Shown: positions 1-64,000 of the stretch, in pieces
Numbering within the stretch: the first letter of the stretch is position 1
How the letters are laid out: each line of letters starts with the position of its first letter
Source: a virus
Taxonomy: Duplodnaviria > Caudoviricetes
Reading direction: 5' to 3' (one strand)
IMG/VR virus record: IMGVR_UViG_2627853630_000004
Coordinates: 11,340 to 75,339 of that record
Length of the DNA stretch: 64,000 nucleotides
The notes under the pieces: model-generated
What the model was told of the DNA's origin: nothing
Databases searched by the model: none
The model's input: the letters and a program-made list of their open reading frames with translations, nothing else
Translations under genes and position numbers: made by a program

Positions 1-409
1 CGCAGTCAAACACCCACGACACCGTGTTGCCGATTTTTGCGTTAGCGTGATCCGGCTGTTTTTGGAACGCGACAGAGCGCGCAGTTGACGTGTCACCTGA
101 TGCCTTGTTTCGCACTACGATGACGTTATTGCCCCACGTCGCTGAAGACTGGCTCTGCGCGTTGTACATCAGGGACAGTTTTTTATTTACCGGGGAAGTT
201 TTCAGCAACGTGACTGTGATGGTGCCGGATTTCCCCGCGTGCAGGCTGTGCATCACTTCGCCGTCAGCGCCAACAGTCATCGTGTTTTTTGCCTCGGTCA
301 TGACAACCGTGATCCCTTCCTCCGAGGCTGCCGAACCGTAACCGAGATCGACAATTCCGGTTGGGCCTGCAAGGGATGCGGTAACGTCCAAAAATGAATA
401 GGTGCTCAT
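1..409 (-). CDS. Tail tube protein (DUF3277-like), runs off the left window edge
   Basis: Manual translation from ATG 409: MSTYSFLDVTASLAGPTG...GEVMHSLHAGKSGTITVTLLKTSPVN, open to position 1; directly follows the sheath gene. Confidence 0.8.
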   Translation of the reverse strand, partial: MSTYSFLDVTASLAGPTGIVDLGYGSAASEEGITVVMTEAKNTMTVGADGEVMHSLHAGKSGTITVTLLKTSPVNKKLSLMYNAQSQSSATWGNNVIVVRNKASGDTSTARSVAFQKQPDHANAKIGNTVSWVFDC

Positions 410-418
410 TGATCCCCC

Positions 419-1567
419 TTAACGGACAACGTTGATTTGTACGTCAGCGTAATGCACAGCGCCGGCCAGCTTGCACGCAACCTGAATAACGGGCGCTTTA
501 CGGGCTTCGCGGTCTGCCTGTGCCTGCGCGGATATCGGCTGCGCATAGACGTAGTAGCCTTTTGTCAGCGTGTCACCGCTTGCCAACTGGCCTATCGGTC
601 CACCATTCCACACACCGGGTGCAACTAAGCCATTCGTCACGCTCTGATCCATGGATTGTTCAACGTTCGCCAGCAGGCGTGTTACACCCGCATCGGTTTG
701 AGGCACTTTGGTTGTGCTGGTGTACAGCACGTTGTAGAGGTTGGTCTGTACGTAGTTTTGTAGCCAGTCCAGTCCGTGGCGTTCGTCGAAGAAGTCGCCG
801 TTTGCCATAACACCCTGCTGAAGAATTGCCGTATCGTTTTCGTAGTACACGTAAACGTTACAGTTTTTCGCATCGACGGCGGCGGCCTGATTGATCTGCA
901 GGGTTTCATACGTGACGCCGGGCTCCTGTTTGAATTTCAGCGTAATGGTGGTGTTGCTGCCATTAAAATTCACGGTAAACGCCCGACCAAACGCAGACAG
1001 CGCCGCGTATTTGCTGCTGGTGGAATACTGCGTGAATGTGCGTGCGTACCCCGCCGCTTTCAGTTTTGATGCCAGATCGTCGGTACTGGTTGTACTCAGT
1101 GTTGCCGCCGCATCAGTAGTAACGGCAAAGATGCGACTGACGCGGGCCGACTCAATCGCCGCCGCCACCGCCAGTACATCGACATCCAGCAGATCCGCGC
1201 TGTCAGCCACCCCCAATCCGTACCAGTTAGTAAACTGAAGCGAGGCATTGACGGCCTGAATCAGCGTTTCGACCGCTCCGGTTTCTCCGGCTGCGAGCGT
1301 TTTCGCCCAGCGCCCGATATACACCTGTGTCGGTTTCGGGGATTGTGAAAAGAACACCGTGGCGGCGGCGTATTCTGGCGAATCCACACCGAAATCATCG
1401 CCGATATCTTCAACGCCGGAATAAAGCCGCAGGCGCTCGGTGACGGGAATAACGGTTGATGTACCGAGAATCAGCAACGAGCCAAAGTTTCGGCCTGTCG
1501 CCGCCGTGGGCGACATGATGACATCAACGTTGACAACATTGGACAACGGTAAGCCCTGCTGTGCCAT
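419..1567 (-). CDS. Contractile tail sheath protein (DUF3383 family)
   Basis: [13 protein letters not shown]-terminus, [30 protein letters not shown]-terminus; upstream of the tube gene. Confidence 0.85.
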
Positions 1568-1570
1568 GAA

Positions 1571-2131
1571 TTAATCTCCAAAGAATACTGGCGCATCCAC
1601 CAGCGTTTTGATGTTGTAAGTGCGCGTGTTTTTACGGGATAGCGTGACAGTGATGTCGTAGCGCCTCACCCACTGGTTGTTAATGAGCTCAGGCAGGTTA
1701 TAGAGCGTCCCCGCCTCCACCAGCGACAGCCCGGTCAGGTTTAGCTCAGCGTTGTTCTGCTCAACGAAAATACCCGCGCGGAACGTGGCCGCCGTGCTGG
1801 CACCGAGAGGACCATAGAAGCAGCAGATAACCGTCACGGTTTCCCATGACCACTGCTCGGACTGGTCTTCCGAAACCTGAACGTCTGACTGGCTAAGCGG
1901 CTGCGGCACAGTGGTGATACCGAATCCGCACCATGTCACGCCGTTTTTCGGGATTTGTGGCTGCGGGTCTGTCCAGCGCGGAAAAACCTGCGCGGCAGGC
2001 AGGCCAGACACGCCACGGATCCATCGACTGATTTCCCGCTCAAGCTCTTCGTCATAAGCAGGCGTATCCCCGACCGGGCTAAGATAGCCACGCGATGTGC
2101 TGTCATTGCTCAACGGGTATCCCTCCGTCAA
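1571..2131 (-). CDS. Neck/tail terminator protein (start may be TTG at 2113)
   Basis: Synteny between head-tail adaptor and sheath; PELINNQWVRRYD motif. Confidence 0.65.
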   Translation of the reverse strand: MTEGYPLSNDSTSRGYLSPVGDTPAYDEELEREISRWIRGVSGLPAAQVFPRWTDPQPQIPKNGVTWCGFGITTVPQPLSQSDVQVSEDQSEQWSWETVTVICCFYGPLGASTAATFRAGIFVEQNNAELNLTGLSLVEAGTLYNLPELINNQWVRRYDITVTLSRKNTRTYNIKTLVDAPVFFGD

Positions 2132-2510
2132 AATCCATTAACTCGCAGTGCGCCTGAACAAATCCCGCGCCATAGCTCGTATACGGATCGACAAACGTCA
2201 CGCGATATCGGCGGCCGTTATAGGTCACCACATCAGCATCCAGCCGCGGCGTGGTATCTGATGGCGGCTGTCCCTGCGTCAGTCGGAATTGCGTCACGAT
2301 GAGAATAGCCCCCCTGATGTTCTGTCCGGCAGCCATGCGCCGTGCCTCGAGTGAGCGATCGACGGTCACCACGCCAGAAAATGGAATGTCTTGCGGCGTG
2401 TTGGTTGGGAAGTTGTCATCGTCCACTGTCTGCACCTGCCGATGACAAATCAGCGAGAAATCAGCAAAATCGGGATCGAGCAGTATTTCGGAAACATCGA
2501 GCAGCGGCAT
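2103..2510 (-). CDS. Head-tail adaptor/closure protein
   Basis: MPLLDVSEILLDPDFAD start, YGAGFVQAHC end; synteny. Confidence 0.65.
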   Translation of the reverse strand: MPLLDVSEILLDPDFADFSLICHRQVQTVDDDNFPTNTPQDIPFSGVVTVDRSLEARRMAAGQNIRGAILIVTQFRLTQGQPPSDTTPRLDADVVTYNGRRYRVTFVDPYTSYGAGFVQAHCELMDFDGGIPVEQ

Positions 2511-2512
2511 GA

Positions 2513-3013
2513 TTATTTCCTCACAACATAGGTGATAGAGCGCAACAGGTAGCCGTGTGCGTATAGCGGCTTTTCACCCAGCAACCCGTTAGCCCGTCGT
2601 TTTTCTCGTGTTTTTTCGGAAAGCGGCGCGAGTCGGTCACCATCACTGATCACCTTTTTCGCGCCGTCAGAGGCGATAATCCCAGCACGTTCGAGTTCAC
2701 GCTCAGCGCCAGCGGCGTTCCCCTCCAGTGCCAGTTCTGCGGCAGCTTTTAGGTGTGCTGTGGTGCGCTCACGTGTATCTTCAATACCGATATCCAGAAA
2801 GGGGCGCGGCGGTAACGTGACGACAGCACCGTCGATCTCAATCGTTGCACCAGTTGATTGCAGATAACCGATCTCGGCGTTGTTCAACTGACCGTCATCA
2901 CGCGACGCATTGCCCTCGGGTATCCCCACCAGCACATCCATCCCGGAAAGGCGCGTCAGGGCATCGATAATTGAGTCAGCGTTATCCGCCGTTACCGTCA
3001 CGCCACTTTTCAT
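2513..3013 (-). CDS. Neck/tail completion protein
   Basis: VLVGIP, NNAEIGY, PPRPFL and [10 protein letters not shown] motifs typical of this neck family. Confidence 0.65.
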
Positions 3014-3429
3014 TGCGGCGTACCTAACTGGACACCACCAGCCCCGAATACCATCAGGTATTCCCAGAACTCAGAGCCGTAACGAGAGTTGTTCCAGAAT
3101 CCCGCATTCGGATCTAGCGTCGCGCTGGCGTCGTAGCTAACCGACACCTTGTCCACTGACTTTGACGTCTGTATGCCGCTATTTGCGCCACCAGCGGTAC
3201 CCACGACAACACCTCGCATATCAGCGGCGTAAAGGTACATGTAGTGCGCGACATACAGCCCAACGAGGTAGGGGAAAAAATCCTCGCCAAAGCGCGACTC
3301 ACTAAAAAGGACGTCAGCGATAGTAAGACGTGCCTGAATCATTGCGGTCGGGTACTTTGTTTCGTCAGCGAACTGGGGAAAGGTTTCACGGAACTGGGCA
3401 ACGGTCGGCAAACTGTTATTTTTTGCCAT
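3010..3429 (-). CDS. Head-tail connector (DUF4054 family)
   Basis: [32 protein letters not shown] motifs. Confidence 0.75.
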
Positions 3430-3751
3430 TCCCCGCCACCTTAGAAAGCTCTTCGACTTTTGCGGTCAGGGTTGCAACCTGTCCCTCAAGCTCTGCAATG
3501 CGTGTGTCTTTTTCCGCTGCGTCCGCCACCGACACCTGCAAGTCAGCATCTTTCTGCGAAAGCAACGCCTCAAGCTCTGCAATGCGTGGGTCATTTGCCA
3601 CTGCTGGTGCTTCACCATCAGGCGAGCAATGCGCTTTCACAAACCAGTGCTCGGCTACTGCGTCGTCCACATCGTGGAAACCAGCAGCGAAAGGAGTAAT
3701 TTTCGCGCCATCGTTGAAGTTGAACGCCGTCAATACATAGATTTTCTTCAT
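3416..3751 (-). CDS. Small virion-associated protein with C-terminal coiled coil
   Basis: [10 protein letters not shown] motif; repeated RIAELE heptads; follows the capsid gene. Confidence 0.6.
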
Positions 3752-3764
3752 CGGTATTCCTTAG

Positions 3765-3788
3765 AAAAAAGCCCCTGTGAAAGGGGCT
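3765..3788 (-). terminator. Intrinsic terminator after the major capsid gene
   Basis: AGCCCCT-TTCAC-AGGGGCT followed by a T run on the minus strand. Confidence 0.7.
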
Positions 3789-3797
3789 GTATCTGGA

Positions 3798-4739
3798 TTA
3801 AATGCCATCCATGTAGTTCAGGGTTTCCGGGTAAACTGGCTCAACTGCCCCCAGCTTGCCGTAGTAGGTCACCAGCTGATACAGGCCGCGATACTGAATC
3901 GGCACGCTTTGCAACGGCACCATCGGGAACCGTACAAACTTCTTATCGTTGGTGTAGGCCGCCATGCGATCGGTACCACCGACACCGCGACCCTTCACCC
4001 ATTTAACCGGACGAATATTCAGTGGCTTGCCGTTCTGGTGATAGGCGATGGTGTTCGTCTCCAGATAGGTCAGCAGAGACTGGTTACCGGCACTGGAAAC
4101 AATCGTGCTCGCAAGGAACGAGTATTGCTCAGGCGGAATTAGCAAATCCTCTGGCACTTTGGAATACGCTGAACGGGCCCACGCGTTACTCAGCACCTGG
4201 TTGATGCTGGCGCGGATTTCGTCGGCGGTTGAGGTTGCCCACGGTTTGATAGCATTGGTTGGCGTCACCTGAAGCAGGTTAAGCAACCCTTTGGCACCTT
4301 TCGCAGCGTCACCGATATAAACCTGCTCGTCGGTGTCCATGTTCCATTTCAGCTGCATGCCATCGTATTTTTGGGTATCAATGGGGCGTCCAACCTGCGC
4401 GGCAGCTTTCAGTTCGATAATTGTCCAGCCAAGCTCCATACCCCACAATTCGAGCGGAAACCCTTTTTTCTCAATATCAACATTGATACCAGCAATGGCT
4501 GTGGCCAGTGGGCTGATCCAGTTTTTACCATTGGCGTTAGGTGTACCCGCAGCAGCAAAGGTGGTGTTGGTGAAAGAGCTGATTTCGTCAGCGATAGACA
4601 CGTCTTCGCGTAACTGAATGTCGCGGCTCCACGTCTGGGACGTCAGCGGAAGGTTCAGATTCTGGTCGAGGCGTTCCAACTCATGAACAAGAAAGGCACC
4701 AGAACTATCAATGGTGGCCTGGTCAAATGTCATTGGCAT
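3798..4739 (-). CDS. Major capsid protein (DUF2184 family)
   Basis: GAFLVHELERLD, GRPIDTQK, VRFPMVPL, YMDGI; follows protease and decoration genes. Confidence 0.85.
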   Translation of the reverse strand: MPMTFDQATIDSSGAFLVHELERLDQNLNLPLTSQTWSRDIQLREDVSIADEISSFTNTTFAAAGTPNANGKNWISPLATAIAGINVDIEKKGFPLELWGMELGWTIIELKAAAQVGRPIDTQKYDGMQLKWNMDTDEQVYIGDAAKGAKGLLNLLQVTPTNAIKPWATSTADEIRASINQVLSNAWARSAYSKVPEDLLIPPEQYSFLASTIVSSAGNQSLLTYLETNTIAYHQNGKPLNIRPVKWVKGRGVGGTDRMAAYTNDKKFVRFPMVPLQSVPIQYRGLYQLVTYYGKLGAVEPVYPETLNYMDGI

Positions 4740-4750
4740 TTGCGATTTCC

Positions 4751-5245
4751 TTAAATATTAAAGGCGAGTTCAATGTTGCCGTTGGTATCGCCGGGGCCAT
4801 TGAAGTAAGCGTTAGTGATTTGCACCGTATTGGTTCCGTCAGCAGCAGCGAGGAACGCCCCCAGCGGGCTGGATGCAGTCGGTGTGTCCACGCGCATATA
4901 GACTGCGCCGCCAAGCGTCACCGCGCTGGCGTCAGCACCGAGATTTACTGTCACGTAGCCACGCTTCATGCAGTCGCCCGCAAAGTTATAACCGCTACCA
5001 ATCTGGCGCACCTTGTCAGGCTGGGAAGCTGTTGGGTACGGGCGAACATAGATGCCCACCACGACGGTAGCAGCATCAGCCGCCTCAATCGGCACAAACT
5101 TACCTGCCGAAAACTTCCCGGCAAGGCCGTACGCGGCGAATACCTTCGTGCTGTCCAGTGTCTGAGGCTCGACCGTCAGATCCTGCGGGCGAGAGATCGC
5201 CCCGGCGATGCCCGCAGGCATCCGGTAAAGAAAAGTGTTATCCAT
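4751..5245 (-). CDS. Head decoration/cement protein
   Basis: YRMPAGIAGAISR start, GNIELAFNI end; between protease and capsid genes. Confidence 0.7.
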   Translation of the reverse strand: MDNTFLYRMPAGIAGAISRPQDLTVEPQTLDSTKVFAAYGLAGKFSAGKFVPIEAADAATVVVGIYVRPYPTASQPDKVRQIGSGYNFAGDCMKRGYVTVNLGADASAVTLGGAVYMRVDTPTASSPLGAFLAAADGTNTVQITNAYFNGPGDTNGNIELAFNI

Positions 5246-5256
5246 TGAATGCCTCG

Positions 5257-6462
5257 TTAGCGTTTGGCCCAGATTTCCTTCGCGGCAGCGTTAATTTCCG
5301 CGATGGTTCTAGTGGTGCTGGAGTTGATGTTTCGAAATCCATCAACGGTTTTGGCTGCGGTGTTACGGTTTTTAGCAACCTCAGAAATGGCGGTAAACGC
5401 CATATCAATCGTGGCTTTTTTCAGCTTGCTGATATCAGCATCACCGACGATGGAGCGCACCAGAGACTGATCGGCAGACGCGAGAACCTGACGTTTAAAC
5501 GCTGTCGGTTTCGCTTTCTCTGGCAACTGGATGCCGGGTTGAATGAGGTCAGCGCGGTAAGCGGCATCGCCAGTCACCTTGCCTTCTTCCTCTTTCTTCT
5601 CCTCTTCATCTTCATCATCAGTGCCAGCAGACGCTGCGGCGGCTGGGGTAAGTTTGGCGATCGCTTCAATCAACGCTTTACCCCAGGCTGGGATTTCTTC
5701 CTCCGCATCACCAGTGCCGGGCAATGCCGGACCAGGAAGCGGATTTTGCGGGGCAAGGTTAATGACCACACCGCCAGGCGTCATGGTGGATGTCACGTCG
5801 TCATCCCCGGTCACGGTGCCAGGCGGGTTATCGATAAGGCTCGCCATTTCAGCGGCATCCCCGGTTTTTCGGGCTTTAAGAAGCCGGGTAAACCAGTTTT
5901 TAGTAGTGCTTGGCATAGAATCTCCTACTGCACAACGGAAACCAGCCCGCCCGTTAGGGACAAGGGCCAGATGATTAGCGGTAATCGCAGATTGGTTAGC
6001 GAGACCGGGTGAAATTTGTTCGTAGTCGGCGTCATATCCGCAACTGACCTCGTCTTCGCCATCGTCGATGGCTTGTAACGCCTCAGGTGTTTTAACGATG
6101 ACGTCAGCCAGTAGCAGATCGGAATCGGTGCCAGTCCCACGCCGCACGTTCTGAATGTGCCCGTGTGCAAGCTGACGCCAGTTATCTGGTGTGACAAAGA
6201 TGATTTGGCCGTTAAAGTCGCGGGGGTGGCCGATGGTGACAGCCATCCCCTCGAATGACGCCATGGCGCGCTCGCTGAATACCTCTTCCGGAGTTCGACG
6301 AACGATGACCTTACCTTTGTCATTCGGGACGAGTTCCGGTCGCTCGGTGGCGTCATACTCCTGCTCACCAGTTCTTGCGATCGGTACGTCTTTAAACAGG
6401 ACGGAACCGTCAGCAAGTTGATAGCGGGTGTTACCCAGACGGGTTTTAAAGAAATATTTCAT
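5257..6462 (-). CDS. Prohead protease/scaffold (DUF2213 family)
   Basis: [33 protein letters not shown]; acidic low-complexity scaffold-like tail. Confidence 0.85.
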
Positions 6463-6487
6463 GAGTTACCTGCTGAATTGCGGGTAT

Positions 6488-6512
6488 AAAAAAGGCCGCG
6501 ATTAGCGGCCTT
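6488..6512 (-). terminator. Intrinsic terminator downstream of moron 6519-6950
   Basis: AAGGCCGC-TAATC-GCGGCCTT followed by a T run on the minus strand. Confidence 0.65.
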
Positions 6513-6518
6513 GTGGGG

Positions 6519-6950
6519 TTATTTACTCAATCTGTCTTTTAATGCTTTAGCGGACTCTAATCCTCTCTCGGCATTTTCTAATTCATATCTCGCCTGCTTC
6601 ACTCTGAGTGCGTCGCTATTGGGATTATTACCACGCCCACCCCAGTCTGGATGGGAAATACGAGTCCATGCATCCCGAGCCCGACTTAAACGAAGTTCAG
6701 CTGCCTCTACGTCACTGGCCCCATCTAGCCAATCTTGATAGTAAGCAGATGCGGTTTCATTATCCTCCAGTAGCTTAATTACGTCTGATTTTTTGGTTTT
6801 CCCTGATGGCAGGCTGTAATAGCACCACTCATGTTTCCCAGTCGGCCTGAAGTACCATGAAAAAATCCACTGCCCATCCAGATTGAAGCGGTCATGACTG
6901 AACTCAAATCCATTCAACTGATGTACTTTCTGCATCATTTTCGAATCCAT
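6519..6950 (-). CDS. Hypothetical moron protein inserted in the head operon
   Basis: 143-aa ORF, more AT-rich than flanking genes, with its own terminator. Confidence 0.65.
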   Translation of the reverse strand: MDSKMMQKVHQLNGFEFSHDRFNLDGQWIFSWYFRPTGKHEWCYYSLPSGKTKKSDVIKLLEDNETASAYYQDWLDGASDVEAAELRLSRARDAWTRISHPDWGGRGNNPNSDALRVKQARYELENAERGLESAKALKDRLSK

Positions 6951-6977
6951 CCCAAGTTGATGATCACTTATTATGGA

Positions 6978-7730
6978 TCATTTCCTCGGCTCCGGTATGT
7001 GTACCTCTGACCAACATTCGCAGTTAGGCAGGCATCCGGCATGCCCGGTCATACCGTCAAGCGTTGGCGGGTTATCCCATCGCACAAACACATTTTTCAT
7101 CTTTCTGTGTGATGGGCGAGTTCCAGCGCCCTCAATGCGCCACCAATACCCCTCTGAACCGACAGCCAACGCTCGCGCCTGTGTCAGTGCGCCAGTGGCG
7201 CGGCCAATCTCAGTACGAGCTATCATTCGGGCGCGTCCGGCAGCCACATCACCCGACTGCATGATCATCTCGTACAGCGCATCGGGACGTTCGCCACGAA
7301 TAACCGCCTCTATGGCTCGCTCCTGTATCTCAGATACACGGCTTGCCGCCTCCAGCGGTAGCGACTTCATGTACTGAATCTGGCGTGCCACGATATCCCG
7401 CGCAACAGCGCCAACGGGGGTATTTCCCACAACGTCGCGCAACCCGATGGATATTTCTTCCGATACCGATCGCCACTGATTCCATTCTTCCTGCTCAACC
7501 TGAGCGAACATTTTCATGCCAACCATTTCCGCCCAGTCACCGATCACGTCCGAATAATCCACCAGCGTGTTAGCTATCGAATCAGCGCTATTTTGAGAGC
7601 CATCGTAGGAACCAGCCACGATCGCGCCGATTTGCTGCGCTATCGCCTGTAGGCTTTTCAGGTACTGGCGCTCCGATTTGCGGCGGAGGCCCGGCTTCAA
7701 GTTCAGACTCCTCCCACTCTTTGGCCGCAT
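6978..7730 (-). CDS. Minor head morphogenesis protein (SPP1 gp7/Mu F-like); likely start TTG 7700
   Basis: RARMIARTE, TRPSH, HAGCLPNCEC motifs; GGAGGAG SD 7 nt upstream of TTG 7700. Confidence 0.85.
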   Translation of the reverse strand: MRPKSGRSLNLKPGLRRKSERQYLKSLQAIAQQIGAIVAGSYDGSQNSADSIANTLVDYSDVIGDWAEMVGMKMFAQVEQEEWNQWRSVSEEISIGLRDVVGNTPVGAVARDIVARQIQYMKSLPLEAASRVSEIQERAIEAVIRGERPDALYEMIMQSGDVAAGRARMIARTEIGRATGALTQARALAVGSEGYWWRIEGAGTRPSHRKMKNVFVRWDNPPTLDGMTGHAGCLPNCECWSEVHIPEPRK

Positions 7731-9030
7731 TCTTAATATCCTCGTCCGTTATTGAAGCGCCGACACCAGTAACATCCGCAAGCTCTCGTAAGTCCGTCAG
7801 GGCAGCAGCAGGAGACATGCCTAAATCCCGCACGGCGGTAGCCAACGCGGTCGTGGTGTTGGTTGCTACCGTAGAGCGGTCCACATCGGACATCTGCCAC
7901 AGGGGGTTAAACTCAAACGTGAAGTCTTCCGGCAACGGCTCGCCAAACTCTGAGCGGTGCAACACATCGAATAGCAGGCGGATATGAGGGCGTAAATCTC
8001 GCTCCTGTAGCGTTCCGACATCATCGTAGTAATTTGCCAGGTCAGCATCGCCAGTTGAAAACCCCTTCGGTGACTGACGGAACAGGCGAACCAGAGGAAT
8101 ACCAACAGCCCCCGCAATATCCTCTTTAAACTCGCTCAACAGATCGGATAGGCCAGCAAAAGAATAAGAATGGGTTTCGAAAGTGTCATCCGCATCAAAC
8201 AGGGACATACCCTCATTCGTCTGGAACTGGCGCACCATGTCCATATTTTTGAGCAGCGCCTCAAAGGGTTTGCCGCCCATGGCGATAATCTCGCGCAGCT
8301 TTTTAATTTTCGCGGTACGCAGGTGCGCCTTATAGGCCAACTGTGCAGCGCCAACGCTGGTGCTGTCGTAGGATGTCAGTCGGTCAAAAATACGCTCAAC
8401 AATCGACATTCCCCATTCGTTTTCGGTGATTTTCTGCTGATACGGCAGCTTCACACCGTCCATACGGATCAAGCGGCTATGGTGAACCGTCCAGGCAGGA
8501 AGCCCCTGCGCTGTTGTCACGATATCGTAGAACTCCGGCTTGCCAAGATTTGGTCCCAGCGTCTTAATGCGCCTGGTAAGCTGAGGATTAATCATCCAAC
8601 GGTCGAGAACGGACAGCCCCTTAAAACTCCCCTTGCCGACTTTATCCAGCATCAGCGGGGTTAACGGTGCCTGCCCCTCAATGAGGACCAGTGCAACAGC
8701 CCCACCGTACAGACGCGACCACTTCAGAGTTTCGTTGAGCGCGTCCCAAAGTTGCAACTCTTCGAATTTGGATTCAAGAATACCGCGACGCTTCGGGTCA
8801 ATCTCGCTGGTGATGCGCACACCTTTTTTCGTCATGTCATCTGCTTTCGAATCGACAGCAGCGCCGATAATCCATGAGGAACGGTACGTATATTCAATCA
8901 GTAGCCGGTTGCGGCTGGTATAGTTCGCTCGATAGGTCGATGCGGCGTGCTGATTAGGCTGTTGCATGCCGACACGGGCAATGAAATTGTCATAGCTGTC
9001 AACCGTGGCCACTTTTTTATTGCGTGCCAT
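7588..9030 (-). CDS. Portal protein (DUF1073 family)
   Basis: WSRLYGGA, HHSRLIRMDG, GIPLVRLF, FEFNPLWQ; directly after TerL. Confidence 0.85.
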   Translation of the reverse strand: MARNKKVATVDSYDNFIARVGMQQPNQHAASTYRANYTSRNRLLIEYTYRSSWIIGAAVDSKADDMTKKGVRITSEIDPKRRGILESKFEELQLWDALNETLKWSRLYGGAVALVLIEGQAPLTPLMLDKVGKGSFKGLSVLDRWMINPQLTRRIKTLGPNLGKPEFYDIVTTAQGLPAWTVHHSRLIRMDGVKLPYQQKITENEWGMSIVERIFDRLTSYDSTSVGAAQLAYKAHLRTAKIKKLREIIAMGGKPFEALLKNMDMVRQFQTNEGMSLFDADDTFETHSYSFAGLSDLLSEFKEDIAGAVGIPLVRLFRQSPKGFSTGDADLANYYDDVGTLQERDLRPHIRLLFDVLHRSEFGEPLPEDFTFEFNPLWQMSDVDRSTVATNTTTALATAVRDLGMSPAAALTDLRELADVTGVGASITDEDIKNAAKEWEESELEAGPPPQIGAPVPEKPTGDSAANRRDRGWFLRWLSK

Positions 9031-10646
9031 TATTGGCCTCCTAGCAGGTTCCAGATATCCAGTGCGGTATCCATCGGCGCGTAGTTGATCATGACGGTGT
9101 CAGCCAGGTTGGGTGATTTCGTCCCGTCTGGTTGCTTATCGACCACAATTTTCCCAACGCCGTTGATTGAGTAAGTTGGTTGGGATAATTCAATGACGAG
9201 CTTGTCTTTGTTTGCCATCTCGCCACTGATTGAAATGATTTCGTCAGGGTGGTAATCCATGCCCTGAACAGCGCGATACGTGTTGCGGAATAGCTTTCGC
9301 AGATGCCACCAGCTCTGTGCTTTCGCATTTGCGAAGAAATCTTTATTGATGCGGGCTGGTTTCCCGTTGTCGCCTGGTACGGCCTCATCGTCAGGATCAA
9401 ACACGCCGCCACTGCCACGGAACGGTGTGGCTGTGATTTGCCGGACACCTTCAGCGCTGCGCAGTTCGTTAATCACTCTCGCGTCACCACGAGCGCCAGC
9501 GCCTAATCCATCTTCGTCAAACCGAAACTCATCGAGCCCGTACTCGTCACAGAAGCCGAACGACTTCTCAACTGACGCGTAAATGTCGCTGCCAACACCA
9601 GACCACTCCTTTACGTCCTGAAGCAGGAAACCGTAACGAGCGGAGAATGCGTTTTTATCCTTACCTTCATCAGCGATGTCCATTGCGCCCAGACGGCGCC
9701 CAGACGGCTGGATCCCCAGCTTAATGTGAGCGTCGACAGCAGCCTGTACCCATTCTGATGGGATGAGAATGCCCTCGGCAGATGCCTGATAGTTGAGATC
9801 CAACTCCTGCGCGACAACAACGGGGTTATCCAGTTTTTCACATTCTTTCCGGTACCATTCATCATCCTTGCGTGGATCGCTACGCCAGTGAAACGTGAAT
9901 ACCGGGATACGCCCGCTATGGCGCTTCTGAGCAAAGGGGTTGCTCATTCCGTTTACTGATGAGAGATCAATACGGCAACGGGTTGTCTGTGATAGCGCAG
10001 CGTCAATCAACATCGGTCGCTGAAGGAACGCCGCCTCATCCACGAAATAAAGCGTTGTACGGTCACCGCGGCCTATATTGTCCCCCGCTTCACCCTTGAT
10101 GACGGCACCAGTATCGGGAAACTCCACGCGCATATATGGCGCATGTTTTTTATCACTCCACGCTCCGCGAAACTCAGCGGGGAGCATTTCGACAAACTTC
10201 CGCGCCTTCCAGAACAGCGCCTTTGGGTCGCCGGTACTATCAACGTATTCCTCTTTACGGGAACCGAAGCCGATTACCATTTCTTTGTTAAAGAGACATA
10301 AGGAGCAGGCCAGGCCGATTGATGTCCAGCTCAGTCCCATCTCACGGCTTTTTTCAGTAATACCGTTTTCGAGATTCTGTCTGCGGGTCATGATCCAGTG
10401 AATCCATTCCTCCTGTTTGGGGAACAGCAGAAACGGAATAGTAACGGGCAGTCCGTAATCGATGTTTCGGGGGTCAGTAGTCATCCCCCAATCGATAATG
10501 AACTGTGCCGGGTTATCCTTGTAAAATTGCCGCAGCGCAGGAAGCTGATCAGGGTTCTGGCGAATGCGCTGTAATCGCTCCATTCGCCACTCAAAAACCT
10601 GCGTGTAGTCCGGTTTTTTGAAGTCGAACGGGAACGGAATAGGCAT
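9030..10646 (-). CDS. terL: Terminase large subunit
   Basis: Walker A-like KSREMGLSW, Walker B YFVDEAA, nuclease MDIADEGKD and SPNLAD. Confidence 0.9.
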
Positions 10647-10865
10647 GAGTCGCTACTCTGAAAAATGTGTGAGATTTGGGGCTATTTAACATATTGTGGA
10701 TTTTGCGCACCACCGAAAAAGCACTCACCACGCAAACCGCGTGAAGCGCTTGTTTCTCTATGTTTTCTTGCGGAAGTTGGTCAAAAAGTGGTGAATAAAT
10801 CGTGCATAAAACAGGGGTGAAAGTGCATAGCCTGTTTGCTGCTCAAAGTGGCTATTTTTGCAGTT

Positions 10866-11339
10866 TTACCCCATCATATTTTTATAAGCGTCAGCTGCTT
10901 CCTGCGGCGATAGGTTTGTAACCTGCGTTTGAATGGGGCCGCCATCCTTGCCTGTGCTCTCTACCTTCAGTTTGTTGGTGTATGCGTCGCCAACCTCTTT
11001 AGCGGCCTGCTCCAGTAGTTGCGCCGTCATGCCGAGGTTTTTAATTTTCTCAGCTTGTTCTGACATTCGGTTTAAAACCCGTAATCGATACGCCTTGTTA
11101 GCGATCGGGATATCGGAAATCTCATTCTGAAAACGTTCACGGGTGGCATGAAAAAGATCCACCCATTTTTTACTGAGACTCTTAGCCATCGCGTTCGATG
11201 GGTCATAAGCAGACACCTGCTGCCTGGTGACAACTAAGTTAAATTCTTCTTTTACAAGCGTGATGATTTTTGATGTGCTCTCGTAACACGCAAGCGATTG
11301 AACTATGAAGGCTTTAACCTCTGTCGATAATGCTGCCAT
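10866..11339 (-). CDS. terS: Terminase small subunit (DUF2280 family)
   Basis: MAALSTEVKAFIVQSLAC, IPIANKAYRL, TGKDGGPI; upstream of TerL. Confidence 0.8.
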   Translation of the reverse strand: MAALSTEVKAFIVQSLACYESTSKIITLVKEEFNLVVTRQQVSAYDPSNAMAKSLSKKWVDLFHATRERFQNEISDIPIANKAYRLRVLNRMSEQAEKIKNLGMTAQLLEQAAKEVGDAYTNKLKVESTGKDGGPIQTQVTNLSPQEAADAYKNMMG

Positions 11340-11369
11340 TGGTCACCTCCATGACAAAGAAAATAAAAG

Positions 11370-12002
11370 TTATGCCAGCCTGAGCATGCACGTTCCACAC
11401 GCTCTCGCTACATCGACGTGAGCAACCTCCGGCTTGTTGTTTGCCGCGTCAACCATCTCCTGCACATCGCGGCTTGCACCATAGCGACGAACGACGCCGA
11501 CAAACTCTTCAACATCGTGTCCGCGCATTTTCAGCACTGGCAATCCCGAATCTCGTTTAAATTTCGGTGCGCCGAATTCATCCGTAGCGTGGCAAATATG
11601 GTAAAGCTCATGTTCGATGAGTGCGCAGAAGTCCAAATCGCTACACTGTGCGCAGTAGTCAGCGGCCAGCGTGATAATGAATGTCGGCACCCGTCCGAAC
11701 CATTCATGCATCTGTTGTTCCATTCGCGCTTTCTGCCAGCCACCGGCACGGAACGCTACCTCTTCGGCCTGACCAAGAACAGCGCGCCCCTTTTTGGCAA
11801 ATGCACTGGATGCCCACATAAACGCGATATCAGCGCCTGTAAGGTGGAAGTGGTCGGGGTTATGAAGATGGCCGGCATCGGAGATTATTTGCTCCTGTAC
11901 CCACTCGTAAACACCTTCAGCGGGTATCAGCCGTATGTACGGTGCGAAATCTTCAACGAATGCAGTTGTTGGTAGTGGTCGGTGCTCGTCTTCATTCACC
12001 AC
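11370..12002 (-). CDS. Putative phage metallopeptidase
   Basis: HELYH (HExxH) and HDVEEF motifs; C-terminal CGTC. Confidence 0.75.
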   Translation of the reverse strand: MVNEDEHRPLPTTAFVEDFAPYIRLIPAEGVYEWVQEQIISDAGHLHNPDHFHLTGADIAFMWASSAFAKKGRAVLGQAEEVAFRAGGWQKARMEQQMHEWFGRVPTFIITLAADYCAQCSDLDFCALIEHELYHICHATDEFGAPKFKRDSGLPVLKMRGHDVEEFVGVVRRYGASRDVQEMVDAANNKPEVAHVDVARACGTCMLRLA

Positions 12003-12142
12003 GGCTGTCTTCCTGTTGTTAAGCCATTAAAAAAGCCACTCTGGTGGAGTGGCCTTTGTGATGGAAATAAAAAAGCCACCAATGAACGTTAGTGGCCTAA
12101 AGAAAAGGATAAGAATAATAATCAATAAAATCAATGCGTTAA

Positions 12143-12550
12143 TCAATCATCAAATTTTAATTTATCATAATCATCATCGGCAGCCTTTCGCTGAGCTGCT
12201 AGATGAACTTCCTGTGCATTTCTTTCAGCCTCTAACTCAGCAGCATAGTTTGCTGCCTCTTTCGAAGCTTGCGCACATTGCACTTTCAAATCGTTTAACT
12301 GTTGTTGTAACTCATCACGCAAGCAACAGACAATGACATTCTTCCCTTCAATCCTTGCGCGCCGCTTTTGCATTGAAAAAAATTCTTTATGAACAATATC
12401 AAAAAATTGAGGCCAATAAAGAGGGGGATCATCTTCTAAGATGAAATAACGATCCCCCATACCTTCGTCTTCGCTACTTAACTCTCTATCTATACCTATG
12501 ATTTTCATACACAACCCTTGTTTATATTCGAAGGTTGTAATAATTATCAC
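12143..12550 (-). CDS. Hypothetical AT-rich moron protein (start may be the MKIIG Met)
   Basis: AT-rich ORF followed by two minus-strand terminator hairpins (about 12029-12100); coiled-coil C-terminus. Confidence 0.6.
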   Translation of the reverse strand: MIIITTFEYKQGLCMKIIGIDRELSSEDEGMGDRYFILEDDPPLYWPQFFDIVHKEFFSMQKRRARIEGKNVIVCCLRDELQQQLNDLKVQCAQASKEAANYAAELEAERNAQEVHLAAQRKAADDDYDKLKFDD

Positions 12551-12651
12551 TCAAACCTTAAATTTTCAATACTTAGTATCACAGGCACTCAGTGAATGCC
12601 TGCTTTAATGCCTTACTTCACAGCCTCGATAGTCGATCCGTGTGAGTTCAT

Positions 12652-13164
12652 CTATTCCAGTCGATGATCAATTAAGCCGGATAGGACTAGCTGTTTGATG
12701 CACGAACAAACTGCGTAATAGCCTCCATCTTTGCCAGGGTCGGCTACAATGATCTCTTCTTTCCCGGCCCCAATATCCACAATAAGAAGCCCGTTCTCAT
12801 AGCGCATTGATATGTCAATGAGGTAATAAGAACCACCCATAATGGAATCATCGATCACCGTGGCGATGACAAACTTCAACGATAGCGATTCGTCAATATC
12901 AAATGAGGATATTGGTTTTCTTTGGTACTCCCCTTTGCTAAGTATTCCTGTCGTAACGTATGGGTTATCATCCGCCTGACTGTTACGCCACGTATCCGAT
13001 TTGAGCGCCAGCGAATCTTTATACTCTGCAACAAGGCTATATGCATCCTGATGCAGCTTAGCTCTTCTCTCTCCGTGCCTCTTTTTCGTGAGCAGGTATT
13101 GCTGTTGAATATCTTGGTAAGTAACGTCCATTCCTTTCTCCAAGTGATTTAACTGAATGAGCAT
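12652..13164 (-). CDS. Hypothetical moron protein
   Basis: 170-aa ORF between the spanins and the metallopeptidase, lower GC than core genes. Confidence 0.6.
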   Translation of the reverse strand: MLIQLNHLEKGMDVTYQDIQQQYLLTKKRHGERRAKLHQDAYSLVAEYKDSLALKSDTWRNSQADDNPYVTTGILSKGEYQRKPISSFDIDESLSLKFVIATVIDDSIMGGSYYLIDISMRYENGLLIVDIGAGKEEIIVADPGKDGGYYAVCSCIKQLVLSGLIDHRLE

Positions 13165-13187
13165 AATAAACCCCTTGGTGTTATTTT

Positions 13188-13721
13188 TCAGCGAGCGCGA
13201 TCTGATTCAGCTTCGCGTATTCCCGCCAGTTGGCTATTAGCCTGGTTAATCACAGTTAGTAACGGATCAATCCAATAAACAGCCTGCGCATACGTTAATC
13301 GGCAGCCGGAGGCAGCGGAACTAGAACCGGCTGTGTCAACTCCGCTGGCAACGGCGTGCATTGCGCTGGCACGTAAACGGTACGTGTAGTCGAGCAGCCG
13401 ATCAGCAACATCATCAGGGACGCACTGGCGACTAACTGGGTCACGTTTAATAATTGTCCTGTAAACAATCTGTTTTTCATCTGACTGCCCTTTGATGTTG
13501 ATAGCGTACTGATTCGCGTTGCGTGCTATCTCGTTGTAGTGCTGAAAATCAAACGACTGACGCGCAATGATGGCCTGCTGGCTGGCGCTGATATCGTCAG
13601 ACTGCTTGCGCCCAATTTCAGCAGCATCAGCATCCCAGCGCAGCCCCTGAACGTACAGACCAGTAACGAATCCAGCCACCAGCGATACCGCAGCAATGAT
13701 TACTGAACGCCGGATAGACAT
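13188..13721 (-). CDS. Rz: Inner-membrane spanin (Rz-like)
   Basis: N-terminal TM segment, helical periplasmic region, follows the endolysin and contains an embedded lipoprotein ORF. Confidence 0.75.
   Translation of the reverse strand: MSIRRSVIIAAVSLVAGFVTGLYVQGLRWDADAAEIGRKQSDDISASQQAIIARQSFDFQHYNEIARNANQYAINIKGQSDEKQIVYRTIIKRDPVSRQCVPDDVADRLLDYTYRLRASAMHAVASGVDTAGSSSAASGCRLTYAQAVYWIDPLLTVINQANSQLAGIREAESDRAR
13295..13480 (-). CDS. Rz1: Outer-membrane spanin lipoprotein (Rz1-like), embedded in Rz
   Basis: Lipobox LLIGC followed by Pro-rich CTPLPAELTQPVLVPLPP; different frame inside Rz. Confidence 0.7.
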   Translation of the reverse strand: MKNRLFTGQLLNVTQLVASASLMMLLIGCSTTRTVYVPAQCTPLPAELTQPVLVPLPPAAD

Positions 13722-14248
13722 AGCGCTTTCTCTTTTTCAGCACGAATGACGAGCCCCAGCAAACGCTGACCGCCGCCGTTAACAAAGTCCGGCAGGCGGT
13801 TACACATGTTCGCCCAACTACCAGCCTGCGCCCATTTGTGAATTGACGTTTGCACGCGCTGGCCGCTTGCTCTGCTGTAATAGGTTTTCAGCCCCGTACA
13901 ACCCAGCCGGAACGCACCAGAAACCATTGCGCTGAACGTGTTATCTGACATATCACGACCACGGAATTCACGATTAATGCAACGCTCAGCGACCAAGATG
14001 TTTTTCTCCCAGTCGGCGGCGATCTGCTCGTCGGTTTTTCGCGTTCCGCTCACAACACCGTGCGTGTTACCGATGCCGTCCGTCAGTACGCCAGCAGGAC
14101 ACACATAAGGGTCACGACGACACGACTCAGCATTGCCGATTAACTCCAGCCCCGCCTTATTCGTTCTTAGTTGTCCGTTATCCAGCACAATCCCGATAAT
14201 GACGCTGACGGAACAAATAACCCCTGCTGCAATTTTACGCTTGCTCAT
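13700..14248 (-). CDS. SAR endolysin (GH24 lysozyme)
   Basis: N-terminal hydrophobic SAR segment; AESCRRDPYVCPAGVLTDGIGNT catalytic region. Confidence 0.9.
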   Translation of the reverse strand: MSKRKIAAGVICSVSVIIGIVLDNGQLRTNKAGLELIGNAESCRRDPYVCPAGVLTDGIGNTHGVVSGTRKTDEQIAADWEKNILVAERCINREFRGRDMSDNTFSAMVSGAFRLGCTGLKTYYSRASGQRVQTSIHKWAQAGSWANMCNRLPDFVNGGGQRLLGLVIRAEKEKALCLSGVQ

Positions 14249-14463
14249 TAGCTCTCCCGCGCCGCTTTACGACGATCCTCTTTGATTTTGAAATGCAGAT
14301 TGACGAGAAACGTCAGCAGACCGAAAACGAGGCTACCGAGAACACCGATTGCCGCCCATTGAGTGGGAGAAACTGTATCGAGTAACTGGAGCATCCAATA
14401 TCCAGAACTGGCACCGGACGCCCCGTATGAAATACCAGTGGTAACTTTGTCCATACGGATCAT
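14248..14463 (-). CDS. Class II (pin)holin, phage 21 S-like, with dual start
   Basis: [14 protein letters not shown], two TM segments, basic C-terminus. Confidence 0.85.
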
Positions 14464-14636
14464 GACTCCACCTCCGCTGTACGGGGCGCTGTGTGTGATT
14501 TACAGGAAATAAAAAAGGCCGCACATGGCGACCTTGAGGTATTTGGGGCGTTTTAACTAAAGTGCTTAATAAAATATGATTGCAATATAAAGATCATCCA
14601 CAGTTGAGCGATAACAACAATACAAGGGAGACTAAA

Positions 14637-14939
14637 ATGAAACTCAAAAGCTTAGGGGTATGTCCATTTTGTAAGAAAAATGTACGTCCAGTGGTGGTTG
14701 AAGCCAACTACGCCCGTAGAGATAAGTGCCAATGTCCAGAATGCAAAGAGTCGGTATATGTTTGTCGTGGGTTTGGATGCGAAGATTACACTAAAGGTGG
14801 TGAACTCTATGATGATGAGTTTTGCCCCAAATGTGCACAATCGATTTCATCTGGCACTAAAAGCTCCGTATACAAAGCATATGGATCGGCACTAACTCTT
14901 GTGGCCGCTATCGCCTTGATTGCATTTAAATCAAAATAA
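14637..14939 (+). CDS. Cys-rich putative Zn-binding protein with C-terminal membrane anchor (moron)
   Basis: CPFC, CPEC, CRGFGC, CPKC; hydrophobic C-terminus; GGAG SD before ATG 14637. Confidence 0.65.
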   Translation: MKLKSLGVCPFCKKNVRPVVVEANYARRDKCQCPECKESVYVCRGFGCEDYTKGGELYDDEFCPKCAQSISSGTKSSVYKAYGSALTLVAAIALIAFKSK

Positions 14940-14985
14940 AAACCCGCTCAATGGCGGGTCTGTGAATTAATTCGCGGTGAATGTA

Positions 14986-15837
14986 TCAGGGGCAACCAAA
15001 TTTATTTTTAGCCAGCGTCCCTTTTTGCGATTTGACGATCGCTGCGATGTTTGCAGGCAGGGCTGACCAAATACTCAGCTTTGGATTTGTTTTCTGTTCA
15101 ATGCTGTCAACCGTGACCTGATAACTACAGAAATCAGAACTTTTCAGTGTGTCCTGATTCATTAGGAACGCAACATACTCCCCTTTATCTGGACTGGAAC
15201 CAATGAATATTACTTTCCAATAGCCACTCGGTATCTGAACTGTTGGCGCGCTTGGTAACGTCGCAATGTTCTTCTCAAATAGTGGGCCAGTAACAGAGTA
15301 GACCGCTGATACACCAGCACTATTTGCCAGCGCACGCTCCTTATCTTCTAAGCGTACCCAAGCCCCTTGGTTTAGGGCGGCTTTTTGAGGGGTGATATTT
15401 GAGAGGTAATTTAATGCCTCCCAATCGGATGTTCCGCCCAGACCAGCAAGCGGAGCCTGATGCCCACGGTCAACAGCTAACGCTGCATTTGCACCATCAT
15501 ATGCACTAGGAGCTAGTGTATCGGTAGGCGGGAAAGCAGGATCTTGCTTCCAATTTCTGGGGCGATTGCTGGCCTGGCTGGTCTTGGTGATTTTATACGC
15601 CACCCAATTCGCAAATTTGGTCGACGCGTTGTTGTTCAAAGTGTACGCCTCACGAATTTCTGTTTGTGAGCTACCACCCGTTGGACAACCCACCAGACAA
15701 TTATCAACTGTTGCTGCCGCAACTGCTGGTGCAGAAGAAGTCAATTCGATTACATCAGACGTTTGGGCTGGTTGATATGTCGCAGTACAACCCGCCAGCA
15801 AAAAAATCGGTAAAAGCTTAATTAAATTAAGTTTCAT
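14986..15837 (-). CDS. DNA/RNA non-specific endonuclease (NucA/Serratia-type) lipoprotein
   Basis: Lipobox LLAGC; DRGHQAP, NITPQ..LNQGAW..LE, TGPL and IPSGYWK motifs of the His-Me NucA family. Confidence 0.9.
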   Translation of the reverse strand: MKLNLIKLLPIFLLAGCTATYQPAQTSDVIELTSSAPAVAAATVDNCLVGCPTGGSSQTEIREAYTLNNNASTKFANWVAYKITKTSQASNRPRNWKQDPAFPPTDTLAPSAYDGANAALAVDRGHQAPLAGLGGTSDWEALNYLSNITPQKAALNQGAWVRLEDKERALANSAGVSAVYSVTGPLFEKNIATLPSAPTVQIPSGYWKVIFIGSSPDKGEYVAFLMNQDTLKSSDFCSYQVTVDSIEQKTNPKLSIWSALPANIAAIVKSQKGTLAKNKFGCP

Positions 15838-16029
15838 GTTCTTTTCCTATAGATACCTTGCCAGAGAAATGAAATAGTAAGCATAAGAATAATTATAATG
15901 ATTACATTTCAATTAGTTAAATCACTTCTCAATATAGATTAGCAACAGGAAAAGAGCATAAAAGAGCCACGCGCTAGTGCAACCCTTGTAGGTTATAGAT
16001 CTATCATCACTGTGGCGTTAAAATAGTCA

Positions 16030-16977
16030 ATGGTCAATCAATGGAAGAAACTTATGATCTTTATTCGCACAGCAGAAGGCAGCAAAAAAATCGACAATTG
16101 GGAAGAGATCACCAGTAGAGCTTGCTTCTCAAAACAAATCATCAAGTCTGAACATAAGCTATCTGAAATAATTGGTTATTATAGATTTAAAGAAAAAATT
16201 CATTGTGGATTGAAAGGCTGTAATCAACCACATCAAATGGGTTACCTAGTTCGAACGGAGATTGGTGTCGAAACAAATATCGGCAACATATGCGGTGGCG
16301 AAGAGTTTGGCGTTAAATTCACGGAGCTTACAGAGCAATTTGACAAATTCATGAGATTAGAAACGAACAAGTCTATTGTTTATGAAGCAAAGGAAAAATG
16401 TAACATTTGGCAAGCATCTATAGATGTGTTGAGGAACACAAAGCCATCTATAGATGCTTGCGCAATTAATATTGAAAAAATCCAGAACGCAAATTTTGCG
16501 GGTCGCTTAGCTGCCACAGAGATAAGACTTCTAGCCAAGAGTCAGGATGGTATCGTAACGCTTAACGAGATTGAAACCGAGAAATGGGCCCGTTCTATCT
16601 TATTTGCAACCAATAGACACATGCGAGAGTCTGGAGAAGCGACCACCGAATACATTATGGGGACGGTATCTTTTACTAATGTCCTTTTACCAGAAAACAA
16701 TTTACGAGAGCGATTTGTTTCCATATCTGAAGACATAAAATCTATACGTCAGCTAGATCTAGATAATGCTTCTAGCCCAGCGATATTGTCGATTGCGCAA
16801 GTTGCCAACACTATAGACGAAAGGATAAGACAATTAAAAAATCTCTTTCACGATGCCAGAAAATTTCTAACAAAGAAAAATCTTTCAGCTATTAGCTCAA
16901 AACTTAAGTATTCATCAACAACGCCGGAAAATGAACTAGCCCATTTCGAATCTTTTTCTCGTTCTTTAGGTAGATAA
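16030..16977 (+). CDS. Hypothetical AT-rich moron protein with putative Zn-binding motif
   Basis: 315-aa ORF antisense to the late operon; CGLKGCNQPH and GNICG. Confidence 0.7.
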   Translation: MVNQWKKLMIFIRTAEGSKKIDNWEEITSRACFSKQIIKSEHKLSEIIGYYRFKEKIHCGLKGCNQPHQMGYLVRTEIGVETNIGNICGGEEFGVKFTELTEQFDKFMRLETNKSIVYEAKEKCNIWQASIDVLRNTKPSIDACAINIEKIQNANFAGRLAATEIRLLAKSQDGIVTLNEIETEKWARSILFATNRHMRESGEATTEYIMGTVSFTNVLLPENNLRERFVSISEDIKSIRQLDLDNASSPAILSIAQVANTIDERIRQLKNLFHDARKFLTKKNLSAISSKLKYSSTTPENELAHFESFSRSLGR

Positions 16978-16980
16978 ATA

Positions 16981-17006
16981 AAAAACCCGCACTGATGGCG
17001 GGTTTC
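16981..17006. terminator. Bidirectional terminator between the moron and the Q-like gene
   Basis: AAAAAACCCGC-ACTGATG-GCGGGTTT. Confidence 0.65.
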
Positions 17007-17053
17007 TGATATTCTGCCGCTTGCGAATACAGCTTCGCGAAGCATAGCTGTAT

Positions 17054-17629
17054 TCAATCAGTGACTGGCTCACTTTGCAAGTAAAATCTTTTGCTATTCG
17101 TCTCAAATGCGTCACACATCGGCTGATATAACATTGATTCAGCCATTCCCAGCCACACATCAATACGGCGCCGGCACGTCATTAGGCTCAATTCTGGATG
17201 TGTTGCGTGAAATTCTTCTGCGATTTCACGCATGCTCATTTTCCCCTGATACCGACGCTCAAGCAGACGCAGTAAGGGGCGATTATCTTTCATTGCTCCA
17301 GCTATAACTTTGTCCATCACCAGTCCCTCATCGTCGGTACAGAATACCAGGCTGCTATGCCTGCTCTGCTGAAGCATGTCGTTTACCCATGATTCGAGCT
17401 CTTTTGATGAGCACCCTTTTTTACGCAAGGCTTTAAGGGCTTTGCTCATATCATCTTGGCTGACAACATATTTACCCAGTAATTTCTTAAACATATCCGT
17501 TGCCGTTGGGTTGGTATTTATCGCTGACCAGCGCCCCCACATTTTTAATTTCCCCTGAATCCAAACACTTTCCAATGTGCGTAAGCGGAGAATCTCTCCA
17601 CCTTTTCCAACCTCAGATGGATAGATCAT
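17054..17629 (-). CDS. Late-gene antiterminator Q-like protein (DUF1133 family)
   Basis: MIYP start overlapping the upstream stop; LESVWIQGKLKMWGRWS, FCTDDEG, TCRRRIDVWL; upstream of lysis genes. Confidence 0.75.
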   Translation of the reverse strand: MIYPSEVGKGGEILRLRTLESVWIQGKLKMWGRWSAINTNPTATDMFKKLLGKYVVSQDDMSKALKALRKKGCSSKELESWVNDMLQQSRHSSLVFCTDDEGLVMDKVIAGAMKDNRPLLRLLERRYQGKMSMREIAEEFHATHPELSLMTCRRRIDVWLGMAESMLYQPMCDAFETNSKRFYLQSEPVTD

Positions 17630-17910
17630 AGCTTCCCCTCCGCTATCAAAATGTTTAGTGTTCTCATAACGCCCTCGGCGTGACAAAGGAGTGCCGTTTC
17701 TGTCTCTGTGTGCCGCGTTCTGCGGTCTATTTCGTCGTGACAGGAGCTACACGCCCACGCGCCCTGGATATCGTCGGGCTTAATTCCAGTGCCGCATGTT
17801 CCAGCCAGTCGATAATGAGCAAGTACGGTTGTTTCAGGATTGAAATTGCATACGCCTGGTATGCGTATCTGACAATCGCGGCCGCGCGCCTCTTTTTTAA
17901 AATTGGTCAT
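17626..17910 (-). CDS. DUF1364/YbcO-like Zn-binding nuclease
   Basis: ARGRDCQIRIPGVCN, ETTVLAH, ACSSCHDEID. Confidence 0.8.
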   Translation of the reverse strand: MTNFKKEARGRDCQIRIPGVCNFNPETTVLAHYRLAGTCGTGIKPDDIQGAWACSSCHDEIDRRTRHTETETALLCHAEGVMRTLNILIAEGKL

Positions 17911-18500
17911 GCGGCGTACTCCAGCAGTTGCGCGGCTGCGTTCTCTGCTGCCTGCTGAGTGGGGAAAGTATGGTAGAGGATGTAATTCCAGAGTACGTTC
18001 AGCACCGCTTTATAGAGTTCGCCGAACTTCAGATCATCCATTTTTGAAAACTTAATTGATTCGGGTTCGTTACGGCGGGTGCCATCGGGCATGTAAAACG
18101 TAACGTAGAATCCCGCTTCAATCGTCACCCATGATCTGAACGACTCGAACGATTTCACCGCCGTGATATTGATTGCTCGTTTCTGTGCAGTATCGCTGAG
18201 ATATTGATCGGCTAGTTCCTGAATTGTCCCTTCGTGGCCTGCATAGTAAGCAATCCATTTTACAAAACCGTTTACAAGGGCTTTATCAGCAGGAGATATG
18301 GCACCGCCGTCCGGTTCAAAGTAGTGAAAGCCGAGATTCAGGAGTGAGAAGAATTTACGATGAAATGCCGCGTTTCGCGCTTGCTTGAAATCGGCATAAA
18401 TAACCGCGCCCGTCTTTAGCTTCTTGACGAACTCGTTAGAATCAGGTGTGGCGGGAATTAATATTCCACCAGCTGACTTTACAAATGAATGCTGTGCCAT
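17907..18500 (-). CDS. DUF1367 family protein
   Basis: RNAAFHRKFFSLL, FRSWVTIEAG, SIKFSKMD, ENAAAQLL. Confidence 0.8.
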   Translation of the reverse strand: MAQHSFVKSAGGILIPATPDSNEFVKKLKTGAVIYADFKQARNAAFHRKFFSLLNLGFHYFEPDGGAISPADKALVNGFVKWIAYYAGHEGTIQELADQYLSDTAQKRAINITAVKSFESFRSWVTIEAGFYVTFYMPDGTRRNEPESIKFSKMDDLKFGELYKAVLNVLWNYILYHTFPTQQAAENAAAQLLEYAA

Positions 18501-18579
18501 TACCTATCCTCAGTAATGGCGCAGTTGCTTTGTTTGGGTTATCGGGTGTTCAGTCCGATGTGTTTATTGTACTGTATGT

Positions 18580-18861
18580 TTAGAAAGGTTTGTTAATAAT
18601 TCTCTGAAATTTATAAAGCTCATTCTCAAAGGTTTCAATCTTACTCTCTTTATCACTTACCTGTCCCGAGGCCTCATCAGCACAAATGAATGCTGCACTT
18701 AATTTATCCTGAGCATACTCACTAAGCGAGCTATTTATCTTATTTTTCAAACCATTAAAATTTGAAATATCATTTTTTGCTGATGATTTCGTATTGGATC
18801 TGGATATATTTCTTAACAATCTAGCTATTTCATTAAAATCACTTTCGTTTAGTTGATTCAT
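18580..18861 (-). CDS. Hypothetical very AT-rich protein
   Basis: 93-aa ORF with AGGAG SD. Confidence 0.6.
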   Translation of the reverse strand: MNQLNESDFNEIARLLRNISRSNTKSSAKNDISNFNGLKNKINSSLSEYAQDKLSAAFICADEASGQVSDKESKIETFENELYKFQRIINKPF

Positions 18862-18890
18862 CTCTGTTCTCCTTGTGACATGTCACAGAA

Positions 18891-19238
18891 CTATATATCT
18901 AATTTTATTTCATGCCACCCGCTTGTATTCCAGCAATCAGAATCACCGCTCATGCAGCATGATGCTACTGGCAACGACTCACCGCATTTCCCGCAGCATT
19001 GGCGGTTGAGCGACTGAATACGCTGGCGCACTCTGGCATCATCTTGCCGTATCAGCAGTTGGATATATTCATCCATGTCATAGGGTTCCTTACCCGGACG
19101 GCGTAGCACACAATTGCGGCGCAACATATCAAGTTCCTGAGCATCAAGATTCAGTTCCAGCTTGGTTACGCCAGCCTCCCGCTGGCGCTCACGTTGTGCT
19201 CTTTTACGTGCGGCGGCACGCTCTTTAGTGTCTGTCAT
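18891..19238 (-). CDS. Hypothetical phage protein with C-terminal Cys cluster
   Basis: Start ATG 19238 overlaps the methylase stop (ATGA); RKRAQRERQR and CGKCGESLPVASCC. Confidence 0.7.
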   Translation of the reverse strand: MTDTKERAAARKRAQRERQREAGVTKLELNLDAQELDMLRRNCVLRRPGKEPYDMDEYIQLLIRQDDARVRQRIQSLNRQCCGKCGESLPVASCCMSGDSDCWNTSGWHEIKLDI

Positions 19239-21403
19239 GCAGCCACCTGCCATGCGCAGTATTCGGGCAAGTTTGCAGCAACTAATGCCCTTGCCTCTGT
19301 TGGGCAGACGGCATTGCCGCAACGTGCTACCTGATCTTTCTGTGATATTGGGTTTCCATCTGGATCGCGATCGATAATGTAATCAGGCGGGAATCCTTGA
19401 GCGTTATACAACTCGCGTGGCGATAGCATCCGCATGCAAATATCGATGATGACGTAATCACCAACGCGCAGGTATTGACGCCGCGGGGCTGGGAATAGAT
19501 GGGGGTCATCAGGTAAATCACTGTACGCCTCAAACAGCCGAGCGCAGCACCATGCGTTATATCGTTGTTCGTCAGTTAATGGCTGTATTTCGCATTCAAC
19601 TTCAGTCAGTCCGAATCGATCCCGCGTCGGAATTGTGTGCATCGGTTCAGTGATAGAAACGCCGTCACGCTCATTGCCGTAGTATTTTGTCAGATACGCC
19701 TGAACATGCCCGACATGTTGACCACCAGCGGTGATTGTTGGTACCGGCTCTGTTGATTGCTGCCCATCTTGGCAGGTTCCACGCAACTTGATGAGGTGTG
19801 ATGAGCACAAGGAATGATGATCGACCTGAGTTACTGTATGCAGCGGTTCATCCATGCAACAACCTGGCCCAGAGTAACCACCGCCGTAATGCTTAATCAG
19901 GTTGGCTGCGATAACAGCTTTATGTGATGACGTCGGTACCGTGTCGTATGGCGCGTTAATGTCACGCGGTTTTCCCGAATACTTGGGGCCACCAGCACCA
20001 ACCAAAATTGCAGATAATAACTGGCTCTTTCCACCGCCCCCCGCAGTGACAGTTCCTAGCGGGGTATCTACGGGGTTAGCTGTGCTATTACCGAACTGAC
20101 GTACAACCACAGGAGCGGCAATACTAAATCCGTGCGCCTGCGTTATCGTCTGTAATGGCTCCCGCAACGATTGACCTCGGAAACAGTCGTACGCACTGCG
20201 ATTGCTGGTGTGATTACACTTAACGGCGAATGGCTCTATCAGCAGATGTTCCGCTTTGCTGGTGACGGTCGTAATGGGCTGATTTACGGAATACGACAGC
20301 CGGTCACCACCGAAACCAGTTTGCCCAATCCGCACGATATACGGCTCAGGGTTATTAATCACAAACCGATCCAAACCCCGAACGATGCGTTTTAACGTAT
20401 TGTCTGCCAGCGGCTTTTTCCGGCCTAAAATGGAACGTGTCGGTAGTGGCCAGTCAATGCAATCAGCAGCTGTTCGCCACGGTTTTAAATTGCCCTCGGA
20501 AAATTCCTTCGATCGTGGATCACCATACTCCGCTGCTGGCCACTCAACTGGCCGCCCGTCGCATCGTGCAACAACATACAGGCGCTTTCTGATAGTCGGC
20601 GCGCCAGACATGTACGCCTTGCGCTCCCTGTGATCAACGTTGTAACCCAAGCCCTTAACCAATTTTTTGGCATCAGGGCCGTTAATGTCGATATTCAGGA
20701 ATTCGCAACACTCAGCCAGCGCCGGATGATTCGCGGGAATGCCAGTGCTCAACATGCCAATAAACGCGTTAAATGTTTCACCTCTTTTGGCTGGGTCTGG
20801 GTAATAGTTACCCGCCTTTTCAACCAATGGCCCCCATGACCGGAACTCTTCAACGTTCTCCATCATCAGCACGCGCGGACGGGTCGCCAGCGCCCAGCGC
20901 AGAATCACCCACGCCAAACCGCGTATCTCCTTCTTAACTGGCGTGCCGCCCTTCGCTTTTGAGAAGTGACGGCAGTCTGGCGAAAACCAGCCGAGCAATA
21001 CAGGCAGACCACCCGTTGAGACAACCGGATCGACGCTGAAGATGTCTTCGGGGTAATGCAGCGTACGCGGGTGATTCATTGCGTGCATCGCCATCGCTAC
21101 AGGATTGTGATTCATTGCGATGTGCGGCTCGAATCCTAACGCTTGTTTGATGCCCTCGCAGCTCCCGCCGCCACCAGCGAAACCGACAACCACCAGCCCG
21201 TTTTCAACATCAGGCCGAGCGATTTCTATCGCTTGGCGCCGCGCCCATTTGTGAGCCGCCTTTTGAATGTCTGCCGGGTTTTCTCTGCGTAAAAACATTC
21301 CGTGCATTTCTGAGAGAAGCGCCTCTCGGCGCTCCGGTGATAATTGATGAACGGGTATCACGGATGAGGCGCATTGCTTAACTTCTGTAGGCCAATCACT
21401 CAT
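19235..21403 (-). CDS. DNA (cytosine-5) methyltransferase, orphan, with a large repeated target-recognition region
   Basis: Motif I FAGGGG, SPDC, ENV, RKR and C-terminal GNAV; repeated P(L/M)HT(V/I)T units. Confidence 0.9.
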   Translation of the reverse strand: MSDWPTEVKQCASSVIPVHQLSPERREALLSEMHGMFLRRENPADIQKAAHKWARRQAIEIARPDVENGLVVVGFAGGGGSCEGIKQALGFEPHIAMNHNPVAMAMHAMNHPRTLHYPEDIFSVDPVVSTGGLPVLLGWFSPDCRHFSKAKGGTPVKKEIRGLAWVILRWALATRPRVLMMENVEEFRSWGPLVEKAGNYYPDPAKRGETFNAFIGMLSTGIPANHPALAECCEFLNIDINGPDAKKLVKGLGYNVDHRERKAYMSGAPTIRKRLYVVARCDGRPVEWPAAEYGDPRSKEFSEGNLKPWRTAADCIDWPLPTRSILGRKKPLADNTLKRIVRGLDRFVINNPEPYIVRIGQTGFGGDRLSYSVNQPITTVTSKAEHLLIEPFAVKCNHTSNRSAYDCFRGQSLREPLQTITQAHGFSIAAPVVVRQFGNSTANPVDTPLGTVTAGGGGKSQLLSAILVGAGGPKYSGKPRDINAPYDTVPTSSHKAVIAANLIKHYGGGYSGPGCCMDEPLHTVTQVDHHSLCSSHLIKLRGTCQDGQQSTEPVPTITAGGQHVGHVQAYLTKYYGNERDGVSITEPMHTIPTRDRFGLTEVECEIQPLTDEQRYNAWCCARLFEAYSDLPDDPHLFPAPRRQYLRVGDYVIIDICMRMLSPRELYNAQGFPPDYIIDRDPDGNPISQKDQVARCGNAVCPTEARALVAANLPEYCAWQVAA

Positions 21404-21482
21404 GATCCACCACCTGATTTTTATCAGAGCGAACGACAGTCGCGCCTAGCACGTTTAATTGAGTGGTTGATAGCGTGGTCAT
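21396..21482 (-). CDS. 28-aa small ORF coupling into the methylase (not in ORF track)
   Basis: GAGGCAAGACCAAATG start; MTTLSTTQLNVLGATVVRSDKNQVVDHE; overlaps the upstream stop and the methylase ATG. Confidence 0.5.
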   Translation of the reverse strand: MTTLSTTQLNVLGATVVRSDKNQVVDHE

Positions 21483-21733
21483 TTGGTCTTGCCTCGTTTT
21501 TGGTCGTGATATTCGCGCCAGTAATTTAAGCGCGCTCTAAAATGTTCCCGATACTGCTCCGCTACCGTGTCCAGCTCTTTTTCAACGTTCCGGCGCAGGG
21601 CTTTTCCTGCTATGAGTTGATTTATTAACTGGTTGGCGCGCAGGTCTAGCCATTCCATATCCCTGAATTCCTGCGGCCACTCACCACGGTTATGAGGCAG
21701 TCCGGGCGGCAGGTAATCTGATTGCCCGGACAT
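21479..21733 (-). CDS. Hypothetical phage protein
   Basis: 84-aa ORF, GAGG SD, closely packed in the pR operon. Confidence 0.7.
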   Translation of the reverse strand: MSGQSDYLPPGLPHNRGEWPQEFRDMEWLDLRANQLINQLIAGKALRRNVEKELDTVAEQYREHFRARLNYWREYHDQKRGKTK

Positions 21734-21736
21734 GGG

Positions 21737-22123
21737 TTATGCCTCTATGGGTTTTATCGTGTCGAGAAGAAGACGGGCGCGAGTCGGACCACCAGCGCGG
21801 GTGCCAGTGTCCTTGTAATAAAACTCGCCAGTGCCAACCACCCACGTAGTCGGGGTTTCACGTAATTTAACCGTGCGTTCCCCGCCCACACGGACAACGG
21901 TTCCCGTGTGGGTTTTCTTTGTTGTCAGCCGTTTCTTACCTGACGTTTTCGGGAGTGGGGAAAATTTCGGCGCAACAACTTGCCGCGGCGCGGGAGCTGG
22001 CACGTACGGTGAGCGTGTGCGAGCGCGGGCGTTTGCGTTCATAGCCCAAAGAATTGGGCCGGTGTGGTCGCAGCCGTCATCGGTCATGAATGCGCGTGCG
22101 TAAATAACATCAGTTGTAATCAT
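21737..22123 (-). CDS. Hypothetical basic phage protein
   Basis: 128-aa ORF starting at GAGGCAAGACCATG. Confidence 0.7.
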   Translation of the reverse strand: MITTDVIYARAFMTDDGCDHTGPILWAMNANARARTRSPYVPAPAPRQVVAPKFSPLPKTSGKKRLTTKKTHTGTVVRVGGERTVKLRETPTTWVVGTGEFYYKDTGTRAGGPTRARLLLDTIKPIEA

Positions 22124-22169
22124 GGTCTTGCCTCTTTTTTTGGTCGGTTAAGCGCTGGTCAGGCGCGGT

Positions 22170-23582
22170 TTAAAATTCTTCAATCGGTTGTTTCTTGCTG
22201 TATCGCCTGTCTTTCTCCTGCCCTTTCTCTGCCAGCGATCGAGCCTCATTCGTTGGGATATTCTTGATATATCCATCAATCATCTGTGCGTACGCTGTTC
22301 CGCTCGGCCCCTCACGATTCAGTCGCACAATGAGTTCCATTAGGGTTTTATCCGCCTGCTCGTTGTAGACAGCGTCACGGTATAGCCCGATCCAAACATC
22401 ACAATCCTGTTCGATCTGGCCGGTGTCTTTACTGTCTGAGGGCTGTGGCCGTTTGTCCGCGCGCTCTTCCAGTTTTCGGTTTAACTGCGTCAGCAGCAGC
22501 ACGATGCAATCCAATTCTTTAGCCAGATTTTTTAAGCCGGTTGTTATCGCGCCGTAACTGATGTCGCGGCGTTCCGCTTCCTCGCCTTTCATCAGTGTTA
22601 GGTAGTCCACAGCGACTAAACCAACGTGCCCCCGCTGACGTTTAACTTTTCTGCTCTCTGCTACGATATGGGCAAGTGACACGCCCGGCGTACTGTCGAT
22701 CATCAGATTTGATTCGGACAGTTCAGCGGCTTTAGCCATTGCCAGCGCCATTTTTGAATCGTCGTATTCGCCGTTGTAAAACAGGTTTGAACTGATGAGC
22801 GCCTCTTGTGCGATCATTCGTTCAATAATCCCCCTGTCAGTCATTTCAAGGCTGAAAACCAGCGACGGGAGGCGATGATTTAATGCGAAATGCGTAGCGA
22901 TTTTGTTGTATGTCGCGGTCTTACCCATTTTCGGGCGTGCCCCAACCACGATGAGTGAGCCACGCAACGCTTGCTTAGGTGCCATGATTTCATCCAGCCC
23001 CTCAATGCCGAGCGTCAAGCCAGCTCCACCCGCAGGATCACTAAATCGGCGCTCAATCTCATCAACCCAATCGCCAACGACATCAGTCGCAGGCCGCAAC
23101 CCTCCCCTACGTCCAGTGCTGGCATGATCGACAACAGCGGTGATCATTTGCTGCACGCTGCTTAATCGGCTTTCGACTGTAGCGCCGCCGCTGGAGCTGA
23201 CGATCTCAATGCATGAGTAGAGTTTTTCCAGCGTATAGCGCAGCACTGCTTTTTCACGCACGATGCGAGCGTATGCGAGTGTGTTTGCAGCTACTGGCAC
23301 CCGTGCCATTTCAGCCAGATATGCCATTCCCCCAACGGTCACCAATTCACCGTTTGATTCGAGTAATTCACTCAGGGTTATCAGGTCGGTCGGCTTTTCA
23401 GATCGCGACAGTTCAACCAGACGACGATAAATAATTTGATGTGCGCGCAGATAAAACGACTCAGCTTTCAGCAGGGACATCACAGCATGGCGGCGCTCAT
23501 CGTCAGTATTCAGCATCAACCCGCCGATAACGGCCTGCTCTGCTGATGAGCTGTGCGGAACAACAGGAATATCATTGGTCAT
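22170..23582 (-). CDS. dnaB: Replicative DNA helicase (DnaB family)
   Basis: AEQAVIGGL, GARPKMGKT, FSLEM, VDYL, QLNR, QIEQDCD. Confidence 0.95.
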   Translation of the reverse strand: MTNDIPVVPHSSSAEQAVIGGLMLNTDDERRHAVMSLLKAESFYLRAHQIIYRRLVELSRSEKPTDLITLSELLESNGELVTVGGMAYLAEMARVPVAANTLAYARIVREKAVLRYTLEKLYSCIEIVSSSGGATVESRLSSVQQMITAVVDHASTGRRGGLRPATDVVGDWVDEIERRFSDPAGGAGLTLGIEGLDEIMAPKQALRGSLIVVGARPKMGKTATYNKIATHFALNHRLPSLVFSLEMTDRGIIERMIAQEALISSNLFYNGEYDDSKMALAMAKAAELSESNLMIDSTPGVSLAHIVAESRKVKRQRGHVGLVAVDYLTLMKGEEAERRDISYGAITTGLKNLAKELDCIVLLLTQLNRKLEERADKRPQPSDSKDTGQIEQDCDVWIGLYRDAVYNEQADKTLMELIVRLNREGPSGTAYAQMIDGYIKNIPTNEARSLAEKGQEKDRRYSKKQPIEEF

Positions 23583-24342
23583 TAGCGCGCTCCTCTTTCA
23601 CGGCGACATAGCAACGCTCAGTAACCAGGTAATCGATGTTTTTGCGTTTCCAGAATCCACCCCGCCCATTAGATCGGTCTTCCATCATCCAGCGGCAATG
23701 CACGGAGATATATTTCAAATAGGCCTGCCAACGCTCAGGAGTGAACTGGAATTTTTTCCAGAACGCTCGGATCGTTTTTTTTCTCGCGTCAGTCAAAATC
23801 TGAACGCGTGGCATGTCTGGAAGGGTTTCGTGGTACACATCCAGAATTTTTTGATAATCAATTTTTTCAGCTGGCGGATTATCTGCTGGTGGAGCAGGCT
23901 CGCCTGATTCACCAATAACAGGTTCATTGACTGGTTCAGAAGGGTGACTGGTTCTGGTGCCATCTGACGCCACAGGGGGTGTGCTTTCTGGTGGTACAGG
24001 TGGGTTTTCTGGTGACTCACCTGTGTTTTCTGACACCACAGGGGCTGTGATTTTTGGTGGCACAGGGTTATCGAGCGTCAGATAGTAAACGTTCGACGTG
24101 TTCCCCTTCCCATTATTCTCACCGAGCCTGTTTTCTTTTGACAGAAAACCCATTTTTATCAATGCGGTGATGTGTGCTTTAACGGCACTTTTGCTGCACT
24201 CGCACTGATCCGCAACATGCTGATATGACGGCCAGCACTCACCTTTGTCATTCGCGTTATCGGCCAGCTTAATGAGAACCAGCTTTCGCAGTGGGTTACC
24301 GACTTTGCGGCTCATGGCTTTTGCCATTAGGTTCATGCTCAC
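23572..24342 (-). CDS. Replication initiator (lambda O-like, N-terminal HTH)
   Basis: KLVLIKLADNANDKGECWPSYQHVADQCE; internal iteron-encoded linker; upstream of DnaB. Confidence 0.85.
   Translation of the reverse strand: MSMNLMAKAMSRKVGNPLRKLVLIKLADNANDKGECWPSYQHVADQCECSKSAVKAHITALIKMGFLSKENRLGENNGKGNTSNVYYLTLDNPVPPKITAPVVSENTGESPENPPVPPESTPPVASDGTRTSHPSEPVNEPVIGESGEPAPPADNPPAEKIDYQKILDVYHETLPDMPRVQILTDARKKTIRAFWKKFQFTPERWQAYLKYISVHCRWMMEDRSNGRGGFWKRKNIDYLVTERCYVAVKEERANDQ
23841..24070. other. Probable replication origin: iterons plus AT-rich tract inside the initiator gene
   Basis: Degenerate repeats about 21-24 bp apart (GTGCTTTCTGGTGGTACAGG, GGGTTTTCTGGTGACTCACC, GTGTTTTCTGACACCACAGG, GTGATTTTTGGTGGCACAGG) at about 23950-24070; AT-rich 23845-23868. 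Confidence 0.65.
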
Positions 24343-24343
24343 G

Positions 24344-24571
24344 CTACACCCCCAGCGATTCCGCTAACTGACGGCACGCATCCTGATATTCGTCCGGCGA
24401 TAGATTCATCTCACGCAATTCCGATTTGCGCTGTTCGTATTGCTCCCATACAGAGAGCGCTTCAGCCCTGCGGCCATCAAAGACAGGTTCAATATCACTG
24501 ACGCTGGCTGGTTCGCCATTCAGCAAAAAGCCGTTCCTGTACGTGATTCGAATTCGGATCCTGGTGTGCAT
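24344..24571 (-). CDS. Hypothetical phage protein; start reassigned to ATG 24571
   Basis: GAGGCAAGACCAATG SD-start; MHTRIRIRITYRNGFLLNGEP. Confidence 0.65.
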   Translation of the reverse strand: MHTRIRIRITYRNGFLLNGEPASVSDIEPVFDGRRAEALSVWEQYEQRKSELREMNLSPDEYQDACRQLAESLGV

Positions 24572-24593
24572 TGGTCTTGCCTCGCTATGCAAC

Positions 24594-25046
24594 TTATGCA
24601 ACTAACTGCTGAGTAACTGGCAACAGCGCATACATCGCCTCTGTCGCTTTATTTATTCGTTGTGACATGTCACAGCATCCGAGCAGCACAGCATTCATCG
24701 CTGTGGAAAATTCACGGATGGCCACTGCCGTCAGGTAGTTAACAGATCGGTCATTCTGCAAACGTGCCCGTCGTTCCCCCGGTAGAGCTGCAAGCATCAC
24801 CGGAGCCAGCAACTGGACTTTTCTCTGTGCTGCGCGTGAGTCACTACGCAACCAGCGGAAAATCTGCTGCCTGTTGTTATTTATCGATTTCCAGTCAGCA
24901 ACGCCGCGCTGCTCGATTTCATGCAGCCGGATATGTGGATCGCCACCAGCCAGAAAAAATCGTTTGGTTATCTCGATCGCTACAGTTTCCTGTCCTGCAT
25001 CAACCGCCCATGATTCGATCTCGTTCTTCAGCTCCTGAATATTCAT
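24594..25046 (-). CDS. YdaT-family CII-equivalent transcription factor
   Basis: Follows cro; NNNRQQIFRWL motif; YdaT-type TTGATT-N6-AATCA site directly upstream. Confidence 0.7.
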   Translation of the reverse strand: MNIQELKNEIESWAVDAGQETVAIEITKRFFLAGGDPHIRLHEIEQRGVADWKSINNNRQQIFRWLRSDSRAAQRKVQLLAPVMLAALPGERRARLQNDRSVNYLTAVAIREFSTAMNAVLLGCCDMSQRINKATEAMYALLPVTQQLVA

Positions 25047-25064
25047 TGCGTCTCCTGTCGCAAA

Positions 25065-25082
25065 TTGATTTTTGATAATCAG
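25065..25082. promoter_or_regulatory. YdaT-type operator (pRE-equivalent position)
   Basis: TTGATT-TTTGAT-AATCAG matches the TTGATT-N6-AATCAA repeat recognised by CP-933P YdaT. Confidence 0.7.
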
Positions 25083-25101
25083 ATTTACGCTGATATATCC
25101 G

Positions 25102-25296
25102 TCATTGTTTTCGGTACAGTTCCGGGTTGAATTTGAGTTCTCCGTTAGTTCTGATAGCGGCTTCTGTGGCTCGGCCTTTTGGGATTAGTTTTCCCTCTCG
25201 GGTTCGCCACTGATAAATAGCCTCAGTACTCACTTCAAAGAACTGAGCAACCTTCTCAACTGTTCCGAAATACTCTTCAATTTCGGTTGTAGTCAT
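25102..25296 (-). CDS. cro: Cro-like regulator (YdaS/DicC type)
   Basis: YFGTVEKVAQFFEVSTEAIYQW HTH; divergent from cI. Confidence 0.85.
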   Translation of the reverse strand: MTTTEIEEYFGTVEKVAQFFEVSTEAIYQWRTREGKLIPKGRATEAAIRTNGELKFNPELYRKQ

Positions 25297-25311
25297 TACG
25301 CCTCCCGTTAA

Positions 25312-25374
25312 CTAAGTTTGATTAGACATTAACACCTAATCAAACTTAGATCAACGAGTGCTAAGATAAGTTAG
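25312..25374. promoter_or_regulatory. Right operator: three CTAA-N6-TTAG sites with pR
   Basis: CTAAGTTTGATTAG (25312), CTAATCAAACTTAG (25336), CTAAGATAAGTTAG (25361); minus-strand TTGATC-17-TAATGT. Confidence 0.75.
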
Positions 25375-25384
25375 TTATTTTTAT

Positions 25385-26020
25385 TTGGTGCGCATGATGG
25401 AATCTGTAGGGCAACGAATTAAGCGATTACGAAAAATGACAAAAACGTCTCAAAAGGATTTGGGGCGCTACTGTGGTGTCTCTGATGTTGCTGTTGGTTA
25501 TTGGGAAAAAGACATTAACTCACCCAGTGGGGAGCCCGTTTCCAAGCTAGCCAAATTCTTTAACACCAGCGTTGACTACATTTTGTATGGCACGAAGTTT
25601 GAGGGTGAGTTGATCACTAGCGTTCGCAGGGTTCCAGTTCTTTCGTGGGTACAAGCTGGGTTATTCACTGAATCAACATCGGACCTTATTGATGATTCAA
25701 CCGAGTGGATTGAAACCGCAGCACCGCTATCAGGGCGAGCATTTGCATTACAGGTTCGTGGGGATTCAATGACTAACCCTAACGGGCTTCCCTCAATACC
25801 TGAAGGGGCGATTGTATTTGTTGATCCAGAGGTGGTGGCAGAAAGCGGGCGGATCGTCGTAGCGCGACTCAATGGCACATCAGAAGCCACTATTAAAAAA
25901 CTTGTTATAGATGGCCCAACAAAATTACTCGTTCCCCTAAACCCTCGCTACCCCACACTAACGATCAATGGTAATTGCATCATCATTGGCGTAGTTAAAA
26001 GCGTTCAGTACACTCTTTAA
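25385..26020 (+). CDS. cI: CI repressor, HTH plus S24 autopeptidase (start probably ATG 25394 or 25397)
   Basis: HTH; VQAG cleavage site; GDSM catalytic Ser; TIKKL catalytic Lys. Confidence 0.95.
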   Translation: MVRMMESVGQRIKRLRKMTKTSQKDLGRYCGVSDVAVGYWEKDINSPSGEPVSKLAKFFNTSVDYILYGTKFEGELITSVRRVPVLSWVQAGLFTESTSDLIDDSTEWIETAAPLSGRAFALQVRGDSMTNPNGLPSIPEGAIVFVDPEVVAESGRIVVARLNGTSEATIKKLVIDGPTKLLVPLNPRYPTLTINGNCIIIGVVKSVQYTL

Positions 26021-26051
26021 CCCTCCCTCAGCATAAGCGAAAAACCGATAA

Positions 26052-26102
26052 CTAAGTTTAATTCGGTTTTTTGTTGACATAAAATCTAAGTTAAATTAGA
26101 TT
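26052..26102 (+). promoter_or_regulatory. pL promoter with left operators
   Basis: TTGACA (26074)-17 bp-TAGATT (26097); operators CTAAGTTTAATTCG (26052) and CTAAGTTAAATTAG (26086). Confidence 0.8.
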
Positions 26103-26114
26103 AAATCCATCAAC

Positions 26115-26178
26115 AGCGAACAGGCAGGACGCCCACGAAGTAGCCGCTACCGGCGTATGAACAGGTAGATGATTCGCT
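26115..26178 (+). ncRNA. Structured RNA at the 5' end of the pL transcript
   Basis: Closing stem AGCGAA/TTCGCT enclosing a CTACC/GGTAG hairpin; non-coding. Confidence 0.4.
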
Positions 26179-26304
26179 AAGTAAGGCAAGACCAACCCAC
26201 GCCGCAGACCACGCTCTATGAGTGGCGACGTGGGAAAACAACCAGGCGCAGTTGCGCTGTTTGGGTAACACGTTCTGACAGCGGGAAAGACCGCAAATTA
26301 ATTC

Positions 26305-26380
26305 GGCCCCTTAGCTCAGCGGTTAGAGCTATCCCCTCATAAGGGATTGGTCACTGGTTCAAATCCAGTAGGGGTCACCA
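26305..26380 (+). tRNA. tRNA-Ile2 (CAU anticodon, ileX-like, lysidine type)
   Basis: 76-nt cloverleaf: GGCCCCT/AGGGGTC acceptor, ATCCC-CTCATAA-GGGAT anticodon arm, TTCAAAT T-loop, encoded CCA. Confidence 0.9.
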
Positions 26381-26383
26381 AAT

Positions 26384-26442
26384 TAGCGATCAGGTGATTA
26401 ACGGGTTTCCCTGCTCGTTACCCGGTTCGACTCCGGGCGCTA
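26384..26442 (+). ncRNA. Degenerate tRNA-like element
   Basis: TAGCG/CGCTA acceptor-like stem, perfect T-arm CCCGG-TTCGACT-CCGGG, TAACGGG/CTCGTTA stem; minimal D-arm; no CCA. Confidence 0.5.
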
Positions 26443-26477
26443 TTCGAAATCACGTTGCCATCGTGATAACTGCGAGA

Positions 26478-26536
26478 GGTGTGTAGTCATTGGGCGGTGT
26501 GGGTTTTTGATCTTTCCCCTATCCGCCAATTTTTTT
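26478..26536 (+). ncRNA. DicF-like small RNA or terminator hairpin
   Basis: TTGGGCGG...CCGCCAA stem with a pyrimidine-rich loop and T7 tail in the leftward early leader. Confidence 0.4.
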
Positions 26537-26694
26537 CGCAGACGTAAAAAAGCCCGCCTTGCGGCAGGCTTAGTTACCTCGGATAACCGACCAAAGTATT
26601 TCCGAGAGGTTTGCGGCGCTTACCAGGCGCCGCAAGGCAAGACCAATACCAACTAACGCTGATACTGATCAGCCGTGATTATACGAGGAACGCT

Positions 26695-26988
26695 ATGAAA
26701 GCGCCAGATATCACAACCACGCTGTACCTCCATCTCAACGCATTTACATCTGAACCGTTAATTTGCACATGTGACATGTCACATTTTGGTCATGCGTTAA
26801 TTTCAACGTGTGAAGTCTCCGTGCCATTTCCTGAAATAACCCCCGAATACCTTGCAGAACGCAAGATGTCAGCGTTACGGGAACAGCAACAAAAAATTCT
26901 CTCTGACGCTCAAATCAAGGCGAATGAACTGGAAGACCAGGTTCAGAAATTGCTGTGCGTTGAGCGCCAGAACAGCACCATTAAGTGA
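26695..26988 (+). CDS. Hypothetical early protein
   Basis: GAGGA SD before ATG 26695; coiled-coil C-terminus. Confidence 0.7.
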   Translation: MKAPDITTTLYLHLNAFTSEPLICTCDMSHFGHALISTCEVSVPFPEITPEYLAERKMSALREQQQKILSDAQIKANELEDQVQKLLCVERQNSTIK

Positions 26989-26998
26989 GGGTGAAGAC

Positions 26999-27283
26999 GT
27001 GGGTGATGTAGGTGATTACTACAGGGACTTAAAGCCGTACTTGAAGGAGCAGCGTCGAAAAGCACGAGATGGTGCATATGGGCGTATCAAAGCGTTCTTT
27101 GTTAGAAATGGTGTTCAGTTGGAAGAAGGAAATAACACACTAATTTTCCGCACACCACAAGGCACTGTTTGCTACTACCCACCAAGCCAGAGGATGCAGC
27201 ACAAGCAATTATGGAAAGAATGCAGCCCGACCAGCTGCATGAACTATGTGAAAAAACTAAGAACTGAGAGGCAAGACCAATGA
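26999..27283 (+). CDS. Hypothetical early protein (GTG start)
   Basis: GAGGG SD before GTG 26999; stop overlaps the next ATG. Confidence 0.65.
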   Translation: MGDVGDYYRDLKPYLKEQRRKARDGAYGRIKAFFVRNGVQLEEGNNTLIFRTPQGTVCYYPPSQRMQHKQLWKECSPTSCMNYVKKLRTERQDQ

Positions 27284-29463
27284 CAACAGCAACATTTACC
27301 GCTGCTTTCTTTCCAAAGAAATCAGCTCAAAAAAATGGCGCGATACCGCTAGCAACAGCGATCGAAGCAAAAAGCAAAAAACTGGCAGAAATGGCAGCAG
27401 TTATGCTGCTGGAAGAAACATTCCCTGGTGCCAGTGATAACTTCTTTAAACCAACCATCACCGAGGATTCGATCGGTTCACCCCGTCCAGCCGTTGGAAC
27501 GTTCGATGAGACATTCCTACAGGAAAATGAGCTGGTAGAGGGCGTCTGGCGGCGCATCGAGGCACCGACTCAGCCTAACGATCTCGTCGATTTCTCCACC
27601 CTCTCTTTGCGTGAAAAAATCGCGGCGTTTGCGTTGTATGCGCAATCTGAAATCACCGAGCATGAATTCTCTATGGTGTGTGATTATCTCGATCTGCCGG
27701 ATTTCGATGGCGATGGGGATACTAACGCAGACACGGACAAACTGATCCGCATACTCAGCGGTATTGAATTGTTGGAACAGGCTACTGACGAATTGCTACT
27801 CAGCGTAGTAAATGCCGTTAACGCTCGGTTCCCATCTATCGCAGATGTTGCGGATCGTGAAATTCTGGCCTTTGTTGATACGTTAACATGCGCGCCCGGC
27901 GAAAATGACACGCAAGCGACAAAGCCGCTGATCGCTGGATTGGATCGTGAACGCCAGTACACGCATACGCATCGAACATTAAACCGAGAAGTCGCCCTGT
28001 TCCTGGCTAACGACAACATCACAGATCCGTGGGAAGTAACAGAAGAACAGAAGGTTGCGGGTGATCAGGTGATGAAAAGCGGTGGTGACACGTATTCACG
28101 ATGGTCAACCGAGTTGAGTATGGTTGAGGGCGCGTTAAAAATCCCCCGCCCCATAGTTTTCATCTTGATAAATGAGGCCAAGAAACGCCCTGAATTATTG
28201 CTAGATGCAAACGCGCGTCAGCGGTTCGTTGTTGATTTTCTGGCTGAGCACACACCATCAGAAATCAAAGTTGAAAGCATGGGCAGCGGACGATTCTCTA
28301 TTGATGGCCTGATGGGTGAAACCGCATCAAATCAGGGAGAAAAAACGGAAGTGGTCAGCACGCCTGAGGCTGAAACAAAACAGACTGAAGCCGTTAACCC
28401 GCCAGCAGAAACCATTACGCAGCAGGCCAGCACCGAAGCTGGTGAGCAGATCATTAGCGACGGCACAGTGCAGCAGGCAAAAGAAGCGCTCGATCAGCTG
28501 GGGTACGGCGTTTACGCGACAGAAACGGACGCACCAGCACCAGCACCAGCACCAGCAGACGATTTTCAGCAAAGAGCTGAAGCCATTGAAGCCGAGATCG
28601 CCAAAAAACCAGACGCGGCACGCGGCAATCTATCTATTTGGCAGGGTGTCCAGAGAACCAACCCTGCGCACACAAGGCGGAAAGAAACATGGAAGTGGGT
28701 TAACGGAAAACAAGAGCTATTGCGCGCAGTCACTAGCGTCAACCCTACGTACCAAATAATGAGAGCCACAGAAGTATTTGGACCGTTCGGGTTAGGTTGG
28801 GGGGTGGAAGTTACAGAGGAGCGATTCGATCCCGGATTACCACTAATGGAGCCAGTCTTTGATAGCTCAGGGAGAGAGATAAACCGAAAACCCATGCGTG
28901 ATGGTGATGGATCACTTGTCAGGGCGCTAAACCACACAATGCAAATACGATTATGGTACGTGCTGGATGGTGTGCGCGGAGAGTTTCCCGCTTTCGGGCA
29001 TACGAAATATCTCTATGCAAAGAATAGTGGTGGCATGGTGTGTGACGATGAAGTCGGTAAAAAAAGCCTGACAGATGCCATCACAAAAGGGCTGTCAGCG
29101 CTTGGCTTTAGCGCCGATATCTACATGGGCATGTTTGATGATGACGAATATAAGAATAAAAACGAAGCGGAATTCGGCATCAAAAACGCAAGTGACAAAG
29201 CCGAAGACGTGGTGCGTTTTCGCTCTGAGCTGGATGAGAAATTCACACGGAACGCGGCAACGATGGAGACGACAGTCAGCGTCAATGAACTCAATAAGGT
29301 GTTTGGAGTTCTCGTACGTGAGATCGAAACACATCGTAAAGATGCAGAGGCAAAAGGTGATACAGAATACGCAAAATATCTATCTAGTCGTCTGCGTCGC
29401 CTTACTGAAATAAAAAGCGAGCGTGAAAAAGCACTCAAGGCCACTGAAGGGGAAAAAGCATGA
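27280..29463 (+). CDS. Recombination protein: RecE/ExoVIII-like N-terminal region fused to a Rad52/Sak-like annealing domain
   Basis: N-terminal KKSAQKNG and FFKP..TED as in RecE N-termini; C-terminal YQIMRATEVFGPFGLGWG and KKSLTDAITKGLSALGFSADIYMG. Confidence 0.65.
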   Translation: MTTATFTAAFFPKKSAQKNGAIPLATAIEAKSKKLAEMAAVMLLEETFPGASDNFFKPTITEDSIGSPRPAVGTFDETFLQENELVEGVWRRIEAPTQPNDLVDFSTLSLREKIAAFALYAQSEITEHEFSMVCDYLDLPDFDGDGDTNADTDKLIRILSGIELLEQATDELLLSVVNAVNARFPSIADVADREILAFVDTLTCAPGENDTQATKPLIAGLDRERQYTHTHRTLNREVALFLANDNITDPWEVTEEQKVAGDQVMKSGGDTYSRWSTELSMVEGALKIPRPIVFILINEAKKRPELLLDANARQRFVVDFLAEHTPSEIKVESMGSGRFSIDGLMGETASNQGEKTEVVSTPEAETKQTEAVNPPAETITQQASTEAGEQIISDGTVQQAKEALDQLGYGVYATETDAPAPAPAPADDFQQRAEAIEAEIAKKPDAARGNLSIWQGVQRTNPAHTRRKETWKWVNGKQELLRAVTSVNPTYQIMRATEVFGPFGLGWGVEVTEERFDPGLPLMEPVFDSSGREINRKPMRDGDGSLVRALNHTMQIRLWYVLDGVRGEFPAFGHTKYLYAKNSGGMVCDDEVGKKSLTDAITKGLSALGFSADIYMGMFDDDEYKNKNEAEFGIKNASDKAEDVVRFRSELDEKFTRNAATMETTVSVNELNKVFGVLVREIETHRKDAEAKGDTEYAKYLSSRLRRLTEIKSEREKALKATEGEKA

Positions 29464-30041
29464 GCAGAATTCACCACAACACGGCAATAGCAATTGCCGC
29501 TGATATGTCAAAGCTCCAAAGCCTACTGGAAGATTCTGAGGGTGGTATTGGAGAATTAACGCCAGAAATGATCGAAGACACAATGTCCGGTCTGGAAATG
29601 ACGCTGGCGGATAAATTAGATTCCGTTCTGGTTCACGTTAGAAACCTGGAAGGTCAAGAGGAAACCTGCGACAAAGAAATTAAGCGCCTAAGTGATCGTA
29701 AAAAATCATTCCGCAACCAGGCAAAGCATCTGAAGCAATACATTTTAAATTGCCTGCTGGCGGCCAATCTCGACAAAATCAAAACAACAAAGAACACATT
29801 TACTGCGCGAAAAGGCGTGGTAAATGTGGTTATCGATAATGAATCACTTGTGCCTGACGAATTCGTTAACTTACAGACAATCATAACGCCAGACAAGAAA
29901 GCCATTAAGGAGGCCATAGAATCCGCAGAGGCGGCGGTCGTGGAAATCACCGCGCGTGGCGAAACCCCTCCGGCTGAGTTGTTAAATCCGGTACCCGGTG
30001 CGCACATTGAAATCGGTGCGCGTTCTCTGCAAGTGCGGTAA
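29460..30041 (+). CDS. Siphovirus Gp157 (Mu Gam-like) family protein
   Basis: EIKRLSDRKKS, DKKAIKEAI, VPGAHIE..RSLQVR. Confidence 0.8.
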   Translation: MSRIHHNTAIAIAADMSKLQSLLEDSEGGIGELTPEMIEDTMSGLEMTLADKLDSVLVHVRNLEGQEETCDKEIKRLSDRKKSFRNQAKHLKQYILNCLLAANLDKIKTTKNTFTARKGVVNVVIDNESLVPDEFVNLQTIITPDKKAIKEAIESAEAAVVEITARGETPPAELLNPVPGAHIEIGARSLQVR

Positions 30042-30076
30042 CGGCTGACCACCGTATAGCAAGCGAGGCAAGACCA

Positions 30077-30253
30077 ATGCTAAAAATGAGCGCGCAGCGC
30101 GGGGACGTTATTCATATTGTTTTTGCTGATGGCCGGAATGGAATGATCGCAGTTCAATCACGCAGTGTGCTGGCGATTCATTTTCCGCCAGATGTGAAAA
30201 TAACGCGTGAACGTCGCCAGCAGGAAAAACTGATTAACGATAATCAGAAATAA
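30077..30253 (+). CDS. CsrA/RsmA-fold RNA-binding protein, 58 aa (not in ORF track)
   Basis: MLKMSAQRGDVIHIVFADGRNGMIAVQSRSVLAIHFPPDVKITRERRQQEKLINDNQK; M1, L2, G9, I14, P37, V40, R44, E45 match E. coli CsrA without gaps; GAGG SD. Confidence 0.75.
   Translation: MLKMSAQRGDVIHIVFADGRNGMIAVQSRSVLAIHFPPDVKITRERRQQEKLINDNQK
30230..30247. promoter_or_regulatory. Second YdaT-type operator (pI-equivalent position)
   Basis: CTGATT-AACGAT-AATCAG upstream of the small ORF, xis and int. Confidence 0.6.
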
Positions 30254-30300
30254 CCCGCCATTAGCAATACCGTGTGACCTCCATTTTACAGGGGGTCACA

Positions 30301-30507
30301 ATGCAAGTATGGAAACCGGGCAAGTGCCTGTTATCTGAGTTCGATATTAAAATCGGTCGGCTGTCTGCAAGCGTAAGGAAGACCACTCTAACGCAACAGG
30401 ATATAGACCAGTCTTGTGCAGCAGCCGACGCAATCATTGATAAATTAAGGCAAGACCATGACCGACCTGTTAACCGACGACGAGCTAATAGAACTGACAG
30501 GCTATAA
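30301..30507 (+). CDS. Hypothetical small protein
   Basis: AGGGGG SD before ATG 30301; MQVWKPGKCLLSEFDIKIGRLSASVRK. Confidence 0.6.
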   Translation: MQVWKPGKCLLSEFDIKIGRLSASVRKTTLTQQDIDQSCAAADAIIDKLRQDHDRPVNRRRANRTDRL

Positions 30508-30673
30508 GTATGCGTCGAAGCAACGCGCCGCTCTAACCCGATCCGGCATTTCGTTTATCACCCGTAGGGATGGGCGACCCAGCGTCACATGGGCGGCAAT
30601 TAATGCCAGCCTATCCACTGTGAAAGCTGAGCAATTTAAAGACGTTGAACAGCCTAATTTTGATGCGATTTAA
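30458..30673 (+). CDS. xis: Excisionase (DUF4224 family)
   Basis: LLTDDELIELTGYK..SKQ..L...GI.F..RRDGRP; EQPNFDAI; directly before int. Confidence 0.8.
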   Translation: MTDLLTDDELIELTGYKYASKQRAALTRSGISFITRRDGRPSVTWAAINASLSTVKAEQFKDVEQPNFDAI

Positions 30674-30675
30674 TC

Positions 30676-31701
30676 ATGGCTCGTAAACGTAAAGATCCCC
30701 GCGATAACGCATTACCGCCACGCGTATATCGCGGGAAAAGTAAATATGAATTCCACCCGATTGGTGGCGGCTCTATTTCACTATGCCCTCTCGATTCCCC
30801 CATTCCACTAATCTGGGAGAAATACGACGCGGCAAATAATTATCGCGAGGAAAAATTTACTCTGGAACGAATGGCCGGGCGATTTATGCAATCACCAGAC
30901 TTCCTCGATCTCGCGAGTGAAACACAAAAGGACTACCGGAAATACTCTGCGAAAATAATTCCAGTTTTTGGGGGGATGTCGCCGGATTCGATTAAACCTG
31001 AACACATCAGGAAATACATGGATAAACGGGGCGTGAAAAGCAAGACGCAGGCGAACAGAGAAAAGGCGTTTCTTTCGCGAGTATTTCGGTGGGGATACGA
31101 GCGGGGGCTATGTAAAGGCAACCCATGCAAGGGCGTTAAACAGTTCAAAGAGGTGGCGCGAGATCGTTACGTGACTGATGACGAGTATAACGCCCTGTAC
31201 TCCGTCGCAGCTCCATTTGTCCAGGTGGCTATGGAAATAGCCTATCTGTGTCTCTCACGGCAGGGGGATGTTCTCTCGCTGACTGAGGGGCAAATATTAG
31301 ATCAGGGGATTTTTATCGCTCAGGGAAAAACGGGCGCAAAACAAATCAAGGCATGGACGGACAGGCTGAGAGCCGCTGTAACAAATGCACGTAACTTGCC
31401 AATAAAACCGGGCATCAGCAGTATGTACATAATCCATCAACCGACCGGAGGGCGCTACACTCGCGACGGATTCAACAGCCGCTGGCAGCAAGCCAAAGAA
31501 GATGCGGCCACGGCGTTCCCACACTTGAGCTTTGATTTCACTTTTCACGATCTCAAGGCTAAAGGGGTTTCAGATCTCGATGGGACGTTAGCAGAAAAAC
31601 AGGCAATATCGGGACACATGACAATCAGCCAGACAGCACGATACGACCGAAAGATACCGATCGTTCCTGTTGTGGGTGGTCAGAATAAAAATTCAAAATA
31701 A
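30676..31701 (+). CDS. int: Tyrosine integrase of prophage 1
   Basis: RQGDVL, KTG, FHDLKAK, SGH and RY catalytic motifs; next to the tRNA fragment. Confidence 0.95.
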   Translation: MARKRKDPRDNALPPRVYRGKSKYEFHPIGGGSISLCPLDSPIPLIWEKYDAANNYREEKFTLERMAGRFMQSPDFLDLASETQKDYRKYSAKIIPVFGGMSPDSIKPEHIRKYMDKRGVKSKTQANREKAFLSRVFRWGYERGLCKGNPCKGVKQFKEVARDRYVTDDEYNALYSVAAPFVQVAMEIAYLCLSRQGDVLSLTEGQILDQGIFIAQGKTGAKQIKAWTDRLRAAVTNARNLPIKPGISSMYIIHQPTGGRYTRDGFNSRWQQAKEDAATAFPHLSFDFTFHDLKAKGVSDLDGTLAEKQAISGHMTISQTARYDRKIPIVPVVGGQNKNSK

Positions 31702-31729
31702 TTGCATATTCACCAAACACGCAAAAATC

Positions 31730-31751
31730 ATATTAGGAAGAATATTAGGAA
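31730..31751. repeat. Probable integrase arm-type sites (ATATTAGGAA twice)
   Basis: Direct repeat between int and the att core. Confidence 0.55.
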
Positions 31752-31766
31752 AGGCGGTTTTAGGTA

Positions 31767-31789
31767 CAAAAAAACCGCCTTTCGGCGGT
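31767..31789 (-). terminator. Terminator downstream of the tRNA-Leu 3' end
   Basis: ACCGCC-GAAA-GGCGGT followed by T7 on the minus strand. Confidence 0.75.
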
Positions 31790-31835
31790 CTACGACATTG
31801 CACATAAGTGCTTGTTTTAATTCGTATTAAATCAA

Positions 31836-31890
31836 TGGTGCCCGGGGCGGGACTTGAACCCGCACAGCGCGAACGCCGAGGGATTTTAAA
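31836..31890 (-). pseudogene. leuZ: 3' half of tRNA-Leu(TAA), leuZ-type: att junction between the two prophages
   Basis: Minus strand TTTAAAATCCCTCGGCGTTCGCGCTGTGCGGGTTCAAGTCCCGCCCCGGGCACCA; similarity stops at the anticodon loop and the 5' half is absent. Confidence 0.9.
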
Positions 31891-32020
31891 AAGTTACACC
31901 ACATCAAATAAAACAATAGGTTAAGTGATATCAAATGGTTGCGCATACGCAATAACACGAAATTTCACGCCACTCCTGTTTTTGCTGCCACCGAAAAACG
32001 AGATTCCGCCACTACAATTA

Positions 32021-33025
32021 TTAATCTGTAGTTAATGAATCGAACGGGTTTAAGGTAACAGCCGCATCCAGATGATCCGGTGCAAAATGGGCGTAACGCA
32101 TCGTCATGGTGATCGTGCTGTGACCTAAAATCTGTTGCAGTACCAGAATATTTCCGCCGTTCATCATGAAGTGTGATGCGAATGAGTGACGTAAAACGTG
32201 GGTAAGTTGCCCGCTAGGTAGCTCAATGCCAGCCCGTTTAATGGCGTACTTGAAAGACTCATAAGCTGGGGTGAAAAGCGAACCACGCTTCTTAGGCAAA
32301 AGGCTGCGCATCTTCTCAGAAATTGGCACCGTTCTGTTTTTATTCCCTTTCGTTCTGGTGAACGTGACGCGGCTTGGCAGGATTTGAGATTGCTTTAAAT
32401 CCTGTGCTTCACTCCACCGCGCTCCTGTCGCCAGGCATAGACGAACGATGATACCCAAATCCTTATTGTCTGATTCGTCACATGCAGTCAGCAGGCGCTT
32501 TATTTCATCGGGATAAAGAAATGCCAGTTCCTGATCCCCCTCTTTGAACTGGCGTATGCCGTCCAATGGATTTTCTTTATCCCACTCCCCCATCCTTTTC
32601 AACTCGGAAAAGACCGCGCGTAGGTAAGAGTATTCACGGTTGACCGTCGCTTCTTTCAGAACGGCTTTACCCTTTGGATTCCACTCACCTTTAAGGCGTC
32701 GTTCGCGATACACGGCAAACATATTTTTATCAACGTCGATAGCAAACGGATCACCCAAGCGTTCACAGATAGCGAGTAATTTCGTGTAGCGGGAATCACC
32801 GGACGATAACGTTTTGCCGTGCATGTCATACCAACGCTGAACCAAATCTTTCAGAGTGATATTACTGGTTGTGGTATCAATGCCTTTTTTATCGGCCATA
32901 AGGCGGCGCTCATAGGAAAGCGCCTCACCACGGGTGGCAAACTGTTTGCGGATGCGTTTACCATCACGGCCATAAGGGAAGCACTGGCAAAGCCATTTGC
33001 CGGATGGAAGTTTACTTACAGCCAT
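32021..33025 (-). CDS. int: Tyrosine integrase (186/HP1-like)
   Basis: TGARWSEA, TKGNKNRTVP, HVLRHSFASHF, LGHS, MRYAH. Confidence 0.95.
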   Translation of the reverse strand: MAVSKLPSGKWLCQCFPYGRDGKRIRKQFATRGEALSYERRLMADKKGIDTTTSNITLKDLVQRWYDMHGKTLSSGDSRYTKLLAICERLGDPFAIDVDKNMFAVYRERRLKGEWNPKGKAVLKEATVNREYSYLRAVFSELKRMGEWDKENPLDGIRQFKEGDQELAFLYPDEIKRLLTACDESDNKDLGIIVRLCLATGARWSEAQDLKQSQILPSRVTFTRTKGNKNRTVPISEKMRSLLPKKRGSLFTPAYESFKYAIKRAGIELPSGQLTHVLRHSFASHFMMNGGNILVLQQILGHSTITMTMRYAHFAPDHLDAAVTLNPFDSLTTD

Positions 33026-33027
33026 AA

Positions 33028-34221
33028 TTAAATGCTTTCTTCGTTAGAAAATAAATTAATGCGTTCGGCTTTTTTTCCTTCTTCTTTTTTCCAAAAAAAA
33101 CCTGTTTGCAATAATGCAACCAGATCATCTTGAGTCATAGTCACCGTATCCCACAAAGCAACTTTATTTTTCTCATCATTGGGCTTGTATATTTCAAGAG
33201 TAACCACACCGGCATCATATGACTGGCTTTCAATTAATATTGGCAAATCAACTAGTGGTTTAGGGGTTAGTTGTTTATATGGGATGAAATCCCCTGTGAA
33301 CTTTCCATCAATAGATGCTAGTGTTTCGTATCCAGCATAACAGTCATATTTAACTTTCAACAAAACGGCATGTGGTAATTTTATGAATGAGGCCCAATCG
33401 CTATAGCCTAATCTATCACTGTAGAATGAATCGCCACGATGGAAAGCAAAAGAATTCCCTTGAGTCCAAGTATCATACTGAACACCTTCAAAGGTGACTT
33501 TAGTTAACTTAATGTCAAGAGCATCCCTAAAAGCGGTGCCAACTGCAAATTTCCATCCGGAAGCGTAGCCATCAACAAATACAGCCAGGAGCGCGCTGCT
33601 TCTCCGTGGTTCCCTTACTGTTCTAAAGGTGGTTACCACTTCATCATGAACGTTTTTTATTTTTTCTAAAATATCCCCTGAATCGATTTCATAATCATCG
33701 GTAGGATCTAAAGGTATTTCACCCGTTTCAATGAAATTGAGAAATTGCTGTTTAGTGAGGATAAAGCATCCTTTTTCATTAGCTTCTTTTATTTTTTTCC
33801 AACCAGCATTGGCACCACAGCAAAGAAAATAAAGCTTAGCTGTAACGCCAGCCCTCACGACAAAATCATTTTCCTTAGCCAATTTAGTTAATTCATCTTT
33901 TTCGCTTTTATCAAACCCAGTAAAGCAGATTTCCAAGCCAAGTTTTTTTGTTTTTACTTTTCTAGAGATGGGATTATTTTTGTATTCATCCTTATCAAAA
34001 GATTTATCAAATGAACACAATTCCTCTTCTGAATTAAAAAACCTGACTATTCTGTCAGTGCTATAAGTTCTATAGCCTTTTTTATTTATTGAATACCCTT
34101 GTAAAAAGCCATCTTTATGCACCAAGTTAACTATGTGATTAGGGGATTCTTCATTTTTAGCATTAACATAAATAAAAAAGGCTTCTTTATTATCACTCAC
34201 TTTCCATTCATCAAATAGCAT
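33028..34221 (-). CDS. AT-rich accessory protein: WYL-like N-terminus, BRCT domain and unknown C-terminal domain
   Basis: LQGYS...YRTYSTDRI (WYL-like); ICFTGF...VTAKLYFLCCGANAGWKKIKEA (BRCT). Confidence 0.65.
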   Translation of the reverse strand: MLFDEWKVSDNKEAFFIYVNAKNEESPNHIVNLVHKDGFLQGYSINKKGYRTYSTDRIVRFFNSEEELCSFDKSFDKDEYKNNPISRKVKTKKLGLEICFTGFDKSEKDELTKLAKENDFVVRAGVTAKLYFLCCGANAGWKKIKEANEKGCFILTKQQFLNFIETGEIPLDPTDDYEIDSGDILEKIKNVHDEVVTTFRTVREPRRSSALLAVFVDGYASGWKFAVGTAFRDALDIKLTKVTFEGVQYDTWTQGNSFAFHRGDSFYSDRLGYSDWASFIKLPHAVLLKVKYDCYAGYETLASIDGKFTGDFIPYKQLTPKPLVDLPILIESQSYDAGVVTLEIYKPNDEKNKVALWDTVTMTQDDLVALLQTGFFWKKEEGKKAERINLFSNEESI

Positions 34222-34268
34222 AGTTCAATCTCCATGATTACTAAATTGCTGTGTGAATTATAAAAATA

Positions 34269-34871
34269 TCAATGCGCCAACAGCATCCCCAGCACGATCC
34301 CTGCCGCAAGCACTGCGCCAAAAATCCGTGGTTCTGCTTTTAAAGTATTTACCGCATCTTGCCACGTCTGTACTTTTGGGGGGGGTGTGTTGGTGGTAGT
34401 TCTACCCTGCCGCTCATCCAACCACCCCATAGCCTGCTGAAGCTGGGGGCGGGCTAAATCATTTAACCGACTGGTTCCAAAATTGATGTGGCAGAACCGT
34501 GTAAGCTGTTCGCGTAATTCGTTTTGCTCTGTGCTTCTTAATAACTGAGACACTAGTTTTTTATTAGCATCCCTTTCCCTGCTACGCTCATGTAGCGCAT
34601 TCAGGAAACTTAGCGCTGTGGAATACTGGCTGATGGTGATTTCTTCAATACCGTTAACACCAAGCTCCGCATGTAAGCGACGCCAAACAAAACGCACATC
34701 TTCACGCCCTGCTTCCGCAATATCTTTCACCAACTGGTTTAATTGGGAACGCTGGGCGCTAACCAATGGGCGCAAATCTTCTTTAGTTTGTGGGGCGGCA
34801 ATATTGATATTTTTTTCGTAATAATCACGTCCTGCGACCCGATTACTATCCCCTTGAGCCTCTACGGTCAT
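34269..34871 (-). CDS. C-terminally membrane-anchored helical protein (Flk-like repeats)
   Basis: RPLVSAQRSQL, VWRRLHAELGV, C-terminal IFGAVLAAGIVLGMLLA TM segment. Confidence 0.65.
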   Translation of the reverse strand: MTVEAQGDSNRVAGRDYYEKNINIAAPQTKEDLRPLVSAQRSQLNQLVKDIAEAGREDVRFVWRRLHAELGVNGIEEITISQYSTALSFLNALHERSRERDANKKLVSQLLRSTEQNELREQLTRFCHINFGTSRLNDLARPQLQQAMGWLDERQGRTTTNTPPPKVQTWQDAVNTLKAEPRIFGAVLAAGIVLGMLLAH

Positions 34872-34893
34872 CCATTACATCCTTGATGCTTCG

Positions 34894-35307
34894 CTACTTC
34901 TTGCCTTCGTGATAGTCCCTGCCCGCTACGCGTTGGCCGCTACCCGTTACGTTTATCGATGCTGTTGCAGAGCTACCCGCCGTCAAAGCGGCTAAGGCGG
35001 CGGCTTTTATCGCCAGTGGCGCAGAACGATAGATTTTGATCAGTTCTAATTCGTCATTAGAAATGTCACCAAGGTCAGGGGTTCTTTTTCCAGTGAGGAT
35101 ATACAAAGTATCCATGCCGTAATTTTCACTAAGAAAAGCAAGCGTTGCACCATCAGGCGCAGTTTCGCCACGCTCGTATTTTCCCCAAGTCCTTGTTGTC
35201 GTGCCTAATTCTTCTGCAATTGCACTCTGACTTTTACCAATCGTTTCCCGCTCTTCGCGCAAACGCCCACCAATAAGGAATAAAAATTCCTCTTTCGAAG
35301 TTGACAT
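34894..35307 (-). CDS. Immunity repressor (XRE HTH, no peptidase domain)
   Basis: RLREERETIGKSQSAIAEELG...YERGETAPD; divergent from the early operon. Confidence 0.85.
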   Translation of the reverse strand: MSTSKEEFLFLIGGRLREERETIGKSQSAIAEELGTTTRTWGKYERGETAPDGATLAFLSENYGMDTLYILTGKRTPDLGDISNDELELIKIYRSAPLAIKAAALAALTAGSSATASINVTGSGQRVAGRDYHEGKK

Positions 35308-35346
35308 AGGAAGTTTTCTTCACTAGATTGTGTTGAACAGGAACTT
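35301..35346 (+). promoter_or_regulatory. Early lytic promoter with candidate operator repeats
   Basis: TTGACA (35301)-17 bp-TAGATT (35324); AGGAAGTT (35308) and AGGAACTT (35339) direct repeats. Confidence 0.65.
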
Positions 35347-35367
35347 AGTGGATCACAACATATCACT

Positions 35368-35562
35368 ATGACACAAGAAAATCATGATCAGAGATCGCGT
35401 TTACCGCGTGGTATCGCATCCAAGAACCCTACCCCAATGCGCTTATCGGACGATGAGCGCGACAAACTGGCGGCACTAGCAGCACAAGAAAGCCGCTCAC
35501 TTTCAAGCATGGCCCGCCTGGTGTTTCTGCGGGGGCTCGAATCTTTTAACGTTCAAGGATAG
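35368..35562 (+). CDS. Ribbon-helix-helix (CopG/Arc-like) regulator
   Basis: TPMRLSDDERDKLAALAAQESRSLSSMAR pattern. Confidence 0.7.
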   Translation: MTQENHDQRSRLPRGIASKNPTPMRLSDDERDKLAALAAQESRSLSSMARLVFLRGLESFNVQG

Positions 35563-35573
35563 CAGGTGGTGAA

Positions 35574-35786
35574 ATGGCTAAGGCATTAAACATTAATATC
35601 ACCGTCCCTACCCCATATGTTTCATTAAAAACATATTCAGAAATGACGGGGATACCATTCAGAACATGTGAAGGAATGGTTTCTGACGGACGGATTATCA
35701 TTCGCCCCAAGAAAGGAAGAATGGAGAAAGTCGAGGTTAATTTAATCGCCATGCTTCGGGATGCGATAACCAATAGCGAAATTTAA
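35574..35786 (+). CDS. cox: Cox/Apl-like repressor-excisionase
   Basis: PYVSLKTYSEMTGIP...GRIIIRPK...VEVNLIAM. Confidence 0.75.
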   Translation: MAKALNINITVPTPYVSLKTYSEMTGIPFRTCEGMVSDGRIIIRPKKGRMEKVEVNLIAMLRDAITNSEI

Positions 35787-35788
35787 TC

Positions 35789-36019
35789 ATGGAAAAAAAC
35801 AATCTGATATTTTTTGGTATTGATCATGCGTTAATAAAACTCAGTGAACATACCAGCATTTATCGCGGCTTTTCTATTATTCGCTGCCCCAGAACGGCAA
35901 CGAATCCAATGACTCGTTATCGCATAAGTCAAGGCGATCAGTCATTCGGGCTATTTGATGCGTTAGGTCAAGCGACTTCTTATATCAACGAACTGCACAG
36001 CATGAGAGGTTCAGCATGA
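35789..36019 (+). CDS. Hypothetical early protein (DUF4761-like)
   Basis: IYRGFSIIRCPR, FGLFDALGQA..YI. Confidence 0.6.
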   Translation: MEKNNLIFFGIDHALIKLSEHTSIYRGFSIIRCPRTATNPMTRYRISQGDQSFGLFDALGQATSYINELHSMRGSA

Positions 36020-36213
36020 TTAGCACAGCGCGTTTATTAAAAGAAAAATCACCATCCCCGCAGGAAAATAAAGGCTGGCTGGAATTACCAAACGGCCGGC
36101 GTTTCCAGCCTACTCCCGCGCAGGCTTATTTTGCACCGTGGAGCAAAAAGCCCTACATGCCAGCGCCTAAAAAGCGGCACTGGTTCGCCCGCCTGATGGG
36201 TATTGCGGCCTAA
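36016..36213 (+). CDS. Fil-like (186 filamentation) protein
   Basis: ARLLKEKSPS, GWLELPNGRRFQP. Confidence 0.6.
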   Translation: MISTARLLKEKSPSPQENKGWLELPNGRRFQPTPAQAYFAPWSKKPYMPAPKKRHWFARLMGIAA

Positions 36214-36218
36214 TCGTC

Positions 36219-36554
36219 ATGGCTAATACCGAAGCCGCCCGCGCCGTTCCGCTGAGTATAGCGGCCAGAACTGACGGGCTGAACCACATCGCAATGCTGA
36301 GGGGAAAGCACTTCAACACAAACAGTGAAAAAGACATGTGCCGCTTTATTGACGATATGCGTGACAAGATAGACGGCGATTATCATCAAAATATACGCGT
36401 ACTGTCAGCAATATTTGAATTAGCAGATATTGATAAGAAACGGCGTAACCTGAAATTTAATGAACTGACAACTGAAGAAAAAGCAAAGCTGATTAAGGCG
36501 ATGAATAAACTTAAAGCAGTTGTGAGTTTATTCCCCAAACATTTAATTCTTTAA
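36219..36554 (+). CDS. P2-like early protein (DUF5347/B-like)
   Basis: FNELTTEEKAKLIKAMN..KAVVSLFP; synteny. Confidence 0.6.
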   Translation: MANTEAARAVPLSIAARTDGLNHIAMLRGKHFNTNSEKDMCRFIDDMRDKIDGDYHQNIRVLSAIFELADIDKKRRNLKFNELTTEEKAKLIKAMNKLKAVVSLFPKHLIL

Positions 36555-36624
36555 CCGTAATAACTCCCGTTTTTAAAGGCGTAAACCCGCCGGGCTTTCT
36601 ATTACCTGAAAAAAGGAAATCACG

Positions 36625-36858
36625 ATGAGAAATGCAGAAGTTAGAGGGATAAAAGTAGATCTCAATGAAGCACTTATCGAGCTACTAAAAAAAGCACGTC
36701 TGGAAGAAAAAAAAGACCAGCACTTAGCGTTTTCCTTGCGTCTGGCTGGGTTGTCTATCCATGCCCAGAAAAAAGAGCTTTCCACCGCAGAGGTTATCGA
36801 GCTGCTGCGCAAAGAGGCAGAACGCTTCGAACATTCATCGCAGGAGATCATTGCATGA
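36625..36858 (+). CDS. DUF2732 family protein
   Basis: LLKKARLEEKKD, AEVIELLRKEAE. Confidence 0.7.
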   Translation: MRNAEVRGIKVDLNEALIELLKKARLEEKKDQHLAFSLRLAGLSIHAQKKELSTAEVIELLRKEAERFEHSSQEIIA

Positions 36859-37439
36859 ACAACGTCATGATCGATATTGAAGCGCTCGGCAAAAAAGCTA
36901 ACGCCCCGATAGGTTCAATTGGCGCGGTGTTCTTCCATCCAGTAACGGGTGAATTGGGTGAGCGTTTTTATTGCCGCGTAGATTTTGAAAACGACATGCT
37001 TAATGGCGCGATGCCGGACGGTGACACGATCAAGTGGTGGTTGCGTCAGTCATCGGAAGCCCGTGCGGAGTTAATCAGCGATGATGCCTGCCCTATCTGG
37101 GATGCGGTTAGTCAGTTTAGTGATTGGCTGACAGATAACGCTGAGAGCCTGGAATCATTGCATGTTTGGGCAAATAGCCCTTCGTTTGATTGCGCCATCC
37201 TGAAATCATCATTTGAGCGTACTGATACTGATATTCCGTGGAAATATTGGAACGAACGGGACGTCAGGACGATGAAAGAAGTTGGGTTCGCCATCATAAA
37301 TATGAATATGAGCCCATTTCTTGGCACAGCAGAAACCATCGGCGTTAAGCATAACGCACTTGATGATGCGATCAGCCAGGTCGCGTTGGTTTCTGCTGTT
37401 ATGTCTCGGTTGGTTCAGAATCAAGGCGGTGAATTATGA
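36855..37439 (+). CDS. DEDDh 3'-5' exonuclease (ExoVIII-associated domain)
   Basis: MIDIE, TIKWW, VWANSPSFD, RDVRT, HNALDDA. Confidence 0.85.
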   Translation: MNNVMIDIEALGKKANAPIGSIGAVFFHPVTGELGERFYCRVDFENDMLNGAMPDGDTIKWWLRQSSEARAELISDDACPIWDAVSQFSDWLTDNAESLESLHVWANSPSFDCAILKSSFERTDTDIPWKYWNERDVRTMKEVGFAIINMNMSPFLGTAETIGVKHNALDDAISQVALVSAVMSRLVQNQGGEL

Positions 37440-38266
37440 TCCGCCCGTTCATCAAATGGGCGGGGGGTAAAACCCGCGTCATGCCTGATTTGTTGCCTCT
37501 CCTGCCTAAAGGTGATTGCCTCATCGAGCCGTTTGTCGGTGGTGCGTCAGTATTCCTGAATACGGATTATCGCCGTTATGTGCTCGGCGATATCAATCCC
37601 GATCTGATTAATTTATATCAGTACGCCGCTTATGATACAGAACGGTTAATAGCCACTGCGCGTGAGCTATTTAATAGTGGCAATAATGCAGATGCGTATA
37701 ACGGTAATCGGCTGAGCTTTAACTATCAAAAATCAAACCCCAGCATACTTACAGCCGCTCTATTTTTATATCTGAATCGGCATGGCTTTAACGGGCTGTG
37801 TCGTTATAACAATGCTGGGGATTTCAATATTCCGTTCGGCAAATACCGTAAACCATACTTTCCTGAGCATGAAATACGATTGTTTGCTGAAAAAGCCAAT
37901 GACACGGCAACTATCTTTGTTTGTGCTGATTTTAAAGAAGCATTACTGGCTCATACCGAGCCAGGTTTCGTCATTTACTGTGACCCTCCTTACCTGCCTG
38001 CCAGCGAAACAGCAAGTTTCACCCAGTACCACACATCGGTTTTTACCTCCGCACAACACCGAGATCTGGTCAGGTTGCTATGGGATATGCACCGCCAATA
38101 CGCCACTCCTGTAGTCATCTCAAATAGCGACACTCCCGCTACGCGCGAGATTTATCAGCACTATCAATTCCATGAAATCGCGGTTCAGCGTTCTATCAGT
38201 GCAAACGGCATCACGCGCGGTGCCGCAAAAGAAGTGATCGGCGTGCTGAATAAGGTTTGTGAGTAA
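37436..38266 (+). CDS. dam: DNA adenine methyltransferase (Dam/D12 family)
   Basis: KWAGGK, EPFVGG, YLNRHGFNG, YCDPPY. Confidence 0.9.
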   Translation: MIRPFIKWAGGKTRVMPDLLPLLPKGDCLIEPFVGGASVFLNTDYRRYVLGDINPDLINLYQYAAYDTERLIATARELFNSGNNADAYNGNRLSFNYQKSNPSILTAALFLYLNRHGFNGLCRYNNAGDFNIPFGKYRKPYFPEHEIRLFAEKANDTATIFVCADFKEALLAHTEPGFVIYCDPPYLPASETASFTQYHTSVFTSAQHRDLVRLLWDMHRQYATPVVISNSDTPATREIYQHYQFHEIAVQRSISANGITRGAAKEVIGVLNKVCE

Positions 38267-40776
38267 TGTCCGCACAGTGGGCCTATCCGTGGAATGCACC
38301 ACGTCCAGCGATCTCCATGCCACAGGGGATCGCTGATTCATTTCATCCCTCTGCTGCAAATACCACCGAGCCGCATCCAGCCGTCGAGCAGCATCTTAAG
38401 CGGTTGGTATCGCGCGCAGCTTTATCCGATCTGGATTTCGATCAGGCCGTCGCGCGGCTGGACTACTTCGAGCCTAATTCAACGTTACTGACAATGCGCC
38501 GCCAGTTCGCTGAGGCTGAGCGGGATGAGCATCAAGCAGCATTGCAAAACTGGATGGAAACACCGGAAGGTGTTGAAGCCCGCTTGCTCGAGCAGCCGTT
38601 TTTTATCCGCGATACCTACAGAAAAAAAATAGAATGGCTGCGCGCCAACCGAGAGTCGCGACACGTCAGCGCTTTTTTCATGGGAACCGTGAAAAAAGCC
38701 CTGCTGCGTCTTGATGCTGTGCGTGCCAAGCAAGGTGTGCGTGACGGTTTTACGTCAGAGCTTGCCAGCTACTGGCGTGCACGCTGGCAGCATTTGGCAG
38801 AGTTTACGAAACATGAAGCGATTAACGCTGGTCATGCTATTGCGGCCAGCATCACTGAAATGTTTGAAACCGAATGCGGCAGCACCTTGCCCGCTAATAT
38901 GACCAATGACGAGATCCAGTCGCTTTTCTGGCACCTGGGCCGTGAAATGCTGGCGCTACGGGTAACGCCGCCGTGCTGGGGCGTGATCATTGGCGATAAC
39001 GAATCAAAAAAACGTATTTGCTCCGCCATTCTGCGCATCATCAGCCCTGAATGGTGGGGGCGTAAGTTGTGGCGTTTGCGCTGCGAATGGCGAGAAAACC
39101 AGTTCCGCGCCATCGGCGTGATCCACAAAAAGCGTATGCCGTATGTCAGTATCGACGCACTGAACCAGTGGCAGGAGCAGCGCCGCAAAAATCGCGAGTT
39201 CTTTAAGGCGCACGAACTGGTTGATGAAGACGGTAACGTCGCATCGCTGGAAAACATGGTATACGCCAGCATTAGCAATCCGGTTATTCGCCGTCACGAA
39301 CTTATGGCGCGTATGGCAGGCGTTGAAATGGTTGCCATATCACGCAGTGATGAAGGGGTATTTCTTACTATCACCTGTCCGTCTCGTTATCACTCCAATA
39401 TTCAAAGCGGCCACCAAAATCCCAAGTGGGATCACACATCCCCCCGCGATGGTCAGCGCTATTTATGTAAGACGTGGGCTAAAGCCATGTCGAAACTGAA
39501 CCGCCGTGGCCTGCGCCCGTATGGTTTTCGCGTTGCCGAACCGCATCACGATTCAACACCGCACTGGCACGTATTGCTATTCATGCCACCAGATGATCGG
39601 AAGGAAATCACTGAAATTCTGCGTGAATATTTCATTTCTGTAGACCGTGCAGAACTTGGGCGTAATACCGGTGCACGCTTCAAAGCGAAGCGTCTCGATC
39701 CTAAAAAAGGCAGTGCCACTGCCTACGTCGCGAAATACATCAGTAAAAACATTGATGGGTATGCGCTAGATGGAGAGCTGGACGGTGAAACCGGAAAGAC
39801 TCTGCGCGAAACCGCAAAGTTTGCGATGGCCTGGGCGTCTCAGCATAACATTAGGCAATTTCAGCCGTTCGGCCTGCCGCCAGTCACAGTCTGGCGCGAA
39901 CTGCGAAAACTGGCGAACCAACTTACCGCGGTGCAGAAAGAAGCCGGAACCTTCAAGCGTGGCGCTGCGCAGCTTGGTGATCCTGCAATGGATGCCGTAC
40001 TAGCCTCTGCGGACGCAGGCTGTTTCGCTACTTACATCGAAAAGCAAGGCGGCGTGTTAATCCCGCGCGAGCTATACACCGTGCGCATCGCGTATGAGGA
40101 TGCCGACGAGCAAAACGACTACGGCGAAACACCAGAAAAAATATTTGGTGTTTTCTCCCCGCGCTTAGGTGAGATATCGCGCATCTGTACCCGTCTCGTT
40201 AAGTGGAAAATCCGTAAAAAACAGGCAGCAGACGCAGGCGTTAATGATAGCGCCGGACGTGGTTTGGCTGTTACGCCGCCCACCGGCGGCGCTTGGAGTT
40301 CTGTCAATAACTCTACGGGCGATGAAAAAATAAGCGTTTCCGAGCCCGCCGATAGAGAGATTGGCAGTACGTCAGAGCCAGAAATTACCGACTTTGAGCA
40401 CATGACTGACACGGAACGGCGTGGATTGCTCAACCGGCTTCGATCACAGCCGCCGGATCGGCGACATAAAGAACACTCGTCCACAACTCAGACCCACAAA
40501 GAGACTGAAAAACAGACTGTTAGTAAGCGGTCGGACGACTGGTGCGCCAGCGTTGCCGATTTCGCCCGTTCGCTGGGCTGGGATATCAGTGTCGGTGAGG
40601 TGCGGCGGCTGGAAATGGGTAATGCGATCACGCTCGCGGGTTACTCATACGTTGCCAGTGCTGACGGTTGTCTGTATCGCGCGCCGACAAAGAAACGAAA
40701 AGATGTGGAATATCAGGATAGAACGGCGGAACTGCTACACCGAATTGCGGTGTTACGTGAAGTTTCACAGTCATAA
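38266..40776 (+). CDS. A: Rolling-circle replication endonuclease gpA
   Basis: EPHHDSTPHWH HUH motif; YVAKYISKNIDG dual Tyr; WASQHNIRQFQ. Confidence 0.95.
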   Translation: MSAQWAYPWNAPRPAISMPQGIADSFHPSAANTTEPHPAVEQHLKRLVSRAALSDLDFDQAVARLDYFEPNSTLLTMRRQFAEAERDEHQAALQNWMETPEGVEARLLEQPFFIRDTYRKKIEWLRANRESRHVSAFFMGTVKKALLRLDAVRAKQGVRDGFTSELASYWRARWQHLAEFTKHEAINAGHAIAASITEMFETECGSTLPANMTNDEIQSLFWHLGREMLALRVTPPCWGVIIGDNESKKRICSAILRIISPEWWGRKLWRLRCEWRENQFRAIGVIHKKRMPYVSIDALNQWQEQRRKNREFFKAHELVDEDGNVASLENMVYASISNPVIRRHELMARMAGVEMVAISRSDEGVFLTITCPSRYHSNIQSGHQNPKWDHTSPRDGQRYLCKTWAKAMSKLNRRGLRPYGFRVAEPHHDSTPHWHVLLFMPPDDRKEITEILREYFISVDRAELGRNTGARFKAKRLDPKKGSATAYVAKYISKNIDGYALDGELDGETGKTLRETAKFAMAWASQHNIRQFQPFGLPPVTVWRELRKLANQLTAVQKEAGTFKRGAAQLGDPAMDAVLASADAGCFATYIEKQGGVLIPRELYTVRIAYEDADEQNDYGETPEKIFGVFSPRLGEISRICTRLVKWKIRKKQAADAGVNDSAGRGLAVTPPTGGAWSSVNNSTGDEKISVSEPADREIGSTSEPEITDFEHMTDTERRGLLNRLRSQPPDRRHKEHSSTTQTHKETEKQTVSKRSDDWCASVADFARSLGWDISVGEVRRLEMGNAITLAGYSYVASADGCLYRAPTKKRKDVEYQDRTAELLHRIAVLREVSQS
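40289..40316 (+). other. P2-type origin/nick region inside gene A
   Basis: GCGCTTGGAGTTCTGTCAATAACT resembles the P2 ori; preceded by a CGCCGCC/GGCGGCG hairpin. Confidence 0.65.
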
Positions 40777-40869
40777 CCGGCTGTGCTGGCCAGCGCATCG
40801 ATCACAGTCAGAAATGACGTGGCTGCAGCACAGATGAAAGTAGCTATGTGGTACCACAAGGGGAAAGCA

Positions 40870-41562
40870 ATGGGATATCTGGGAAGTAAGGCGGCGTCAG
40901 GCGCGTATCAGAAAATTATCGCTAATATGCCGCCACATGATGTGTACGTTGAAACGCATCTGGGCGGTGGTGCGGTCATGCTGAACAAGCCGCCCGCGCG
41001 GCTGAATGTTGGCGTTGATATTGATCAGATAACTATTGAGGAATTTTGCCAGTTAAATCCTGAGTTTGTGGACACGTTGGATACGCGGCTACGAATCATC
41101 AATGAGGATGCCGCTGATTTCCTGCAAAGCCATGACCTTGAAGCGATGGGCCGCGTGCTGATTTACGCGGATCCGCCGTATTTGCCAGAAACCAGAACCA
41201 GCAACGCAAGTTATCGGCATGAATACACGGTTGATGACCACCGGGAGTTGATCGCTATTCTACGGCAATGCCCGTATTACGTGATGATTTCCGGTTACCC
41301 ATCCGCGATCTATGATGAGCTTTTGGGAGATTGGCGTACGGTGACGTTTCAGGTAATGACACGCGGCGGTGCTAGGACGGAAAAGCTATGGATGAACTAC
41401 CAAGAAGATGCGGCGTATAGTACGGCGTTTGCTGGTAAAGACTACATCGATCGTCAGCGCATCAAGCGAAAAGCGGAAAGGTGGGCGGCTAAGTATCGAG
41501 CGATGACGCCAGCGGAACGGCTTGCAGTAATTGTGGCACTTAATAGAGTTGACAGTGATTGA
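40870..41562 (+). CDS. Second orphan amino-methyltransferase (D12-like)
   Basis: YLGSK, ETHLGGG, YADPPY, MISGY, TEKLW. Confidence 0.8.
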   Translation: MGYLGSKAASGAYQKIIANMPPHDVYVETHLGGGAVMLNKPPARLNVGVDIDQITIEEFCQLNPEFVDTLDTRLRIINEDAADFLQSHDLEAMGRVLIYADPPYLPETRTSNASYRHEYTVDDHRELIAILRQCPYYVMISGYPSAIYDELLGDWRTVTFQVMTRGGARTEKLWMNYQEDAAYSTAFAGKDYIDRQRIKRKAERWAAKYRAMTPAERLAVIVALNRVDSD

Positions 41563-41624
41563 TTGTGTTCCTTGTCATCAAGAGTGCTGGCTTATTCTAA
41601 AAGAAGTAGCCAGCACTCTTATTA

Positions 41625-42005
41625 TTAGACAGTTGAGTTTTTTGATAGCCAATTTTTGAATGTTTGTAGTTCCCACTTTGGACTTTGGCCGATCTTTATG
41701 TCGGGAGCTGGAAAGACTATGGAGTTATCACTACTTGACCTATCTATATCGAGAAGACAATCCGTAACCGTAAGCCCCATACCTCCAGTTACTGGCGTAG
41801 TCCTCATAGAGGTCGGGAGGCCTGCACCATTTTTCATCATTCCTTCGGCTAATTCTTTTAAGCGATTACTGCTCTTACTGCCGTTGCGTACCCAGCGCTC
41901 CAGTGTTGAGCGAGAAATATCTAATCGTTTACAAATTTCGTCTATGCCGAGAAGTGTTGCCTCGCCATCGGCGATTCGGTCAATTAAGCTTTTCATAAAG
42001 GTCAT
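41625..42005 (-). CDS. AlpA/MerR-like HTH protein with internal insertion (moron)
   Basis: LLGIDEICKRLDISRSTLERWV ... FPAPDIKIGQSPKW. Confidence 0.65.
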   Translation of the reverse strand: MTFMKSLIDRIADGEATLLGIDEICKRLDISRSTLERWVRNGSKSSNRLKELAEGMMKNGAGLPTSMRTTPVTGGMGLTVTDCLLDIDRSSSDNSIVFPAPDIKIGQSPKWELQTFKNWLSKNSTV

Positions 42006-42236
42006 ACCTCACAAAAAAACAGGTTATAATGGTGCAAGTTGAAGTAACTTGCGTGATGCATAATAACGCAAGTTGAAGCAATGTAAAGCATCCGATTTAT
42101 TTTTTCATGTTCTACTGCGCAACCCCGCACACTAATGCACAATTTTTTTGATGCTATTATCCCCTCCCCACGCCAGATCTGGCGCGGGTTTACCCCTGCT
42201 GCACAACTGCATAAAAACGCACTATTTTCGTGTGCG

Positions 42237-42255
42237 GGCGTGGCGGGGGAACCCT
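42237..42255 (+). other. cos site (19-nt cohesive end)
   Basis: GGCGTGGCGGGGGAACCCT then CGCGCGCT, similar to P2/186 cos; lies between A and portal. Confidence 0.75.
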
Positions 42256-42484
42256 CGCGCGCTGAGGGGGATAAGAGGGGTATGCTGGTTCATATGCTGC
42301 TGCATCCTCATCACGTCGCTATTGCGCTGTTTCGATCTCAGTCAATCACTGCATCATTCGGCTAATATGTTGCTCAGAATCGCATTCAGGCGCTTTTACG
42401 CAGACGTAAAAAAACCGGGCAATCTTACGGCTGTCCGGTCTGCTGTTTGATGGCTAGTTGAGCGGTTTTGAATGACTCTCGCGG

Positions 42485-43552
42485 TTACATTGCACTGTCG
42501 GCCAGAGCATACGGCTTGAACCGCAGTACCTCGATCCCCAGCCAGTCGTTAAGCTCTTTCAGGCTTTCCATTATCGGCATGAGTTCGTTGATGGCGAACA
42601 CCTTCGCGGCTTTCTCCACGTCACCAAATCCCCCTGCATTGTTCGGCATAATCCCCATTAAATTGGGCGGTACACGGTGCGCGGCTAACATATCGTCACG
42701 GGTTGCATCCTTGATGCCTGTAAACTCATCTTTGGCCGCAATCTGGCTGAACGGCAATATTTGCAGGCCGTCTTTCTTCCCGCCTGCCGCGTAAACAAAC
42801 AGGTTCTTAAATGCCCCGCCGCCGCGTGCATCTTTCAGTGACTTCTTCAGTTGTTCGACGTCAGCATTGTTGGTGATGGGATCGGTGAGGTAGACGATCA
42901 CCCCTGCATGGCTACCGTTGATGTAGTAATTACGCCGGAACAATGTGGCTTCGCCGTTCAGCATCGCTGATTGGATCACCGCCATATATTCCGGTGTGCC
43001 GTATATCTCTTGGTGAATGCTGGGGCTTTTAACGTGGAACACACTGCCTGGCTCGAATTCGTGATCGTTGGCGTAGTACGTCACAAACCAGTACTGATCC
43101 AGATTCTCCCCGCGTCGGGTGTACTTGGCGTGGGTGTGCTTTAGTTTCAGCGGCTGGCCGATGCGGTTCTTCCTCAGTTCCAGATACGCATTACCGAATA
43201 CCAACCAGTCGAGTACAAAGGCGCTGGCATCCTGCCGCGATAACAGCGGGTGCGGCTCGTAGCAGGACATGATGACATTGCGCTTGAACAGTATCGGTGA
43301 CTGATGATGCACGGCAACGTCAAACATCCGCGCCAGACCGTAGGTGCTGATCGGTGGTTCATACCAACGGCCATTTCTGGCGCACTCCATGCAATCCAAC
43401 AGGTCGCGTCTGTCCATGATGGGTTGTGCGTCGCCAAACGAGAAAGACTGTAGCGACTCAATCGGCTGTTGGATCAATTCCCCTGTTACGGGTGCCTGTG
43501 CGGCTGGGGCGCGTAGATTGGCCGTGCGCGGGTGCTGTTTCTTACGTGACAT
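42485..43552 (-). CDS. Q: Portal protein gpQ
   Basis: FSFGD, WYEPP, QEIYGTPEY, AHRVPP, GGFGDVEKAA. Confidence 0.95.
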   Translation of the reverse strand: MSRKKQHPRTANLRAPAAQAPVTGELIQQPIESLQSFSFGDAQPIMDRRDLLDCMECARNGRWYEPPISTYGLARMFDVAVHHQSPILFKRNVIMSCYEPHPLLSRQDASAFVLDWLVFGNAYLELRKNRIGQPLKLKHTHAKYTRRGENLDQYWFVTYYANDHEFEPGSVFHVKSPSIHQEIYGTPEYMAVIQSAMLNGEATLFRRNYYINGSHAGVIVYLTDPITNNADVEQLKKSLKDARGGGAFKNLFVYAAGGKKDGLQILPFSQIAAKDEFTGIKDATRDDMLAAHRVPPNLMGIMPNNAGGFGDVEKAAKVFAINELMPIMESLKELNDWLGIEVLRFKPYALADSAM

Positions 43553-43554
43553 GG

Positions 43555-45267
43555 TTAAAATTCCTCAACAAATCCATCATTACCGCCCGACTCGCTGCCG
43601 ATTGGTTCATTGTGTAACGCGTGCATGGTTGCCCAGGCAATGTCACCGTGGCTGCTGCCCTTTGTTCTGTCTGATGCATACGACGTCATGCCACCTTGAG
43701 TAACAAATTTCCGCACCGTCATGAAAGACCGCGCCAGCTCCATCATCCCCGCGTCGTACTCAAATCGCCCCGCGCGGATCAGCATTTGGGCTTTCAGTAC
43801 CAGTTCGCGTTTAACGCTGGGCGAGTATTGATATTTCACGGCGGCGGGGAAAAATTTAACGACAAGCTGATGCACCGCGCTACCGTTGCCGGTGCTATCA
43901 ATGCCGATAAACTGCACGTTGTATTGGTGGGTCAGTTCCTTGATGACTTCGGCCTGTTTTTCAAATGTCATGCCGCGTAACTGCCGTACCTCAATCACGC
44001 GGAATTTGCCGCCTGGAACGGCGGGAGGAGACACGATAGACAGGCCGGCGCTGTCACCTGTGCCGCTGTCGCCACTCGGATCGTAGCCTATCCAGACAGG
44101 GCGATTACCTAACGGCCGCTGCGTGTACGGTCGCCAGTCCGGCCAGACGTCATCGTTGTAGCCATCCACACCGCAGTTAATCAGCGCGGTATAGTCAAAA
44201 GCACGCTCACCGACGCTGACAAAGCGGCAGGCGTACAGGTTTTCAAAATCGTCAGGGCTGTTTTCAGACTTAATTTCATCCAGATCAACCAGGTCAAAGC
44301 CTTGTTCTAACGTGTCATGAATGGTGACGATCTGCCGCCAGATGTTGTCACCGCACAGTAGCCCCTTTTTCAGTATCTTATGGGTAACGTCAATTTCTAC
44401 CCGTTCCGCTTTAGGGCGGCTTTTGTTAAAGAAATCCCCTGTCCAGAACGTGTAGGCTTCATGTTCTTCACTGGATGGCGTGGAAAAGTACGTGCGGCGC
44501 AACCCTTTTTGCGTCGCCATCCCCGCCGCGACTTTACGCAGGTTAAGAAAGTTGCTAACCCAAAAAAACTCATCAAAGTACAGATTGCCGGTGTAACTCT
44601 GTGCTGTTGCCGCTGACGTACCGAGAAAGTACAGCGTTGCGCCATTCGACAGCACAATCGCGTCACCGCCTTTCAGCTCCACACCAATGCTGGACGCCAG
44701 CAGTTGAATAAACCGCTTGAACTGGTACGCCTGCGCCCGACTGGCCGACAGAAAGATTTGGTTAGTGCCGGTTTCCAGTGCATCTAACAGCGCCTCACGC
44801 GCAAAATACCAGCTAGCGCCTATCTGGCGGCTTTTCAGTATCGCGCGGTTACGCTGCTTGCGTTTTTTGTACCAGCGTTTTTGGTGCTCGTAGAGTGATT
44901 CCAGTACCAGGGCGCGCAACTCTGCGATCTGTTCGTCCGTAAAATGGTTCTTCGGCGCTTTCTTCCGTGCCTCCTTTTCCTGATCCTTTCGTTCATCGCG
45001 TGAAAAACGCGCCATCTGACGCCCTAACAGGTCGATGGTTTTAAAGTCATGCGGTGTGAGGTCGTCTTTCTCTATCAGCCGCAAATAGCGTACTTCCGTG
45101 CGCTCCTGCGCCCGCTGGATCGGCGTGCTGTCATCCCACTTATCTCGACGTCGCCATGAATAGAGCGTGTTGTTGCTCACCCCCAGTCGCTGAGCGATTT
45201 GAGGGATGCTATAAGCCTGCCAGTAAAGGCTTTTGGCTTCTGTACGGATATCGGGAAGTAGATTCAT
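43555..45267 (-). CDS. P: Terminase ATPase subunit gpP
   Basis: LKSRQIGASWYFA, YFDEFFW, GYDP, HGDIAWA. Confidence 0.95.
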   Translation of the reverse strand: MNLLPDIRTEAKSLYWQAYSIPQIAQRLGVSNNTLYSWRRRDKWDDSTPIQRAQERTEVRYLRLIEKDDLTPHDFKTIDLLGRQMARFSRDERKDQEKEARKKAPKNHFTDEQIAELRALVLESLYEHQKRWYKKRKQRNRAILKSRQIGASWYFAREALLDALETGTNQIFLSASRAQAYQFKRFIQLLASSIGVELKGGDAIVLSNGATLYFLGTSAATAQSYTGNLYFDEFFWVSNFLNLRKVAAGMATQKGLRRTYFSTPSSEEHEAYTFWTGDFFNKSRPKAERVEIDVTHKILKKGLLCGDNIWRQIVTIHDTLEQGFDLVDLDEIKSENSPDDFENLYACRFVSVGERAFDYTALINCGVDGYNDDVWPDWRPYTQRPLGNRPVWIGYDPSGDSGTGDSAGLSIVSPPAVPGGKFRVIEVRQLRGMTFEKQAEVIKELTHQYNVQFIGIDSTGNGSAVHQLVVKFFPAAVKYQYSPSVKRELVLKAQMLIRAGRFEYDAGMMELARSFMTVRKFVTQGGMTSYASDRTKGSSHGDIAWATMHALHNEPIGSESGGNDGFVEEF

Positions 45268-45313
45268 GCATACAGGCTATCGCGCCCGCGCGCGGCAAAA
45301 TATCGGCTCACGT

Positions 45314-45331
45314 TGTCGTGGTTACGTCACA
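45314..45331. promoter_or_regulatory. Ogr-binding site for the divergent pP/pO promoters
   Basis: TGT-CGTGGTTACGTC-ACA (TGT-N12-ACA). Confidence 0.75.
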
Positions 45332-45413
45332 AACGGCACCGATAGCGCCTGCGGTAAAGCGTGGCGATGATAGGGGTATCAGACAGACACCCTGTTATCA
45401 CCGGAGCATTACC

Positions 45414-46259
45414 ATGCCGATTTCAAAACCGTTTCTGGCCGCTGTTGAGGGCGCTACCTGCGACGGCCGCACCCTTGAACGTGTGCATATTTCGCAAATG
45501 GCGAAAAACTTCAACAAACAGGTGCGCGGTGCACGCGTGAACCTTGAGCACATTCGCGGTTACTCACCAACCAGCGATTTTCGCGCGTATGGCGACGTGG
45601 AAGAAGTGAGCGAGTTTGAGATCCAGGACGGCCCGCTTAAAGGCAAGTTGGCACTACAAATCAAAATTGATGCGACAGATGATCTGGTGGCATTGAACAC
45701 AAAGCGCCAGAAGATTTACCCCAGCATTGAAATTCATCCCTCTTTCGCTGACACCGGTGAAGCCTATTTGATGGGGCTGGGAATGACGGACGATCCCGCC
45801 AGTCTGGGCGTCGGCATTCTTGAGTTTAACGCCAAGTGCGGCGGCAAAGGCCCGTTGGACGGGAGAAAAACCAGCCCTGAATGTTTCTTCACGGCCGCTG
45901 ATACCCCCATCACGCTGGAATTTGAAGACAATGCGCCGACTGGCGACGCTGGGAGAAACTTCTTTTCCCGCATCACGGAACTGTTAACCGGCAGTCAGCA
46001 ACGGTTCAATAAAGAAAACGGTGAGCTGAAACAGGCCGTTGAACTGATCGCGCAAAGCCAGCGTGAGTTGTTGGACAAAACCGAAGCATTCAGTGCCTTG
46101 CAGACGCAAAACACAGAACTGAAAGGTAGCGTGGCAACGCTGACGCAATCATTAACCGAGCTGAAAACACAGCTTGCCGGACAGGATGGCAACTTTAGCC
46201 AGCGCCCACCGGCCAGCGGCGGCAATCAGCAATCCAACGTCGTGTTAGCAGACTGCTAA
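45414..46259 (+). CDS. O: Capsid scaffolding protein gpO
   Basis: EGATCDGR, VNLEH, TDDPASLG; GGAG SD before ATG 45414. Confidence 0.9.
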   Translation: MPISKPFLAAVEGATCDGRTLERVHISQMAKNFNKQVRGARVNLEHIRGYSPTSDFRAYGDVEEVSEFEIQDGPLKGKLALQIKIDATDDLVALNTKRQKIYPSIEIHPSFADTGEAYLMGLGMTDDPASLGVGILEFNAKCGGKGPLDGRKTSPECFFTAADTPITLEFEDNAPTGDAGRNFFSRITELLTGSQQRFNKENGELKQAVELIAQSQRELLDKTEAFSALQTQNTELKGSVATLTQSLTELKTQLAGQDGNFSQRPPASGGNQQSNVVLADC

Positions 46260-46293
46260 TCACCCTTTAAACCGAATATTGCAGGAACCTAAC

Positions 46294-47325
46294 ATGAAGA
46301 ACGAAACCCGCGTGTTGTTCGACGCCTATATTAACCGCCAAGCCGAGCTTAACGGCGTACAACCTGATCACGTTACCAAGCAGTTCAGTGTTGCGCCGTC
46401 AATCCAGCAAAAGCTGGAAGATAAAGTTCAGCAATCCAGCGAGCTGTTGCAAAAAATCAACATCACTGGTGTATCCGATCAAGAGGGACAAAAGCTGGGG
46501 TTAGGTATCAGCGGCCCTATTTCAAGCTCGAACACATCAACCACGGAGCGACGTGAACCGAAATCTGTTCACACGCTGGATGATGATAAATTCCGCTGCG
46601 AGCAAACCAATACGGATACCTTTATCAGCTATCCACAATTGGATATGTGGGCCAAGTTCCCTGACTTTCAGCAGCGCATTAGTAATCAGATCATCAAACG
46701 AAAAGCGCTTGATCGCATCATGATTGGCTTTAACGGTACGTCGCGTGCCGCTAAATCTGATCTGGCAACCAACCCGCTATTGCAGGATGTGAATATTGGC
46801 TGGCTGGAGAAATATCGCCTTCATGCCGCACAGCGCGTGATGAAAAACATCACGGTCACCAGCCGTGATGATGAAAATAAAGTCATCGCTAAGGGGGATT
46901 ACGGCAACCTCGACGCCGTGATCTATGACGCCGTTAACTCACTGCTGGATGAGTGGTTTAAGTCATCACAAGATTTAGTGGTTATCTGTGGCCGTCAGAT
47001 CATGGTCAGCAAAGAATACCCGCTGATTAACGCCATCAATACCAACAATCCTAATTCTGAAGCGTTGGCCGGTCAGTTGCTGGTATCGCGTAAAGCGATC
47101 GGCAATCTGCCCACCTTCATTGCGCCATCCTTCCCTGATGGCAGCATGTTCGTGACCCCGTTTAGCAATCTGTCGATCTACTGGCAGGAAGATAAGCAGC
47201 GCCGTGCCGTGCGTGATGAACCTGAGCGCAATCGTATTGCGACCTATGAGTCATCCAATGACGCCTATGTCATTGAAGACTATGGCACAGGGTGCCTGAT
47301 TGAAGGTATTACGTTTGCTGCGTAA
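46294..47325 (+). CDS. N: Major capsid protein gpN
   Basis: LDRIMIGFNG, NPLLQDVNIGWL, NLSIYWQ. Confidence 0.95.
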   Translation: MKNETRVLFDAYINRQAELNGVQPDHVTKQFSVAPSIQQKLEDKVQQSSELLQKINITGVSDQEGQKLGLGISGPISSSNTSTTERREPKSVHTLDDDKFRCEQTNTDTFISYPQLDMWAKFPDFQQRISNQIIKRKALDRIMIGFNGTSRAAKSDLATNPLLQDVNIGWLEKYRLHAAQRVMKNITVTSRDDENKVIAKGDYGNLDAVIYDAVNSLLDEWFKSSQDLVVICGRQIMVSKEYPLINAINTNNPNSEALAGQLLVSRKAIGNLPTFIAPSFPDGSMFVTPFSNLSIYWQEDKQRRAVRDEPERNRIATYESSNDAYVIEDYGTGCLIEGITFAA

Positions 47326-47394
47326 GAACCGGCGCAAAGCTAATTTCAACGGCAAGCAGGCCGGATAAAATTCGGCCTGTATCAAGGGGGCATC

Positions 47395-48216
47395 ATGCTG
47401 ACACCTGCGCAGCGACATTTTCAAACGGTCATGGCTCAACGCCACGGCAAATCAAACGGCGGTGATGTTGAGCGCACCGCCTATGAACAGCAACTGCATC
47501 GACTGCGGATGGATAAATCCCGTTTAAGCCAGGTGCAATCTGCCTCGACAAAGGCCGAACTGAAGCGGGAACTGCTGCCCGATTATCAGGGCTGGGTTAA
47601 TGGCGTCTTGGCGGCAGATAGCGGCCAGGCTGATGAGGTGCTGACCACTATCATGATCTGGTCGATTGATGCGGGATTGACTAGCGATGCGTTGCGTATT
47701 GCTGATTATGTCCTGCGCCATCGTCTGCCGATGCCAGACCAGTACAAGCGTACTGTTGCCACCACGCTGGTTGATGAGATTTGCGATCCGGCACTGGCAG
47801 CTTTCAAGGCGGATACCAGCCGTGCGCCGTTGCCCGCTGCGCTGCTATTGCAACTGGAACAGCTTACTGCTGGCGAAGACATGCCGGATCAGGTACGCGC
47901 CAAACTTTACAAAACGCTGGGCTACACCCTGCGTCTGGATAATAACGAACTGAGCGCCGCGCGCGACTGGTTGCAACGGGCGGTCACCTTGTTTGATGGG
48001 ATCGGTGTTAAACGCGATATCGAACTACTGGGACGTGCACTCAAGAAATCAACTGAGTCAGAGGCAGGGGCAGAAAATGCGGACGCCCCACCTACGCCAC
48101 CTGCGGATAAACCAGCCGACAAACCCGCAGCCAAAGCAACGAGAGCGCAGCGTAAATCGACGGCGGCGAAAGCATCACGAACTACGACACCACGCGCCCG
48201 AAAAAGCGCGCAGTAA
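47395..48216 (+). CDS. M: Terminase endonuclease subunit gpM
   Basis: MLTPAQRH, DMPDQVRAKL, GVKRDIE. Confidence 0.9.
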   Translation: MLTPAQRHFQTVMAQRHGKSNGGDVERTAYEQQLHRLRMDKSRLSQVQSASTKAELKRELLPDYQGWVNGVLAADSGQADEVLTTIMIWSIDAGLTSDALRIADYVLRHRLPMPDQYKRTVATTLVDEICDPALAAFKADTSRAPLPAALLLQLEQLTAGEDMPDQVRAKLYKTLGYTLRLDNNELSAARDWLQRAVTLFDGIGVKRDIELLGRALKKSTESEAGAENADAPPTPPADKPADKPAAKATRAQRKSTAAKASRTTTPRARKSAQ

Positions 48217-48312
48217 CCGAACGTGCCCCCGCGCACCAGGCGGCACGGCGTAATGCGAGCAATTTATTGTGTCGTGTTACGCCGTCCACCGCCTGTCTTT
48301 TGAGGTAACGCT

Positions 48313-48819
48313 ATGAGCCTGATTGCAACAGAGCCGGTAAGGCCGGTCACGCAGGACACCATCAACGATGGTGATGCGAAAGTGACGAGCCATGCATTTT
48401 GGCCTGTGATTGTTCTGTCTGCCCTGCGTCGCGCGATGCGTCTTGATGGTCAGGTGACAACGGATCGCCTGATGGATAAAGCCATAGAGGCAGTCGCACA
48501 CGTTAACGGCCAGCTTGCAGACTGGCGAGGCGGTCAGGAGCAGCGCGGCGTTGTCCTCCTGTCTGATGTTAAGACAGAAGGCGCTGACGAAATCGAACAG
48601 ATCAATGGCGAATCCGTTTTGGTCTGGCGCTACCGTCGTGCGGTGTACTCCATCACCAAAGCGCTGTTGATCGAGGGTTATCGCGATATCGACACCACGC
48701 GCGAGGGGGAAAAGCACGCTGAGGCGTTGAGTTCACAGATTGACACGCTGTGGCGCGACGGACGCTGGGCTATCCGCGACATTCTCGGTGTTAATCGTGG
48801 CCTGGCTGAGTTGGTCTGA
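48313..48819 (+). CDS. L: Head completion protein gpL
   Basis: FWP, YRRAVY, YRDIDTT, RWAIRDILG. Confidence 0.9.
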   Translation: MSLIATEPVRPVTQDTINDGDAKVTSHAFWPVIVLSALRRAMRLDGQVTTDRLMDKAIEAVAHVNGQLADWRGGQEQRGVVLLSDVKTEGADEIEQINGESVLVWRYRRAVYSITKALLIEGYRDIDTTREGEKHAEALSSQIDTLWRDGRWAIRDILGVNRGLAELV

Positions 48820-49022
48820 TGGAAGTTCGTGCGCAGCAAAATGACACCGTCGACCTGCTGTGCTGGCGCTATTACGGCAGAACAGACGGCGTAACAGAAG
48901 GGGTTTACGCGGCCAATCCGGGATTGTGTGAGCGTGGGCCATTGTTACCGGCTGGCCTGCTGGTCACGCTGCCTGATGTCGCTGCGGCAACACAACAGGA
49001 AATCATACAGCTATGGGACTAA
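48819..49022 (+). CDS. X: Tail protein gpX
   Basis: QNDTVDLLCWRYYG, ANPGL, IQLWD. Confidence 0.9.
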   Translation: MEVRAQQNDTVDLLCWRYYGRTDGVTEGVYAANPGLCERGPLLPAGLLVTLPDVAAATQQEIIQLWD

Positions 49023-49315
49023 CGACAGATCGCGTGGCATCGGCAATCACCTACCTGCTTGCCACGCTGATCGCCACCGCAGGACGAATGACGCTGAGCG
49101 ACTGGGCAACGCTAATAGGGATTGCTATCGGGTTGCTCACATTTTGGGTGAATCGGAACCACAAAAAAAACATAGAGCGTGACCAGGCGCAGCGCACAGA
49201 CTTAATGCGTGAGTTGGTCAGGAAAGTTGATAATGAAAACCTGCCTGAAACGCTGGACGCTTTGCGCGTGATGAATGGGCAGGACACTGGACGCAGAGGT
49301 CGTGATGTTACCTGA
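49013..49315 (+). CDS. Holin (HP1-like)
   Basis: Hydrophobic segments, LTFWVN motif, upstream of the lysozyme. Confidence 0.7.
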   Translation: MGLTTDRVASAITYLLATLIATAGRMTLSDWATLIGIAIGLLTFWVNRNHKKNIERDQAQRTDLMRELVRKVDNENLPETLDALRVMNGQDTGRRGRDVT

Positions 49316-49781
49316 AGCACTGAAACAGCGAATCATTCCCGTCGTTACCGCGTGTGCGTTGGCAATAGCAACGGTGTTCATTGGTTTTTTTGAGGGCAAA
49401 GAGAACGCCGCTTACCGTGATATCGCCGGAGTCTGGACGATTTGCTACGGCCATACCGGTGATGTAAAAGCCGGTGACTACAAGACAGATGCTGAGTGCG
49501 AAGCATTGTTACAGCAGGATTTAAAACCCGCGTTTAATGCCATCGATCGGTTAGTTACGGTTCCACTCAGTGAGTTACAGCGCGCTGCATTGGCAAGTTT
49601 TATCTACAACGTCGGGACGGGTGCGTTTGAGCGTTCGACGCTGCTTAGAAAGTTGAACCGTGGCGATCTCACTGGCGCATGTAACGAATTACGCCGCTGG
49701 AATAAAGCCGCTGGTCAGGTCTGGCAGGGGTTAACCAATCGCCGCGAGGCCGAGAGGATGCTATGTCTGGAAAAGTTATAG
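49305..49781 (+). CDS. Endolysin (GH24 lysozyme, SAR-like N-terminus)
   Basis: FEG...AYRDIAGVWTICYGHT, GLTNRREAE. Confidence 0.9.
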   Translation: MLPEALKQRIIPVVTACALAIATVFIGFFEGKENAAYRDIAGVWTICYGHTGDVKAGDYKTDAECEALLQQDLKPAFNAIDRLVTVPLSELQRAALASFIYNVGTGAFERSTLLRKLNRGDLTGACNELRRWNKAAGQVWQGLTNRREAERMLCLEKL

Positions 49782-50188
49782 CGACATTAGCCGCCGCGCT
49801 GTTGTTTCTCGCCGCTATCGCACTGGCTGATCACTACCGACAAAAATCACAACGGCTTTCGGGTGAAGTGGCAACGTTAATCAAAGAACGGGACAGTACC
49901 GAGCGCGTTATCAGTAATCAGCAACGTACTTTCCTGATATTCAACACCCTGTCACGCGAGGCTGAGCATGATAAACGCCGGATACAACAAGATGCCGATA
50001 CACGCAGCCAGACGATTAATCAGGCACTGGCCGGTCAGGTCTGTGCTGATGAGTTTGTGCCTGATGGCGCTGCTGTGCCGTTGCTCGACTACGCGAACCG
50101 TTTACGCGCCGATAGCGTGCGTTCCCTTGCCAGCGAACCTCACCACGCCGACGGCAATACCGATGCCGCAGGGCGCGATAGTCAATAA
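49763..50188 (+). CDS. Inner-membrane spanin (LysB-like)
   Basis: N-terminal TM segment and coiled coil, after the endolysin. Confidence 0.7.
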   Translation: MSGKVIATLAAALLFLAAIALADHYRQKSQRLSGEVATLIKERDSTERVISNQQRTFLIFNTLSREAEHDKRRIQQDADTRSQTINQALAGQVCADEFVPDGAAVPLLDYANRLRADSVRSLASEPHHADGNTDAAGRDSQ

Positions 50189-50339
50189 CCGTCTGACCTA
50201 CGGCCAGTCTGTTAACTGGAATAGCCTGCTGCTGGCTGCGCTGGAGAGCGCCAACCACGACAAGGCACTAATTCGCCAGGCCGAACAACAGAGAGAGCAA
50301 CAACATGCTAAAAGCGGAACTGCTGAGAAAAACCATTAG
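50049..50339 (+). CDS. Outer-membrane spanin (LysC-like)
   Basis: Hydrophobic leader plus CSTTRTVY and Pro-rich segment, overlapping the i-spanin; lipobox atypical. Confidence 0.6.
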   Translation: MSLCLMALLCRCSTTRTVYAPIACVPLPANLTTPTAIPMPQGAIVNNRLTYGQSVNWNSLLLAALESANHDKALIRQAEQQREQQHAKSGTAEKNH

Positions 50340-50796
50340 CGAACAGGTGTCGTGGTTGCGGGAAAACCCCGATCAATTGGTCGTCTATGTACAGAAGGGT
50401 AATGCAATCAGTACCGGTGTGCGCTCCGCCTCCTTTGAATATCGCTACACGCTGGAAGTGCTGGCAATGGACTATCCGCATTCTATCGATACGCTGATGG
50501 TGCCGATACTGATGTGGGCCCGAATCTATCAGCCGGATTTATTGCTTAACCCAGAACGGCGTAAAACGGGTATTACGTTTGAGGCAGATTTGCTGAGTAA
50601 CAGCACTGCCGATTTACTGATCCGCATTCAGGTAGATGAGGCGGTGATCGTCACTCGCGATGACGCTGGCGAAATCAACACTCGTCATCGTGCTGACCCG
50701 CCTCCTGACCTGATGGAAGGTATGGACGGATGGTCACTGCTGACAAATGGCGATGTGGCCAACATGGTTGTTCATGACTCGACAGCAGGTCAATGA
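50305..50796 (+). CDS. R: Tail completion protein gpR
   Basis: NPDQL, SFEYRYTL, QPDLL. Confidence 0.85.
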   Translation: MLKAELLRKTISEQVSWLRENPDQLVVYVQKGNAISTGVRSASFEYRYTLEVLAMDYPHSIDTLMVPILMWARIYQPDLLLNPERRKTGITFEADLLSNSTADLLIRIQVDEAVIVTRDDAGEINTRHRADPPPDLMEGMDGWSLLTNGDVANMVVHDSTAGQ

Positions 50797-51434
50797 TGAG
50801 CCAGAACGATGCACTGTTTCAGGAGCTGGATGGGTATCTGCAATCTGTTGTCGAGCACCTGGCCGCTAATCAACGACGTCGCTTATCACGACAGATTGCT
50901 ACGGGGCTGCGTAAGCGCCAGCAGCAACGGATTGCACAGCAACAGAATTCCGATGGTTCGTCGTACGAAGGGCGTAAAAAGCAAACGCGCCGCACGCAGG
51001 GCGGTGTCCGGTTTCTGTGGAAAGGTGAGGCGCGAGAGCTGCGTAACTGGCACAGCAGCAAAGGCCGCAGCGGTGAGCGAATGATTACCGGATTTGATGT
51101 TGGTCGCGGCGGTTTGCGCTCGTTCCTGCGTGCTGACATCGATCGCTATCTCAGTATTAACGTAAGTAGCGTTTCCACCGCACCGGCGCGTAAAGAAAAG
51201 ATGTTCCGCAAGTTGCGTACCGTCCGTTTTTTACGCATCGACACATCACCCAATAGCGCGACGGTTGGTTTCAGTGGTTATGCAGCCAGCATCGCCCATG
51301 TTCACCAGTTCGGCGAGACTGACAAAATAGGACGCTCGTCCGTACGTTATCCTATTCGTGAGTTGCTGGGCTTAACGTCCACCGATCTTGACTGGGTGGC
51401 TGATACCATTACGGACTTCATTCAGCCCGATTAG
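50793..51434 (+). CDS. S: Tail completion protein gpS
   Basis: QQQRIAQQQNSDGSSY, MFRKLR, VHQFG, RELLG. Confidence 0.85.
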   Translation: MMSQNDALFQELDGYLQSVVEHLAANQRRRLSRQIATGLRKRQQQRIAQQQNSDGSSYEGRKKQTRRTQGGVRFLWKGEARELRNWHSSKGRSGERMITGFDVGRGGLRSFLRADIDRYLSINVSSVSTAPARKEKMFRKLRTVRFLRIDTSPNSATVGFSGYAASIAHVHQFGETDKIGRSSVRYPIRELLGLTSTDLDWVADTITDFIQPD

Positions 51435-51435
51435 T

Positions 51436-51453
51436 TGTTGCCGCCCCCCTACA
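51436..51453. promoter_or_regulatory. Ogr-binding site for pV
   Basis: TGT-TGCCGCCCCCCT-ACA. Confidence 0.7.
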
Positions 51454-51524
51454 ATCCCCTTTCGTTGTGCGCCCGCGCGCGACACCTGAAACTGGCGCTA
51501 TGAATTGATTACCGAGCGCCAGCC

Positions 51525-52109
51525 ATGATATCCAATGAGTTTGACCGTCTTCTGAATAACCTGATCCGTATCGGTACGGTTGTCGACGTCGATCACACCC
51601 GTTATTTGGCGCGAGTGGTAACCGGCGGCAATACCACGGGATGGATACGTTGGTGTGTGGCGCGTGCGGGTGATGCCAAAACATGGTGGCCGCTGTCAGT
51701 GGGCGAGCAGGTTCTTATGGTCTCACCAGGCGGCGATCTGGAAACGGCGGTGATCGTATTAAGCCTGTACTCCAATCAGCACAGTGCGCCCAGCGCCAGC
51801 CCAAAGGTACACACTACCGTTTATTCCGATGGAGCCAGCGAAACGTATGATGAAAACACCTCAACGATGACCGTTAAAGGCGTCAAAAAGGTGATCGTTG
51901 AAGCGGCTGAATCAATCACACTGGACACCCCAAAAGTGATTTGTACCCAGCATCTCAGCACGCAAACATTCAGTGTAGAAAAAGGCGGCACGATGCAGGG
52001 CGATATCACCCACACCGGCGGCCAAATGTCATCAAACGGCGTAGTCGTAGACGATCACGATCATGGCGGCGTACAGCGCGGCGGTAGCAGAACGGACGGC
52101 CCGCAATGA
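51525..52109 (+). CDS. V: Baseplate spike gpV
   Basis: NLIRIGTV, SVGEQV, HDHGGV iron-binding tip. Confidence 0.9.
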   Translation: MISNEFDRLLNNLIRIGTVVDVDHTRYLARVVTGGNTTGWIRWCVARAGDAKTWWPLSVGEQVLMVSPGGDLETAVIVLSLYSNQHSAPSASPKVHTTVYSDGASETYDENTSTMTVKGVKKVIVEAAESITLDTPKVICTQHLSTQTFSVEKGGTMQGDITHTGGQMSSNGVVVDDHDHGGVQRGGSRTDGPQ

Positions 52110-52465
52110 GCAATGAAAAATATATCGGCATGAATGCCAGTACTGGTCGCGCGATTACTGATGATGAGCATATCAGCCAGTCAGTACGCGATATTTTAAT
52201 CACCCCTGTCGGCAGTCGGGTGATGCGCCGCAGCTACGGATCACAGCTTTTTTCTCTGATTGACGAGCCTTACGAGCCCGCAATAAAGCTAAAGATAATG
52301 TCAGCCATCTACAGCGCATTAATGCGTTGGGAGCCGCGTATTACCCCAACAAAAATTACGCTGGAAACCCGTGGTGCCGGACTTGCTGCCGTTATGCTTC
52401 AGGCGCAGCGCACGGATAATCTTGCGGTGTTTAGCTCTACGATTTCACTACAGGGGGCACGATGA
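52106..52465 (+). CDS. W: Baseplate protein gpW
   Basis: HISQSVRDILITPVGSRVMRRSYGS, WEPR. Confidence 0.9.
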   Translation: MSNEKYIGMNASTGRAITDDEHISQSVRDILITPVGSRVMRRSYGSQLFSLIDEPYEPAIKLKIMSAIYSALMRWEPRITPTKITLETRGAGLAAVMLQAQRTDNLAVFSSTISLQGAR

Positions 52466-53373
52466 GCGGATTGATTGATTTATCTCTGCTGCCTGCACCT
52501 GATGTCGTTGAAACACTGGACTACGAAACGTTGTATGCGGAACGCCGTGCGATGCTTATCGCTTTGTTTCCGGTCGAACAGCGTGATGCCATATCGCGCA
52601 CGCTGATGCTGGAATCCGAGCCGTTAACCAAGTTGCTGCAACTGTCTGTCTATCATGAGTTGTTATTGCGTCAGCGGGTTAACGAAGCGGCCAGCGCTAA
52701 CATGCTGGCCTACGCCGCCGGAAGTGACCTTGATCAGCTCGCTGCCAACGTTAACGTGCAGCGACTGGTTATCACCGCAGAAGATACAGAAGCGATCCCA
52801 CCCGTTGAAGCGGTCATGGAGTCTGATGCTGATCTGCGTACGCGCGCGCAACAGGCATTTGAGGGGCTGAGTGTTGCGGGGCCAACCGCGGCATATGAAT
52901 TTCACGCGCGTAGTGCAGATGGGCGAGTCGCTGACGCCAGCGCAGTTAGCCCCAGCCCTGCCGCCGTCACGGTAACCGTGCTGTCACGTGAAGGAAATGG
53001 CAGTGCCAGTGATGAATTATTGCAAGCCGTTAATGCTGCACTGAACGCAGAGAATGTGCGGCCGGTTGCAGACCGTGTAACCGTTCAATCCGCCGCCATC
53101 ATTGCTTATGAAATTGCCGCAACGTTGTACGTCTATCCAGGGCCTGAAGCTGAGCCTATCCGAATTGCGGCAGAAACCCGATTGCAGGCGTATATCACTG
53201 CGCAGCATCGGTTAGGCCGTGATATTCGCCGCTCTGCCATCTTTGCCGCACTCCATGTTGAGGGCGTGCAGCGCGTTGATTTGGAAAGCCCTGTAGAAGA
53301 TATCGTGCTGGATAAAAGCCAGGCGTCTTACTGCGATAGCTGGGTGCTGAGTGTCGGGGGGTCAGATGAATAA
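52462..53373 (+). CDS. J: Baseplate protein gpJ
   Basis: IDLSLLPAPDVVE, SVAGP..AYEFHA, VRPVADRV. Confidence 0.95.
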   Translation: MSGLIDLSLLPAPDVVETLDYETLYAERRAMLIALFPVEQRDAISRTLMLESEPLTKLLQLSVYHELLLRQRVNEAASANMLAYAAGSDLDQLAANVNVQRLVITAEDTEAIPPVEAVMESDADLRTRAQQAFEGLSVAGPTAAYEFHARSADGRVADASAVSPSPAAVTVTVLSREGNGSASDELLQAVNAALNAENVRPVADRVTVQSAAIIAYEIAATLYVYPGPEAEPIRIAAETRLQAYITAQHRLGRDIRRSAIFAALHVEGVQRVDLESPVEDIVLDKSQASYCDSWVLSVGGSDE

Positions 53374-53974
53374 CAGCCTGTTACCCGTCGGTTCGTCTGA
53401 TCTGGAAATTGCCGCCGCAAAAGCCTGCGCAGAATTATCACGCACGCCGATCCCGTTACGCCAGTTATGTGACCCAGACAGTTGCCCGTCAAGCCTGCTG
53501 CCTTATCTCGCATGGGCATTCTCTGTTGATCGTTGGGATGAAAAATGGCCTGAAATCATCAAGAGGCAGGCGATAAAAGATGCCTGGTTCATTCATCGCC
53601 ACAAGGGCACCGTCGGCGCATTGCGTCGCGTTGTTGAACCACTTGGGTACCTGATTCGAATTACCGAATGGTGGCAGAACGGCGGAGAGCCAGGCACGTT
53701 TCGTCTGGATATCGGCGTACAAGATAGCGGTATTACCGAAGAAACATTTTTCGAAATGGAGCGGCTGATTGCCGACGCTAAACCCGCATCACGTCACCTG
53801 CTGGGGCTAAATATCAACCTCGACACACAGGGCGCGGCCTATGTTGCCGCCCTGTCTTATGTCGGTGACGAGCTGACCGTTTACCCTTATTTTCCTGAAA
53901 CGATTACTGTGTCCGGTCTGGATGTGACAGGCGCAGCAATCCATTTAATCGACAACGTGAGCGTAACCGCATGA
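53366..53974 (+). CDS. I: Baseplate protein gpI
   Basis: LLPYLAWAFSVDRWD, HKGT, AKPASRH. Confidence 0.9.
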   Translation: MNNSLLPVGSSDLEIAAAKACAELSRTPIPLRQLCDPDSCPSSLLPYLAWAFSVDRWDEKWPEIIKRQAIKDAWFIHRHKGTVGALRRVVEPLGYLIRITEWWQNGGEPGTFRLDIGVQDSGITEETFFEMERLIADAKPASRHLLGLNINLDTQGAAYVAALSYVGDELTVYPYFPETITVSGLDVTGAAIHLIDNVSVTA

Positions 53975-55512
53975 GTGCAAAATATCTTGCTCTGTTAACC
54001 AATATCGGCGCGGCCAAACTAGCTAACGCCACCGCATTGGGTAGCCGCCTGAACATTACCCAAATGGCCGTTGGTGACGGCGGCGGCGTATTGCCAACAC
54101 CAAATCCGGCACAAATCGCGTTGATAAACGAAAAACGTCGGGCAGCACTCAATAGCCTGAGTGTTGACACGAAAAACCCCAGCCAGATTATCGCCGAGCA
54201 GGTTATTCCCGAAACCGAAGGAGGATGGTGGATACGTGAAATCGGCCTGTTTGACGATGACGGCAATCTGATTGCGGTCGCCAACTGCCCGGAGACGTAT
54301 AAGCCACAATTACATGAAGGAAGTGGCCGCATCCAGACCGTGCGCATGATTTTGATTGTCAGCAGTACCGACGCCGTGACGCTGAAAATCGATCCGGCTG
54401 TCGTGTTAGCCACGCGGAGCTATGTGGATAACGCACTGGCAGAACATGAAAAAAACCGCAGACACCCTGACGGGACGCTGACGGCAAAGGGATTCGTGCA
54501 ACTGAGCAACGCGACGAACAGCGACAGTGAAACGCTGGCCGCCACCCCGAAAGCGGTAAAAGCTGCGAATGATAACGCCAATGGCCGTGTGCCGTCTGAT
54601 CGCAAGGTGAACGGTAAGGCACTATCGGCGGATATCGTGCTGGGTGCCGGAGATGTGGGCGCGTTAGCGAAAGACCAGAACGGCGCAGATATCCAAAATA
54701 AAGCCCTGTTCGCTAAAAATGCGAGTGTGCCGTTTTTGGGCGGCAATTGGGTTAATTTTGGTAACAGTGCGGGCGCGTGGACAACCCAGCAATTTGTTGA
54801 TTTCCTGAATGACATGGGGGCGTTTGATCATCTGTATTTTGTGTGTGCTGCAACGTGGAGCTACGCAACCAATAGAAAAATCACGGATACAGGCTGCGGC
54901 ATCATTGAATTGTCGGGCGCAACGGTTGAGGTCTTCGCCGAAAGGTTCTATCTGAGAACGATCCGCGTAACGACAATGGCGACCTCTAACGATTCGGCAT
55001 CCGTACCGGGGCAATTTATTTATGTCGATGAGGGGAACGGGGGGCGCTGGCGCAGGGAATTTAATACTGACAATCTCAGCCCAGCGAGTATTGGCGCGAT
55101 TCAGGGAAATGAGTTGGTCGGTATTCCGCAGCCGTGGCCGTTAGTCACCGCCCCCGACGGCTGGTTAGCGTGCGCCGGTCAAACCTTTGACACGTCGCGT
55201 TACCCCGTTCTGGCTAGCCGTTACCCGCAGGGGAGATTGCCCGACCTGCGCGGCGAATTTATTCGTGGCTGGGACAGTGGGCGCGGGGCGGATGCCGGAC
55301 GCAGCAATCTGTCCAGCCAGTCATTTTCAACCGAGTCACACACGCATGCAGGCGCGACGCTGGATTCGGGGTTCGGTGAAATAGTTCACGTCGGGAAAGG
55401 ATTGCAGAACGGGGACGCTACGCTGTATTCACGCACGGGTGTGAATAACAACGCTGGCACTGAAACCCGCCCCCGCAATATCGCATTTAACTACATCGTG
55501 AGGGCCGCATAA
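53971..55512 (+). CDS. H: Tail fibre gpH
   Basis: P2 H N-terminus, KGFVQLS repeat, collar domain PDLRGEFIRGWD, ETRPRNIAFNYIVRAA. Confidence 0.9.
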   Translation: MSAKYLALLTNIGAAKLANATALGSRLNITQMAVGDGGGVLPTPNPAQIALINEKRRAALNSLSVDTKNPSQIIAEQVIPETEGGWWIREIGLFDDDGNLIAVANCPETYKPQLHEGSGRIQTVRMILIVSSTDAVTLKIDPAVVLATRSYVDNALAEHEKNRRHPDGTLTAKGFVQLSNATNSDSETLAATPKAVKAANDNANGRVPSDRKVNGKALSADIVLGAGDVGALAKDQNGADIQNKALFAKNASVPFLGGNWVNFGNSAGAWTTQQFVDFLNDMGAFDHLYFVCAATWSYATNRKITDTGCGIIELSGATVEVFAERFYLRTIRVTTMATSNDSASVPGQFIYVDEGNGGRWRREFNTDNLSPASIGAIQGNELVGIPQPWPLVTAPDGWLACAGQTFDTSRYPVLASRYPQGRLPDLRGEFIRGWDSGRGADAGRSNLSSQSFSTESHTHAGATLDSGFGEIVHVGKGLQNGDATLYSRTGVNNNAGTETRPRNIAFNYIVRAA

Positions 55513-56132
55513 TGAGCAACTATTCAACACAAATTAAAAACGCAGAACTGAACGAACATGGGCTGGCAATCCAGTCTGGCTGGATTACGGTGTATCACGT
55601 TAATTCAGCGACGCGGGAATACCAGAGCGCCAGCTATGAATATGTGATGCAGGGTGTTGGCCTGCCTGCGGACAGCTACGCCGACGAGCCGGAATTACCG
55701 CCTGTCGGACAAGCCTTGCGCCGTAGTGCAGACGGTCAATCATGGGAGCAGGTGCCAGACTATCGCGGCCAGACGGTTTACCACACCGACACGCGACAGG
55801 CACAGATCGTTACGCAGTTTGGCGAACTGCCGGATAGCGTCACGCTGCTGAAACCCGCGTCAGAGTTTGATAAGTGGAACGGGAAAAAGTGGCTGATCGA
55901 CAAAACCGCGAAAGCCGCCGCCGCTATCAAATCCGCACAGCAGGAGCTGGCAACGCGCAAAGCGGACGCCACGTCGCGCATTACCGAGCTGACGTATGCG
56001 CTTAATCTGGACATTGCGACCGACGCCGAAAAGGACGCGCTGGCAGCGTGGCAAAAATACACCGTGTTGCTGAACCGTATCGATGTTAACGCTGCTGATA
56101 TCGACTGGCCGCTGACACCGGTAACGAATTGA
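55512..56132 (+). CDS. G: Tail fibre assembly chaperone gpG
   Basis: GVGLPA, PDYRG, IATDAE, IDWP. Confidence 0.85.
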   Translation: MSNYSTQIKNAELNEHGLAIQSGWITVYHVNSATREYQSASYEYVMQGVGLPADSYADEPELPPVGQALRRSADGQSWEQVPDYRGQTVYHTDTRQAQIVTQFGELPDSVTLLKPASEFDKWNGKKWLIDKTAKAAAAIKSAQQELATRKADATSRITELTYALNLDIATDAEKDALAAWQKYTVLLNRIDVNAADIDWPLTPVTN

Positions 56133-56247
56133 TCGCTACCGCCGATCAATAACGCATAATCGATCTGTATAAACGTTTATAAAATAGCCAGCCCTGATGT
56201 CATTATGTCTATGGTTTTAAAATAATAATGATCCATCGGGGAAAGCG

Positions 56248-56280
56248 AAGCCCACTGTTTGCCAAGCAGTGGGCTTTTTT
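56248..56280. terminator. Terminator between the convergent G and U/moron transcripts
   Basis: AAGCCCACTG-TTTGCCAAG-CAGTGGGCTT followed by a T run. Confidence 0.75.
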
Positions 56281-56300
56281 ATACTTAATATTTTAAGCAC

Positions 56301-56693
56301 TTATTTATCTGAACAGCGTTTTATCCAAAGATCATTCATTTGCTTGTGGGGGCTAATGCTGTCACTGGTTGCTTTATCCCTATCAAAGTCGGGGAGCTCA
56401 TTCCCTAGTGCATCTAATAAAGCTTTATGGTGCTTATCCTCAGAGAAAAGACGTTTGATATCAATTTGTAATTTATACCCTGCGATGCGTTCTTTTTCAT
56501 CGTCTGAGTTTGTTAAATATAATGCTACTGCAACAACGTCTTTAAGTAAGAATTCATAACAGCGTTCATCGTTCTCTCTTTTTTCATCTGGCGCGATATC
56601 TTTAGCTTTTTGTACCAAAACTGATGCGAGACTTTTCATTGGTAGTTCCTGATCATCGGGTTGAGAAATTAGGTTCGCATAGCCGACCACCAT
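56301..56693 (-). CDS. Hypothetical AT-rich moron protein
   Basis: 130-aa ORF directly after U, sharply lower GC than its neighbours. Confidence 0.6.
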   Translation of the reverse strand: MVVGYANLISQPDDQELPMKSLASVLVQKAKDIAPDEKRENDERCYEFLLKDVVAVALYLTNSDDEKERIAGYKLQIDIKRLFSEDKHHKALLDALGNELPDFDRDKATSDSISPHKQMNDLWIKRCSDK

Positions 56694-56699
56694 TTGACC

Positions 56700-57116
56700 T
56701 TAAAAAGATATATCCATATCGCCCAGCATTTCCCGCAAATCTTCGCTAACCCGTTCCAGATTCAGCGTAAATGAGATATGCCGCGCCTTACCGTCGTTAA
56801 AAAACTCGGAACGGGTTTTGTTAATGTTGGTAATCACGTACATACCGTAGATGTTGCCCGTCCCTTCGATCAGCGGCCAGGCTTTTCCTGTGTAGGCCAT
56901 CGTTTCCAGCACGTTTAATGACACGTCACCGCCGGTTATTTCTGGATACAGCTCACCGGACAGTGTGATTTTATCTTCCCCTGCGCCGATATACTGATAG
57001 CGAGGGGATTTGCCGACCCGATCATTTTTAGCATGTCGCCAGCTGCTGTCGTGGCTCAGGGATTGGTACGGCGTAGTCTGCCGCATGAAAACGAACATAC
57101 CCAGAATCATCATCAT
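56700..57116 (-). CDS. U: Tail protein gpU
   Basis: MMILGMFVF, ITLSGELYPEITGG. Confidence 0.9.
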   Translation of the reverse strand: MMMILGMFVFMRQTTPYQSLSHDSSWRHAKNDRVGKSPRYQYIGAGEDKITLSGELYPEITGGDVSLNVLETMAYTGKAWPLIEGTGNIYGMYVITNINKTRSEFFNDGKARHISFTLNLERVSEDLREMLGDMDISF

Positions 57117-57126
57117 GATAGGAGCC

Positions 57127-60100
57127 CTATACGTTATCGGTCAGTTGTGAGCGCTGGCGACGCTGCTTACGGCGTTCAATATCGTCTATTTCCTGTCGCA
57201 GCCTTGCGACGAGTTTGTTTTCATCAAGACTGCGTGCATCCTGAATCGTGATATTGATTTCATATTTGTCTGTGTTGGCCATACCGGCAGACATCGCCGT
57301 TTTCATCTGTGCTGCAGGTGAATTGATGGCCGGAACGTCCGCCCCAGCAGGTTGAACAGTAAACGGCAGGACGGAAGCGGCCAGCACACCGGCGGTTTGC
57401 TTCACACGCTCAAGCAGGGGGATTTTGGGCTGTGCAGGCATAACCTGTGATTCACGATAGCCGTTCGCCAGCATGACGGCCGGCGGCACGTTTTTAAAAA
57501 CGATATCACCCAGCTTGTTGGGATCTTTTTTCTCTTCAGTGGCTGCTGTGCTGCCTGTTTTTGCTGTCGTTGGGTTGCTGCCAGTCAGGTCCGGCAACGC
57601 TCCAGTTTTAGGCTTGCTGCTTTCACCTGCCGGTGGTTTTGCTGCCTCACCGGTTTTAATCACCGCATCGGCTTCTTTGGGGGGCTGAGGCTTCCATTCC
57701 TGCGCCACCATTTTCTTTTGTTTCTTATCCCACACGTACATAACCGGCTTTTTAGGTTCATAGCCTTTTTCCGGCATTGCGCCGTTCATGGCGTTCGATG
57801 CCGATATAGCGGCATTTGCTGCTTTAGGGATAACGCCCAGCTTTTCCAGTATCCAGCCAATCCCTTCGGCAACTTTCAAAATAACTGTCACTACGCCACC
57901 AATCGCCATTCCAACCACTTCACCAAACACTTTCCCAGCTTCAGTGCATTGTTTCAGTGATTCAGATGAGGCGTTGACCGGTTCAAACAGTTTTTTGAAC
58001 CAGTCCCATACGCCACTAATAGCCTGTCCGATCCCGTCAAAAATCGGTGATAACGCTGAGAAGGATTGTTTAACCGGCTCAAGACCAGCGCTCAGACCGC
58101 TGAAAAAACCGCTGAAAAACGCCTTAATCGGTTCCCAGTATTTGTAAATCAATACACCTGCCGCAACGATTGCCGCGCCGATAATGCCGATTGGGCTGAG
58201 CAACAACATGAAGCCAGTACGCAAGATGTTAAATACTGCCATCCCTGACCCACTCAGTGCAGAAAATCCAGATGTCGCCAGCATCCGCACGCCATTACCC
58301 AGCGCCGATAGCGCCGCGCCTGGCTGAGTGAATACCATCAACAAGGAACGGCCAACACCCTGAGCAATACCGCCGATCCCACCGATGCCACTGCGTATAC
58401 TGGTAAGGATGCCACCCCACGCGCGAGTGCTGGACAGGCTACCAGTCATAACACCGCTAAGCCTGCTGAACATACTTGTAACGGTGCCAATACCCTTACC
58501 ACCGCTTAACAGGGATAGGCCAAGTTGCAGTTTGGAAAATGGCCCCATCAATATGCCGGTAGCGAGGGACACGGTGCCAATTGCCGCGGTGAGGGCCAGC
58601 GCACCACCAACAACAACGAGCAGCGTTTGAGCCAGCTCAGGATTAGCCGTTACCCACTCGCGGACGCTATTCACTAACGTCGTCGCGCCTTGAGCCAGTT
58701 TGCGCAAAACGCCTGAGTCATTTTCAAAGATGGCAAAACGTAGCCCGCTCAGTGCGCCGCCGAGCTTGTCGATATCCCCCGACAGGTTATCGCGTAACGT
58801 GCTGCCCATACGTTCAGCCGTTCCGCTGACATCGCTGAACTGGTCTTTGGTATTGGCTAGCGCTGACAGGAAATTAGGGATCTGATCGACAGACAGGTCT
58901 TCTATTGGTGTGCCAAATAATGCAATGGCCGCATTTGCCCGTTCGGCAGGGTCTTTAATCTTCAATAGCCCCTGCGCAGTTTGCTGCATCGCGTTACGTG
59001 CTTGCGCGCCACCGCTGGCGATGGCCGACGCGACACGTTTCGCATTCAAGCCGATAGTGTCATACGCCGCTACGCTGGCTTTGGACATGTCAGAGCCACG
59101 GATAGAAAATTCTTTGACGGCATCACCGGTCTTATCCAGCGCAAATTTCCCCTGTTGCGCCATCTTGACCAGCAGTGTCATGGCTTCAGAACCGCTGTAA
59201 CCCATGTTCCTGAAATGCGTTGAATACTCATGCAATATCTCAGGTAACTCGCCGCGCATCTGGGTAGACACGCGTTGCATTCCTGCCGTCATCAAATCGA
59301 ATGCTTCATCGCTGCTGCGAGCCAGGCCATTTTTCATCATAATGGCGGCAATCTGGATGTGTTCCGCTGTATCGCCGCCAAGCACGGATTGCATATCCAA
59401 TGCTTTGCGCGAGATCCTGTCTAATTCAGCTTCACCGACTTCCCCTAATGCCCCTAGTGAGCTACGCACCGCAGATACGGTGCTGGCAATATGGCTGAGG
59501 TCATCGCTCACGCCGTCACTGTTAATGCTTTTGATTATGCGAGAGTACTGAGAACCCATTGCGGAGGCTTCCGCATTTTGTGCGGCAATCACTGCCCCGC
59601 TTTTATCTGATTGCAGATTGGGGGCCATCATTCTGGCGCCGACATACGCACCGGCTGCACTGGCACCTATTGCCATTGCCCCCGTGCTACGCAGGTTACT
59701 CGCCGTCTGCTGCATCCTGTCATAGCGTGCGCGCGCTTGTGTTACTGTTGTCAGTCGTCGCTGCTGCTCTGTCAGTTGCTGGTTGTACCGTGCCGTCTGG
59801 CGGGTTATTTGTTCCGTGGCTTTGCCACTGCGATCAAGCGTTACGCCGTGTCGGGAGATTTCCTGTCGTAATTCGCCGAGGCGGGTTTGCTCGTCTTTTT
59901 GGACTTTTGCCAGCTGGCTGATTACGGCGCGCTGCTTGTTGAGCGCGGCAGTTTGTTCTTCTGTTCGCCCCTTTGCTGCCCCGAACTCTGCTTTCATGGC
60001 TGCGGCTTTTGCTTTGGCCTGCTCCAGTTCGCGGGTTGTTTTTGCTGATGCGGCTGTCAGGCGATCAAAACTGCTTGCCTGCCGCTCCAGTCCTTTGAGG

Positions 60101-60225
60101 GTGTTTTGCGTGGATTTGATTTGATCGGCCAGCGCCGCCGTGCTGCTGCGTGCTGCACTGGCGGGCCGAGCCATATTATTGATCGCGCTGAACGCCACGC
60201 GAATATTGAGATTGCGATCTGTCAT
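57127..60225 (-). CDS. T: Tail tape measure protein gpT
   Basis: 1032 aa, Ala/Gly-rich, IYKYWEPIKAFF repeats. Confidence 0.9.
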   Translation of the reverse strand: MTDRNLNIRVAFSAINNMARPASAARSSTAALADQIKSTQNTLKGLERQASSFDRLTAASAKTTRELEQAKAKAAAMKAEFGAAKGRTEEQTAALNKQRAVISQLAKVQKDEQTRLGELRQEISRHGVTLDRSGKATEQITRQTARYNQQLTEQQRRLTTVTQARARYDRMQQTASNLRSTGAMAIGASAAGAYVGARMMAPNLQSDKSGAVIAAQNAEASAMGSQYSRIIKSINSDGVSDDLSHIASTVSAVRSSLGALGEVGEAELDRISRKALDMQSVLGGDTAEHIQIAAIMMKNGLARSSDEAFDLMTAGMQRVSTQMRGELPEILHEYSTHFRNMGYSGSEAMTLLVKMAQQGKFALDKTGDAVKEFSIRGSDMSKASVAAYDTIGLNAKRVASAIASGGAQARNAMQQTAQGLLKIKDPAERANAAIALFGTPIEDLSVDQIPNFLSALANTKDQFSDVSGTAERMGSTLRDNLSGDIDKLGGALSGLRFAIFENDSGVLRKLAQGATTLVNSVREWVTANPELAQTLLVVVGGALALTAAIGTVSLATGILMGPFSKLQLGLSLLSGGKGIGTVTSMFSRLSGVMTGSLSSTRAWGGILTSIRSGIGGIGGIAQGVGRSLLMVFTQPGAALSALGNGVRMLATSGFSALSGSGMAVFNILRTGFMLLLSPIGIIGAAIVAAGVLIYKYWEPIKAFFSGFFSGLSAGLEPVKQSFSALSPIFDGIGQAISGVWDWFKKLFEPVNASSESLKQCTEAGKVFGEVVGMAIGGVVTVILKVAEGIGWILEKLGVIPKAANAAISASNAMNGAMPEKGYEPKKPVMYVWDKKQKKMVAQEWKPQPPKEADAVIKTGEAAKPPAGESSKPKTGALPDLTGSNPTTAKTGSTAATEEKKDPNKLGDIVFKNVPPAVMLANGYRESQVMPAQPKIPLLERVKQTAGVLAASVLPFTVQPAGADVPAINSPAAQMKTAMSAGMANTDKYEINITIQDARSLDENKLVARLRQEIDDIERRKQRRQRSQLTDNV

Positions 60226-60422
60226 TCCGAGTTTCCGCTTCTAACGGCTGCTCGGCTGCGCCATGCCAGCAGCTCATCTACTGGCATGGCATCCATCGCC
60301 GACGGCAACCAATGGAAAATTGCTGCGATGTCGGCCATCACCTCTTCAATACGGTTAAACGGGCAATGAATTACGCCGTTACCGCGCCCGTCTCGTTCGC
60401 TGGGGAAGAGGGTTGCAAAAAA
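60222..60422 (-). CDS. E': gpE' extension made by a -1 programmed frameshift
   Basis: TTTTTTG slippery site at 60416-60422 in E; -1 frame gives MADIAAIFHWLPS..W...A..RSG as in P2 E+E'. Confidence 0.85.
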   Translation of the reverse strand, partial: FFATLFPSERDGRGNGVIHCPFNRIEEVMADIAAIFHWLPSAMDAMPVDELLAWRSRAAVRSGNSE

Positions 60423-60682
60423 GTGGCCACCGCATTGGATAGCTGGCAAAAATCCCAGGTATCCATCGTGGTAAGTTCTTCTTTCGTCAGCGCCGGACTG
60501 GTGACACGAGGAAGCAACGTCAGCAGGCTATCAACATCAGACGTCATCACATCGTAGACCTTCAGCCCACGCAGCGATCCGGCCTGCTTCAGTGCGCCGG
60601 TGATCGTGACTTCTTTCACATCGCCGCCTTTACGCACGATCGGGTTTTGTAGAATGACGACGCTATTTTGTTTCTCAGTCAT
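60371..60682 (-). CDS. E: Tail assembly chaperone gpE
   Basis: AGSLRGL, LLPRVTSPALT. Confidence 0.9.
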   Translation of the reverse strand: MTEKQNSVVILQNPIVRKGGDVKEVTITGALKQAGSLRGLKVYDVMTSDVDSLLTLLPRVTSPALTKEELTTMDTWDFCQLSNAVATFLQPSSPANETGAVTA

Positions 60683-60697
60683 GGTAGAAATTTCCTG

Positions 60698-61213
60698 TTA
60701 TAGCCCAACGTTAGCGCGGTGTTTTTCAAGCATATCGACACCGGCCACTTTATAGATCATGTTCAGCACATCCACTTCCATCACTTCTTCACCGCTGACC
60801 GTCAGCTTGAAGTAAGTATTTTTCAGGGTGTATTTATGCGCCGTATCTTCCCCTACTTTTGCAGATCCAGGGTCAAGCTCGGTAAACCGGCCACGTGTCT
60901 GGATTTCACACGGTACTGCTTCGCCCGTCGCTTCATCCTGATAAGAACCTGCAAAGCGCGTTTGCATGCCGTCAGCCGTGGACACGCCCCATTTTTTCAG
61001 CAAGTTGGCATCCAGCCCGCCAAGCATGATTTCCATATCCAGCGCGCCCGCATCAAAACCGAAGTCAATCGCGACAAAGCCAGGCATGCCGCCCGCCTGA
61101 TAGTCTTCTGTCTTACGCGTGAGCTTAGGCGGTGTCACTTCCGGAACCTGGCCGAAATAGTTGTCACCGTCGATAAATAGATTGAAGTATTTAAGTTTCT
61201 TTGGCAGAGACAT
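60698..61213 (-). CDS. FII: Tail tube protein gpFII
   Basis: LPKKLKYFNLF, PKLTRK, GGM. Confidence 0.95.
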   Translation of the reverse strand: MSLPKKLKYFNLFIDGDNYFGQVPEVTPPKLTRKTEDYQAGGMPGFVAIDFGFDAGALDMEIMLGGLDANLLKKWGVSTADGMQTRFAGSYQDEATGEAVPCEIQTRGRFTELDPGSAKVGEDTAHKYTLKNTYFKLTVSGEEVMEVDVLNMIYKVAGVDMLEKHRANVGL

Positions 61214-61223
61214 GATTTACCCC

Positions 61224-62417
61224 TTACCCGCTGAACGTATTAGCGAACGTTGCGAAGTATTCGTCAGTAAACTCCTGCACCAGATCCAGATGCTCCAATG
61301 GCGGAACGGGTGTGTAGTTGTACTTGATGGTTAATTTTCCAGTGCGCAGCGTTTCGCCGGTGTTGGTTTCTTTGTCATACCAACAATTCGCACCCAACAG
61401 ACGGCCAGCGGTGACAAGCGCCGTTAATTTGCGGTTGATGCCGTCCACAATATCTTTTGCCAGTGAGGGCGTCAGCGGCTTATCAATGTAGAAGAAATGT
61501 GCTTCTGCGATGGTATCTGCGAGGATTTGCGCCGTACGGGTGTAGCTTTCAAAAAGGTAGGTTTCACGATCACAGGTGCGCGATCCCCAAAAGCGAAAGC
61601 CGTTTTGCTTAATCAGCGTGGTGATGCCGTTGCTGTTCAGCTCGTCGGCGTCGGTATCGGTTCCCTGTAGCGTGAAATACACATCTTTGCTCAGTCCCAG
61701 CACACCGTTTACCGCAACGTTGGATAACACCTTGTGCCAGCCCGTCTCCGCATCAATTTTGGCACGCAGGCCAACCGCAAACGCTGGCGCAGGTACGATC
61801 GCGTTTTCCCCTTTTGCGGTGTCGTAGGCGATAAAGTCAGGCCAGATCACCATAAGTTCACGCTGGGAGAAATTTTCGCGGTACGTTTTCGCCGCCGCGA
61901 TAGTTGCGCAGTCATGCGCACTGACATAGGCGAACGCGTTTAGCTTTTCAGCAATTACGGCCAGTTGCGCGGCAACGGCCTGGGTATCCAGTTCTGGCAC
62001 TGCAAGTACACGCGGACGAACACCAATTCGCGCCTCTGCCGACAGCAGCGCATACAGCCCCGTATAGCGCCCGTTGGCATCAGAACCGCCGATCACTAAC
62101 TGATCTTGCGTCAGTTTAGGTTCATTGCCTTCCGCTTGCGCATTCGCCGCATCTGCCACGCGGATCACCACCGTTTGAGGACTGGCTTGATCGGAAATGC
62201 ATTTCAGCGTGGTGTGTAACGTGCCTGTTTTACCCGCTTTGCCCAGTACGCTGGCAACGCGGGTTAACAGTACCGGTTCGTTTAACGGGAACGTATCAGC
62301 GTCGGCATCATCGGCGGTACATACCACGCCGATCACTGCCGAGTCGATATCGTTAATGATGGTGCTGAGATCCGTTGTTTCTCGGACGGTCACACCGTGA
62401 TGATAATTAGTCGCCAT
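61224..62417 (-). CDS. FI: Tail sheath protein gpFI
   Basis: YHHGV, FPLNEPVL, GFRFWGSRT, YTPVPPLE. Confidence 0.95.
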   Translation of the reverse strand: MATNYHHGVTVRETTDLSTIINDIDSAVIGVVCTADDADADTFPLNEPVLLTRVASVLGKAGKTGTLHTTLKCISDQASPQTVVIRVADAANAQAEGNEPKLTQDQLVIGGSDANGRYTGLYALLSAEARIGVRPRVLAVPELDTQAVAAQLAVIAEKLNAFAYVSAHDCATIAAAKTYRENFSQRELMVIWPDFIAYDTAKGENAIVPAPAFAVGLRAKIDAETGWHKVLSNVAVNGVLGLSKDVYFTLQGTDTDADELNSNGITTLIKQNGFRFWGSRTCDRETYLFESYTRTAQILADTIAEAHFFYIDKPLTPSLAKDIVDGINRKLTALVTAGRLLGANCWYDKETNTGETLRTGKLTIKYNYTPVPPLEHLDLVQEFTDEYFATFANTFSG

Positions 62418-62491
62418 GCTTGTTGCCTCAATGCGTCAAATGTCCGGCTTCATGATTGCGGGATTTCGTGGGCTACGCACGGCGTTTGCTG

Positions 62492-62509
62492 TGTCTTAGA
62501 GTCGCGACA
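62492..62509. promoter_or_regulatory. Ogr-binding site between the divergent FI and D genes
   Basis: TGT-CTTAGAGTCGCG-ACA. Confidence 0.7.
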
Positions 62510-62573
62510 ACCAGCGCCGGTTGTCCCTACGCGCGCGTAACGCGAGTATTCATGCAGAGATCAGGGGGTAACA

Positions 62574-63707
62574 ATGTCAATCATGGACACGCTAGGGGCT
62601 ATTTCTGGACGTCTGGACGAGTATTCACCCCGTCCGGCGTTTATGGTGAGAGTTGGTGATAAGCAGGTTACGGATCTGAATGATCGGCTGATGTCGTTAT
62701 CGCTGACAGATAACCGAGGCTTTGAAGCGGATTCACTTGAATTGGTGCTTGACGATGCCGACGGAAAATTAGCCCTGCCGGAGCGCGGTGCAAAGGTCAC
62801 GGTGGCGCTGGGCTGGGCGAATGAACCGCTAATCAGTAAAGGAGTATTCACGGTTGATGAAATTGCGCATCGTGGCCCGCCGGATCAGTTGACTATCAGC
62901 GCCCGCAGTGCCGACTTCAGAGAGTCATTCAACGTCAAACGCGAATACAGTTGGCACAATGTGACCGTTGGATTTGTGGTATCTGCTATCGCCAGCCGTT
63001 ACGGACTGAAAGCCGGTGTAACGGAACGGCTGGCGAAGCTGGAACTTGATCACGCTGACCAGACGAATGAATCAGATATCAGCTTCCTTACGCGCATGGC
63101 GGAAATGGTAGGCGCAATCGCCACCATAAAAAACGGCATGTTGCTGTTTATTGTCCCAGGGCAAGCAGTATCGCAAAGTGGTAAACCGTTACCAGCCATC
63201 ACCATTACCCGCAGTAGCGGAGATAGTCACAGTTTCCGTGTTGCTGATCGCGATGCATACACCGGTGTTACGGCGTACTGGCTGGATCTGAATTTTGGTA
63301 AAACCAAGACCACAAAAGTGGTGCGTAAACGCAAAACCAATACGCCCGTTAAAAAGAAAGAACCCGCATCCAGCAATAAGGAGGGGAATTATCTTGAGGG
63401 AGCGGAAGGTAATGTTTATGTCATGCGTTCGACGTTTAAAACCGAGCGAGCTGCAAAACGCGCCGCGGCGGCAAAATGGTCGAAATTACAGCGTGGTGCC
63501 GCAGAATTCAGTATGACGTTAGCGCGGGGCCGTGCTGATTTATATCCCGAGTTACACGCCCGTATGTCTGGCTTTAAAGCAGTTATCGATAATGCAGACT
63601 GGATAATTACGCGCTGCGTACATGAGATTAGCCAATCGGGATTTACTACATCGCTGGAATTTGAAGTGAAAATAACGGATTGGGCAGCAGACGATAATGA
63701 TGATTAA
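62574..63707 (+). CDS. D: Baseplate hub/late control protein gpD
   Basis: LTDNRGFEAD, ARSADFR, DQTNESD, GFTTSLEFE. Confidence 0.95.
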   Translation: MSIMDTLGAISGRLDEYSPRPAFMVRVGDKQVTDLNDRLMSLSLTDNRGFEADSLELVLDDADGKLALPERGAKVTVALGWANEPLISKGVFTVDEIAHRGPPDQLTISARSADFRESFNVKREYSWHNVTVGFVVSAIASRYGLKAGVTERLAKLELDHADQTNESDISFLTRMAEMVGAIATIKNGMLLFIVPGQAVSQSGKPLPAITITRSSGDSHSFRVADRDAYTGVTAYWLDLNFGKTKTTKVVRKRKTNTPVKKKEPASSNKEGNYLEGAEGNVYVMRSTFKTERAAKRAAAAKWSKLQRGAAEFSMTLARGRADLYPELHARMSGFKAVIDNADWIITRCVHEISQSGFTTSLEFEVKITDWAADDNDD

Positions 63708-63757
63708 TACAGCGTCTGTGTATAATGTTTGTAACACCAACCGTTTGAGGGGTTGTC

Positions 63758-64000
63758 ATGGCGATCAAATGTCCAAAGTGCCGCGCAACTGCAAAAACAC
63801 GTACCAGCGTAGAACTCAGCCCATTGGTTCGACGTAGCTATCACCAGTGTCAAAACATGATGTGCGGTTACTGCTTTACCAGTATGACGCACATTGATGA
63901 AGCGCTGAACGAAACAAAACCCGCCCCTGGCGCATGTGTGCCTACCAATATCTTTCCCCGCAGTCACAAAGGGGAAAATCAGTTGGATTTAGCTCTATAA
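63758..64000 (+). CDS. ogr: Ogr/Delta-like Zn-finger late activator
   Basis: CPKC...RTS...YHQCQNMMCG..F. Confidence 0.9.
   Translation: MAIKCPKCRATAKTRTSVELSPLVRRSYHQCQNMMCGYCFTSMTHIDEALNETKPAPGACVPTNIFPRSHKGENQLDLAL

Follow-up and report, generated by a model that had tools for sequence, protein, structure and literature searches.

In ZF40-like temperate phages, a set of delayed-early genes from the two divergent early operons share the 11-mer AGGCAAGACCA as their (G)AGG Shine-Dalgarno (SD) sequence plus spacer. What targets it is most likely a small, structured antisense RNA and not a CsrA-like protein, and an RNA acting in trans to block translation of the motif-bearing gene set is the best explanation of our results, and a probable one. 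Our analysis covers the window, a 64,000-nt stretch of a provirus record, together with related loci.

The motif at early gene starts

The window holds eight exact copies of AGGCAAGACCA, the number given in an earlier, sequence-only reading of this DNA, against a mean of 0.03 in shuffled sequences (0 of 100 shuffles reached eight); a search of the whole 75,339-base record returned the same eight and none further. With up to two mismatches there were 20 occurrences versus 15.4 expected, so no halo of degenerate forms surrounds the exact set in the window. All eight lie on the transcribed strand, and the gene coordinates bear out the proposed flip in orientation, which falls between a cro-like gene (25102-25296, minus) and cI (25385-26020, plus). 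The copies and their neighbors are:

21403, start of a 722-aa DNA methylase, overlapped by the 28-codon ORF behind motif copy 1
21484-21494, minus: motif copy 1, SD-spacer of the 28-codon ORF (ATG 21482, end 21396)
22123-22133, minus: motif copy 2, its last A being the A of the ATG of a gp16-like gene (21737-22123)
upstream of copy 2, minus: AACCGACCAAA and the hairpin GCGC-CTGACCA-GCGC (22152-22166)
24572-24582, minus: motif copy 3, abutting the ATG of a gp13-like gene (24344-24571, phrog_2465)
26074-26102, plus: PL-like promoter 3' of cI (TTGACA, 17 nt, TAGATT), conserved in ZF40
26184-26194, plus: motif copy 4, within the PL leader, which is conserved and non-coding; relatives also have leader copies
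26635-26645, plus: motif copy 5, the cis copy, in a 5' UTR ~50 nt ahead of the real gp08-like start
26695-26988, plus: gp08-like gene (phrog_2479), preceded by a GAGGA SD of its own
27220-27240, plus: hairpin ATGCAGC-CCGACCA-GCTGCAT, upstream of copy 6
27269-27279, plus: motif copy 6, abutting the ATG of a 727-aa exonuclease (27280-29463, phrog_2489)
30041-30055, plus: hairpin ACGG-CTGACCA-CCGT, upstream of copy 7
30066-30076, plus: motif copy 7, abutting the ATG of a 58-aa gp05-like ORF (30077-30253, phrog_2482)
30448-30458, plus: motif copy 8, its last A being the A of the ATG of a DUF4224 excisionase-like gene (30458-30673)

Six of the eight copies adjoin an ATG, lying 0-1 nt before it or overlapping it by one base (ATG at 21482, 22123, 24571, 27280, 30077 and 30458), and the copies at 26184 and 26635 mark no gene start. 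These are the six starts named in the sequence-only reading, but the first opens just 28 codons and overlaps the methylase start. Two of its gene names change, the ‘recombinase’ being the exonuclease and ‘xis’ the DUF4224 protein; both starts do carry the motif. The four hairpins it drew upstream of motif copies, the fourth at 30397-30416, are all in place. The motif-bearing genes serve replication, recombination, excision and methylation; the gp13-like gene stands ahead of the replication initiator, and copy 8 sits within the 3' end of a gp04-like ORF. Copy 4 may be a further target, or a decoy. ATA follows the cis copy in the window, where other lineages have ATG or ACG, and the DNA upstream of 26695 is non-coding, given the frame-breaking indels between the window and ZF40.

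AGGCAAGACCA is common to ZF40-like prophages of 10 enterobacterial genera, and for 622 of the 707 exact copies in all relative loci examined an ATG stands at offset -1 to +5. Genes recurring behind it include gp13-like (102 loci), the exonuclease (102), gp05-like (57) and others; the proteins differ widely between phages (exonuclease ~36% identical) and the 11-mer is exact nonetheless. The earlier proposal of an RNA-level signal at translation starts is supported, and conservation extends far beyond this phage. The two-site architecture proposed with it (an upstream GACCA loop plus the SD-spacer motif) is likewise supported: GACCA occurs within 60 nt upstream in 43% of 236 unique motif-plus-ATG contexts versus 4% of 4768 background windows, a tenfold enrichment, its complement TGGTC occurs in 0% versus 6%, and the GACCA-loop stems upstream of gene starts covary in relatives. 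This second site has the right polarity for pairing with the RNA predicted below.

It seems very improbable that the translation machinery itself reads the motif, as an extended or specialized ribosome-binding signal recognized via rRNA, protein S1 or a phage-modified ribosome. The AGG core does lie at SD distance from the ATG, but complementarity to the 3' end of 16S rRNA, judged by eye, stops at AGG, two of the eight copies in the window mark no gene start, and the minus-strand RNA gene would be left unexplained. Such a role would resemble the one proposed for the start-associated sequence (SAS) of Cluster K mycobacteriophages, for which the source paper leaves open whether it acts alone or binds RNA or protein (PMC3203893).

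A predicted antisense RNA opposite the cis copy

The complement of the cis copy is the seed of a predicted sRNA gene on the minus strand. The gene prediction is based on a terminator, a fold, a covariance-model match and tests of covariation and strand, and its parts are:

26678-26683, minus: -10 hexamer TATAAT of the predicted sRNA promoter, overlapping the gp08-like SD region on the opposite strand
26546-26671, minus: predicted antisense sRNA gene, ~126 nt
26670-26641, minus: 5' hairpin (predicted fold), holding the UGGUC half of the anti-motif
26645-26635, minus: anti-motif
26635-26611, minus: hairpin with UUGGUC in its loop
26607-26577, minus: hairpin with a loop complementary to AACCGACCAAAG and UUGGUC in the loop
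26571-26550, minus: Rho-independent terminator, with a U tail to 26546

In the predicted fold, half of the seed is locked inside the 5' hairpin, and a short, anti-SD-like single strand, UUGCCU(CUU), separates this hairpin from the UUGGUC hairpins. The RNA opposite the cis copy is 113-128 nt long, and every element examined has one order: A-run, terminator, CCGACCAAAG-loop hairpin, GACCAA-loop hairpin, motif. The window terminator at this locus was called on the minus strand only. Of 84 unique sequences, 83 have a TAnnnT -10 hexamer 21-33 nt upstream of the anti-motif (TAAAAT 39, TATACT 17, TATATT 14, TATAAT 10, other 4). The -35 is weak (TTGTGC or worse), and a consensus promoter scan of the window called no minus-strand promoter, the sRNA -10 included. 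Rfam searches of window positions 18000-32000 (E≤1) returned only a tRNA and a weak plastid-UTR match opposite the tRNA, and we found no published description of the antisense RNA in the literature.

The covariance model matches the window at 26546-26670 on the minus strand (56.1 bits, E 6.1e-10); all 63 sources searched with it gave a full-length match, each on the predicted strand. Among 65 homologues in a model-based alignment, 98.4% of cells pair versus 82.5±0.5% after shuffling (0 of 500 shuffles reached the observed value), pairing falls to 34-49% when the partner is slid, and 21 of 29 pairs have changed on both sides. Read on the plus strand, the same columns are 87.7% paired, with 4 G-U cells versus 200 on the minus strand, the alignment behind these pair counts having been fitted to the minus-strand model. 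The terminator helix has 434 Watson-Crick pairs, with G-U pairs valid only on the minus strand in 18 cases and only on the plus strand in none; the corresponding counts for the 5' hairpin (48 unique sequences) are 381, 127 and 4, with 7 mismatches. Searching by the motif alone found 10 multi-copy records, seven with the exact element and two with a one-base loop change; the tenth is a 54%-complete fragment.

RNA data give a weak hint of the predicted sRNA at one locus (L165), where the model places the 5' end at position 3980 and the terminator is predicted at ~4096. Two runs of one study have contigs starting at 3990 and 3995 with depth 21-25 versus 4-7 for neighbors; as contigs they show neither strand nor ends, and their right end (4230) lies past the predicted terminator. 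In another study, one run has coverage across the entire stretch.

In a sister lineage of three loci (L271-L273; records 97-100% complete), every copy reads AGGAAAGACC (5, 6 and 6 copies), the cis copy included, and the RNA found by the model carries GGUCUUUCCU. Two seed alleles are seen, with C or A at motif position 4. A joint change of all copies would also be expected from a protein reader with altered specificity.

The RNA overlaps a 5' UTR and its -10 overlaps the gp08-like SD, as would suit an RNA acting only in cis, on the gp08-like 5' UTR and PL read-through, with the identical starts being a favored translation-initiation cassette. Uniformity would then come from recombination at gene boundaries or from selection for efficient, unstructured A/C-rich spacers, and AGGCAAGACCA does mark module boundaries, the genes next to it varying from phage to phage. 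Of 42 unique contexts with a one-mismatch variant at a gene start, 28 would allow wobble pairing, but merging related contexts leaves no clear wobble bias (about six distinct gene-variant events at interior positions compatible versus six not, counted by eye). We nevertheless consider action in cis alone unlikely, and such a source of uniformity equally so. An efficiency cassette need not stay exact at 11 of 11 positions, and fails to explain why the same 11-mer persists at the cis copy where it is no start (ATA or ACG following, in several lineages), why the cis copy changed along with all starts in the sister lineage, and why GACCA loops upstream of starts match the UUGGUC loops of the RNA.

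The gp05-like ORF and possible protein readers

The sequence-only reading assigned the motif to a phage CsrA homologue, the 58-aa gp05-like ORF. Our results do not support this assignment: the ORF has no detectable homology to CsrA and is absent from a complete provirus with six motif copies. Pfam CsrA gave no match to the ORF even at E≤10; the CsrA model found the host csrA in five of five genomes, at least two of which (L169 and L170, rows of alignment A1) encode the gp05-like ORF, but matched nothing at the prophage. No CsrA was listed at E≤10 when PDB sequences were searched by profile, hhalign against a host CsrA alignment gave a probability of 2.2% over 14 columns, there was no CsrA among the Foldseek and VIA-align matches listed, and R44 is not conserved in the family. 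Just two signs favor CsrA: secondary-structure order (five strands and a C-terminal helix in the AF2 model) and a language-model match (score 0.85) to a cluster with 59% of its members in the CsrA family. The motif also occurs in phages without the ORF: a complete (100%) 40,347-bp provirus and a matching Xenorhabdus genome each have six clustered copies and no gp05-like ORF, an outcome that the sequence-only reading had named as refuting its proposal. Comparative data instead favor the fallback named in the sequence-only reading, that the motif is an sRNA target.

More broadly, a sequence-specific RNA-binding protein could read GACCA in loops and in the SD-spacer by a CsrA-like two-site logic, the minus-strand RNA being a separate cis regulator or competitor; the reader could be gp05-like, gp08-like (encoded right after the triple-GACCA element), gp13-like or another conserved small phage protein. 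Such a reader would fit the display of GACCA in loops with covarying stems, both in the element and upstream of starts, the co-occurrence of gp05-like with the antisense element in 54 of 57 loci having ≥5 kb downstream, and the presence of gp08-like and gp13-like in the motif-bearing loci sampled. We regard it as rather unlikely. It accounts neither for a helix system whose 200 G-U cells pair on the minus strand alone nor for the minus-strand terminator and the conserved -10, and an exact 11-mer across phages with ~36% protein identity would be unusual for the site of a small protein.

CsrA/RsmA repression combines a short motif displayed in a loop with a copy in the SD region, the analogy drawn in the sequence-only reading. 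Here a loop motif is likewise paired with an SD-region copy. In contrast to CsrA/RsmA, GACCA stands in place of GGA, which is depleted upstream of motif-bearing starts (30% versus 48%), and the data favor an RNA partner.

Proposed action in trans and known systems

Our results show the motif regulon, a structure that is specific to the minus strand, the conservation of its terminator and -10, and the shift of every copy at once in the sister lineage; we infer that the antisense RNA acts in trans, that it represses, and when it does so. On every motif-bearing mRNA the RNA would pair with the SD and the spacer, often taking in the AUG, and its UUGGUC loops could kiss the GACCA loops 10-30 nt upstream of motif-bearing starts. 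Pairing would keep the whole set from initiating translation, probably in the lysogen or at establishment. After induction, PL read-through transcripts and the leader copy at 26184 would offer the RNA perfect or near-perfect counter-targets and so titrate it. Targets and controls were not told apart by a simple RNAduplex comparison.

In phages P1 and P7, the c4 antisense RNA controls a single operon (icd-ant) and arises by processing of that same transcript, whereas the RNA here lies antisense to a single site and would reach 5-8 starts across the two early operons. We take the CI RNA of satellite phage P4 to be comparable, alongside c4. Like the RNA predicted here, c4 is a small structured phage RNA. 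As described in two sources, it has complementary sequences thought to lie in loops, binds its target mRNA around the ribosome-binding site, blocks translation and sets immunity specificity between related phages (PMC12197685, PMC8198154). If our reading is true, the two seed alleles would parallel P1/P7 heteroimmunity.

Trans-acting enterobacterial sRNAs that target many ribosome-binding sites carry a conserved short seed, end in a U-tailed Rho-independent terminator and meet several mRNAs at their starts. The predicted RNA is similar in seed, U-tail terminator and multiple start-site targets, but its targets share one identical 11-17-nt sequence where those of the known sRNAs are loosely alike, and a single mobile element carries the regulator and all its targets. 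Lambda OOP and P22 sar are also short antisense transcripts inside early operons of temperate phages, tuning the lysis-lysogeny balance; in the excerpted account they act on the overlapping gene only, with no set of identical trans targets, as proposed here, described (PMC12197685).

SAS, described together with an extended form (ESAS), is an asymmetric ~13-bp repeat a few nt ahead of non-structural gene starts, in one orientation, mostly with an ATG and with the SD core inside; a few sites lie away from gene starts, and about half have an upstream inverted repeat. Its function was not known to the authors, who left an RNA or protein partner open and saw little support for RNA hairpins in ESAS (PMC3203893). 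On that account the likeness extends to a start-adjacent, SD-containing repeat in one orientation, with upstream inverted repeats and some non-start sites. The SAS sequence, in contrast, is GGGATAGGAGCCC and its hosts are actinobacteria, whereas the phages here are enterobacterial, their upstream stems covary and a candidate partner RNA is identified.

Start-site motif in the window, ZF40 and more distant phages

The window region is a prophage that is 85.5% identical to Pectobacterium phage ZF40 over 69% of the 10.8 kb queried. The sequence-only reading had reported eight exact copies of the 11-mer AGGCAAGACCA in the window, and this count is correct (shuffle expectation, 0.03); near-copies with up to 2 mismatches are not in excess (20 vs. 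15.4 expected in the window), and the 75,339-base provirus record holds no additional copy. Three minus-strand copies lie to the left of the cro-like gene and five plus-strand copies to the right of cI, so that every copy is on the transcribed strand and the strand switch described earlier holds. Six of the eight copies reside directly at an ATG, as had also been noted, and the four hairpins named in that reading are all in place. The six ATG copies lead a 28-codon ORF and genes for gp16-like, gp13-like, a 727-aa exonuclease, gp05-like and a DUF4224 excisionase-like protein. The main features, in window coordinates, are:

21396-21482 (minus): motif-led ORF of only 28 codons, overlapping the methylase start
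21737-22123: gp16-like gene
24344-24571: gp13-like gene, ahead of the replication initiator
26074-26102: PL-like promoter
26184: motif copy within the conserved PL leader
26635-26645 (plus): motif copy opposite the predicted RNA (cis copy), about 50 nt ahead of the gp08-like start
26671-26546 (minus): antisense element, predicted RNA
26695-26988: gp08-like gene, starting at ATG 26695 with its own GAGGA
30077-30253: gp05-like ORF, 58 aa

ZF40 has 7 exact copies of the motif at orthologous positions, with flanks that differ from those of the window, and a one-base variant at its exonuclease start. The copy that leads the 28-codon ORF in the window stands before gp18 (278 aa) in ZF40, where gp19 and gp20 come next; tblastn with gp18-gp20 found no match in the window, so these genes have apparently been lost there. 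The motif, Shine-Dalgarno sequences and ribosome-binding sites (RBS) go unmentioned in the portions of the ZF40 genome paper (PMC3391216) covered by a term search.

At least 119 stretches of IMG/VR match the motif joined to an ATG, and in a set of 127 loci, 40 have two or more exact copies. Many of the multi-copy loci are distant relatives (exonuclease ~36%, cII-like ~50% and gp13-like ~60% identity). Distant homologues were reached by a profile search with gp13-like; a word-based protein search reached only close relatives, and a Providencia-type locus had no megablast match among named phages. One locus without the motif (L270) was left out. The fetched loci contain 707 exact copies in total, of which 622 have an ATG between offsets -1 and +5, and the ORFs 3’ of the motif fall into recurring families: gp13-like (102 loci), exonuclease (102), gp05-like (57), Cys-rich (35), gp16-like (25), two excisionase types (24 and 21) and others. 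A second element, GACCA, occurs within 60 nt upstream in 43% of 236 unique start contexts vs. 4% of background windows, with a peak at -30 to -11 from the start, and its complement TGGTC is missing upstream of motif-bearing starts. The position at ATG, the recurring families and the GACCA enrichment together indicate that motif and second element are real and conserved, as is their link to translation starts.

Predicted antisense RNA opposite the cis copy

The two copies that are not at gene starts lie in non-coding DNA, since indels relative to ZF40 break every frame between the PL-like promoter and position 26695 in the window-ZF40 alignment. The same frame-breaking indels identify the ATG after GAGGA as the conserved gp08 start; in ZF40 (4919-5407) the annotated GTG start of gp08 lies upstream of this ATG and, judged from the alignment, is probably too far upstream.

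A pattern in which CCGACCAAAG is joined to the motif was found in 44 stretches of one-genome-per-species contigs (~7 chance matches expected), 31 of them in records of 10 enterobacterial genera and 12 from other phyla, where those inspected are without the architecture; IMG/VR contains at least 119 such stretches. One of the 44, in a record titled Martelella alba (an alphaproteobacterium), has a complete enterobacterial-type element, motif and gp08-like start; the assignment of this contig may be wrong. The layout is the same in all true instances: an A-run, a short G+C hairpin, a T-rich stretch, a hairpin with CCGACCAAAG in its loop, a hairpin with a GACCAA loop, and the motif, with the gp08-like start about 35-50 nt beyond it. 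Depending on lineage, the cis copy is followed by ATG (opening a tiny, unconserved ORF), ACG or ATA, and translation from the cis copy is therefore not the conserved trait. A type I toxin-antitoxin arrangement, with a mini-ORF and an antisense RNA upstream of gp08-like, was dropped on inspection because gp08-like is unlike a small hydrophobic toxin.

On the opposite strand the element ends in an intrinsic terminator (26571-26550, with a T run behind it) that is called on the minus strand only in the window. Helices were counted by anchoring each one and allowing either kind of purine-pyrimidine mispair, independently of any covariance model. In the fourth helix, the 5’ hairpin, the GACCA(AUG) end of the motif is paired to a CTGATC-like downstream arm.

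Base pairs in the predicted helices
Helix; Watson-Crick; G-U on minus strand only; G-U on plus strand only
Terminator helix (61 unique elements); 434; 18; 0
Loop hairpin 1; 545; 9; 5
Loop hairpin 2; 659; 33; 11
5’ hairpin (48 unique sequences, 7 mismatches); 381; 127; 4

A covariance model, built from 8 sequences with the structure set by hand, matched all 63 sources over its full length and on the predicted strand, including the window (26546-26670, 56 bits). In the model-based alignment of 65 sequences, which is fitted to the model and hence favours it, 98.4% of cells are paired, compared with 82.5±0.5% in shuffles (none of 500 as high as observed) and 34-49% with slid partners, and 21 of 29 pairs have changes on both sides. 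Read as the plus strand, the same alignment columns are 87.7% paired, and G-U cells number 200 on the minus vs. 4 on the plus strand; the anchored helix counts agree. Covariation support for an RNA family across these 65 sequences is strong. Misplaced indels in a plain MAFFT alignment kept RNAalifold from finding the two inner hairpins, and the anchored counts and the covariance-model alignment took its place. A comparison of minimum free energies (minus strand more stable in 53 of 61) was set aside as biased, the minus strand being rich in G and U.

The predicted RNAs (61 unique sequences) are 113-128 nt long. The predicted fold pairs the UGGUC half of the anti-motif and leaves UUGCCU single-stranded; UUGGUC is displayed in two loops, and the 3’ end is formed by the terminator and a U tail. 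YUNR is a loop motif of fast-pairing antisense RNAs, which the UUGG of these loops presumably fits. A TAnnnT hexamer (-10) in five main spellings precedes the anti-motif by 21-33 nt on the minus strand in 83 of 84 unique sequences (TATAAT at 26683-26678 in the window); the -35 is weak, and a consensus scan called no minus-strand promoter in the window. We consider it very probable that the minus-strand RNA gene is real.

Transcription was followed in RNA runs on a Xenorhabdus homologue (L165), where nine of the 12 runs listed (8 of the nine on record as RNA) contain at least part of the stretch and run X10 nothing of it. Two runs of one study gave a contig at 3990/3995-4230 of L165 with a depth of 21-25 (neighbours, 4-7) and no contig across 3924-3989; such contigs are strandless and have no true ends, and gaps in X5 and X6 do not mean that L165 is silent there. 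The covariance model places the RNA at 3980-4096, with the left end of the contig 10-15 nt from the predicted 5’ end and the right end (4230) beyond the predicted terminator, and a run from a second study covers the whole stretch. This pattern is a weak hint that the predicted RNA is made. Directly behind the antisense RNA terminator of L165, an insertion sequence with transposase-like ORFs (~4109-5500) separates the antisense element from the PL side.

Most of the predicted RNAs begin at or near a GATC, a Dam site within the 5’ arm of the first hairpin (~26667-26670 in the window). The U of this GAUC wobble-pairs with G, where C would pair perfectly, and these phages encode large DNA methylases. 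Locus L244 has a second, divergent antisense RNA gene (12180-12317, plus strand, 38 bits) about 1 kb from the first, with a TATAAT and a terminator of its own and two UUGGUC loops, overlying the leader motif copy; some phages may thus have two such antisense RNAs.

RNA or protein as reader of the motif

The element and the motif occur together. Seven of ten multi-copy records found by the motif alone contain the exact antisense element, two contain it with one loop base changed, and the tenth is a 54%-complete fragment. Complementarity would allow the predicted RNA to pair with each motif-bearing start over 11-17 nt. A simple RNAduplex comparison (-56 to -72 for target windows vs. a mean of -48, sd 11, for controls) did not set targets apart from controls. 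Among one-mismatch variants of the motif there is no clear wobble bias once related contexts are merged.

A second allele was found in three proviruses of a sister lineage (97-100% complete), in whose fetched stretches the canonical 11-mer was not found. In its place stand 5, 6 and 6 copies of AGGAAAGACC, respectively, with layout and strand switch unchanged; their cis copy has the identical change, and the RNA found there by the model reads GGUCUUUCCU. This joint change of starts, cis copy and RNA indicates that all the starts evolve together with the RNA gene, as a single system. Taken alone, the joint change would fit an RNA reader and a protein reader alike.

As protein reader, the sequence-only reading had proposed the 58-aa gp05-like ORF, viewed as a CsrA homologue governing a CsrA-like regulon. 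The ORF is a frequent companion of the element: where an element locus extends for 5 kb or more downstream, it was found in 54 of 57 cases. However, provirus G002, which is 100% complete, and a Xenorhabdus genome (G001) each have six clustered motif copies and no gp05-like ORF anywhere, which argues against this ORF as the reader. The repeated core is GACCA, and GGA is depleted, lying upstream of 30% of motif-bearing starts vs. 48% of background windows, which speaks against a CsrA-like regulon.

The assignment to CsrA fared no better. The ORF matched no Pfam family at E≤0.01 and none, CsrA (PF02599) included, at E≤10; a PDB profile search returned no CsrA at E≤10, and hhalign of 22 gp05-like sequences against five host CsrA sequences gave a probability of 2.2% over 14 columns. 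When five prophage-carrying genomes, of which at least those of loci L169 and L170 encode gp05-like, were searched with the CsrA model, host csrA was found in all five and no prophage matched. Two of these genomes have a second, divergent csrA paralogue (G013, contig C1:3369376-3369534, and G016, contig C4:96273-96425) that is 59% and 57% identical, respectively, to the main csrA. The AF2 monomer of gp05-like (pLDDT 84.7) has strands at residues 2-6, 11-15, 21-25, 30-34 and 41-45 and a helix at 49-57; Foldseek gave no match at E≤0.001, and VIA-align listed no CsrA (best Z 3.9, with TRAP entries tied among unrelated folds). Invariant columns of the family are M1, L2, D18, G19, G22, R29 and P37. 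R44, which we take to be the RNA-binding arginine of CsrA strand 5, is not conserved: 18 of the 22 aligned sequences carry S, E, C or a gap there. In the ESM Atlas, the leads were a CsrA cluster (0.85) and an AbrB/MazE-like cluster (0.91). CsrA was dropped as the working reading of gp05-like on the Pfam, profile, hhalign and fold-search results; given the five strands plus helix and the 0.85 lead, a distant fold relation is possible. The earlier observation of the motif is confirmed and generalised; the CsrA part of the sequence-only reading is not supported.

The best reading, which we find rather probable, is a phage antisense sRNA with a regulon of stamped starts, on which the RNA would act in trans. 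The direction and timing of its control we infer.

Known systems, possible regulatory scheme and the PL leader

Rfam 15 (window 18000-32000, E≤1) gave only a tRNA and a weak plastid-UTR match on the opposite strand of that tRNA. Among the literature matches listed, the 11-mer and its complement appear only as unrelated primers and in no phage context, and a literature search found no paper on the RNA family. Nothing similar is described in the retrieved sections of a 2025 review of phage sRNAs (PMC12197685). Among the nearest known systems is the c4 RNA of P1/P7, which, according to excerpts of PMC12197685 and PMC8198154, has loops complementary to sites around the RBS and determines immunity specificity. 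The SAS/ESAS of Cluster K mycobacteriophages, of unknown function and partner in the text available from PMC3203893, are an analogue only, as their 13-bp consensus and host group given there differ from those of this motif.

A wider scheme, which as a whole strikes us as conceivable and somewhat doubtful, is an RNA-based master switch. The antisense sRNA would use the identical stamped RBS to gate delayed-early translation (replication, recombination, excision, methylation) in the two early operons, loop-loop contacts would serve as a second key, and PL read-through transcripts would be a built-in antidote. Seed alleles with C or A at motif position 4 would form orthogonal specificity classes and confer translational heteroimmunity, and the same logic may account for the mycobacteriophage Start-Associated Sequences. 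Should the RNA act in this way, these phages would offer a natural, compact example of a whole gene set controlled by one small RNA via an identical, portable RBS, and the lysis-lysogeny switch would gain a post-transcriptional layer in prophages of Pectobacterium, Serratia, Yersinia, Proteus, Providencia, Morganella, Xenorhabdus and Photorhabdus. The two natural seed/target alleles would be a ready-made orthogonal pair for translational control, and start-associated phage repeats, unexplained since 2011, would have a concrete candidate mechanism.

The PL leader has further features. Between it and the terminator, the window has a tRNA (26305-26380, plus strand; CAT anticodon; Rfam tRNA model score, 68 bits) in a cargo slot that is occupied by gp09 in ZF40; most relatives have a leader that continues directly into the terminator. 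Downstream of the slot, in a block conserved with ZF40, lies the T-arm-like GGTTCGACTCCGGGCGC (26424-26440, plus strand), not called by ARAGORN, which may be a tRNA remnant or an attachment-site relic. Just ahead of the terminator is a hairpin, GCGG-GAAAGA-CCGC (26281-26294, plus strand), that in other lineages reads GCCCG-GAAAGA-CGGGC or GCTCG-GAAAGA-CGAGC; it recalls a boxB-type antitermination hairpin by analogy, but the analysis turned up no N-like protein. The GACCA hairpins were also considered as lambda-type nut sites, a view dropped because they precede many genes. Positions 26245-26266 of the leader and 18518-18539 (both plus strand) are identical at 20 of 22 positions.

Follow-up and report, generated by a model that had tools for sequence, protein, structure and literature searches.

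The segment that spans positions 26546 to 26675 in the 64,000-nucleotide stretch of phage DNA analyzed here (hereafter, the window) has about an even chance, in our judgment, of being the template for a minus-strand small RNA that, in a temperate phage of the ZF40 type, runs against the pL operon and regulates a set of genes that carry a shared sequence motif at their start sites. The terminator, the G·U pairs and the 5' hairpin of this segment work on the minus strand only; the segment therefore has the look of an RNA gene directed against the pL transcript rather than of a part of that transcript. The coordinates of the relevant features are given in the table.

Table. Features of the early region of the window, in order of position
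Feature	Position	Strand	Description
Motif copy	21484..21494	-	Before a 28-aa ORF that overlaps the start of a 722-aa ORF
Start site of 128-aa ORF	22123..22150	-	TAACCGACCAAA (H1 loop sequence) 5 nt upstream of the ATG-ending motif copy
Motif copy	24572..24582	-	Before a 75-aa ORF (phrog_2465)
pL-type early promoter	26074..26102	+	TTGACA-17-TAGATT; sole promoter-like site from the scan of 24800-27400
Motif copy 1	26184..26194	+	No start codon; AGGCAAGACCA then ACCC; holds the first ACCA of cluster 1
Long leader hairpin	26195..26232	+	Holds the second ACCA of cluster 1 (CAGACCAC); MFE fold
Terminator-like hairpin	26490..26536	+	TTGGGCGG...CCGCCAA, then seven T; read from sequence
Intrinsic terminator	26546..26571	-	Hairpin 26571 to 26550, then T run; scan: 9 pairs, 6 GC, tail TTTTACGTCT
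H1	26578..26606	-	Loop AAUACUUUGGUCGGUUA includes UUGGUC, complementary to TAACCGACCAAAG
H2	26610..26634	-	Loop CUGGUAA in the window, UUGGUC in most relatives
Motif copy 2	26635..26645	+	No start codon, followed by ATA; complement UGGUCUUGCCU
5' hairpin	26641..26670	-	Minus strand only; 13 pairs including 4-5 G·U
Candidate -10 box	26678..26683	-	TATAAT, 5-7 nt before the 5' hairpin; read from sequence
First ORF past the module	26695..26988	+	97 aa, phrog_2479; SD GAGGA at 26686-26690
Motif copy	27269..27279	+	Before a 727-aa ORF; ZF40 homologue gp07 annotated as putative exonuclease
Motif copy	30066..30076	+	Before a 58-aa ORF (phrog_2482)
Motif copy	30448..30458	+	Before a 71-aa excisionase-like ORF (DUF4224, phrog_1266)

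Read on the minus strand, the segment (hereafter, the module) corresponds to a putative RNA of about 100-130 nt. From 5' to 3', the order is TATAAT box, 5' hairpin rich in G·U pairs, motif complement, hairpins H1 and H2, and terminator. The two central hairpins had been recognized in the first-pass annotation on the opposite strand, as CTCGGA-(TAACCGACCAAAGTATT)-TCCGAG and TTGCGGCGC-TTACCAG-GCGCCGCAA, and both are indeed present. Compared with ZF40, H1 shows two compensatory stem changes and an identical loop, and across the 23 distinct module sequences that we compared, its stems vary around a loop that contains UUGGUC. At least five unrelated stems of H2 share one hexaloop, and RNAalifold finds compensatory changes in the H2 helix; the ACCA in the H2 loop is not conserved, the plus strand reading GACAAA in ZF40 and GACCAA in most relatives. 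The window's own H2 loop lacks UUGGUC, which counts against the minus-strand RNA model. The 5' hairpin is paired in 103 of 104 cells on the minus strand, with one A:U to G:C double change in the relative L024, and its pairing is kept in other lineages that have different inner sequences. The motif complement has its initial five bases buried in this hairpin, an arrangement that counts against the pairing model. In the terminator stem, one pair that is C·A on the plus strand becomes U·G on the minus strand, and across relatives a pair passes from G:C to G:U (L017, L018, L020 and L024) to A:U (L026), a series in which pairing survives on the minus strand only. Relatives carry three unrelated types of terminator stem, all with the T run on the minus side, and none of the 23 distinct module sequences departs from this placement of the U run. 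The scan calls this intrinsic terminator on the module's own strand, as expected of a small-RNA gene, both in the window and in the distant relative L085, where it calls a convergent terminator pair.

The strand asymmetry extends to the predicted folding energies, at -65.3 kcal/mol for the minus strand of the window's module (z -6.9) and -51.1 for the plus strand (z -5.2), with the eight close homologues all falling at -56.6 to -65.6 and -35.0 to -44.8, respectively, and the minus strand folding better in 23 of 23 distinct sequences, although this gap is in part compositional because a G+U-rich strand always outfolds its complement. The count of pairing cells is 156 Watson-Crick, 63 G·U and 13 unpaired on the minus strand versus 156, 0 and 76 on the plus strand; for H1, counting pairs column by column is unreliable, since the homologue alignment is off by one column there. 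For 16 sequences, RNAalifold reports compensatory changes in 12 of the 23 predicted pairs, the conservation of structure that is expected of a small-RNA gene; the underlying MAFFT alignment has faults in H1 and in the terminator, the latter being mis-drawn by RNAalifold through a column shift. Three UUGGUC elements occur in 22 of the 23 distinct module sequences.

The module was found in 67 of 80 related phage loci, a sample anchored on a gene about 3.4 kb away rather than on motif or terminator patterns. The close-homologue set, in contrast, carries an ascertainment bias, having been found mostly by patterns that contain the motif or the terminator; thus, motif copy 2 is present in 8 of 8 close homologues, most of which were found by patterns containing this very copy. 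A search for related loci with the 97-aa ORF yielded 3 close relatives only, and a strict regular expression for the module matched 41 of 81 sources, missing the window itself because its H2 loop differs. Six pattern matches (L012, L013, L016, L019, L025 and L027) turned out to be chance hits in unrelated sequences and were left out. The module also occurs in prophages of Pectobacterium and of a few E. coli. In every record inspected, the module is either unannotated or overlapped by a "hypothetical protein" call, and we found no mention of it in the parts of the literature available to us, including those of the ZF40 genome paper.

The starting point of the first-pass annotation was the clustering of ACCA, with three sites in 26184-26244 (beginning at 26191, 26208 and 26241) and four in 26578-26652 (26590, 26622, 26642 and 26648), and these counts hold. 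Windows of 61 nt with at least three ACCA make up 0.5%, and windows of 75 nt with at least four make up 0.11%, statistics that are weak alone since the word and the window borders were picked post hoc. ACCA is a piece of the actual signal, the 11-mer AGGCAAGACCA, which holds one ACCA. This motif occurs in 8 exact copies versus 0.83 expected with one mismatch allowed, and none of 100 shuffles reaches 8. All 8 copies are confined to the early region (21484-30458) and oriented with transcription, and 6 of them lie 0-2 nt before an ATG, that is, in the position, orientation and genome region of a start-associated sequence. The remaining two copies (26184-26194 and 26635-26645) lie in the pL leader as a direct repeat of 13 nt and are members of the family seen at the start sites, as had been surmised. 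ZF40 has 7 exact copies at equivalent places and 2 copies with one mismatch. The complement of the motif is found nowhere on the transcribed strand of either early operon; it may share an 8-base likeness with a stretch of 16S rRNA. As the earlier annotation had it, the minus strand holds an exact second copy of the 12-mer TAACCGACCAAA at 22139-22150, a recurrence that by itself is within chance (2 matches with up to two mismatches versus 4.5 expected); TAACCGACC adjoins the motif at other genes too in ZF40, L017 and L024, and this occurrence of the H1 loop sequence beside start-site motifs speaks for the minus-strand RNA.

Module and start sites vary together across the sampled loci. The module's motif copy reads AGGAAAGACC in 60 of the 67 loci and AGGCAAGACC in the other 7, and at position 4, the letter in 222 of 225 ATG-linked copies agrees with that in the module copy of the same locus. 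The three exceptions are all T, which is G·U-compatible in two C-type loci and incompatible in the A-type locus L091. In essence, this concerted A/C change amounts to a single evolutionary event that sets two lineages apart, and gene conversion could be an alternative source of it.

Upstream of the module, the predicted pL promoter, which is overlapped by a palindromic operator (26083-26102), directly follows a cI-like repressor gene (25385-26020) and its terminator, and it occupies the same position after cI in related phages. Motif copy 1 is kept in ZF40 and has a different leader context in L010, L018, L020, L024 and L026, the leaders of related phages holding 2-4 copies without ATG; the long leader hairpin next to it is 90% identical in ZF40. 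The terminator-like hairpin on the plus strand was not called by the terminator scan because its loop exceeds the length allowed. G·T pairs in the stems of relatives preserve its pairing on the plus strand only, and the equivalent terminator is called by the scan in L085 and L091. A short pL-leader/tRNA transcript would end here. Between pL and copy 1 lies a further element (26115-26177) that directly follows pL in all 9 phages aligned. The put RNA of HK022, in the part of the literature available to us, is about 65 nt long, begins a few bases from the pL start and is located upstream of terminators (PMC9378689); the element here, at about 65 nt, conserved, near the apparent pL start and upstream of the apparent terminators, resembles put in these respects, and its position alone speaks for a put-like role in making RNA polymerase resistant to terminators. 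It is predicted to form a three-way junction, in contrast to the two stem-loops of put; neither fuzzy matching nor an RNA model finds it in HK022 22000-32000, and the RNA model run over the window detects no second copy after pR.

As to the transcription of the putative RNA, the TATAAT box, which lies outside any ORF, is invariant in 8 of 8 close homologues and appears as TATACT at equal spacing in the A-type lineage, a conservation that is ambiguous because the box adjoins the SD of the ORF at 26695. The promoter scan makes no call for a minus-strand promoter in the window or in L085, and the -35 element of the candidate promoter is poor, with a 2/6 match by eye. In an RNA library from a single run and a single relative, one contig (X3) covers 25413-26648 and then continues into adapter-like letters; the discrete contig end at 26647..26648 could be the 5' end of the minus-strand RNA or else the 3' end of a plus-strand RNA, a weak hint inasmuch as contigs carry no strand. 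Three other RNA runs (X1, X2 and X4) give contigs over the repressor gene only (25374-26023), and we do not count their non-coverage of the module as evidence.

What the data show directly is the motif family, the conserved structures with their strand asymmetry, and their distribution among phages; transcription from the TATAAT box, action on other genes and the sign of that action are inferred. If the module is transcribed from the TATAAT box, the loops of the resulting RNA (CUUUGGUCGGUU and CUGGUAA in the window) together with the single-stranded UUGGUCUUGCCU would pair with GACCA(A) and AGGCAAGACCA elements, the complement UGGUCUUGCCU of motif copy 2 being the proposed pairing region. Six early genes would have such targets at their ribosome-binding sites or a short way upstream, the pL-leader copies that lack an ATG, among them the one of cluster 1 at 26184, would be further targets, and the pairing would be expected to lower translation of the six motif-bearing genes. 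The same RNA would also have perfect complementarity to the pL transcript, in the part that immediately precedes the ORF at 26695. A more elaborate scheme, to which we assign a low probability, is that of a gate made of RNA only, whereby, in a lysogen, the minus-strand RNA would silence the six motif genes, including the excisionase, and the firing of pL would lift the silencing in two ways, by convergent transcription that shuts off the promoter of the RNA and by the leader, with its 2-4 ATG-less copies and GACCA loops, soaking up the leftover RNA, so that all these genes would be released jointly once the output of the leader passes a threshold. Such a gate retains the sponge-and-timer idea of the first-pass annotation, with an antisense RNA in place of CsrA.

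The rival that fares best, possible but distinctly less probable than a minus-strand RNA, is that the GACCA(A) loops and the ATG-less copies are plus-strand leader sites, operators or decoys, for a phage or host RNA-binding protein that also binds the six start sites and acts as a translational repressor or antiterminator, which amounts to the proposal of the first-pass annotation minus CsrA. Proteins of both kinds exist in phages: RegA of T4 is a translational repressor, and boxB-like hairpins are read by antiterminators. The same hairpins fold on the plus strand too, with the z-score of -5.2 given above, proteins typically recognize loops of this sort, with the same six bases carried by unrelated stems, 4 of the 6 ATG-linked copies have a short hairpin with a CTGACCA loop 19-42 nt ahead of them, and there are the 2-4 ATG-less copies per leader. 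However, no candidate protein turned up, with no RNA-binding family among 10 early ORFs and no CsrA detected, and protein sites would explain neither the minus-strand terminator, with its U run on the same side in three stem types, nor the pairs that exist only as G·U and the 5' hairpin that forms only on the minus strand.

Structure and terminator, as evidence for a minus-strand RNA, are equally compatible with an antisense RNA that acts in cis only, in the manner of the sar RNA of P22 or the OOP RNA of lambda, causing the pL transcript to be cleaved or terminated ahead of the ORF at 26695; the likeness to start sites elsewhere would then stem from copy 2 being a former start site of that ORF. 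Full complementarity to the overlapping transcript is then guaranteed, and in L024, which was found by a different pattern, copy 2 carries an ATG in the reading frame of the next ORF, so this copy is able to serve as an ordinary start site. Nonetheless, copy 2 is without an ATG in the C-type lineage and in the distant A-type lineage alike, which makes its origin as a recent relic unlikely; action in cis would require neither three UUGGUC elements nor an A/C change in concert with distant start sites; and the RNA would end about 20 nt before it reaches the ORF's SD. We regard action restricted to cis, the case that the first-pass annotation set against its own reading, as a live alternative, though a rather unlikely one.

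Less likely still, there might be no regulatory RNA at all, with the motif being a favoured ribosome-binding cassette or a linker in module recombination, the leader copies being debris and the clustering of ACCA resulting from A+C-rich composition. The motif does form an island of identity between diverged flanks, and in L010, one copy marks a junction at which the upstream context and the gene body come from two different genes; the ACCA enrichment is merely nominal, and GACCA in small loops is not enriched across the window (13/91 versus about 21/126 in shuffles). What such a scenario leaves unexplained are the hairpins with compensatory changes, their invariant loops and the convergent terminators, as well as the retention of an ATG-less copy in 67 of 80 loci.

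The original proposal, a CsrB/RsmB-like plus-strand sponge that titrates a phage CsrA and is released by tRNA processing, is the weakest of all, highly improbable overall and, at the level of homology, largely refuted. CsrB/RsmB sRNAs titrate CsrA through multiple loop-displayed sites, and here, too, several copies of one motif are displayed in loops. Indeed, the link between the leader copies and the motif, the display of related motifs (core GACCA/GACCAA) in hairpin loops and the conservation of this arrangement across a wide phage group all stand; it is the CsrA partner, the likeness to CsrB and the role of the tRNA that do not. The Pfam CsrA family PF02599 has no match in the six frames of the 75,339-base provirus, in a search that detected its positive controls. 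There is no GGA in the loops of either strand (on the plus strand, TAACCGACCAAAGTATT and TTACCAG; on the minus strand, their complements), the sole Rfam match at gathering score in the whole window is the tRNA, and no Csr/Rsm RNA family is detected at E≤5 in 25900-26800. The tRNA between the clusters is optional, with an ORF in its place in ZF40 and L010. With no CsrA homologue detected, no GGA loops and an optional tRNA, the CsrB-like reading is unsupported.

The most CsrA-looking ORF, that of 58 aa (30077-30250), was examined as a candidate, and homology to CsrA was rejected for it. It matches no Pfam family at E≤10, yields no BLASTP alignment with a host CsrA from Pectobacterium and reaches an hhalign probability of 0.44% against a CsrA alignment, a value to be read with the shallowness of the alignment (11 sequences, 89-97% identity) and the resulting weak profile in mind. 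A PDB sequence profile search with the 58-aa family recovers no CsrA, and the family profile instead matches a biofilm-associated surface protein repeat (E=6.5e-7). CsrA folds as an interleaved dimer with five strands plus a helix; the monomer model of the 58-aa protein (pLDDT 85.9) has five strands and no helix, and a monomer cannot display an interleaved dimer. Foldseek and VIA-align list no CsrA chain for this model. In favour of CsrA are the five predicted strands, a match of one of the 10 family members to Pfam CsrA at E=0.048, and an ESM Atlas cluster, at rank 5 with a score of 0.85, in which 59% of the members have CsrA, a lead only.

The minus-strand RNA predicted here would have partial counterparts among known phage RNAs. 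The sar RNA of P22 and the OOP RNA of lambda are cis-acting phage RNAs that overlap the start or the end of the target gene. The predicted RNA would resemble them as a short phage RNA directed against an early operon, with an intrinsic terminator and antisense to the operon transcript, but the module, at 26546-26675, does not overlap the gene, ending about 20 nt upstream of the SD at 26686-26690 (ATG at 26695), and it has three motif elements complementary to start sites elsewhere. The c4 RNA of P1 and P7 and the CI RNA of P4 are processed from transcripts of the strand on which their targets also lie. The putative RNA would share with them complementarity to short repeats in early transcripts and the blocking of ribosome binding or elongation, and would differ in coming from the opposite strand. 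With CsrB, RsmB and RsmZ, the module shares the presence of one short motif in the loops of several hairpins; the motif is GACCAA/UUGGUC rather than GGA, and the functional strand is probably the opposite one.

The closest likeness on the side of the start sites is to the SAS/ESAS of Cluster K mycobacteriophages. In the portion of the description accessible to us, these are short asymmetric repeats a few bases before start codons, mostly ATG, that occur in a single orientation in the non-structural half of the genome only and combine an SD core with conserved bases unable to pair with 16S rRNA; an inverted repeat lies just upstream of about half of the copies, rare copies are not beside genes, and the authors leave open whether the partner is RNA or protein (PMC3203893). 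The AGGCAAGACCA family shares with these the placement, orientation, SD core, upstream inverted repeats and rare gene-less copies as far as that portion describes them, although the consensus is unrelated and the host phylum and phage group are different, so this is a likeness of kind and not of descent (PMC3203893). A further difference is the opposite-strand, terminator-bearing module with the motif complement, a candidate trans partner that is absent from the SAS/ESAS description as we have it (PMC3203893).

Start-site motifs in phage early genes have thus been known, with the binding partner left open in the account available to us (PMC3203893), and the combination of such a motif family with a conserved candidate RNA on the opposite strand that contains the motif complement three times makes a direct test possible. 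The module is widespread, being present in 67 of the 80 loci sampled, and yet no Rfam family was found for it. If the minus-strand RNA is real, one small RNA would govern a set of early genes that includes an excisionase and a putative recombination nuclease, adding a post-transcriptional layer on top of repressor-based lysogeny control. Should the RNA-only gate prove to be correct as well, phage start-associated sequences would gain a concrete partner and a purpose.

The ACCA clusters in the leader downstream of the pL equivalent are real, and the meaningful unit within them is an 11-mer (AGGCAAGACCA) together with a GACCA(A)/UUGGUC core. Re-checking of the sequence bore out the first-pass annotation in its observations, namely, seven ACCA sites, two hairpins, the recurrence of a 12-mer and, in the pL leader, two motif copies lacking an ATG, at 26184 and 26635, which form a 13-base direct repeat. 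Nominally, only 0.5% and 0.11% of windows of equal size are at least as rich in ACCA, for a word and borders picked post hoc, and the 12-mer recurrence taken alone is not beyond chance. The 11-mer occurs in eight exact copies against 0.83 expected, with at least eight in none of 100 shuffles, and all eight are confined to 21484-30458 of the window, which belongs to a 75-kb provirus record with an early region arranged like that of lambda in mirror image. To the left of the immunity region there are three copies, all on the minus strand, and to its right five, all on the plus strand, so that every copy is oriented with transcription. In six of the eight, an ATG follows within 0-2 bases; these copies head ORFs of 28, 128, 75, 727 (annotated as a putative exonuclease in the ZF40 homologue) and 58 aa and an excisionase-like ORF of 71 aa.

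Features of the early region (window positions)
Feature	Position	Strand	Remarks
28-aa ORF	21396-21482	-	after motif copy
cII-like ORF, phrog_163	24597-25046	-	Pfam YdaT_toxin domain, E=2.3e-27
cro-like gene, cII-like gene, replication genes	from about 25296 leftward	-	
LexA/cI-like repressor gene	25385-26020	+ (rightward)	terminator next, then promoter
pL equivalent, sigma-70-type TTGACA-17-TAGATT	26074-26102		overlaps palindrome
~65-nt RNA element	26115-26177	+	RNA model R1 match 26106-26192; starts a few bases past the pL start site
tRNA	26305-26380	+	ARAGORN call tRNA-Met, anticodon CAT
tRNA-like remnant	about 26385-26445	+	after tRNA; T-arm-like hairpin CCCGG-TTCGACT-CCGGG
Hairpin, then seven T	26490-26536	+	just left of minus-strand terminator; read from sequence, uncalled by scan
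Intrinsic terminator	26571 to 26550, plus T run	-	directly left of two hairpins; terminator scan
58-aa ORF, phrog_2482	30077-30250	+	predicted five-stranded beta protein, pLDDT 85.9

Pectobacterium phage ZF40, the closest named phage (about 89% identity over 26107-26980), has the motif at equivalent places in seven exact copies, and twice more with one mismatch, the motif being retained where the flanks have often diverged; other relatives have 5 to 10 matches each. The eight loci used as controls, namely 10 kb of HK022 and about 3 kb from each of seven phages in which the neighbouring leader element is all that is shared, contain none. The motif is the same in kind as the start-associated sequences of Cluster K mycobacteriophages, the binding partner of which is left open in the accessible sections of that study, and four of the six ATG-linked copies are preceded, at a distance of 19-42 nt, by short hairpins with CTGACCA-type loops, which recall the "extended" form described there (PMC3203893). 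GACCA within small loops is not enriched window-wide. In the related locus L010 (1010-1020, minus strand), a single motif copy stands at the junction between the coding start of one gene and the upstream context that belongs to a different one (compare 30066 in the window and 7704 in ZF40), suggesting that recombination occurs at the motif. The 28-aa ORF overlaps the start of a 722-aa ORF; in ZF40, the same motif heads the 278-aa gene gp18, and two more genes lie between gp18 and the counterpart of the 722-aa ORF, annotated as a putative methylase, an arrangement that makes the window version look like a deletion retaining the start site.

The second cluster makes up a conserved module for which the minus strand gives the best reading, and we put at about an even chance that it is a conserved antisense small RNA gene, the repeated UUGGUC elements of which match the start-site motif of the six early genes. 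When the window is aligned with seven further close homologues (ZF40, L010, L015, L017, L018/L020, L024 and L026), the terminator stem is fully paired on the minus strand, where a constant U·G corresponds to C·A on the plus strand, and one of its pairs passes from G:C to G:U in four loci and to A:U in L026. The 13-pair 5' hairpin forms on the minus strand only; G·U accounts for 4-5 of the pairs, pairing holds in 103 of 104 cells, and L024 shows a double change from A:U to G:C. The minus strand folds at -65.3 kcal/mol against -51.1 for the plus strand in the window, and at -56.6 to -65.6 against -35.0 to -44.8 kcal/mol in the eight close homologues, a gap partly expected from G+U richness alone. 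The minus-strand terminator and the plus-strand hairpin beside it form a convergent pair, and the tool calls both partners in a pair of this kind in L085, a distant relative. The module has no Rfam family, and we found no earlier description in the literature; in the accessible text of the ZF40 genome paper, the terms "motif", "Shine-Dalgarno", "ribosome binding" and "terminator" have no occurrences.

An array of protein-binding sites on the plus strand is an unlikely alternative. In the first cluster, motif copy 1 directly follows the 26115-26177 element and is itself followed by a long hairpin containing CAGACCA and then by a small one with the loop GAAAGA; related leaders of quite different sequence retain ATG-less motif copies and GACCA-loop hairpins at this position, and we read these sites as putative plus-strand partners of whatever recognises the motif. 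The leader of a metagenome relative (L026 900-2100, locus minus strand) contains three units of a hairpin, CG and AGGCAAGACCAATACCA, one of them inside what remains of the 26115-26177 element's outer stem, and an extra ATG-bearing motif copy.

Less probable still is an antisense RNA acting only in cis, on the leader opposite to it. In one close homologue (L024 2468-2478), motif copy 2 is followed by an ATG that extends the homologue of the ORF at 26695 in frame by 16 codons, so that in some phages this copy can act as a genuine start site. The UUGGUC elements match the distant start-site copies. That there is no regulatory RNA at all seems improbable. On the minus strand, all eight close homologues have a perfect TATAAT 5-7 nt ahead of the 5' hairpin, with no usable -35 beside it and no minus-strand promoter called by the scan, in which the pL equivalent is the sole sigma-70-type promoter in 24800-27400. 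Four small RNA-seq runs of one study contain a relative's sequence. Contigs from three cover the repressor gene only; the other run (X3) yields a contig of 1781 bases that spans 25413-26648 and then continues into adapter-like letters, which means that numerous fragments terminate at 26647/8, two bases beyond motif copy 2 on the plus strand and, on the minus strand, the base before AUUGGUCUUGCC; the contigs being strandless, this only hints at a discrete RNA end. Comparison systems drawn on were sar, OOP, c4, CI, RegA and boxB.

The proposal of a CsrB-like decoy for a phage CsrA homologue is very improbable indeed and finds no support: CsrA binds GGA, which is absent from the module hairpin loops, no Csr/Rsm family of Rfam matches, and Pfam CsrA has no match in the provirus. 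The 58-aa ORF, superficially CsrA-like by eye (17% identity in a gap-free alignment), failed every sequence and profile test run, with no CsrA listed among the fold matches of its monomer model, and was rejected as a CsrA homologue; its family profile matches not CsrA but repeats of a biofilm-associated surface protein in the PDB (E=6.5e-7). Repeats within very long proteins are matched as well, and in one ESM Atlas row 59% of members carry CsrA (score 0.85), a lead only. Nor can release of the decoy by processing of the tRNA between the clusters be essential, since a 107-aa ORF (gp09) takes its place in ZF40 and L010. The six best E. coli matches listed for this tRNA (81% identity) are all annotated as tRNA-Ile, so that, judging from sequence, it may be an AUA-reading tRNA-Ile2; the X3 relative has the tRNA followed by 394 extra bases. 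The T-arm-like hairpin of the remnant next to it has flanks that might pair as an acceptor stem; the remnant is conserved in both ZF40 and L010 and is called by neither ARAGORN nor the Rfam tRNA model.

On position alone, the 26115-26177 element qualifies as a candidate cis antiterminator. It is almost invariant directly after the cI-like gene in all nine phages aligned (ZF40, SfV, ST64B, phiNP, YeP1, AH07, Kp4866-6, 689R6 and the window), with compensatory changes at five pairs and a predicted three-way junction; no Rfam family covers it, it does not resemble HK022 put, and there is no second copy. The surrounding stretch has matches in 768 of 5426 E. coli genomes, and the 15 records listed leave it unannotated or mark it "hypothetical protein". 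Only 7 of 84 related loci contain the element, independently of the antisense module.

The module of the second cluster was also sampled independently of the motif, by taking the 58-aa gene, which lies about 3.4 kb from it, as the anchor for 80 loci (44-95% protein identity). Relaxed criteria find the module in 67 of the 80, and a stricter pattern in 41 of 81 sources, amounting to 23 distinct sequences, all of which fold better on the minus strand. Three UUGGUC elements, one per hairpin loop and a third adjoining the complement of the motif, are present in 22 of the 23, while the stems vary freely, with both hairpins affected and three unrelated terminator stems, the U run always being on the minus strand; in a distant lineage, the -10 box is TATACT at unchanged spacing. 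Compensatory changes affect 12 of the 23 pairs that RNAalifold predicts from an imperfect alignment of 16 sequences. In most loci, AGGAAAGACC replaces AGGCAAGACC (72 all-A, 5 all-C, 3 mixed), and across the 67 module-bearing loci, 222 of the 225 copies linked to an ATG carry the letter of their own locus's module copy. The other three have T, which is compatible with wobble pairing in two loci of the C type but not in the third, an A-type locus. The shared letter amounts to one concerted switch between two lineages and shows that the leader and start-site copies evolve together.

What the first reader, a model, noticed from the sequence alone, without database searches (positions are those of the whole stretch)
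30041..30253. Unannotated phage-encoded CsrA/RsmA homologue with predicted altered specificity and autoregulation
Seen: a 58-aa ORF below the ORF-track cutoff. It aligns without gaps to E. coli CsrA at M1, L2, G9, I14, P37, V40, R44 and E45, with the beta-strand hydrophobic pattern and a C-terminal helix. Established: R44 and strands beta1/beta5 form the CsrA RNA-binding surface. Seen: neighbouring residues differ (I3K, L4M, T5S, R6A, R7Q, H43T). Its own leader has a CTGACCA-loop hairpin and the AGGCAAGACCA RBS. Inference: an autoregulated translational regulator recognising GACCA, forming with the motif set and decoy cluster a self-contained phage Csr system. It might also heterodimerise with host RsmA, a virulence regulator in soft-rot bacteria, if the host is one.
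Basis: partly seen in the sequence, partly recalled or inferred. Interest (0 to 1): 0.93.

Follow-up and report, generated by a model that had tools for sequence, protein, structure and literature searches.

The report
Possible diverged CsrA-like phage early protein
A real, conserved 58-residue early gene of a ZF40-like Pectobacterium prophage may be a very distant relative of the RNA-binding regulator CsrA, but the link is indirect and its proposed targets and self-regulation are untested.

Summary
The ORF at 30077-30253 (+) is real. It belongs to PHROG 2482 (E 2.7e-27) and is the homologue of ZF40 gp05, which is annotated as hypothetical. It is under purifying selection (dN/dS 0.05-0.09). 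It keeps its place between a Gp157/Gam-like gene and a 64-76-aa ORF, xis and int in Enterobacterales prophages.

It fails every direct CsrA test:
- no Pfam PF02599 hit, and no hit to the four PHROG families that the host CsrA hits;
- no BLASTP alignment to host CsrA;
- hhalign against canonical CsrA gives 0.9-1.9% probability;
- no CsrA chain in PDB sequence searches or among the listed fold matches.

The family profile does match annotated Bcep22-type phage 'CsrA-like regulators' (hhalign 69-82%, P 1e-5 to 4e-5; 0 of 350 shuffled controls reach the score). Those regulators match CsrA at 96-97%. The signal needs the broad profile; small subsets lose it.

The GAGGMAAGACCA start-associated motif is real. 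A second GACCA lies upstream at 6 of 8 sites, and the motif travels with the gene family. No result links protein to motif.

I put CsrA-like ancestry or fold at about 50%, and the full 'private Csr system' at about 25%. The predicted C-terminal helix, a stable leader hairpin and heterodimerisation with RsmA have no support. The scan reached a similar reading earlier on other DNA (e1-5357458).

The parts
30077..30253 (+). 58-aa ORF (stop included), PHROG 2482 / ZF40 gp05 family. Basic: pI 10.4, net charge +4.
   Evidence: AF2 predicts five beta strands.
30065..30076 (+). GAGGCAAGACCA: Shine-Dalgarno sequence plus conserved spacer (start-associated motif), directly before the ATG.
30041..30055 (+). 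ACGG-CTGACCA-CCGT: a second GACCA, 19 nt upstream of the AGG that opens the motif, flanked by a 4-bp inverted repeat.
   Evidence: The fold is not better than shuffles.
29460..30041 (+). Upstream gene: Gp157 / Mu Gam-like end-protection protein, 193 aa.
   Evidence: PF05565, 2.5e-35; phrog_253.
30301..30507 (+). Conserved 68-aa neighbour (phrog_27062, function unknown). It overlaps the xis start.
   Evidence: Present downstream in relatives.
30458..30673 (+). Excisionase (DUF4224), preceded by AAGGCAAGACCATG.
30676..31701 (+). Tyrosine integrase; end of the early-left operon.
26074..26102 (+). Promoter-like site (TTGACA-17-TAGATT) after the cI-like repressor gene. Inferred start of the operon that holds the ORF.
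   Evidence: A consensus match only.

Best explanation
The ORF encodes a small, basic, five-stranded beta protein. It is made from the early-left (pL-like) operon of a ZF40-like temperate phage, next to the Gam-like, xis and int genes. The family (PHROG 2482) is most likely a very diverged offshoot of the phage 'CsrA-like regulator' lineage.

By analogy it would act as a dimer that binds single-stranded RNA at or near ribosome-binding sites and tunes translation of phage early mRNAs. The obvious candidate target is the bipartite element found at early gene starts: an upstream GACCA plus GAGGMAAGACCA directly before the ATG.

Shown:
- the gene is real, conserved and under selection;
- the motif is real, bipartite and travels with the family;
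- there is a profile-level link to Bcep22-type CsrA-like proteins.

Inferred only:
- the CsrA-type fold and a dimer;
- RNA binding, the target and the direction of regulation;
- any effect on host RsmA.
For: Gene reality:
- phrog_2482 at E 2.7e-27.
- 71 relatives, all from Enterobacterales where a source names the organism.
- dN/dS 0.05-0.09 in the informative pairs.
- Fixed place after the Gam-like gene in the 9 loci that have upstream flank, of 10 loci, and in a divergent locus.

Link to CsrA:
- hhalign of the family profile against 9 annotated Bcep22-type 'CsrA-like regulators': A5 gives 73.4%, P 3e-5, over columns 1-48. Rerun locally, A5 gives 69.4%, A4 gives 82.1% (P 1e-5), and the 24-sequence main group gives 77.9%.
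- Nulls: 0 of 200 column permutations (max 21.3) and 0 of 150 block shuffles (max 24.7) reach 27.9; the reversed profile scores 10.7.
- The same Bcep22-type set matches canonical CsrA at 96.6-96.9%.
- Bcep22 gp54 alone matches CsrA at 95.9% and the family at 47.6%, P 1.9e-4.
- CsrA is the only Pfam family hit by more than one member, 4 of 19, all below threshold.
- The nearest Pfam-bearing Atlas cluster is a CsrA cluster for both proteins tried, the window protein (0.85, 191 features) and a divergent member (0.82, 182 features). These are leads only.
- Predicted strands lie at 2-6, 11-15, 21-25, 30-34 and 41-45.

Target candidate:
- 8 exact GGCAAGACCA copies, all on the sense strand; 6 of 8 lie directly before an ATG.
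- A second GACCA lies within 50 nt upstream at 6 of 8 sites (binomial P 3e-8 to 1e-6), and at 23 of 35 sites in relatives.
- Of 56 IMG/VR loci with 2 or more motif copies, 27 hold the family inside the locus, against 1 of 63 single-copy loci.
- 5 of the 29 motif-rich loci without a hit were searched as whole records. The two that are 85-87% complete hold the family; the three that are about 50% complete do not.
Against: Direct tests against CsrA fail:
- No Pfam CsrA hit at E<=10 for the window protein, and none in a six-frame scan of the whole 75-kb provirus.
- 0 of 6 divergent members hit.
- No hit to phrog_9500, 5527, 31572 or 8397, which the host CsrA does hit.
- No BLASTP alignment to host CsrA at E<=100.
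- hhalign against canonical CsrA gives 1.2%, 1.9% and 0.9%. 7 of 150 column permutations do as well.
- A CsrA HMM scores the window protein at 2.1 bits; 64 of 3050 shuffles reach that.

The Bcep22-type link is fragile:
- It disappears for small subsets: Pectobacterium group 1.1%, divergent groups 0.8%, window protein alone 3.6%.
- A P of 1e-5 would not survive a database-wide search.

CsrA-like positions are not family-wide:
- The divergent subgroups lose G9-D10, R44-E45 and the C-terminal NQK, yet keep PDG, DRRC and FP, which CsrA lacks.
- The family's strongest marks, I53 and N56 in a C-terminal LIxxNQK tail, have no CsrA counterpart.

Other signals:
- Profile searches of PDB sequences find no CsrA chain at E<=10. 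They find a Staphylococcus Bap C-repeat instead (6m3a_A, E 0.0093, residues 10-42).
- The motif precedes this gene in only 4 of 12 of the first set of homologues, though also in 5 of the 7 divergent members looked at, with near-variants before two more (L086, L025).
- Co-occurrence of motif and gene is also what common descent alone would give.
Confidence: 0.45

Rival explanations
1. The protein is an orphan small beta protein unrelated to CsrA. It would be an accessory factor of the early-left recombination and excision module, binding a protein or DNA partner (for example the Gam-like protein, or a host factor) through its conserved beta-hairpin turns and the C-terminal LIxxNQK tail. Its likeness to CsrA-like proteins would then be convergence between short all-beta proteins.
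For: - All direct CsrA tests fail.
- The family-wide conserved positions (PDG turn, R29, FP, C-terminal I53/N56) are not CsrA features.
- The gene always follows the Gam-like gene. In 3 loci it starts 1-5 nt after that gene's stop, with no Shine-Dalgarno sequence or motif of its own, which suggests coupled translation.
- It stays in place while the xis and int types change.
- The best PDB sequence match is a Bap C-repeat beta hairpin region (E 0.0093 for the single-repeat chain).
Against: - The hhalign link to Bcep22-type CsrA-like proteins (69-82%) beats 350 of 350 shuffled controls and runs in register from residue 1 to 48.
- CsrA is the only recurrent weak Pfam and Atlas family.
- Nothing here shows a partner.
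- Bap repeats are extracellular spacer domains of 86 aa, and only 33 residues match.
Confidence: 0.4
2. The protein is an AbrB/MazE/SpoVT-like swapped-hairpin DNA-binding protein that regulates transcription or excision.
For: - One relative carries a UniRef name of this kind (P0198), and one Atlas cluster does too (rank 2, 0.91).
- Weak PDB profile hits to AbrB-family chains at E 0.64-0.86, residues 3-26.
Against: - No AbrB/MazE-type Pfam family was hit by any of 19 members at E<=10.
- The PDB hits cover only the second hairpin of AbrB and vanish with the broader profile.
Confidence: 0.05
3. The start-associated GACCA motifs are read by an RNA, or only by the ribosome, and not by this protein. 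A candidate RNA is a minus-strand transcript that carries the complement of the motif near 26550-26700. The 58-aa protein would then have an unrelated role.
For: - A non-start copy of the motif lies at 26636-26645.
- It sits just upstream, in minus-strand sense, of a strong terminator-like hairpin with a T run at 26571-26550.
- The same non-start copy is kept in relatives.
Against: - No Rfam family matches there.
- No promoter or transcript was shown.
- This reading does not exclude a protein reader.
Confidence: 0.25
4. The ORF is a chance reading frame and is not translated.
For: It is short. No protein-level data were found here.
Against: - Intact in all 10 genome loci and in ZF40, with the same start.
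- 14 synonymous against 6 non-synonymous differences to ZF40, dN/dS 0.09.
- A PHROG family and 71 database relatives exist.
Confidence: 0.01

Closest known systems
Bcep22 gp54-type phage 'CsrA-like regulator' proteins (annotated in Bcep22, DC1, RPZH6, Skulduggery, Itty13, PEp14, Parlo, 8P, LASTA)
   Same: - 60-70 aa, with an N-terminal hydrophobic strand, a G-[DE] turn and '[AF]P..V.I.R' near residue 37-46.
- hhalign gives 69-82% in register over residues 1-48.
- The arginine matching CsrA R44 is likewise not invariant in that set.
- The function of that group is also untested, as far as I saw.
   Different: - Those genes lie beside the major capsid gene where the flank showed it. This one lies in the early-left operon between gam and xis.
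- The middle of the protein differs, with PDG and DRRC, and needs indels to align.
- This family has a conserved LIxxNQK C-terminus.
- Bcep22-type proteins match CsrA directly at 96-97%. This family does not.
CsrA / RsmA / RsmE (Pfam PF02599), including recognisable phage-borne csrA genes
   Same: - Same length.
- Ten identities in a gapless overlay, clustered in the first and last strands.
- Five predicted strands.
- From recall: CsrA binds RNA at ribosome-binding sites as a dimer with two sites. That would suit the bipartite motif.
   Different: - It fails the Pfam, PHROG, BLASTP, hhalign and PDB sequence tests.
- Recognisable phage csrA genes occur in 88 phage records at 45-97% identity to the host protein. 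None is from a Pectobacterium phage.
- No GGA-type specificity can be inferred.
Start-associated sequences (SAS/ESAS) of Cluster K mycobacteriophages (PMC3203893, passages read)
   Same: - A short asymmetric repeat containing the Shine-Dalgarno core, a few bases before start codons (mostly ATG).
- One orientation, and confined to non-structural genes.
- Often accompanied by a second upstream element.
   Different: - Different sequence (GGGATAGGAGCCC there, GAGGMAAGACCA here), different host phylum and different phage lineage.
- Here the upstream element is a short GACCA, not a 17-bp inverted repeat.
Bap C-repeat / Rib-like bacterial Ig-like repeats (PDB 6m3a, 7dm0)
   Same: Gapless 33-residue match of the central 'v.itfPDGt.g.i.ad....l..dfP..V.i' region, E 0.0093 to 5.2e-8. 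Weak Foldseek hits as well.
   Different: Those are 86-aa extracellular repeats of a staphylococcal surface protein. Only part of the repeat matches, each repeat on its own has E 0.014-0.045, and no shared function is plausible.

Membership tests
CsrA (Pfam PF02599) | Sequence scores at or above the family's gathering cut-off (27 bits) | tested here: not met
   - Window protein: no hit at E<=10.
- Whole provirus in six frames: 0 matches, while the controls ring in E. coli, B. subtilis and T. maritima.
- Relatives: 4 of 19 weak hits, best E 0.027. P0011 scores 14.1 bits.
- Divergent members: 0 of 6.
CsrA (Pfam PF02599) | Profile-profile homology to canonical CsrA | tested here: not met
   hhalign gives 1.2%, 1.9% and 0.9%. 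As a positive control, Bcep22-type proteins reach 95.9-96.9%.
CsrA (Pfam PF02599) | Conserved RNA-binding residues of strands 1 and 5 (L2, L4, R6, R7, R44 and neighbours). The list is recalled; their invariance is seen in the 41-sequence CsrA alignment. | tested here: inconclusive
   - L2 and R44 are present in the window protein.
- R44 is R in 57 of 61 members, but it is replaced in the divergent subgroups.
- R6, R7, T5 and H43 are not kept.
CsrA (Pfam PF02599) | Interleaved homodimer of five strands plus a C-terminal helix | tested here: inconclusive
   - Only monomer models could be made (pLDDT 77.7 and 85.3). They show five strands and no helix.
- All structural matches have Z below 5.
CsrA (Pfam PF02599) | Binds GGA-containing RNA and regulates translation | not testable with these tools
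   Needs binding and reporter assays.
Phage CsrA-like PHROGs (9500, 5527, 31572, 8397) | HMM match | tested here: not met
   The window protein, P0011, L022 and L092 hit none of the four CsrA-type PHROGs at E<=1; their only strong hit is phrog_2482. Host CsrA hits all four, from 1.4e-34 to 2.6e-4.
Bcep22 gp54-type 'CsrA-like regulator' | Profile-profile similarity over the whole beta domain | tested here: inconclusive
   69-82% with P 1e-5 to 4e-5, and 0 of 350 shuffles reach the score. Subsets of the family give only 0.8-3.6%.
PHROG 2482 (unknown function; ZF40 gp05) | HMM match over the full length | tested here: met
   E 2.7e-27, residues 1-58 on profile positions 1-61 of 61. 87% DNA identity to ZF40 across the locus.
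Start-associated sequences (SAS-like element) | Asymmetric repeat holding the Shine-Dalgarno core just before start codons, in one orientation, in non-structural genes | tested here: met
   - 8 of 8 copies are on the sense strand and lie within 21484-30458.
- 6 of 8 lie directly before an ATG.
- The motif is kept before the exo gene (all nine loci whose flank reaches it) and before xis (all eight that reach it) in relatives.
- This is likeness of kind, not of sequence.
AbrB/MazE/SpoVT | Match to the family's sequence profile | tested here: not met
   No such Pfam family among the hits of 19 members at E<=10. Only PDB hits at E 0.64-0.86 to half of the domain.

The most novel reading that the evidence does not exclude
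ZF40-like temperate phages of Enterobacterales carry a private post-transcriptional regulon. In it, a stripped-down CsrA-fold dimer (PHROG 2482) has lost GGA specificity and reads a bipartite GACCA ... GAGGMAAGACCA element stamped on the ribosome-binding sites of early genes in both divergent operons, in part including its own. This would give start-associated sequences their first identified reader.
Probability: 0.25. Interest if true: 0.8.

Novelty: new variant of a known kind. Interest (0 to 1): 0.5.

Why it matters
Phage-borne csrA genes are already known; 88 phage records hold a recognisable one. A further copy would therefore be ordinary. This one is different: the protein lies beyond the reach of the family models, sits in the early operon, and travels with a conserved bipartite motif on early ribosome-binding sites.

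If the protein reads that motif, two things would follow. It would show how far the CsrA fold can be re-aimed. It would also give a testable answer to what start-associated sequences are for, which was left open for mycobacteriophages (PMC3203893).

If the protein is unrelated to CsrA, it remains a conserved early protein of unknown function, and the motif still needs a reader.

Tried and rejected
**Structure searches, no support either way**
- The single-sequence AF2 model gave no Foldseek PDB match at E<=0.001; the best was Bap C 7dm0_A at E 0.37.
- The AF2 model from the 19-sequence alignment also gave none; the best was CprK at E 0.37.
- VIA-align wide searches gave a best Z of 4.7 (4h4n_A, rmsd 4.1, 50 aligned) and 4.3 (TRAP 2zcz_A, rmsd 5.3, 53 aligned).
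- The second look gave TRAP 2exs_A at Z 4.5, rmsd 2.4, 47 aligned.
- No CsrA chain was among the rows listed. Because the models are monomers, this says little.
- In BFVD the best match was an uncharacterised 67-aa protein at E 0.021.

**Sequence searches**
- PDB sequence searches with the single protein found nothing at E<=10.
- The large repeat proteins found by the representative search are BNR/sialidase-type repeat proteins. I set them aside as beta-hairpin look-alikes and left them out of all alignments.
- Also left out: P0013, P0171-P0173, P0178, P0199, P0202 and P0205-P0207 (fragments or read-through forms), and P0005 from A2, A4 and A5.

**RNA and expression**
- Rfam found only the tRNA.
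- The circular-shift null for hhalign was uninformative, because local alignment finds the same piece again.
- RNA-seq: four runs from one study (at most two samples) hold contigs 90-95% alike that cover 29991-30460, ORF included. They come from a relative and may be DNA carried in the library, so I do not count them as expression.

**Motif variants**
- I looked for covariation between the motif variant (GAGGC or GAGGA) and protein subgroup. L009 breaks the pattern, so there is no support.

**Literature**
- The ZF40 genome paper (PMC3391216, term search only) has 0 occurrences of gp05, motif, ribosome, Shine or CsrA.
- Search listings showed no title on this family. These two searches do not prove that nothing is in print.
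- PMC13418256 (passages read) concerns chromosomal csrA-tldR loci and is not relevant.
- Supplementary files were not opened.
Full report
**What is there.** The finding's coordinates hold a 58-aa ATG ORF at 30077-30253 on the + strand. It starts 35 nt after the stop of a 193-aa Gp157/Mu Gam-like gene (PF05565, 2.5e-35; phrog_253). Downstream come a 68-aa ORF (phrog_27062), a DUF4224 excisionase and a tyrosine integrase. The window is part of a 75-kb IMG/VR provirus record. This stretch is 87% identical in DNA to Pectobacterium phage ZF40, where the homologue is gp05, a 'hypothetical protein'. A cI-like repressor gene (25385-26020), a cII-like gene, and O-like and DnaB-like replication genes place the ORF about 4 kb into the early-left operon, which seems to start at a promoter-like site at 26074-26102.

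**Is it a gene?** Yes.
- It matches PHROG 2482 over its full length (E 2.7e-27).
- It has close relatives in Pectobacterium (79-93% identity).
- A profile search found 71 relatives. All that carry an organism name are from Enterobacterales, and none has a precomputed Pfam domain.
- Ten genome loci (Pectobacterium, Serratia, Citrobacter, Raoultella, Enterobacter, and one record titled Martelella) hold an intact copy with the same start.
- Against ZF40 there are 14 synonymous and 6 non-synonymous differences. dN/dS is 0.05-0.09 in the informative pairs.
- Gene order is kept: a roughly 700-aa exonuclease-like gene, the Gam-like gene, this gene, a 64-76-aa ORF, xis, int. The order holds even where the xis and int types change, and in a divergent IMG/VR locus that has two extra small ORFs.
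- In three loci the gene starts 1-5 nt after the Gam-like stop.
- The protein is basic: pI 10.4, with a family median of 10.0.

As profiles, the zero-offset overlay of positions 1-46 scores +13.4. The best other offset scores -10.7, and column permutations average -41.5 (sd 12.3; 0 of 20000 reach it). So the overlay is register-specific. But that null destroys strand pattern, and the middle of the protein (residues 15-36) scores negatively.

**Direct tests of CsrA membership all fail.**
- Pfam gives no family at E<=10 for the window protein, and no CsrA match in a six-frame scan of the provirus. The same search rings in E. coli, B. subtilis and T. maritima.
- Among 19 relatives, 4 hit CsrA below threshold (best E 0.027, cut-off 27 bits). 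It is the only family hit by more than one member.
- BLASTP to host CsrA finds nothing at E<=100.
- hhalign of family alignments of 19, 61 and 31 sequences against 41 CsrA sequences gives 1.2%, 1.9% and 0.9%. 7 of 150 column permutations score as well.
- A CsrA HMM gives the window protein 2.1 bits. The family median is 1.3, and 64 of 3050 composition-matched shuffles reach the window's score.
- Host CsrA hits four PHROG families (9500, 5527, 31572, 8397). The window protein and three relatives hit none of those four; their only strong hit is PHROG 2482.
- tblastn of host CsrA finds recognisable csrA genes in 88 phage records, none from Pectobacterium phages.

**Structure.**
- AF2 predicts five strands: at 2-6, 11-15, 21-25, 30-34 and 41-45 with the 19-sequence alignment (pLDDT 85.3, pTM 0.61).
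- It predicts no C-terminal helix.
- No fold search gave a clear match. Foldseek's best is E 0.37, and all VIA-align Z values are below 5. The top rows are TRAP, a Bacillus hypothetical protein, cupin fragments and Ig-like repeats.
- CsrA is an interleaved dimer (recalled), so a monomer model cannot settle the matter.

**A wider view of the family.** A scan of IMG/VR for GAGGMAAGACCAATG brought in more members, including two divergent subgroups. These belong to PHROG 2482 (E 2.4e-20 and 4.3e-16). They lose G9-D10, R44-E45 and, in one subgroup, the C-terminal NQK. They keep M1-L2, P17-D18-G19, R29 (as DRRC) and F36-P37. Within the main group of 61 sequences:
- M1, G9, D10, I53 and N56 are invariant;
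- R44 is R in 57 of 61;
- the C-terminal LIxxNQK is the most distinctive mark.

With the broader profile, the best PDB sequence match is the C-repeat of staphylococcal Bap: 6m3a_A at E 0.0093, and 7dm0_A at 5.2e-8 summed over two repeats, covering residues 10-42 without gaps. No CsrA chain appears at E<=10.

**The indirect link.** Earlier notes of this scan pointed to Bcep22 gp54-type 'CsrA-like regulators'.
- Bcep22 gp54 alone matches the CsrA alignment at 95.9% (P 6e-9) and the 58-aa family at 47.6% (P 1.9e-4).
- An alignment of nine such annotated proteins matches CsrA at 96.6%.
- The same alignment matches the family at 73.4% (P 3e-5, score 27.9), in register from residue 1 to 48. G9-D10 lies on G-E, P37 on the AP proline, and V40, I42 and R44 on V, I and R.
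- Rerun locally: A5 gives 69.4%, the 61-sequence alignment 82.1% (P 1e-5), and the 24-sequence main group 77.9%.
- No control reaches the score: 0 of 200 column permutations (max 21.3), 0 of 150 five-column block shuffles (max 24.7), and 10.7 for the reversed profile.
- The signal depends on profile depth. The Pectobacterium subgroup gives 1.1%, the divergent subgroups 0.8%, and the window protein alone 3.6%.
- These were chosen comparisons. A P of 1e-5 would not be significant across a whole profile library.
- The Atlas feature search names a CsrA cluster as the nearest Pfam-bearing cluster for the window protein (0.85, 191 shared features) and for a divergent member (0.82, 182). Both are below the level at which the tool calls a hit more than a lead.

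**The motif.**
- GGCAAGACCA occurs 8 times exactly in the window. All copies lie between 21484 and 30458 and on the sense strand of the local operon. Six lie directly before an ATG: a 28-aa ORF, a 128-aa ORF, a 75-aa ORF, the 727-aa exo-like gene, this gene and xis.
- Relatives carry GAGGCAAGACCA or GAGGAAAGACCA before exo (all nine loci whose flank reaches it) and before xis (all eight that reach it), and before this gene in 4 of 12 of the first set.
- In the divergent subgroups the motif is also before this gene, in 5 of the 7 looked at, with near-variants before two more (L086, L025).
- A second GACCA lies within 50 nt upstream at 6 of 8 window sites. The chance is 0.03-0.06 per site, so P is 3e-8 to 1e-6. 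In relatives it is there at 23 of 35 sites.
- Three of these second GACCAs sit in C[CT]GACCA between 4-bp inverted repeats. The leader of this gene, however, folds no better than shuffles (z -0.58).
- Of 56 IMG/VR loci with two or more motif copies, 27 hold the family inside the locus, against 1 of 63 single-copy loci, many of which may be chance matches.
- Of five motif-rich records without the family in the locus, the two that are 85-87% complete hold it elsewhere. The three without it are about 50% complete.
- The closest described thing is the start-associated sequences of Cluster K mycobacteriophages, whose reader is unknown (PMC3203893, passages read).

**Verdict.**
The protein cannot be filed as a CsrA family member, since the defining sequence tests were run and not met.
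- A distant link through phage CsrA-like proteins is plausible. I put it near 50%. It would fit a bipartite, RBS-overlapping RNA target.
- Altered specificity, autoregulation, a decoy cluster and interaction with host RsmA remain conjecture.
- The main rival, which I hold almost as likely, is an unrelated small beta protein that serves the Gam/xis neighbourhood through its conserved C-terminal tail.
- An earlier follow-up in this scan on another ZF40-like prophage came to a similar, cautious reading (e1-5357458).

Noticed in passing
window 21484-30458 (8 sites); L001-L011; 56 IMG/VR loci among L016-L134: GAGGMAAGACCA is a start-associated motif of the early genes in both divergent operons. It is conserved across ZF40-like prophages of several Enterobacterales genera. 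A second GACCA lies 6-48 nt upstream at most sites. It resembles mycobacteriophage SAS/ESAS in kind.
   Followed up: partly
window 26305-26380 (+): A tRNA-Met (CAT) gene sits in the leader of the early-left operon, between the promoter-like site and the first protein gene.
   Followed up: no
window 26550-26645: A motif copy with no start codon after it (26636-26645, followed by ATA) lies next to a strong minus-strand terminator-like hairpin with a T run (26571-26550). A minus-strand RNA from here would carry the complement of the motif. The non-start copy is kept in relatives.
   Followed up: partly
window 26770-26783; L022, L113, L081, L025 just upstream of the family member: The perfect palindrome TGTGACATGTCACA lies inside the phrog_2479 gene of the window. 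It, or a core of it, lies directly before the motif and start of the divergent 55-56-aa homologues. It could be an operator-like site or a conserved coding end.
   Followed up: no
window 30301-30507 (+): The 68-aa ORF (phrog_27062, no Pfam family) is as constant a neighbour as the 58-aa gene, and its end overlaps the xis start. The two small proteins may work together.
   Followed up: no
window 30077-30253, residues 52-58: The C-terminal LIxxNQK tail is among the most conserved parts of the main family group (I53 and N56 invariant in 61 sequences). No likeness to a known motif was found.
   Followed up: partly
window 32021-64000: Beyond the integrase the window continues with many further long ORFs on both strands. 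Earlier notes mention a repressor at 34269-35307. This may be a second mobile element, but I did not annotate it.
   Followed up: no
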